The position numbers and the translations under genes were made by a program. Shown one piece after another: positions 1 to 32,000 of a stretch of DNA of 32,000 nt (positions are counted from its first letter, which is position 1; each line of letters opens with the position of its first letter). The DNA is from Puniceicoccales bacterium (lineage in GTDB: Bacteria; Verrucomicrobiota; Verrucomicrobiia; Opitutales; LL51), in NCBI GenBank assembly GCA_031283585.1, contig JAITBP010000003.1, positions 30,001-62,000 of the forward strand. Reading direction: 5' to 3'. The notes under the pieces are model-generated. The model ran no database searches, had not been told where the DNA came from, and saw nothing but the letters and a program-made list of their open reading frames with translations.

Positions 1-6
1 AGAAAC

Positions 7-3000
7 ATGCAACCACTGGACATGGTCAGTGGCAATAACAATGCTGTTAAGATGGTAAACATGGTGGCCGGTGCCTATAATAGAATTATCGAAACATTGA
101 GGCTCTATACTAATAATAATGAGGTACTGGCATTGTATTTAGATGCGCTAATAACCTGTTCAAATAATCGCACGGAAGCTAATTTAGATTCATTAAAATC
201 CGCCTTTAATAATCTCGCCGATAAGTTTTTCGGTTCAGATGGAATTAAGAAAATGCTGAATGATTACAAGGATGGGTTATCTGGCATTGGTGCGGATAAA
301 CTAAATGCGGTCAAGGGCCTGATTGGTGATATGACCCTGGCGCTGGATAGCCACAAACAAGAGATGCTAGGGTTAATAATCGATGCTTTATATCCAAATT
401 GGGCAACGAATTCCGAGCAATATACAAATTCCAAGGCGTATATCTCTACTAACCCATTGTCATTATCAGGAGATGTTATCAATAGTATGCTGAACGAAAT
501 GGAGGTTAATCTGTGGCTGAGAGATGGAGATGAATATTCCTGGGATGAAATAATAAATGATGTGCTTACGGCCAACCCCTACCACGAACCGGTGGGTGTT
601 GTTAACAGAACCATGAAGGATGCGCTTGCTGATATCTATGCAAGGATTTCTGCGTGTTCATCGAATTGTAATTCGATGAATGGTTTTATTAACAACATAA
701 CCAATGCATCGCTGAGCAGTGCCTCGAGTGCCATAGAGAGCGCAATAACCAACATATCTTTATTTTCTCCAGTTTCACCGGTTACAAGCTATCCACCTGG
801 CTATTTAACTAACGATATCAAAAAAGATGCCTATATAGCCAACAGTCTTGCCGGGGTATGGAATGGAGCTTTAGCTGCGTGTACATCAGAAAATGGGTTA
901 ATTTCAGCTCTTGCTGCCTATAAAACTGCGTTGGATAATTATGCCGGCTCTTCTTCTACTGCTGACCTCGACGCGGTAATGGAAGCCTATAATACTCTAA
1001 GTGAGGTATTGTTAACCATAACTACGCAGATCAATGATTCGGTAATCCAGGAAGGATATGTCCAGAGCGAAGGCATAACCCTTAGCGCTGAGGATGTTTC
1101 AAAAGCAAACGAGATCATAGCCAGCTTTGGAAATGTATTCAGTCGTTTAAATAAGATGCACTTCATGTATATTTTACAAGAACGTGAAAAGGATGGCAGT
1201 TGGCTGAATTATGAAGGTATAGATCGGGTTATTAACATCATAAATAGTAGTACTATTTTCACGGATGTGGAAAAAGCTAGCCTGATTATTAAAGTTGGTG
1301 GCAAGGTTCCATGGACACCAACGACGTCATCGAGATCGCTAGATGAAATCTTTGACTATTGTATTCCGCCTATTGATTTATCCAGTCTTAATTTTGGTAG
1401 TAATTATGAATTTCTCCATATTTACTCTGACGACATCATAAAAGTGTTGGCTACTAATAGGGATCAAGTTGCCAGCAAATTGGGTGATTGGACTGGTTCG
1501 CTTCGGTCGGCATTGGACCATAGTATGTTTAGCCTTAATAGGGCTAGTGTGCCAACTGTTAGTAGGCTAATAAATGATATAACTTATCTAATTGATGGTG
1601 ATTATAGGACCGCATTGTTAGAGTATGCCGATGTCTATGGTACCGGTAATCCATCCGAGAATGAGAAGAGGCAAGCACTAGCCTCAGCAATAAATGGATT
1701 AATGACCCTGGTGGATAGATGTAAAAATGAAAGATCAATCGAGGATGAAGATATAATAAGGTACTATGTTGGTGCCGAAACCAATATCGATCTCTTCTAT
1801 TCAACAACATATGATATACTCAAAAGATTAGTAAAAGGGATGGTTGTGGCCCAAAATGCTGTAATAGTGCCTAACTGGTCTAAGGGTATCGAACCAGTTG
1901 TTGATAATATAAATGATAGTACTATTTTCACATATACAGAAAAAGTTGCCCTGATTACAGAACTTGGTGGTAAGGTTCCAGGGACATCAACGACGTCATC
2001 GAAGTCGCTAGCTGAAATTTTCATCGAGGTAATGCCCACTATTGACCGAACGGTATCAGAGATTAGAGGGACGATCCCAGGCATTGATGAGCTGGACAGT
2101 CAGAATCCCAGCGATGGGGCTGTTATTGATGCCATAAATTTACTCCTTGGAAATATTACAGCTGTCAAAGATCTTATTGAAGATATTATGAAGCTGCTGG
2201 CCAACGGTAAGAGTCTTGATACATTGGATGATAAATTTTATGAGCTTGGTAATCTATTGACATCTCAACAAGCCCTTGAGTATGCTAATGTGGGCGACCT
2301 TTCCAGTGATAGGAAAATAGGAGCGGTTTTTGTAGTAAACAAGATTGTAGAACTATTTAACCTGGCTGGTTCTGAAATAAAGTCTAGTGGGAGCATTAAT
2401 GATTACAAGGATGCATTGTTAGCCTATGCCCAGGTCTACGGCACCGGCGATTCATCCGAAAATGAGAAGAAGCAAGCCCTTGAATCGGCCATGGATGGAT
2501 TAAACTCGATGTTCGGCGACATTAGTTTTTATATCTTTGGTAGGAAGAGTGTTGACATTGGGATGGGTACCGGTAGCGAGGCTGTTTTTAATTGGGGTAA
2601 TTCGTCCATTAATGTAAATAATGATTATGGAAGAGCGAGAGATGCCGCAAAGAATATAGGTTTCATGTTCATGGATACATTCGGAAGGCTACCGATGGGG
2701 ATAGCCGTAGCCCAAAATGGTGCGATAATGCCAGACTGGTTTAAATCTGACGATTTAAAAAATGTACTAATCAATGCATTGAGAAGTACAGGCGACTATC
2801 TCAATTTGGGTCGCTTATTCGATTATTATAATAATGAAAAAGAATCCATTATAGAAGCTATCCTTGCCCAACGGCCAGTGCCCGCTAAAAATCAGGACCA
2901 GCCATCGGGCCCGCTGGGCGGTGGTAAGGTTGTGATGCCGGACTCGCTAGCTGATGTCTTTGATGATTGCATACCGGCTATTGATTTATCCAGTATATCA

Positions 3001-6000
3001 GGCCTTAGGGAAATGATAGGTAATGAGGAGATGTTTAATGAGCTGTCAGAATTGTTCACAGCTGTAGATAATGCCCTCGGAGAGGTTCGAAAATCAATGA
3101 CCAGCGGTCAGGATGAGAATGATTTAAAAGAGAAGATTAGCGATTTTAAAAGCCTTATCTCTCCTATTGATTCAAGTTCACTATTCTATGCGAAGATGAA
3201 TAGAATACAGGAATTGCTTTTAGGTCTTACTGAAAAGGAGCAATGGGCGGTAGCTGCGGTTTTTAATCCTCTTAACGATTTAGTTCAACAGCTATATCTT
3301 GATTATGATACCGAGTTCGACAATAGTTGCTATAGTTATAAGCACGAATTATTATATTATCTCAATAATCCAGATGACCCACATAGTGATGATCAAGTTA
3401 ACTATGAAATGGATATCCTAATTCAATGGATGAACTCAACGATAGAGCATATTGAAAGACATATCAACGATTATGATGGGTTTAATGATGATGAAAAAGA
3501 AATCGCACTCAAGTCCAGTGGCGTATACAAGGATATACTCCAAAGGTTTATTAAGGGAGTATTTTTGACCCAATATGATCTAATAATGCCCGATTGGGTT
3601 AACTCCACCGAATCAGTTGCTGATAATATAAATGATAGTACTATTTTCACAAATGAAGAAAAAGCTGCACTGATTGCGGGAATTGGTGGTAAGGTTGTGG
3701 ATACAGGCTCCCTGGCTGCAGTCTTTGCCAATTGTATTCCGGCTGCTAATTTATCCAGTCTTAATTTTGGAGAAGAGCATGGTGACCCAAAACAAGACCT
3801 TAAAAAGCTCAATGGTGCCTTTGATCGTATTATAGAATTGTTAGATACTAACAAAGATCAGTTTGCCAATAAATTAGATGGTAGAATTGATTCGTTCAAG
3901 AAAGCATTGAAGGGTACGGTACTTAGGGATCTTTATTTTGGCAATGTGATGGACAATGTGGCTAACGTAATTGCTGGTCCATATAAAGACGCATTGTTAG
4001 AGTACGCCAATGTCTATGGTACCGGTGACCCATCCGAGGATGAGAAGAAGCAAGCCGTTGAATCAGTACTATATGAATTAATGGACCTGTTGGATAGGTG
4101 TAAAAATGAAGATCCACATTTGTATGAAGACATAATCAAAAAGGAATTTGGTTATGGAGTTGATGCCAGACTCTTCTATTCAACGGCGTGTGATGTGGTC
4201 GAAAGATTTATAAAAGGTATAGTTGTGGCCCAAAATGCCGTAATAGTGCCTAACTGGACTAACTCTATCGGATCAGTCATTGATAATATAAATGATAGTC
4301 TTTATTTAAAAGAGTCGGAAAAAGCTGCCCTGATCACGGACCTTGGTGGTGGTATGGCGCCGAGGTCGCTGTCAAAGATCTTTGACGATAATTTCCCAGA
4401 GGTTGGCCTATTATCCGCCGTATCCAATCTTGAACCCATGCTGGGATCTGCTGCCACGGCTGCTACGAAAGAATTTCTCGCAAGGTTCGATGGTTCTCTG
4501 AAAGGTATGCTAGAAGCAATGTTTGATGGCAGTCAATCTGACGCTGATTTTAGTGCTAATCTCGCAGAGTTTAACAATGTACTTTTTGGATTATCTTCTT
4601 ACACATTTATGCTTTCCACCCCTATATATAATTTAATTAATGATAACTTTTCTGAAGATGAAGTAGCCAAAGATAAAGCAAAAGACATAATATATGAAAT
4701 TAAAAGTGCTTTCAATTACATGACTCCTAATAATTTTCTTATTAATAATTATAGGAATGCATTGTTAGCCTATGCCCAGGTCTATGGCAGCGGTGATCCC
4801 TCGGAGGAATCCAAGAGGCAAGCCTTTGAATCAGAGCTGAATATTATACTTAACAATATAACCTATACTAATAGGATTACCGACAATAGTACCGATTTCC
4901 GTCCTGGCAGTCTAACTAAATTTAGTCAAGATGAAATAGAACTCATACTCAATGTTCGCTATGCAATCACTGCCACGTTAACAAGATTTATGAGAAAAAT
5001 ACTTGTAGCCCAATACGATGTGCTAACTCCTGACTGGTTTAGATACGATAGATTAAAGCAGATCTTAAAAGATAAGATAGGCGGATTAGATTATAAAACT
5101 ATTTCTAATTATTATGACTACTATGAACAATATTATGAACGCATGCTGGGTGAGCCCTATAAGAGTAAAATCGCTGATGTTATAGCTGCTATTGATGCTC
5201 CTGTTTTTGCAGATCCGATGGCGGTGAGGTCGCTGGCAGAAACTTTTGACGATAATGTGCCAGAGATCGATCTAGATGCAAGATTTAACACATCGGTTTT
5301 TAAAGGCATACTGGGCTCATCTACTGCCACGGCCGCTCTGAAAAGAATGATAGTAGGGTTAAGCAATACCCTGGAAGGTGTCCGAGAATCGATGACTGCT
5401 GACAGTCAATCTGGTACGGACCTAAATGATAAACTCATAGACTTTTTGAAGGCAATTAGTAGAGAAAACTTTGGCACCATAAAAAATTTAGTTCCGTCCG
5501 AATTTTCAGTTAAGGCAGCTTATGCATTAGACTGGCTTGGAGATGCTTTTAATCATAATAGGTTGCTGCGCTTTACTGATAATATAGAGCAAACTGTAGA
5601 GCAAATTAAGACTAATATTGACAATTATACCTGGGCAACCAATGTTAAAGCTTATAGAGCTGCGTTGGTGGACTATGCCCAGGTCTACGGCAGCGGTGAC
5701 CCATCCGAGGAGACCAAGAAGCAAGCCTTTGAATCAAAGCTAGACTCGGTAATTGATGATATACTTGGCCCTAGAAATATCATAATAAATCAAGATATTA
5801 GTAACATGTATGATCGCCAAGGGGCCGAGCTATTCAGTGATACCGAAAAAATGGCCGTAAAAGATGTCTTTACCATAATCTGTGACATATTACAGAGACA
5901 CATAAGAAAGTTATATATATCACAATACGATGTGCTAATTCCAAACTGGATTGAATCCGACGAATTAAAACAGACATTGGCAGATGAGATATTAAAACGG

Positions 6001-9000
6001 GAATCACTATTTGATAAAAATAACCTCGACGCTATTATGGCTGTTGTCCAAAAGCCGGTGCCAAAATTTACGGACATGATAAGAGAGCTTATGCCATCGG
6101 ATAATCTGTATGACCTGTCCAATGACTTGGTTGATAGCGTTGATATCAAAAGTGATAGCCTGGCTCTTATCGATGAATTCGCCACCCCATTACTGAATAA
6201 TATCACTAAACTGAATTCTGTAATGGAACAGCTATGCAATGTCACCACGAGACAAGATATTAACGCCGTAAACATCAATATTGATCAACTTGACGACCTA
6301 TTAATTATCAACAATTCCATCTATGAAAAATACGCTGGTTATAAAAATGTGGTCAACGACCTTATCAATAAATATAACACGGTGCTTGGTAGTATCCAGT
6401 CCAGTGAACTGTCAGCCTACACAACGACTCTAAGCACCTACCTTAGTAATAAAAATGAAACCAATCTTACGGAGCTTAATAATGCATTCACTGGTATGAT
6501 TGAGGCGGTTAACGATATTATTCCGAGCCTAAATACAAGTCCGAGTGATTTGAGTAGCCTGGCTCCCGATGAAAGGAGTAGATATGACGAGGTCGTAAAT
6601 GTGCTGAAGGAAACGTTACGAAAGCTGGAGGCTGGTCTGTTCACATCGATTAACAAAGCAATATATGGTGATATCCGCTCGACCAATGAAGCCATCTGGG
6701 ATGGCATTACTGGCGAATTGGTTGAATATATTAAGAAATACATGGAGACTTCGCAGGTTGCGACGATCTCCGGTCAACTAACCATTAACAAAAGATTCAT
6801 ACCAAGGGATGGTAATATTTCCAGTCTTTGTACCATCGCGAGCAGTTTGACCACTCCTGTGGAGTTCACAACCCTTGAAAGCGAAAATCTAGAAGATGCA
6901 GGTAGTCTGACCATGAAAAAAGGAATGGCTTACTACACCGACATAGTACGAGAAATGGCAGATGGTCTTGTCGATGCCACAGGTAACATAATCAATGGTA
7001 TAGATAACGGTACAATTTTCACTAACATAATAGCAAAGCTAGGGGCCGACATTACAATTCAAAGCCTAAACGATGTGGATAGCTCATATGCGGACGCCAT
7101 TACGTTGCTAGGTGATAGCCTTAAAGCAATTAGCCCAGAATTATCTGCGTTAGATACAACCCTAGGTAACACATCGGGTAACCCTATCGAAATAAACAAT
7201 ACGGTGATAACGACCCTGAGAGCCATATATGATAAATTGCAACAACAGATACAGGGTGCTGGTTCTGCACCACAGATCAAAGCTGTAGCGGATTTATTGC
7301 AGAATATGTGCGATTTTATCAAAAGAGCACAGGTTGAAATGTCATTGATGATTCTTCAGCGGGCCTACACTTCCTGGGCGGTGGACGATAACGTTAGGCA
7401 GAGCTTTGTTGATAGTTTGAGTTCGGAACAAGAGCGTAGTCAAATAATCGACGAAGATTTCCTTAATAGTATTATAGCGAGGTTAGACAATTATTCGAAT
7501 CTAAGGTTAGTCGACATGTTTATGCCAGAAATAACTAACTATGGTGAAGGTTTTATAACTGGTACAAACAGCATGTCGCGGTGGGCTATGCCGATCCAGT
7601 CAGGCGATGTTAAAAACGGCACTTTGGGTAATATAAGGACCAATATAGCAACTCTTGGTTCGTTAATGTGGAACATCATATCTTCAGCCAATCAGAATGA
7701 TATTTTGGATGATATTTCCAGTATTGCTAGTCTACCGCGGTTGAATAGTTTAACGGATCCAGGAGATTTGTCTGCAGTAGCAGTCGGTGCTATGGATAAA
7801 ATCAACAAAGCCGTGGCTGCCTATAATGCTGTTATAGACAAGTTTAAAACGGATGTAGATGATACTTTTGTAAAAGCTCTAAAGGATTTCTATTCTAACA
7901 TGGCCGGTGATATACCCTATAAGGATTTGATTGATAAAATTAATGAAATTTTGGCTTCAACCGCCACTATTGGATCGGTAGATGGTGTGGCAGAGATCTT
8001 CAGGAGGTTTGGCTGTGGTATCGTGATGAATTATCTCCAGGCCAAATATCCTGACTGGAATTACAATGAAGATTCATTGGCTAAGGTACGTGAGGTTCTG
8101 TTTGATGCGCTTAATATAGAAAATGCCACAGAAGCCATAAAAGATTATGCCAAGCTGGCCAACGGTGAGAAGGACATAAATCTGAAAAGTGGCCCACATA
8201 TTATGGGAGATGCGTCCAAGATCAAGCGGCTGCTTTCAATTATAAAGCCATACATAGGTTATATGAAAATAACCGATTCGGTTTCTCGCCTGGAAATGCC
8301 AATTGGTAGTGGTAATTTTGTTACCGTCGATGACTCCAAAGGTTGGTACTATAAATCGCAAGATATAGAAGAGGATGTATATTACGATGTGAATCAAAAA
8401 AATAAATTTATAAACATCGGCGGTACTATGTATGAACTGCTGAACAATGGAGTTGCTGTTTCTTTGCAAGACAATGGGGATGTATTTCGTGTTTTTAGCC
8501 CGGAAGTAAGATATAATAGCACTAGGGAAATAGCTCAAGATGGTAACTATGTGCTGTGTGAAGATGGTGAAATTAGATTAGCCAGTAGCCTATGTTTTAA
8601 GGTAAGATCACCGGACGACAACATCGAATATAAGCCCTATAAAAAGCTTTCTGATGAGGCCATTCGAGATACAACGCCTGGCCAGTCAAAAAACAATGAA
8701 TATCCTGTTTATTACCAAGCAACCCACCGAGGGTATAACGCCGTTGATAAAGACAAGTACCCTGATATGAACGATCCGGCCAGGGAAGCTAAGGGTGATT
8801 ATTATATCTACTCGGAAGGTGTCTACATAAAGGCAGATGATCCATATCAACGGTATATTATGGATAAAGGTGTTTATTATAAAGTCATAGCCAATGGAGA
8901 GAATAATAGCTTGCTAATTGAAGATGGTTCTTTCCATGATGTAGACAGTAACACGGTATTTTTCTATTCTTCCAGCATTGGAGATAAAATATCTTTTGGA

Positions 9001-12000
9001 TCGATTTTGTATCAATGGACGAACGACACTGAATATGTGACCAAAAGCGAAGTAGTGGTGCCGGTGGAGTACGATACACATGTAAAATACAATGAACAGG
9101 ATAAGGATTTTACGATTAGCAGCAATAAGGTGTATATAAGAAGCGGTGACGATTACATCGAAATAGGTAATCCAAATGACTTATTTATTGTAGATTCTAA
9201 TGAAAAAGAAAGAAGAGTGGAGTTTCCTGGCCGTAAATATGTGGAGGAAGGAAATAACAACTATCTTTATGTTCCAAAAATTTCCGATAGATATACCTGT
9301 TTGGTGAAGAATGATACAGCTCAAGATAGTCAGGTCATAAAAGTTAGCGGTGGATTTATCAATCCAGCTAAGGCTGGTGGCAATTTAGTTTATGGTTCAC
9401 TTGAAAGTGCCACTGATGGTAACCATGTGCTTGGGTCTGATGGTGGCTATTATCCGTTGAGTTCTGTAAAAATAAGAGCAGGACTAGAAGAAGAAAATGA
9501 TATAGATTTCAATGGCGCCAAATATTGGTATAACGACAGAGAGCTTGCCATAACTAATTGGACAGCCTATGATTTGCAGAATGTATATGCCAAGGATTTG
9601 TATGTAAAAAGTGGTGATAATGTTTCTAATTCACCAATGATGACCGGAACCACGGTTACTCCGATTAGGGAAGAGAATGGCGAATATTTACTGGGTAGTA
9701 ATGGCGTATACTACAAAAAAAACGATACCTCGTTGGTCTGGTATGTAGATTACAATAGTAATAACCATAATCCGGCGAGTAATTCTATTTATGTTTTGGT
9801 TAACGGCACAGCTGAAAAAGCGGTAAATGTCGCTAATAGCAAGATCACCGAATACTGTAAATTTAACAGTGCTTTTTACGAAATAAAGACCGTTCCGGCT
9901 AAAGAACAAAAAATCACATCAAATAATAAGACTATTATCCAGGGCCAGAGATATATCGAGGTTAACGGCTCTATAGTGCAGGTTACCGAGGCCGATAGTA
10001 TATATGTAAGATCAGGCTCTGACGCAGCTGCGGAGTATCATAAAATATCAGGAACCGATGCTGTTCAATTGAAAGTCAAACTGGCAGGCGGTAATCTAGA
10101 GAGCTGGATGACCGGTGTGGTTGGTATAAAGGATGGAAAATCCATAAGTTTCTCGACAGCAGATGGATACTATAATTTCAAAGACGTTAATGTTCGGGAT
10201 GAAGATGGCGCATTACAAAAATTGTCGGCTCTCAAAATATCCATTGGTGGATTTAATTATGATGCTGTCGATGACCTGGGGAACAGCAGGGTATATGTGA
10301 AGAAGGATGGATTAGCCGAGACCATGGTGCAGTATCCTGGTGTGCAATATAACCCAAGAGAAAATGCATCTGGTACACACGTAAAATTTGATAATAGGTA
10401 CTACAATTTGACCAATGGCGAAATTGGCTTAAAAGTTCAATATAAAAACGATATCGGCACGTCTTCCTATTATGATTTGCCTAATAATGTACCGCCAACG
10501 GTTTACTACCTGGACGAAAACATACCTCCTCTAACAACGTCGGACCTCTATAACCAGAAAACCATCAATGCCACCTCGTTTAATCAGGGGGAAAAGTCCT
10601 ATACATCAACTATCGTCGGCAGAGAAGATGTCAGGGTGATGGAGGACGCTAAGTATTATAAACATAGCGATGGCCAATACTACAAAGTGAATGTGGCAAC
10701 GGCAACTATTAGCAGTGATGTAGCGGCTGGTGATAAATATTATGTAAAAGATAATGTATCTTTCAAGATTGACTATAGAAACATAGATAGCCTATATAGT
10801 GTCAATAACTTTGCTGTTGATGGTAAATACTATAGAGATGATGACGGGAAGTTATACGAACTAAAAACAGCAACCATGGCCATTGGCTCAACCATAAAGG
10901 TTGGTGACAAATATATCACAAAAGGTACTGAAAATATTAAAGCTACGGACGAAACTAAATTTGGCAATGTCACTAGTCTTATTGATAGCAAGTATTACAA
11001 GCATACGGATGGTAAGCTGTACGAAGTGAGAATAGCAACGGCGGATGATATAGCATCACCGGAGGCCCAGGGTCTAAATCTAAGCGTTGGCAGTAAATAT
11101 ATTGTAAAAAAGAACGATATAATGGATGAATACATCCCGGTCAGTGACGTGACCAGTCTGTGCAATGTTGAATTTTCAGCCGTAAGAGTCGGAGAGAGAT
11201 ACTATGATCTGTCAAAATGTAAGCTTTATATAGGAAAGGCCACTCCGGGTGTCAGTGAGTTGGCCTACACCCAATACAAAGGAACCCCTGAGTTCGAAGG
11301 TTCAGGAAATGACATATTGTATGACAATATATATGTGGAATCCAATGGAAAATATACGAAATTACTCGATAGAGATGAGAACACTGGGCAGGTAAAATAT
11401 TATATGATGAGTGATAGGGATCCAAGTGTTACGCCCATGGCTACATCTGATTCCAACACATTTATATTTGGATCCGATGATGCCTATCATCGTGCTTCGG
11501 ATATCAAGGTAAAGATTGGCGATAAATATTACCTATATAAGGGGCTTTTTGCTGCTATTCCGAGTAGTAGTATGAGCGACTATAAAAAGATCAATTCGCC
11601 GATGGAAAGATTTTCATTCGTGCAAAATACCGAAGATGAGAATTTCATTGGTGAAGATAATTTTGTGAAAGATGTGGACGGCATGTATCACAATAGTGGT
11701 GTGTTTATAAAGGACGGTAGTAATAATGAGGTTGAGATATCAACTGGCAATGAATTTTCTTTCATAGCTAATAATGGTAAGAAGGTTCCAAATCCTGGTA
11801 ATTTTGTTGCGGAGCGCCAAGCCAAAGGTGGTGACTTTATAAAGGTAGGTGATTCATCATATTACAGGACCGATGAATTAAAAGTCAATGTAGGATCTTC
11901 TAAGGAAAAGATCATAGGGTTTTATGCAATAGATTCGCAAGGAACCAAATCCAGTGTAAATGATGTACTGAGCAGATACAAAATAGGTAACCCAGTCGGG

Positions 12001-15000
12001 GCAGCAGGATTATTGAAAGGAGAAAATGGCGCATATTATGGCTCAGCAAGCCTGGTAAAAATCAAGGCCAGTGGTGCCCTGTATGGCCAGGATGCCAATG
12101 GCGAATATGTCCGTGCCGAAGAACAAGGTTATTTCAAACTTAGCGATGTAGATGGTGACCCAAATTTCACCAGATTACAGGATGTGTATTATAAATCGGA
12201 TAACGGAAACCCTCCGACCTATTCGGTGGTTGGTGTTACCAGTGGCGAGGTTTATGTATTTGGAACCATGTACAAGTTCATAAACGTAGGTGAAGGAACT
12301 GATAAAATCCATTATAAGTCGGAAGGTGATTTTTCGAGATTAGATGATGATCTTTATGTAGAAATTTCTGGCGCTAAGGTCAAAGGCGAAGATGGTGTGC
12401 TTTATAGCCCAGACGATATATATGTCGCTGGCAAGAAGTTCGAATACAGGAGCATTGGTGATGTTAAGGTTATTGCTGAAAAGTCAACCGGTGTTGAAGC
12501 AGATAAAGTGTTCGTAAAATCTTTGTTCGATAGTCTGGATGACCTGAAGAAAATTACCGTTGATAACCCTGAAATAACCAAGGTTGATAAATTTAGTGAT
12601 GTGATTGATAAATTGCAGGGATATCTGACATCGTTATCTGGCGATTTGTCGGCCTATTCAAAGGAAATTGCCTATTATAATGGGGCCAAAACTATCATTG
12701 ACGATACCGTTGAAAGGAACAAGGATTTCATATCCATTGGTGGGGACAGACTTGCCGATGAATTGGATAAGTTGCTCGATAGGTTCGATGGCCTTGGATC
12801 TGATGATATTGGTGATGTGGAGTGGCGTAAGAAATATAGCGGCGAATTCGAGAGCTATGTTAGAAATATAAGAAACGAGATAAGTAACTACAAAATATCG
12901 TCCAGTGAAAGAAATGTCTATATGCGCAGACTGGCCGAAGCGAACGATATAATTTCCTATGCCTTTGGTAATGCCATTACGCCGAGTGAGTTCTTTGGGA
13001 ATAATCTCGTGGACGTGGTTGAAAGTCTTGTAAAGACTATCAAGTCTACCAGTGGTGCCAGTACAGATGAAAATGAAAGGATTAAGCTAGCTTATCAGAT
13101 GTTCTTTGACTGTGCTAACAAACTTGACACTTTGACTAGGAGCTGGGAGTTGCAGGATAAGGATCTTGGCCGGGGCACGGAATTACTGGCGCTAACTACC
13201 AAAGTAAAAGAGATCTCTAGCACATTAAGCCAGGTAAGCTTCGTGTCTTTCAGGAACGTCAATATCCAGCAGGATGCCTATGGTAAGATGATGATGTTGG
13301 AGTATGTTTTTGGAAATTATGGCAAGGTTGGTGATGAGATGCAATTCCTGGAAGATAGTGAGCAAGTGAAGAATGACAAGAAAATCTACGTCCAATTCAG
13401 GAATATGGACGGGAGTGCTATAGCTATCAATGATAACTCCTATGGTAATAAACTGCTGTATGTGGAAGATAAGTCCAGTGGCATACCATTAAAATTTTAC
13501 TACAGATATAACTTTTCCGAGTCAAAGGTTGAGAAGTGTGTCGCTAATGCGTCTGGCAAGCCATCAAACTACTGGATTGATGCCAGGAGCAATACCGATG
13601 CCAAACCCTGGGATGTGAACAGTTTGTACTTTAGAGATGCGCTGAGGCATACGGACATGGCCAAGGTGTTAGAGGGTTATTTCATTAAAAATACCAAGGT
13701 GCTTGGTGAGAAGGATCCGGTGACCAATTTCCTAAGAGAAGTTAAATGGATGATGGACGTACCGATCTACCAGGTAAACGAAAAGCTGGGATTTTTTACG
13801 ATGAATGGTATATCCGAGCCGAAGATATTGGAGTTTGGCACTGGCAAGACCGCTGCCATGGAGTATGAGCCGGCCACAACCACTGATCCATCCCAAAATA
13901 GGCCGAATCCGATAATAGATGAGATTAATAATCTTATACCAAGGGAATCCATTGCCTATCCGACGGAGCTGGAAGCTTGTTTGATGGCGGTTGACAAGAG
14001 CGAGGGTTTACTTGGTAAATTGGTATCCTATATGGTCTCCAATGACGATGCTTCTGATCTGAAGATCGTTCCAAGTGTAAACACAATGAATAATATAAGT
14101 ACTAACTATCTTTCTGGAACTGGAGAGGCATTCAACCCTTATATTTATGCTATGCCGAGCATATCGCCACTTGATCAGTACCCGGTAACCATAGCCACAG
14201 AGTTTGATGGTGCGATAGATAGTTTTAGAGAGGATACAAACACAGGCTTCAATCATGTTTATGAACCAATGAGGTTATATACAGCTGGTGTTGCTAATGG
14301 AGTTGGTGGATGGACGATCAAAGATCATACTAGTAACCAGGATGGGTACGGCAATGAGAGTGATTGGGGTGAACCTGGTGGATGTCATATTGGTGGTCAA
14401 GAATCTCAAAGACATATCAAACTGAATAATATATGGCAATCTGGTGCAGATAACAACAATGTTAAACGTGATTTAACCAGATTAAAAGACCATATATCCG
14501 GGGCGAATGTATCAATAAGTAGTGATGCGAGGTTAGAAAGAATTGAACAGGTGCTTGCCTACCTTAATAAGAATAAGGATTGTGATTTCAATTACAATGT
14601 TTACACCCATACAACTGGAACTGGTTCTAATTATTGGGGTTGGCGAGATAAAGGTGCTATAGAGGGTGGTGCTGGCCAAGAGGGATATGGTACTAGTGAT
14701 ACGAATAACTCTCACTGGCATAAAGGGACTATAATATCCATGCAAAGAGGCTATAAGGAAAACATGCATAATGCCTATGGAAATGCCCATGGAAACAGGT
14801 ACTTATCGAAATTAAAAGATTTGCTTGGGTTATCGAACAGCCAAGCTACTAATTTAGCTAAATTGCTGGAAGAAATCGATGCACCGGGCATTGAGGCCAC
14901 CATCAGAAACGCGAAAATCACCGGAACTGCTGTCAAAGCAGCCGACGACGACGCCAAAGCCGCCAGAGCCGTTGCCGACGTCTTAGCCAATATCGACGCC

Positions 15001-18000
15001 GCCTCCTCCGCCGCCGTCAGAGCCGCCAGAGACGCCGCCACCGCCGCTGAAACTGCCGCCGCCGCCAACGCCATTGCCTCCTCCGCCGAAGCCGAAGATG
15101 CCGAAGCCGCCACCGCCGCCTACACCGCTGCCAAAGACGAAGCCAGAATTGCTGCCGACGCCGCCAAAGCCGCTGCCGACGCCGCCAAAGCCGCTGCCAA
15201 CGCCGCCGCCAACGCCGTCAACGCTGGAACTGTCAGAGGCGTCACCGAAGCCATCAACGCCTGCTCTTTCATCTTCAGCAGAGCCATGGCCGTAGTCGCC
15301 TCCACCGCCACCACCGCCAACCCCGCCACCACCGCCGCCGCCGCCGCCACCGCCGCCGCCACCGCCGCCGCCAACGTCGCCGAAGCCGAAGCCAAATACG
15401 GCGTAGTCGGAGGCGCTGCTGCCAGAGCCGAAGCCGACGCAAAAACCGCCGAAACTGCCGCTGCCGAAGCCAAAGCCGAAGCCGCTGTTGTCGACATTAC
15501 CACTGAAGATATCATTGCCTATAAGGCTGCCGACGTCGCCAAAGAATCCAAAGCCGAAGCCGCTGCTGATGCTGCCACCGCTGCCGCCGAAGCCGCCAGA
15601 TACGCTGCTGACGCCGCCAAAGAAGCCGTCGTCAAGGTCAACGTCTTCAGGACCGACATCACCAGCGACACCGCTATAATAACCGCCGCCACCAACGCCG
15701 CCACCGCTGCTGAAACTGCCGCCGCCGCCGCTGAAACTGCCGCTAACAACGTCTCAGGCTTCCCAGCCGTCGCCGAAGCCACCAGAATCGCCGCCGCCAA
15801 AGCCAGGGCCGTTGCCAATGTCGTCAAAAACATCGCCTCCAGCCACATAGACAGAATTAATGTCGCCAACGGAATCATCGACGGCTACGCCACCGAATCC
15901 GAAACCGCTGCTGCCAGAGCCAAAGCCGCTGTCACAGCCGACATCAGAGCCGCCCTCCAGAAATATAATTCATCTTTATATGGATTAAAGGAAAAATACG
16001 AAAGTTGGCATGCAGAGCGCGAAGCCAAAAAACCTGCTGCCCAGGAGGAGATTGCCAAGATTAGCGCTATTATGACGGCACTGGGCAATGCGAGTGCCTG
16101 GGAAGCTGAGACTACATCGACTAATTCCTTGGTACTTATGCTTGGCAACCTGGCTGGCGATGTCAGTGCCAATAAAACGACCAAGAATAAATCCGGTGAC
16201 GGAGGCTTTACAAAAGAGATAAACAGCGTATGGGAGGTGAGCGGTGCCCTGAAGAATTTGTTGGATAAGGATAGTACATTTGCCAATTTTATCGGATATG
16301 TAAAGGAATTTAGTAATGCAAAAACACCAGATATGAGGGGTTTTGCCGCTAATGAAATCGTAAAGCTCGAAACAGAGTTAATTGGGGACAGTGTGAGTCA
16401 CGGGATAATTGGAGATGCGATAAACGCTGCCTTAAATGCTAAAAATAATGCAAAGGGCAGTGGGACGGCAAGTTTTACCGAAAATATCTATAAAGGGCTA
16501 TCTAATTTAAAGAAAAGAGTAACGGACATCATAGATTCAGCAGGCCAACAGAAACTGATTGTCCAGTCAAAAGTCTTCTGTAATTTCCTGCAGACCATGG
16601 AAGCCTCCTATCTGAACTGGCGAACCAATGAACCCGAACGTGAAAAATTAATCAATATCCTGGATTCATTATGTGATAGTAATGGTAAGCTCAATGAATC
16701 CAGTGGGTTTAAGTTACTGGAAGATGAATTCAAAGTAGTAAAGAATTTCATAGTTAATTATAAGATGGTTGACAGCCTGATAAATTTCACTTCCGCCGGA
16801 GTGCCCGAGGATGTTCTGAAAAATTTACAGGTCAACTATCCCAACTGGGCAAAGAGTTCTTCCATGAAAAATCAGCTGCTGGAAAAGATAAGGACAGCTT
16901 CATATGGTGATTTAGGTTTAAAATTAACTGAAAACATTAATGAAATCAAAAATAATCTAATCAGCTTGATTAATGGCTATCCGACAAATGATCTGGATGT
17001 TATTCCAAATAGACCCGGGGTTTATACGGTTGGCGATACCATCGCGAATTTTAAGTCAATTCCTGTGTATGGAACCAAACTAGCTGCATTCACAATGATC
17101 GAAGAACCAACCATCTTTGATACGCCACCACGGGGTGCCATCGGATCCTTTGAATGGAAAACGGTGGAATCGATTGTCGATGCCATTGGCATAACCGGGT
17201 CGGATACCATGTTGGAGTACCTAAATCGTCAATTTACCTATCTAGCCGAGAATGGCATAGATTCCGGCCAGGCGAACAACAATGGTCTCGAAAACCTAGG
17301 AAAGGTCCTAAATGAATTGCACGAAAGAATCAAAACCTATGCGGCCAGGGGAAGTAATGGATCCAGTAATGCCGGCTCAGATAAAATGATAGCCAATGGG
17401 CTTATAAAGTGGTATAACGCGATTGTAGAGTCCACCGCAGGTTATATAAAAAAGAGCCTTCAATTAAGCATAAACGATAATAATGGCAATTCTTCCAAGT
17501 GGGATTATCCGGTTGGATGGGAAAATGAAAGTCTCTTGAGGAATATAGAGATGAATAATAACGGGACCATAGCCTTTGCATCGGTAAGTAATTTGGCGAA
17601 TACCACTGCCAATAGGATACTTAATCTGAAGGATCACTATGGCACCGGCAACAACAACATCATATCTGGCAGCATAATCACCAATCTAAAGAGCTATCAG
17701 ACGTCTTTTTTGAATCTTTTAAATCAGTACACCGAGATGGCCGAAAGCAAAAAGCAAAACTACGACTCTACGGTTATTAGGTACTATATATCAGTATTAA
17801 AAGAAGAAATAAAGAAATTCATAGACTTCACCATAACTACCGATTCCAATGGGCAAGAAACTATAACCTACTCAAAAGGAAATAATTTGCCTATTGAAAT
17901 GAAGGATATGTATGTGGACTATGTTAGCCAACTTACCGAAATAGATAAAATTTTCACCTCAAAGATGGAGGTTAGTCAATCTGAGTTATTCTATAATTGG

Positions 18001-21000
18001 TTCACAAGGTTGGAACTCCTCTATCCGGATTGGAGGGTCAATTCAAAGAGCCGGGAAATAGTTTTAAATCAACTCGATCTATTTGCTAATACGAAGGTGG
18101 CATTTACCCTGCCGCGAACCATTGCTGACAGTAAGCTTGATGTTGCCAAAGAAGACATTCTGCTGAAGGATGGCACAAATGTCGTTAATTTATCAAGTAA
18201 ACTTGCCGATATCAATGCTAATATTGTAAATGTTTATGCAGACATAGAGAAAGTATTTTTTGAAGACACATTGGATACCAGCGATCTAGCTGGGATTATA
18301 ACGAATTTAGGCGATATAATAACAAGTATTGGTAACGCTAAAGATAAAGCAACATCAACAGCATATGGCTATCTCAATGAAGTTATAACCTTAGGTGAAT
18401 TTAGATCCATCGATGATCAGAATGCCTGTAAGACAATGATTGATGAGATGTCCAGTGCTATCAGTAGTACAATGTTGCTCATGAAGGTAATAAAGAATTA
18501 TGCATCTAATTCTAATTTATCATCTAATTTGAATGACTCCGACAAGGAAGATCTATGTACAATGCTTGGTGTTCCATTCATAAAGGACGCTCCTTTGGAT
18601 AACATCCGAAGTATCATATTAGATAATCTTTCAAAATTTGCTACTGACAATGCAGCCTTTGTTAAAGCCATTACTCCAGTTAGGAATGCAATTTTGTCAC
18701 AAAAGAGTTTATGTACCGGTGGTACATTGCAAATGATGTTGTCCAGAGGTGGCAACTATTTTTCAAAAGACCTGATTGAGCATATAAAAGGCACTCCTAA
18801 TGATGGATTAAGCATCAAGAGTTACATTGGACAGTATAACACAAAGACTGATGAGGCGAATGTTGACCCTGACAAAAAGGCATTGTCACTTTCTGCTGTA
18901 TATGGAGTGACCGGTGATATAAATTCGGATCAGGTAGCCGTAATAAACCTTATGGAAAATATGCGTGCAGCTGTCTATAAACAATATAACGATGTTATTG
19001 CCAAAAGACCGAAACTGCTAGCAACACAAATTTCCGGTGATGCAGCCAAATTGGATACCAGGACATTGGCCAGTAGCCCAGAGTTGTTTAATTTGTATTA
19101 TGAAGCGATGCTGGAATTTGAAAGAAATTCGTCTATAGTTGTCCTAAATTTTATAAAAAAGAAAGCATCCGTACTTGGATTAGACAGCACCTACAGTAAT
19201 ATATTGGACAAAATTATAAAAGGTACATACGCCACTGGCAGTAATAAGATTTCAACATTGAGCGAACTTTTTTCATATAAAGGCGCTGATGTTGAATTGA
19301 ATGATATTATTAAGTGCCTTAATGGTTTGGCTGGTAAAACAATAAATTTAGGTAAAGACACAAAAGATCCATTCCTGGATGTAATAACCAAATATAAAGA
19401 ATTATTCGTCGATAAAGGTTCAATAATGAACAATGTTGAAACCTATATGGTTCAACACGCTTCATGGGAATTTTTCACGAAAGAGATAGATAGGTTATTT
19501 TCTAAGTATAAAAATTGGAGAATTGATCAGGATGATGAAGATAAACTGCGTTCAGAATTAACTGTTATGCAAAATGCGGTCTATTACCATAAGATTAAGG
19601 GTGATACATGGGAAGTGCCATCTAAGCCTATAGCTTCATTAAACAATATGGATTATGAATGTGATAATAACGCGTTTGTAACTAGATCCGCATCTTCGAT
19701 CAGGGTGGAAGGTATATCTCCATTTGGTGATATGCCAGCCACCGGTGAAGATGGGGCCGAAGCCGGAGGTGAAAAAGGTATAACAATGGCCGAGCATATA
19801 GAAAATCTTCTATCTGAAATCCGGGATTACAATGCGAATAGTGATCCAAAGACCGTATATGATATAAGGAAGGGTGAGCTGGACTCGGTCATTAAGGCAA
19901 TTTTGGGTGGTGATGGAACCAATAGTAGTGCTGTCTTAGATACCAATAAGACAAATTTACTCATAGGTAATGGCTTGATTAAAGCAGACAATAGCATGTT
20001 ACTGTTAATAAAACAACTGGAAGATTTGGTTTCCGTTTGGAATGTAAGGGATACGACCGTTAATAAGCAGGCTATTGTTGAACTCAATAAAAACAAAAGT
20101 CCGGATGAGCCGGGTAAGCGCATAGTTACGGATACGGTGCTGGCATTGATCGATGATCTAAAGATGAGCTATACACACGGCGAAGCTTATAATTTCTGCT
20201 CCGTATTTAATGATAGGCTCAGCATGGCAGAATATATATTTTCTATCATGGATGGGCAGGTATTGGATTTAACCTGGCACAATAGAGATACATCGAAAAG
20301 TGACATGATGCTATTAAAAACCACTGGCGTTTACACGTTTAAAGACGCCCAGAATAACATTTATGCATGCTCAATGTATAATGGAGAAACGAAGGTGATA
20401 GAGCTTGCTTCTTTAGAAAACCCAGACCCTAGTGTTATAGCAGCCTATGTTAGTAATTTGACCAAGACGTCGTTTTATGATGCAGAAAACCTCCAGGGTA
20501 TATTTTTTAAGATTGATGCAGGTGGTAATATAACAAACACAAGATTGGCCATCACCGTTGGTGGGGAAACCTACACATCTACCCATGTTGGGCTGGTGGA
20601 TTCCCGTGGCGATTCATTAACCACCGATGATGAGGGATTTTTCATAAATAAAGATGGTGAACGGATTGTTATGGATAACCAGTCAGTTAATGCCAGTGAC
20701 GTGGCATACAAGATAGATATGGCATCGGGGAAAATTATTGCCGTTGAATATGATGCACAGTCCGAGTCATCAAAAATTGGCTCCTATAAGGTGATAGAAT
20801 CCTATGGCCCTAGATTCAATTACGTAGCAAAAGAGTTCTCTCCATCGGCGCGATATTTGGTAGAAGAGAGTGTGCGGCAGTCATTCCTAAGCGAAATCAT
20901 GACAATTGGCTCAGAATTGGAACAAAGACTCAATATTTGGAAGGCCGGTATTAGTTCCATTGATGCTGAGTATACATCATCGGCATTGAGTGCTGTAAGT

Positions 21001-24000
21001 GAATTTACCGCAATGTTTTCGAGGCTAAGCGATAGATTAGCAACCCATGATGTCAGGATGTACAACGAAAAATTGAATTTTGGCGATGAGGAGGTCATGA
21101 TTTCCAACGTAAATATGGCTTTAAAAAACCTCAGTGGCGGTAGTGATCTGCAGAATTTCGCTGGGCTTGCTGAGAAAGCTAGGCAGTTATATGATGCAGC
21201 CCATAATCTTGCTAAAGCCAATGCCAATGGTATGATAAATGAGATAAAGACACTCGGTCCAATTTATGAGACGGCAAAAAGAGAGTATGAAAATGCCAAG
21301 AAAAATACTTCATCTGGCTATGGAAATTATGAATTGTACGTGGAGTCACTGAAAAAATTATTAGATGAAGCCGAAATAGATCTGAAGTACAATATGTCAG
21401 TCCAGCTGGAAAAGGCCGAAAAAGGTGAATTGGTGTCTTCCTATGTGTTTTCCAGCGAAAAATATAAGGCTGCCAAGGAAGTCCTTTCCATTGTAAAGTC
21501 CGTGGATAAAGTAACCAGTGAACTTGATGGTTGCATAGAATCGATGGCTCAAAGAAAAGATTTTCTGTCACTGCTGGATGTAATAGAAAATGGAACATCG
21601 GAGTATTCCCAGGAGGCGATACTGCCATTTACAAAGGCTTGGATTATTGAAAAGTCATCTAAAATGAGGACCTACCAGGGGTGGCGTGGCGATTCCATGG
21701 ACGCTTCGCTGTATAAATCTGCCCTAGCAACTATCAGAGAGGCTACATATTTTGCTAATTCTGAAGAGATCAAATTAATTTCAACCGAATCGCTAAATGA
21801 GTACTTGGTGGCCATGGATTCTGCCCTGGATGATTACGTCAAAGAAATGAAAGACTATGAGCTATATGATGGGTTGCTCAATAATGTGTACGGCTTAGAT
21901 GTATATAACAATGGTAGGGTTCGTGAAATAGTTGGCATTGGAATAAATACAATTATAGCAAACAATGTCGATTGGGTGTTTTCCCAGGCTGGCAAAGAAG
22001 CATTTTTGAAAGAACTGGCAGACTATAGCAAATCGTTGGACCTGATCATAGAATCCTATGATACCGGTGGCATGCTAAATGGTAAGATGAATGCCGCGGT
22101 ATTGAATAAAATAAAGGCACTGCGTAAGTATATAGGAACAGAAGGATCTAACACAAAGAATGACTATATTGGCAGCGTTAATTTGTTCGAGGCCTATGAT
22201 AGTAGTAACTATTCGAAGCTTCAACAGATGTATAAAAGACAGGCAACCACGATAAAGAAAATAGTTAGTGATTATAAGGCTAATAAAATTTCCCTTGAGG
22301 ATTATATGGCAAAAATCGATGAATTACCTTTGGAAGGTGGCCCGTTGGATGATTATGTGACCTCGCTAAAAGAGTTTCTTCAATACTCAAAAGCTTTGCA
22401 AGATTATCAGGTTTCTCTGCTACAGTTACAACCCAAATATTATGTTTACGACAAAAAGCAATCATCCTGGATTACATTGGATGAAAGCGGCATGAACGAG
22501 AAACAGATAAAGGATGCTGGTGGTAAATTTATTAGATTGGTCAAAGGCTACGATGGAGGTGGCAACCCGATCTATCTTGAAAATTATAGTCTAACAGATA
22601 GCATCACCAAACCTGTATTTGTAAGTGCCACTGCCATATGGCATGGAGATTACGAGAGCTATGGTGTTGTAATACAATTACTGGCTACATTGTACGAAAA
22701 ATTTACAACCCAAAAGCAATTACTTGCTGACATCATAAAACAGGTAGAGGAAAATAATGAAAAAATCAAAGAGGCGAATATGATACTGCAAGATATAAAT
22801 AAAGTCCAGGCATCAGCCGCTAAGGCCGGCGAGGATGCAAAGGTAGCCATACCGGCAAACGTGGTGTTGTATTTTGGTAAAAATAAAATTAAGGCACCGA
22901 CGAACCTGTTTTCCAATGACGAAGAACTGGAGAGGTATGATAATTCCAGTTTCAATAAAAGGATGGAATATTTGTCATCCAGTGGTACAGATGCATCGCT
23001 CTTTTTATCCTACATAACCCAGGGACAATTGAAGGTGAAGGATGGCATGAGCCTGATGTTAAGCGATTTGACATCCACCGATTTGCTAGAATTGGGGACT
23101 ATGAAGGAAATGTATGACAAGGTCAGTGGCATCGATAATAAATTCGGAGATGTGGCCAAGTCAATTCAGTCTAAGAATTCTGGCAGAAATATCGCCATAT
23201 TTGCAGCCTTTGCCGCGCCATTTGCGTTACCATTTTTATTGGCTGGACCTCTTGGGATGGCAATTCTTGGTGGTGCGATTCTTGGCCCAGCACTTGGTCT
23301 ATCCATGACAGGTAATCCGGAGAAACTATCCGGTGCAAAGTATTTAACTGCTGGGACAGGAGACAAGTTATTGAAAGCCTATTGGCGGATAAGGACCGAG
23401 CTGGAAGGTAGCTCAACATTACCCAAGGGAGTGATGGATAATTATCTCCAGGGAATGTTTAATGTCATGAACGAGGATGTCCGGGGCTATGCCTTTCCGT
23501 CAAATGATATAACGCCGAATAGAACGAAGAACGATAGTGCAACCGGAGATAATATCAATGGATTTGAAACGGACAGCTATCCTCCTATTACCAATGACTG
23601 GGGAGGCACAGGTCATTATAGCTACGTATCAACCGATACAGCCAGAGCAGGTGGACTTAGCGACGATGAATATAAAAATAACCAAGACGCTGCTAAGATG
23701 ATAGAAGCCATGGAATTGCTAACTCACCAAAAGTTTTTTCACGGCGATGCTGGCGCTCATAAGGAAAATTTCACTGCACCGGACTATGACTATAATGCGT
23801 TTATCATGATGTATAAGTTGGAAGCCATGGTGGATATGTTTGGCGTAGAAGCAACTAATATTGCTGTTAAATATTTAATAGGAGAAAAAAATCGTGCCCA
23901 GACAGTCCTGGCCTTGGATTCTTTGGCCGATGCATCACGGGATACTGGTAGTGGCGATGGGAAAAAGCCCCGGGTATACACCCAGGAAGAAATAACGAAA

Positions 24001-32000: not shown

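Follow-up and report, generated by a model that had tools for sequence, protein, structure and literature searches.

What is the origin of a short alanine-coding stretch with its own codon usage in the middle of an AT-rich giant gene? We analysed a 32,000-nt stretch of DNA (the window), which contains the gene and the stretch, here called the island:

7..24360, + strand: giant open reading frame (ORF) hosting the island, an 8117-aa orphan
14896..15957, + strand: codon-regime island proper, 1.06 kb, aa 4964-5317 of ORF 7..24360, 354 codons, 40% Ala

The GC content (in 300-nt windows) was 0.57-0.70 inside the island and 0.38-0.46 in its flanks, and the GC skew reversed its sign, from +0.1 to +0.3 outside to -0.15 to -0.32 inside. 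No other GC peak in the 32-kb window exceeded the mean by more than 2.5 sd. These profiles bore out the description, in an earlier note on this DNA, of a sharp GC-rich, C-skewed island in an AT-rich gene. The coordinates given there, 14881-15960, were right in essence, the true codon-regime island (14896-15957) lying slightly inside them with edges sharp to 1-2 codons (nt ~14893-14896 on the left, 15957 on the right). The slightly longer segment 14881-15960 is in frame (aa 4959-5318 of the giant ORF) and leaves 4958 aa upstream and 2799 aa downstream, in agreement with the reported split into ~4,950 and ~2,800 aa.

As had also been noted, this segment was Ala-rich (146 of 360 residues, 40.6%, against a claimed ~40%) and nearly free of Leu (2) and Pro (3). 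Ala was almost always encoded by GCC (116 of 146 codons, with 26 GCT), and only the statement that GCG and GCA never occur was slightly overstated (GCA 3, GCG 1). The preferences for GAC (18 of 21 Asp codons), ACC (25 of 33, Thr), GTC (21 of 26, Val), AGA (13 of 15, Arg) and AAA (15 of 17, Lys) were found as described, together with GAA (22 of 23). In the rest of the giant gene, GCC accounted for 34% and GAT for 76%. Third positions in the island were C in 65% and G in 2.5%, G being avoided across all codon families. A simple rule, NNC, or NNA for Lys, Glu and Arg, was obeyed by 80% of the island codons and by 30% of those in the rest of the gene. For these three amino acids, 50 codons ended in A and 6 in G (p = 5e-7), while C- or T-ending codons made up 97% for Ala, 32/33 for Thr and 24/26 for Val. 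Four-fold sites carried C 178, T 37, A 12 and G 2 times; compared with the remainder of the gene, T was over-represented among the non-C sites (chi-square 24.3, p = 5e-6), as expected for transitions from an all-C state, a signature of decay.

When the amino acid sequence was held fixed and codons were sampled from the rest of the gene, the simulations gave 90±7.8 third-position Cs (maximum 119; 235 observed) and 57±6.5 third-position Gs (minimum 35; 9 observed). The simulated GC content was 0.56 and the observed one 0.645, so about half of the GC excess comes from the alanine content and about half from synonymous choice. The codon chi-square reached 128 in island windows and at most ~14 in gene windows not overlapping the island. 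No 100-codon window elsewhere in the gene deviated comparably, nor did any of seven other genes examined. The anomaly in codons and composition is real and far beyond chance.

The codon regime also goes beyond alanine richness alone. An ordinary compositional effect of Ala-rich tracts, raised in the earlier note, was not seen in the same or neighbouring genes: in Ala-rich contexts outside the island, GCC encoded only 18 of 48 Ala in the same gene and 9 of 29 in the neighbouring genes. The infA gene, which we take to be highly expressed as it normally is, was rich in T and G at third positions (T 18 vs C 3, G 10 vs A 7), and no tract comparable to the island was found in the relatives' loci. 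In this organism, therefore, neither alanine tracts nor expressed genes as such carry the regime.

Several repeats were detected inside the island:

15151..15207, + strand: 21-nt (7-codon) tandem array GCTGCCGACGCCGCCAAAGCC (TRF: 2.7 copies, 97% matches)
15297..15382, + strand: GCC/ACC triplet array (periods 3/12/18, C3 90-100%)
15697..15743, + strand: 21-nt tandem array (2.2 copies, 92% matches; ATAAETA / AAAAETA)
15022..15066, + strand: long-range repeat partner 1, AARDAATAAETAAAA
15685..15729, + strand: long-range repeat partner 2, AATNAATAAETAAAA

The first array includes the exact 21-nt tandem previously reported at 15151-15192. It encodes AADAAKA twice, followed by AANAAAN; of the two to three AADAAKA units claimed, two were counted. 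TAAETAAAA, said to recur three times, had only two exact occurrences, and AETAA had four in the segment. Of all parts of the island the triplet array is the purest, and it is presumably the youngest. Array periods in TRF were 9, 12 and 21 nt; all repeat spacings were multiples of 3. Repeated 4-codon words numbered 39, compared with 11.9±3.8 in codon shuffles and 23.2±4.7 under synonymous-only permutation, where 39 was reached in 4 of 2000 permutations. The same rare synonymous codons were reused in repeated peptide words. For example, four of the seven occurrences of the minor codon ACT were within GAA-ACT-GCC, and the rare GCC-GTT-GCC was common to 14953.. and 15790... The long-range partners were identical at 40 of 45 nt, minor codons GCT and ACT included, with a score only ~4 sd over the codon-shuffle mean and exceeded by 1 of 60 shuffles. 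Judged from these sequence patterns, the residual in-frame arrays and the codon-level reuse suggest that short GCC-rich units were amplified and then diverged, as the earlier note had proposed. Most of the island was without recognisable repeats, for example VRGVTEAINACSFIFSRAMAVV and VKVNVFRTDITSDTAII, and still obeyed the C3/A3 rule.

For comparison with relatives, orthologous loci were located via the chaperone gene downstream of the giant ORF:

24372..24893, + strand: LcrH/SycD-family type III secretion translocator chaperone (TIGR02552, 105.2 bits vs cut-off 104.8)

Two orthologues of the giant protein, L002 and L004, came from Puniceicoccales-like metagenome bins, with 58% identity to it downstream of the island and 44% upstream. 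Both align on either flank yet lack ~400 aa between NAYGNA[HY] and LK.KY; the segment therefore appears, from these alignments, to be lineage-specific and to lie in an indel-prone hinge. The following features mark its ends:

14770..14895, + strand: AT-rich 'leader' of the lineage-specific extra segment, aa 4922-4963, GNRYLSKLKDLLGLSNSQATNLAKLLEEIDAPGIE
14896..14907, + strand: left copy of a bracketing 12-nt direct repeat, GCCACCATCAGA (A-T-I-R)
15937..15948, + strand: right copy of the same repeat, GCCGACATCAGA (A-D-I-R)

The leader has ordinary codons and opens in a 12-nt tandem (14770-14795, NAYGNAHGN). Because these ~41 aa of ordinary-codon sequence adjoining the island are likewise absent from both orthologues, there was more than one event at this site. 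The hinge beside the island differs between L002 and L004, too. The bracketing copies are 1041 nt (347 codons) apart, and their pattern, GCCRMCATCAGA, is confined to these two sites within the 32-kb window, one at either end of the island.

At the divergence of these orthologues, synonymous sites should be saturated, yet the island is far from equilibrium; it should thus be much younger than the split from L002 and L004. We infer a gain in this lineage. Since L002 and L004 share 68% identity with each other and only 58% with the protein in the window, parsimony fits a gain here and a single loss in their common ancestor equally well.

We consider it fairly probable that the island arose recently and in this lineage only, as a low-complexity coding segment born in place by amplification of GCC-rich repeats, and that it now encodes an Ala-rich helical spacer. 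The seed would have been a small C3-rich stretch around GCC-ACC-ATC-AGA-GCC-GCC in the indel-prone hinge of the giant protein, and in-frame GCC-rich units of 9, 12 and 21 nt (3, 4 and 7 codons) would have been amplified through replication slippage or unequal recombination. Because amplification would have copied the codon choices of the founders, namely GCC, ACC, GTC, GAC, AAC and ATC, plus GAA, AAA and AGA, the apparently foreign codon regime would be a founder effect and not another genome's usage. Substitutions at codon positions 1 and 2 would have diversified the peptide afterwards, and synonymous sites would have decayed ~1/4 to 1/3 of the way toward the AT-rich equilibrium of the genome, chiefly by C-to-T transitions. 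The resulting Ala-rich amphipathic helices, ~25-115 aa each, would extend the linker that joins the variable N-terminal ~4,920 aa to the ~2,800 aa of the better conserved C-terminal part, and may be tolerated or mildly useful as a spacer. Several observations weigh against this reading, among them the modest score of the long-range repeat, the scarcity of recognisable repeats and the signs of more than one event at the site. If the ancestor was GCC-like, changes reached 37-47% of codons at positions 1 and 2 but only ~20% at synonymous third positions; such an imbalance calls for complex founder units, positive selection or homogenisation that continues. In addition, inheritance from GCC does not explain the A-ending preference of Lys, Glu and Arg, for which a founder effect or a mutational bias from C to A would be required.

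Foreign origin, codon selection and an assembly chimera appeared less probable than this in-situ amplification. The edges sharp to 1-2 codons, the 12-nt direct repeat at both ends, which resembles a target-site or microhomology duplication, the C3/A3 regime persisting in non-repetitive parts and the absence of the segment from orthologues could all be explained by in-frame insertion of pre-formed DNA, with its source's codons, from a paralogous Ala-rich gene (via gene conversion or illegitimate recombination) or from a different organism, for instance a host. The donor could lie elsewhere in the same genome, of which 32 kb and ~3 kb more were inspected. However, no protein homologue was found at E<=1e-3 among 1.84 billion protein representatives, and PDB sequences, a phage collection, the rest of the 32-kb window and the relatives' loci contained no match; a plasmid collection gave three weak compositional matches. 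Terminal inverted repeats and a mobility gene were not found for the island. AGA, AAA and GAA are not codons typical of a high-GC genome and would be unexpected from a high-GC donor, and the internal tandem arrays show that at least part of the island grew in place. The insertion of foreign sequence, which the earlier note had offered as a second origin, was weakened by the empty searches and these codons, and we regard insertion as unlikely.

Alternatively, the codon regime might be kept by selection and say little about youth: codons cognate to G34/U34 tRNAs might ease translation of 146 Ala in 360 codons, or a G-poor mRNA might avoid self-folding and R-loops. The pyrimidine-ending Ala, Thr and Val codons and the A-ending Lys, Glu and Arg codons (50/56) form the pattern expected from G34/U34 tRNAs alone, third-position G is avoided in each codon family, and no inverted repeats were found within the island. 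Yet this preference is missing from infA, the rest of the gene and six neighbouring genes; Ala-rich contexts elsewhere are not GCC-biased; and the T excess at non-C four-fold sites also fits plain mutational decay. Fixing synonymous codons over just 1 kb of a 24-kb gene would take strong selection, which is hard to justify where the organism's codon bias is otherwise weak; we regard this explanation as quite improbable. A contig from a metagenome assembly could contain a chimeric join or a repeat that was collapsed or mis-extended, and the island is covered by no independent assembly: support from L001 covers nt 22940-32000 only, this short-read fragment of the gene ending at window nt 22940, and that of L004 begins ~55 codons upstream of the hinge. 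Such an artefact is nevertheless highly improbable, with an 8117-codon reading frame kept across both junctions without a stop codon, both flanks collinear with the orthologues, junctions inside predicted helices, and repeats that are diverged instead of forming a collapsed perfect array. The variation of the adjacent hinge between L002 and L004 also indicates that length change is natural at this site.

The protein segment had been expected to form a single long alpha-helix or coiled-coil rod. This expectation was not supported. With Gly and Pro as breaks, no run in the segment exceeds 114 aa, and the AlphaFold model was all-helical at low confidence (pLDDT 56.7), with ~8 helices and breaks between them. 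At only 21%, charged residues were too scarce for an ER/K single helix. Non-Ala and charged residues showed a period of 3.5-3.8 residues (z = 4-5), and no heptad period was found among the larger hydrophobic residues. The best reading is several Ala-rich helices rather than one rod. A suggested effect of the G-rich template strand on transcription or replication was likewise disfavoured: no G3+ quadruplex motif was found on either strand of the island, and its RNA is C-rich, the orientation less prone to R-loops.

Among bacterial envelope and surface proteins, extended Ala-rich helices serve as stalks that set length and vary in length between strains, for example in domain II of TolA and the A-region of streptococcal antigen I/II. 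The island resembles them in its Ala/Lys/Glu/Asp-rich heptad-like units, such as AADAAKA, and differs in being broken into several helices by Gly and Pro and in having no sequence similarity to them (Pfam, NCBIfam and PDB searches were empty). We know of no comparable codon-regime anomaly in these stalks. Low-complexity regions with homogeneous codons are considered unstable products of polymerase slippage (PMC10124876), and such regions and cryptically simple sequences from replication slippage have been reviewed (PMC10124876, PMC3523016). The island shares with them a strong amino acid bias in which one codon dominates, arrays of short in-frame units, presence or absence between related lineages and location in a poorly conserved linker. 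Unlike them, it is unusually long for a bacterial gene (354 codons), its peptide is already highly diversified (59% of codons non-Ala), and its bias spans all codon families (C3 in pyrimidine-ending, A3 in purine-ending codons), not one repeated codon. We view the island as a clean example of a known process, not a new kind of element. A (GCC)n origin was also proposed for the Ala-rich type I antifreeze proteins of fish (PMC9122973), which are likewise helical. They too have Thr as a common second residue and Ala codon usage specific to the lineage, and their new coding sequence is proposed to derive from a GC-rich Ala-coding repeat. In contrast to these small secreted peptides, the island sits in a giant bacterial protein, has no link to ice binding and lacks the 11-residue Thr periodicity, with a period-22 signal only (z = 3.7).

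The giant ORF itself matched neither a Pfam or NCBIfam family nor any translocator, tip or needle family that is known. Repeats of ~260 aa occupy part of its N-terminal region (aa ~400-2000), only one hydrophobic region is present (aa 7726-7770), and the C-terminal domain is conserved, with the last 184 aa of the protein kept in a more distant relative. The chaperone gene starts 11 nt downstream and is followed by another gene:

24964..26115, + strand: SseC-like putative translocator, 383 aa (weak Pfam match, below cut-off)

This gene is homologous to those after the chaperone in L002, L005 and L007. The giant protein is linked to a type III secretion operon. The arrangement resembles translocator operons (lcrH/sycD, then a yopB/sseC-type gene) in its LcrH/SycD chaperone, above the NCBIfam cut-off, and the SseC-like gene after it, and is unlike them in that the gene before the chaperone encodes the 8117-aa orphan. 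The order of chaperone and SseC-like gene is kept in four related loci.

The island was found in frame at aa 4959-5318, inside a giant ORF of 8117 codons (7..24360, + strand). In sliding windows, its GC content was 0.57-0.70 against 0.38-0.46 in the flanks, and its GC skew was -0.15 to -0.32 against about +0.1 to +0.3 outside, confirming the GC-rich, C-skewed island described in an earlier note made from the sequence alone. Such a GC peak was unique in the 32-kb window, and no comparable peak was present in the related loci fetched. Alanine accounted for 146 of the 360 residues (40.6%), with only 2 Leu and 3 Pro, as had been read. The Ala codons were GCC (116), GCT (26), GCA (3) and GCG (1), so the reported dominance of GCC stood but the claim that GCG and GCA never occur did not; elsewhere in the gene, the share of GCC was 34%. 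The other frequent codons were GAC (18/21), ACC (25/33), GTC (21/26), AGA (13/15), AAA (15/17) and GAA (22/23). G at the third position was nearly absent across all codon families (9 of 360 codons).

For comparison, the amino-acid sequence of the island was fixed and codons were sampled from the remainder of the gene. This null model predicted 90±7.8 codons ending in C and 57±6.5 ending in G, against 235 and 9 observed. The expected GC content was 0.56 and the observed 0.645, so that roughly half of the GC excess came from Ala content and half from synonymous choice. For pyrimidine-ending pairs, C:T was 45:7 in the island and 629:1626 elsewhere (p = 2e-18); for purine-ending pairs, A:G was 50:6 and 801:575 (p = 5e-7). 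The codon counts bore out the preference for GAC, ACC, GTC, AGA and AAA read in the earlier note. In 100-codon windows across the whole gene, chi-square reached 128 in the island and at most ~14 in windows not overlapping it. A possible objection was that Ala-rich tracts use GCC throughout this organism. This did not hold over the ~35 kb of genome covered: in Ala-rich contexts outside the island, GCC was used for 18 of 48 Ala in the same gene and 9 of 29 in neighboring genes.

When each codon was scored for conformity to the island's regime (NNC, or NNA for Lys, Glu and Arg), 80% conformed in the island and 30% outside. The borders lay at nt ~14893-14896 and 15957, precise to one or two codons. 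Codon homogeneity of this degree is that of a slippage-born low-complexity region, and atypical composition with sharp borders is also a property of a horizontally acquired segment or genomic islet. Neither strand of the island carried a canonical (G3+) quadruplex motif, so the suggested effect of a G-rich template strand gained no support, and no RNA family or tRNA was found in the island with Rfam or ARAGORN. Four antisense ORFs of 112-133 aa, rich in Ala, Ser, Leu and Val, and one Arg/Trp-rich ORF of 55 aa overlap the island (14775..16286, - strand); they most likely reflect the scarcity of stop codons in GC-rich sequence.

Tandem arrays with periods of 9, 12 and 21 nt were detected in the island by TRF, including the exact 21-nt tandem that had been reported, and a pattern search found a direct repeat at its ends:

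15151-15192, + strand: exact 21-nt duplication (TRF array)
15297-15382, + strand: GCC/ACC triplet array (TRF array)
14896..14907 and 15937..15948, + strand: imperfect 12-nt direct repeat GCCRMCATCAGA bracketing the island (pattern search)

Every repeat spacing in the island was a multiple of three. Recurring 4-codon words numbered 39, against 11.9±3.8 in codon shuffles and 23.2±4.7 when synonymous codons were permuted among identical residues; 39 or more were reached in 4 of 2000 of these permutations. The excess over the synonymous permutations suggests that the repeated peptide words have a common DNA history. The minor codon ACT lay within GAA-ACT-GCC in 4 of its 7 occurrences, 15022-15066 matched 15685-15729 at 40 of 45 nt, and the rare GCC-GTT-GCC was common to two segments near the island ends. 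Residual in-frame tandem and cryptic repeats beyond composition, as in slippage-born low-complexity regions, were therefore present. The island starts with GCCACCATCAGA and near its end has GCCGACATCAGA, 1041 nt (347 codons) apart, and these were the only two matches to the bracketing pattern in the window. The terminal units of an array that had grown would look like this, as would a microhomology-mediated duplication, although a repeat noticed post hoc should be weighed cautiously.

The four-fold sites of the island had C at 178, T at 37, A at 12 and G at 2. T was in excess among the non-C sites (p = 5e-6), which fits transitions from an all-C state toward the AT-rich usage of the genome.

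Orthologues of the giant protein were present in two Puniceicoccales-like metagenome loci, L002 and L004. In L002 the orthologue is cut by the contig end, with 5467 aa or more remaining, and showed 44% identity to aa 4370-4970 and 58% to aa 5283-8117; that of L004 showed 59% identity from aa 5308 to the end. In local alignments, both pass directly from NAYGNAY / WYGKSY to ..LK.KYD.Y.., and about 400 residues of the window protein, corresponding to the 354-codon island and ~41 residues in ordinary codons before it, are missing from both. The hinge sequence also differs between L002 and L004, so the site is a hot spot for indels. The two orthologues were closer to each other (68% identity) than either was to the window, so parsimony allows either a gain in the lineage of the window or a loss in the ancestor that they share. 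We argue for a gain because synonymous sites should be saturated at 58% protein identity, yet the island is 80% 'pure'. No strain-level relatives of the window were found in GTDB genomes or JGI metagenome contigs, and an exact 27-nt island word had no match in the latter. A 12-nt tandem, AATGCCYATGGA x2.2 (NAYGNAHGN), lies at 14770..14795, on the upstream border of the lineage-specific segment; its L002 counterpart is NAYGNAY.

The island probably arose by amplification in situ. Short GCC-rich units would have been amplified within the indel-prone hinge, the peptide would then have diversified while synonymous sites partly decayed from the founder codons, and the product would have persisted as a helical spacer, tolerated or of mild use. 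The earlier note had offered amplification of GCC-rich units or insertion of foreign sequence, and the arrays and word reuse speak for the former. Its main weakness is an apparently greater amount of change at codon positions 1 and 2 than at the synonymous third positions. Under amplification, a C-to-A bias or founder effect is also required for the Lys, Glu and Arg codons that end in A. A bolder version, which we regard as quite unlikely, is a very recent de novo helical module of ~350 residues, born by runaway GCC-type amplification followed by positive selection, still variable in length among strains and tuning the reach or spacing of a giant protein associated with type III secretion in an uncultured, Puniceicoccales-like verrucomicrobial bacterium. 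Its birth would parallel, in bacteria, that of the type I antifreeze proteins of fish. Changes at positions 1 and 2 would then be about twice as frequent as those at synonymous third positions.

Insertion of pre-formed DNA, from another locus of the same genome or from another organism, could explain the sharp borders, the direct repeat at the termini and the persistence of the regime in non-repetitive parts of the island. We nevertheless consider it unlikely, since neither a homologue nor a mobility signature was found. With aa 4922-5325 as the phmmer query, 1.84 billion representative proteins gave no match at E<=1e-3; there was no match to PDB sequences or phages, and only three weak compositional matches to plasmids. 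Neither the rest of the window nor the fetched loci had related sequence at the protein or DNA level. The window had no integrase or transposase gene, and the ends of the island had no inverted repeats, only the 12-nt direct repeat. AGA, AAA and GAA are also unlike the codons of a high-GC donor. Selection for codons matched to G34/U34 tRNAs, or for a G-poor mRNA, would account for the regime; it is improbable because all the other genes examined lacked the regime, among them infA, which served as the one proxy for a highly expressed gene and favors T and G at the third position. An assembly chimera has in its favor that no independent assembly covers the island, but the kept reading frame and the collinear flanks make it highly improbable. 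An independent Logan assembly of the region (L001, SRR14710909) was 99.98% identical to 22940..32000 over 9061 nt and stops 1.4 kb into the giant gene. This gene is fragmented in short-read assemblies, none of which spans the island. A diversity-generating retroelement target was also considered and rejected: neither the window nor the loci contained a second copy, and the 32 kb inspected had no reverse transcriptase ORF.

Codon-homogeneous low-complexity regions have been attributed to polymerase slippage (PMC10124876), and the island groups with them. A (GCC)n-type origin has also been proposed for Ala-rich type I antifreeze proteins (PMC9122973). The island parallels this origin but fails the defining periodicity of that family: no period-11 signal was seen for Thr, and Gly and Pro interrupt the segment. 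TolA domain II is an Ala-rich helical spacer. The island recalls it structurally, but no sequence relationship was found.

A long single alpha-helix or coiled-coil rod had been proposed for the encoded segment; one continuous rod now seems less likely, with mixed signs for a coiled coil. An AlphaFold single-sequence model was entirely helical, with ~8 helices separated by breaks, at low confidence (pLDDT 56.7), and the longest run free of Gly and Pro was 114 residues. Non-Ala and charged residues had a periodicity of 3.5-3.8 residues (z = 4-5); V, I, L, F, M and Y had no heptad periodicity. An ER/K single alpha-helix was ruled out by composition (76 of 360 residues, or 21%, charged; Ala 40.6%). 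From the model and these periodicities, the product is best described as several predicted Ala-rich amphipathic helices and does not look like one 360-residue rod.

The island is a striking, well-delimited example of a known phenomenon. If expansion in situ is true, it provides an unusually clean bacterial snapshot of how an existing gene can gain ~350 new codons that appear to encode structure. A codon 'fossil record' of the origin, with C- or A-ending founder codons and C-to-T decay, would be legible, and the island would be a natural clock for amelioration. It would also warn that sharp compositional islands within genes are not necessarily foreign DNA. Greater novelty arguably lies in the host gene with its operon. 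The island marks an indel-prone hinge in an undescribed 8,117-aa protein beside a type III secretion translocator chaperone gene, and the protein may hold more biological interest. The genes after the giant ORF are:

11 nt downstream of the giant ORF: LcrH/SycD-type type III secretion chaperone (TIGR02552, 105.2 bits, cut-off 104.8)
24964..26115, after the chaperone: SseC-like protein (weak match, E = 0.003, below cut-off)
after the SseC-like gene: mnmE, infA, ABC permease, sigma-54 activator

An LcrH/SycD chaperone beside translocator genes is the arrangement of a type III translocator operon. The SseC-like neighbor was homologous to genes in the same position at related loci, and the gene order was repeated in four related metagenome loci. 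The closest relatives of the chaperone (75% identity) are annotated as 'Puniceicoccales bacterium' MAG, Verrucomicrobiota; the contigs of two more distant homologues (P0004, P0005) stop immediately upstream of the chaperone gene. At the C-terminal end of the giant protein, 184 aa (aa 7934-8117, 23806..24357) showed 43% identity (E = 2e-45) to the protein encoded immediately before the chaperone gene in a more remote relative (L005 8..562; L006 2..538), a gene possibly shortened by the contig end, with the conserved C-terminus ...NETT..ATQ.LK....NIR. The host gene thus appears to be conserved and undescribed, encoding either a component of a verrucomicrobial type III secretion locus or one of its substrates. 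We infer the role in type III secretion from the operon context only; the protein may be an undescribed giant substrate or a translocon-associated protein.

The giant ORF matched no Pfam or NCBIfam family, with one sub-threshold match to SseB (E = 0.003), and a PDB profile search gave a single chance-level match (E = 0.53, Ran-binding protein 3); these searches assigned it to no known translocator, tip or needle family. For a needle- or filament-like C-terminus (...TLRQIYSNIR), Pfam was empty at E<=10, and hhalign against PrgI gave nothing. AlphaFold gave no usable model for the C-terminal 338 aa (pLDDT 36.6). Neither aa 4300-6300 nor the C-terminal 1317 aa had a homologue in the word index of 5.8 billion proteins. 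A three-orthologue alignment gave no match in GTDB genomes or JGI metagenome contigs, and the C-terminal 1000 aa gave none in GTDB genomes.

The SseC-like protein has 556 aa in L002 (10543..12213) and 383 aa in the window, and a helical insertion of ~200 aa, ordinary in GC content (0.395), is present in the L002 protein. Large helical indels thus seem common in this operon, and the aberrant codon regime is found only in the island of the window. In the giant protein, six to seven diverged internal repeats of ~260 aa (24-60% identity) occupy ~1200..6000 (aa ~400-2000), each with a Q[NY]xx[IL]xP[ND]W motif (aa 616, 903, 1409, 1669 and 1973). Its sole strongly hydrophobic stretch is at aa 7726-7770 (~23182..23316); this stretch varies in sequence and length among the three orthologues, with 71-73% identity across the C-terminal 918 aa around it.
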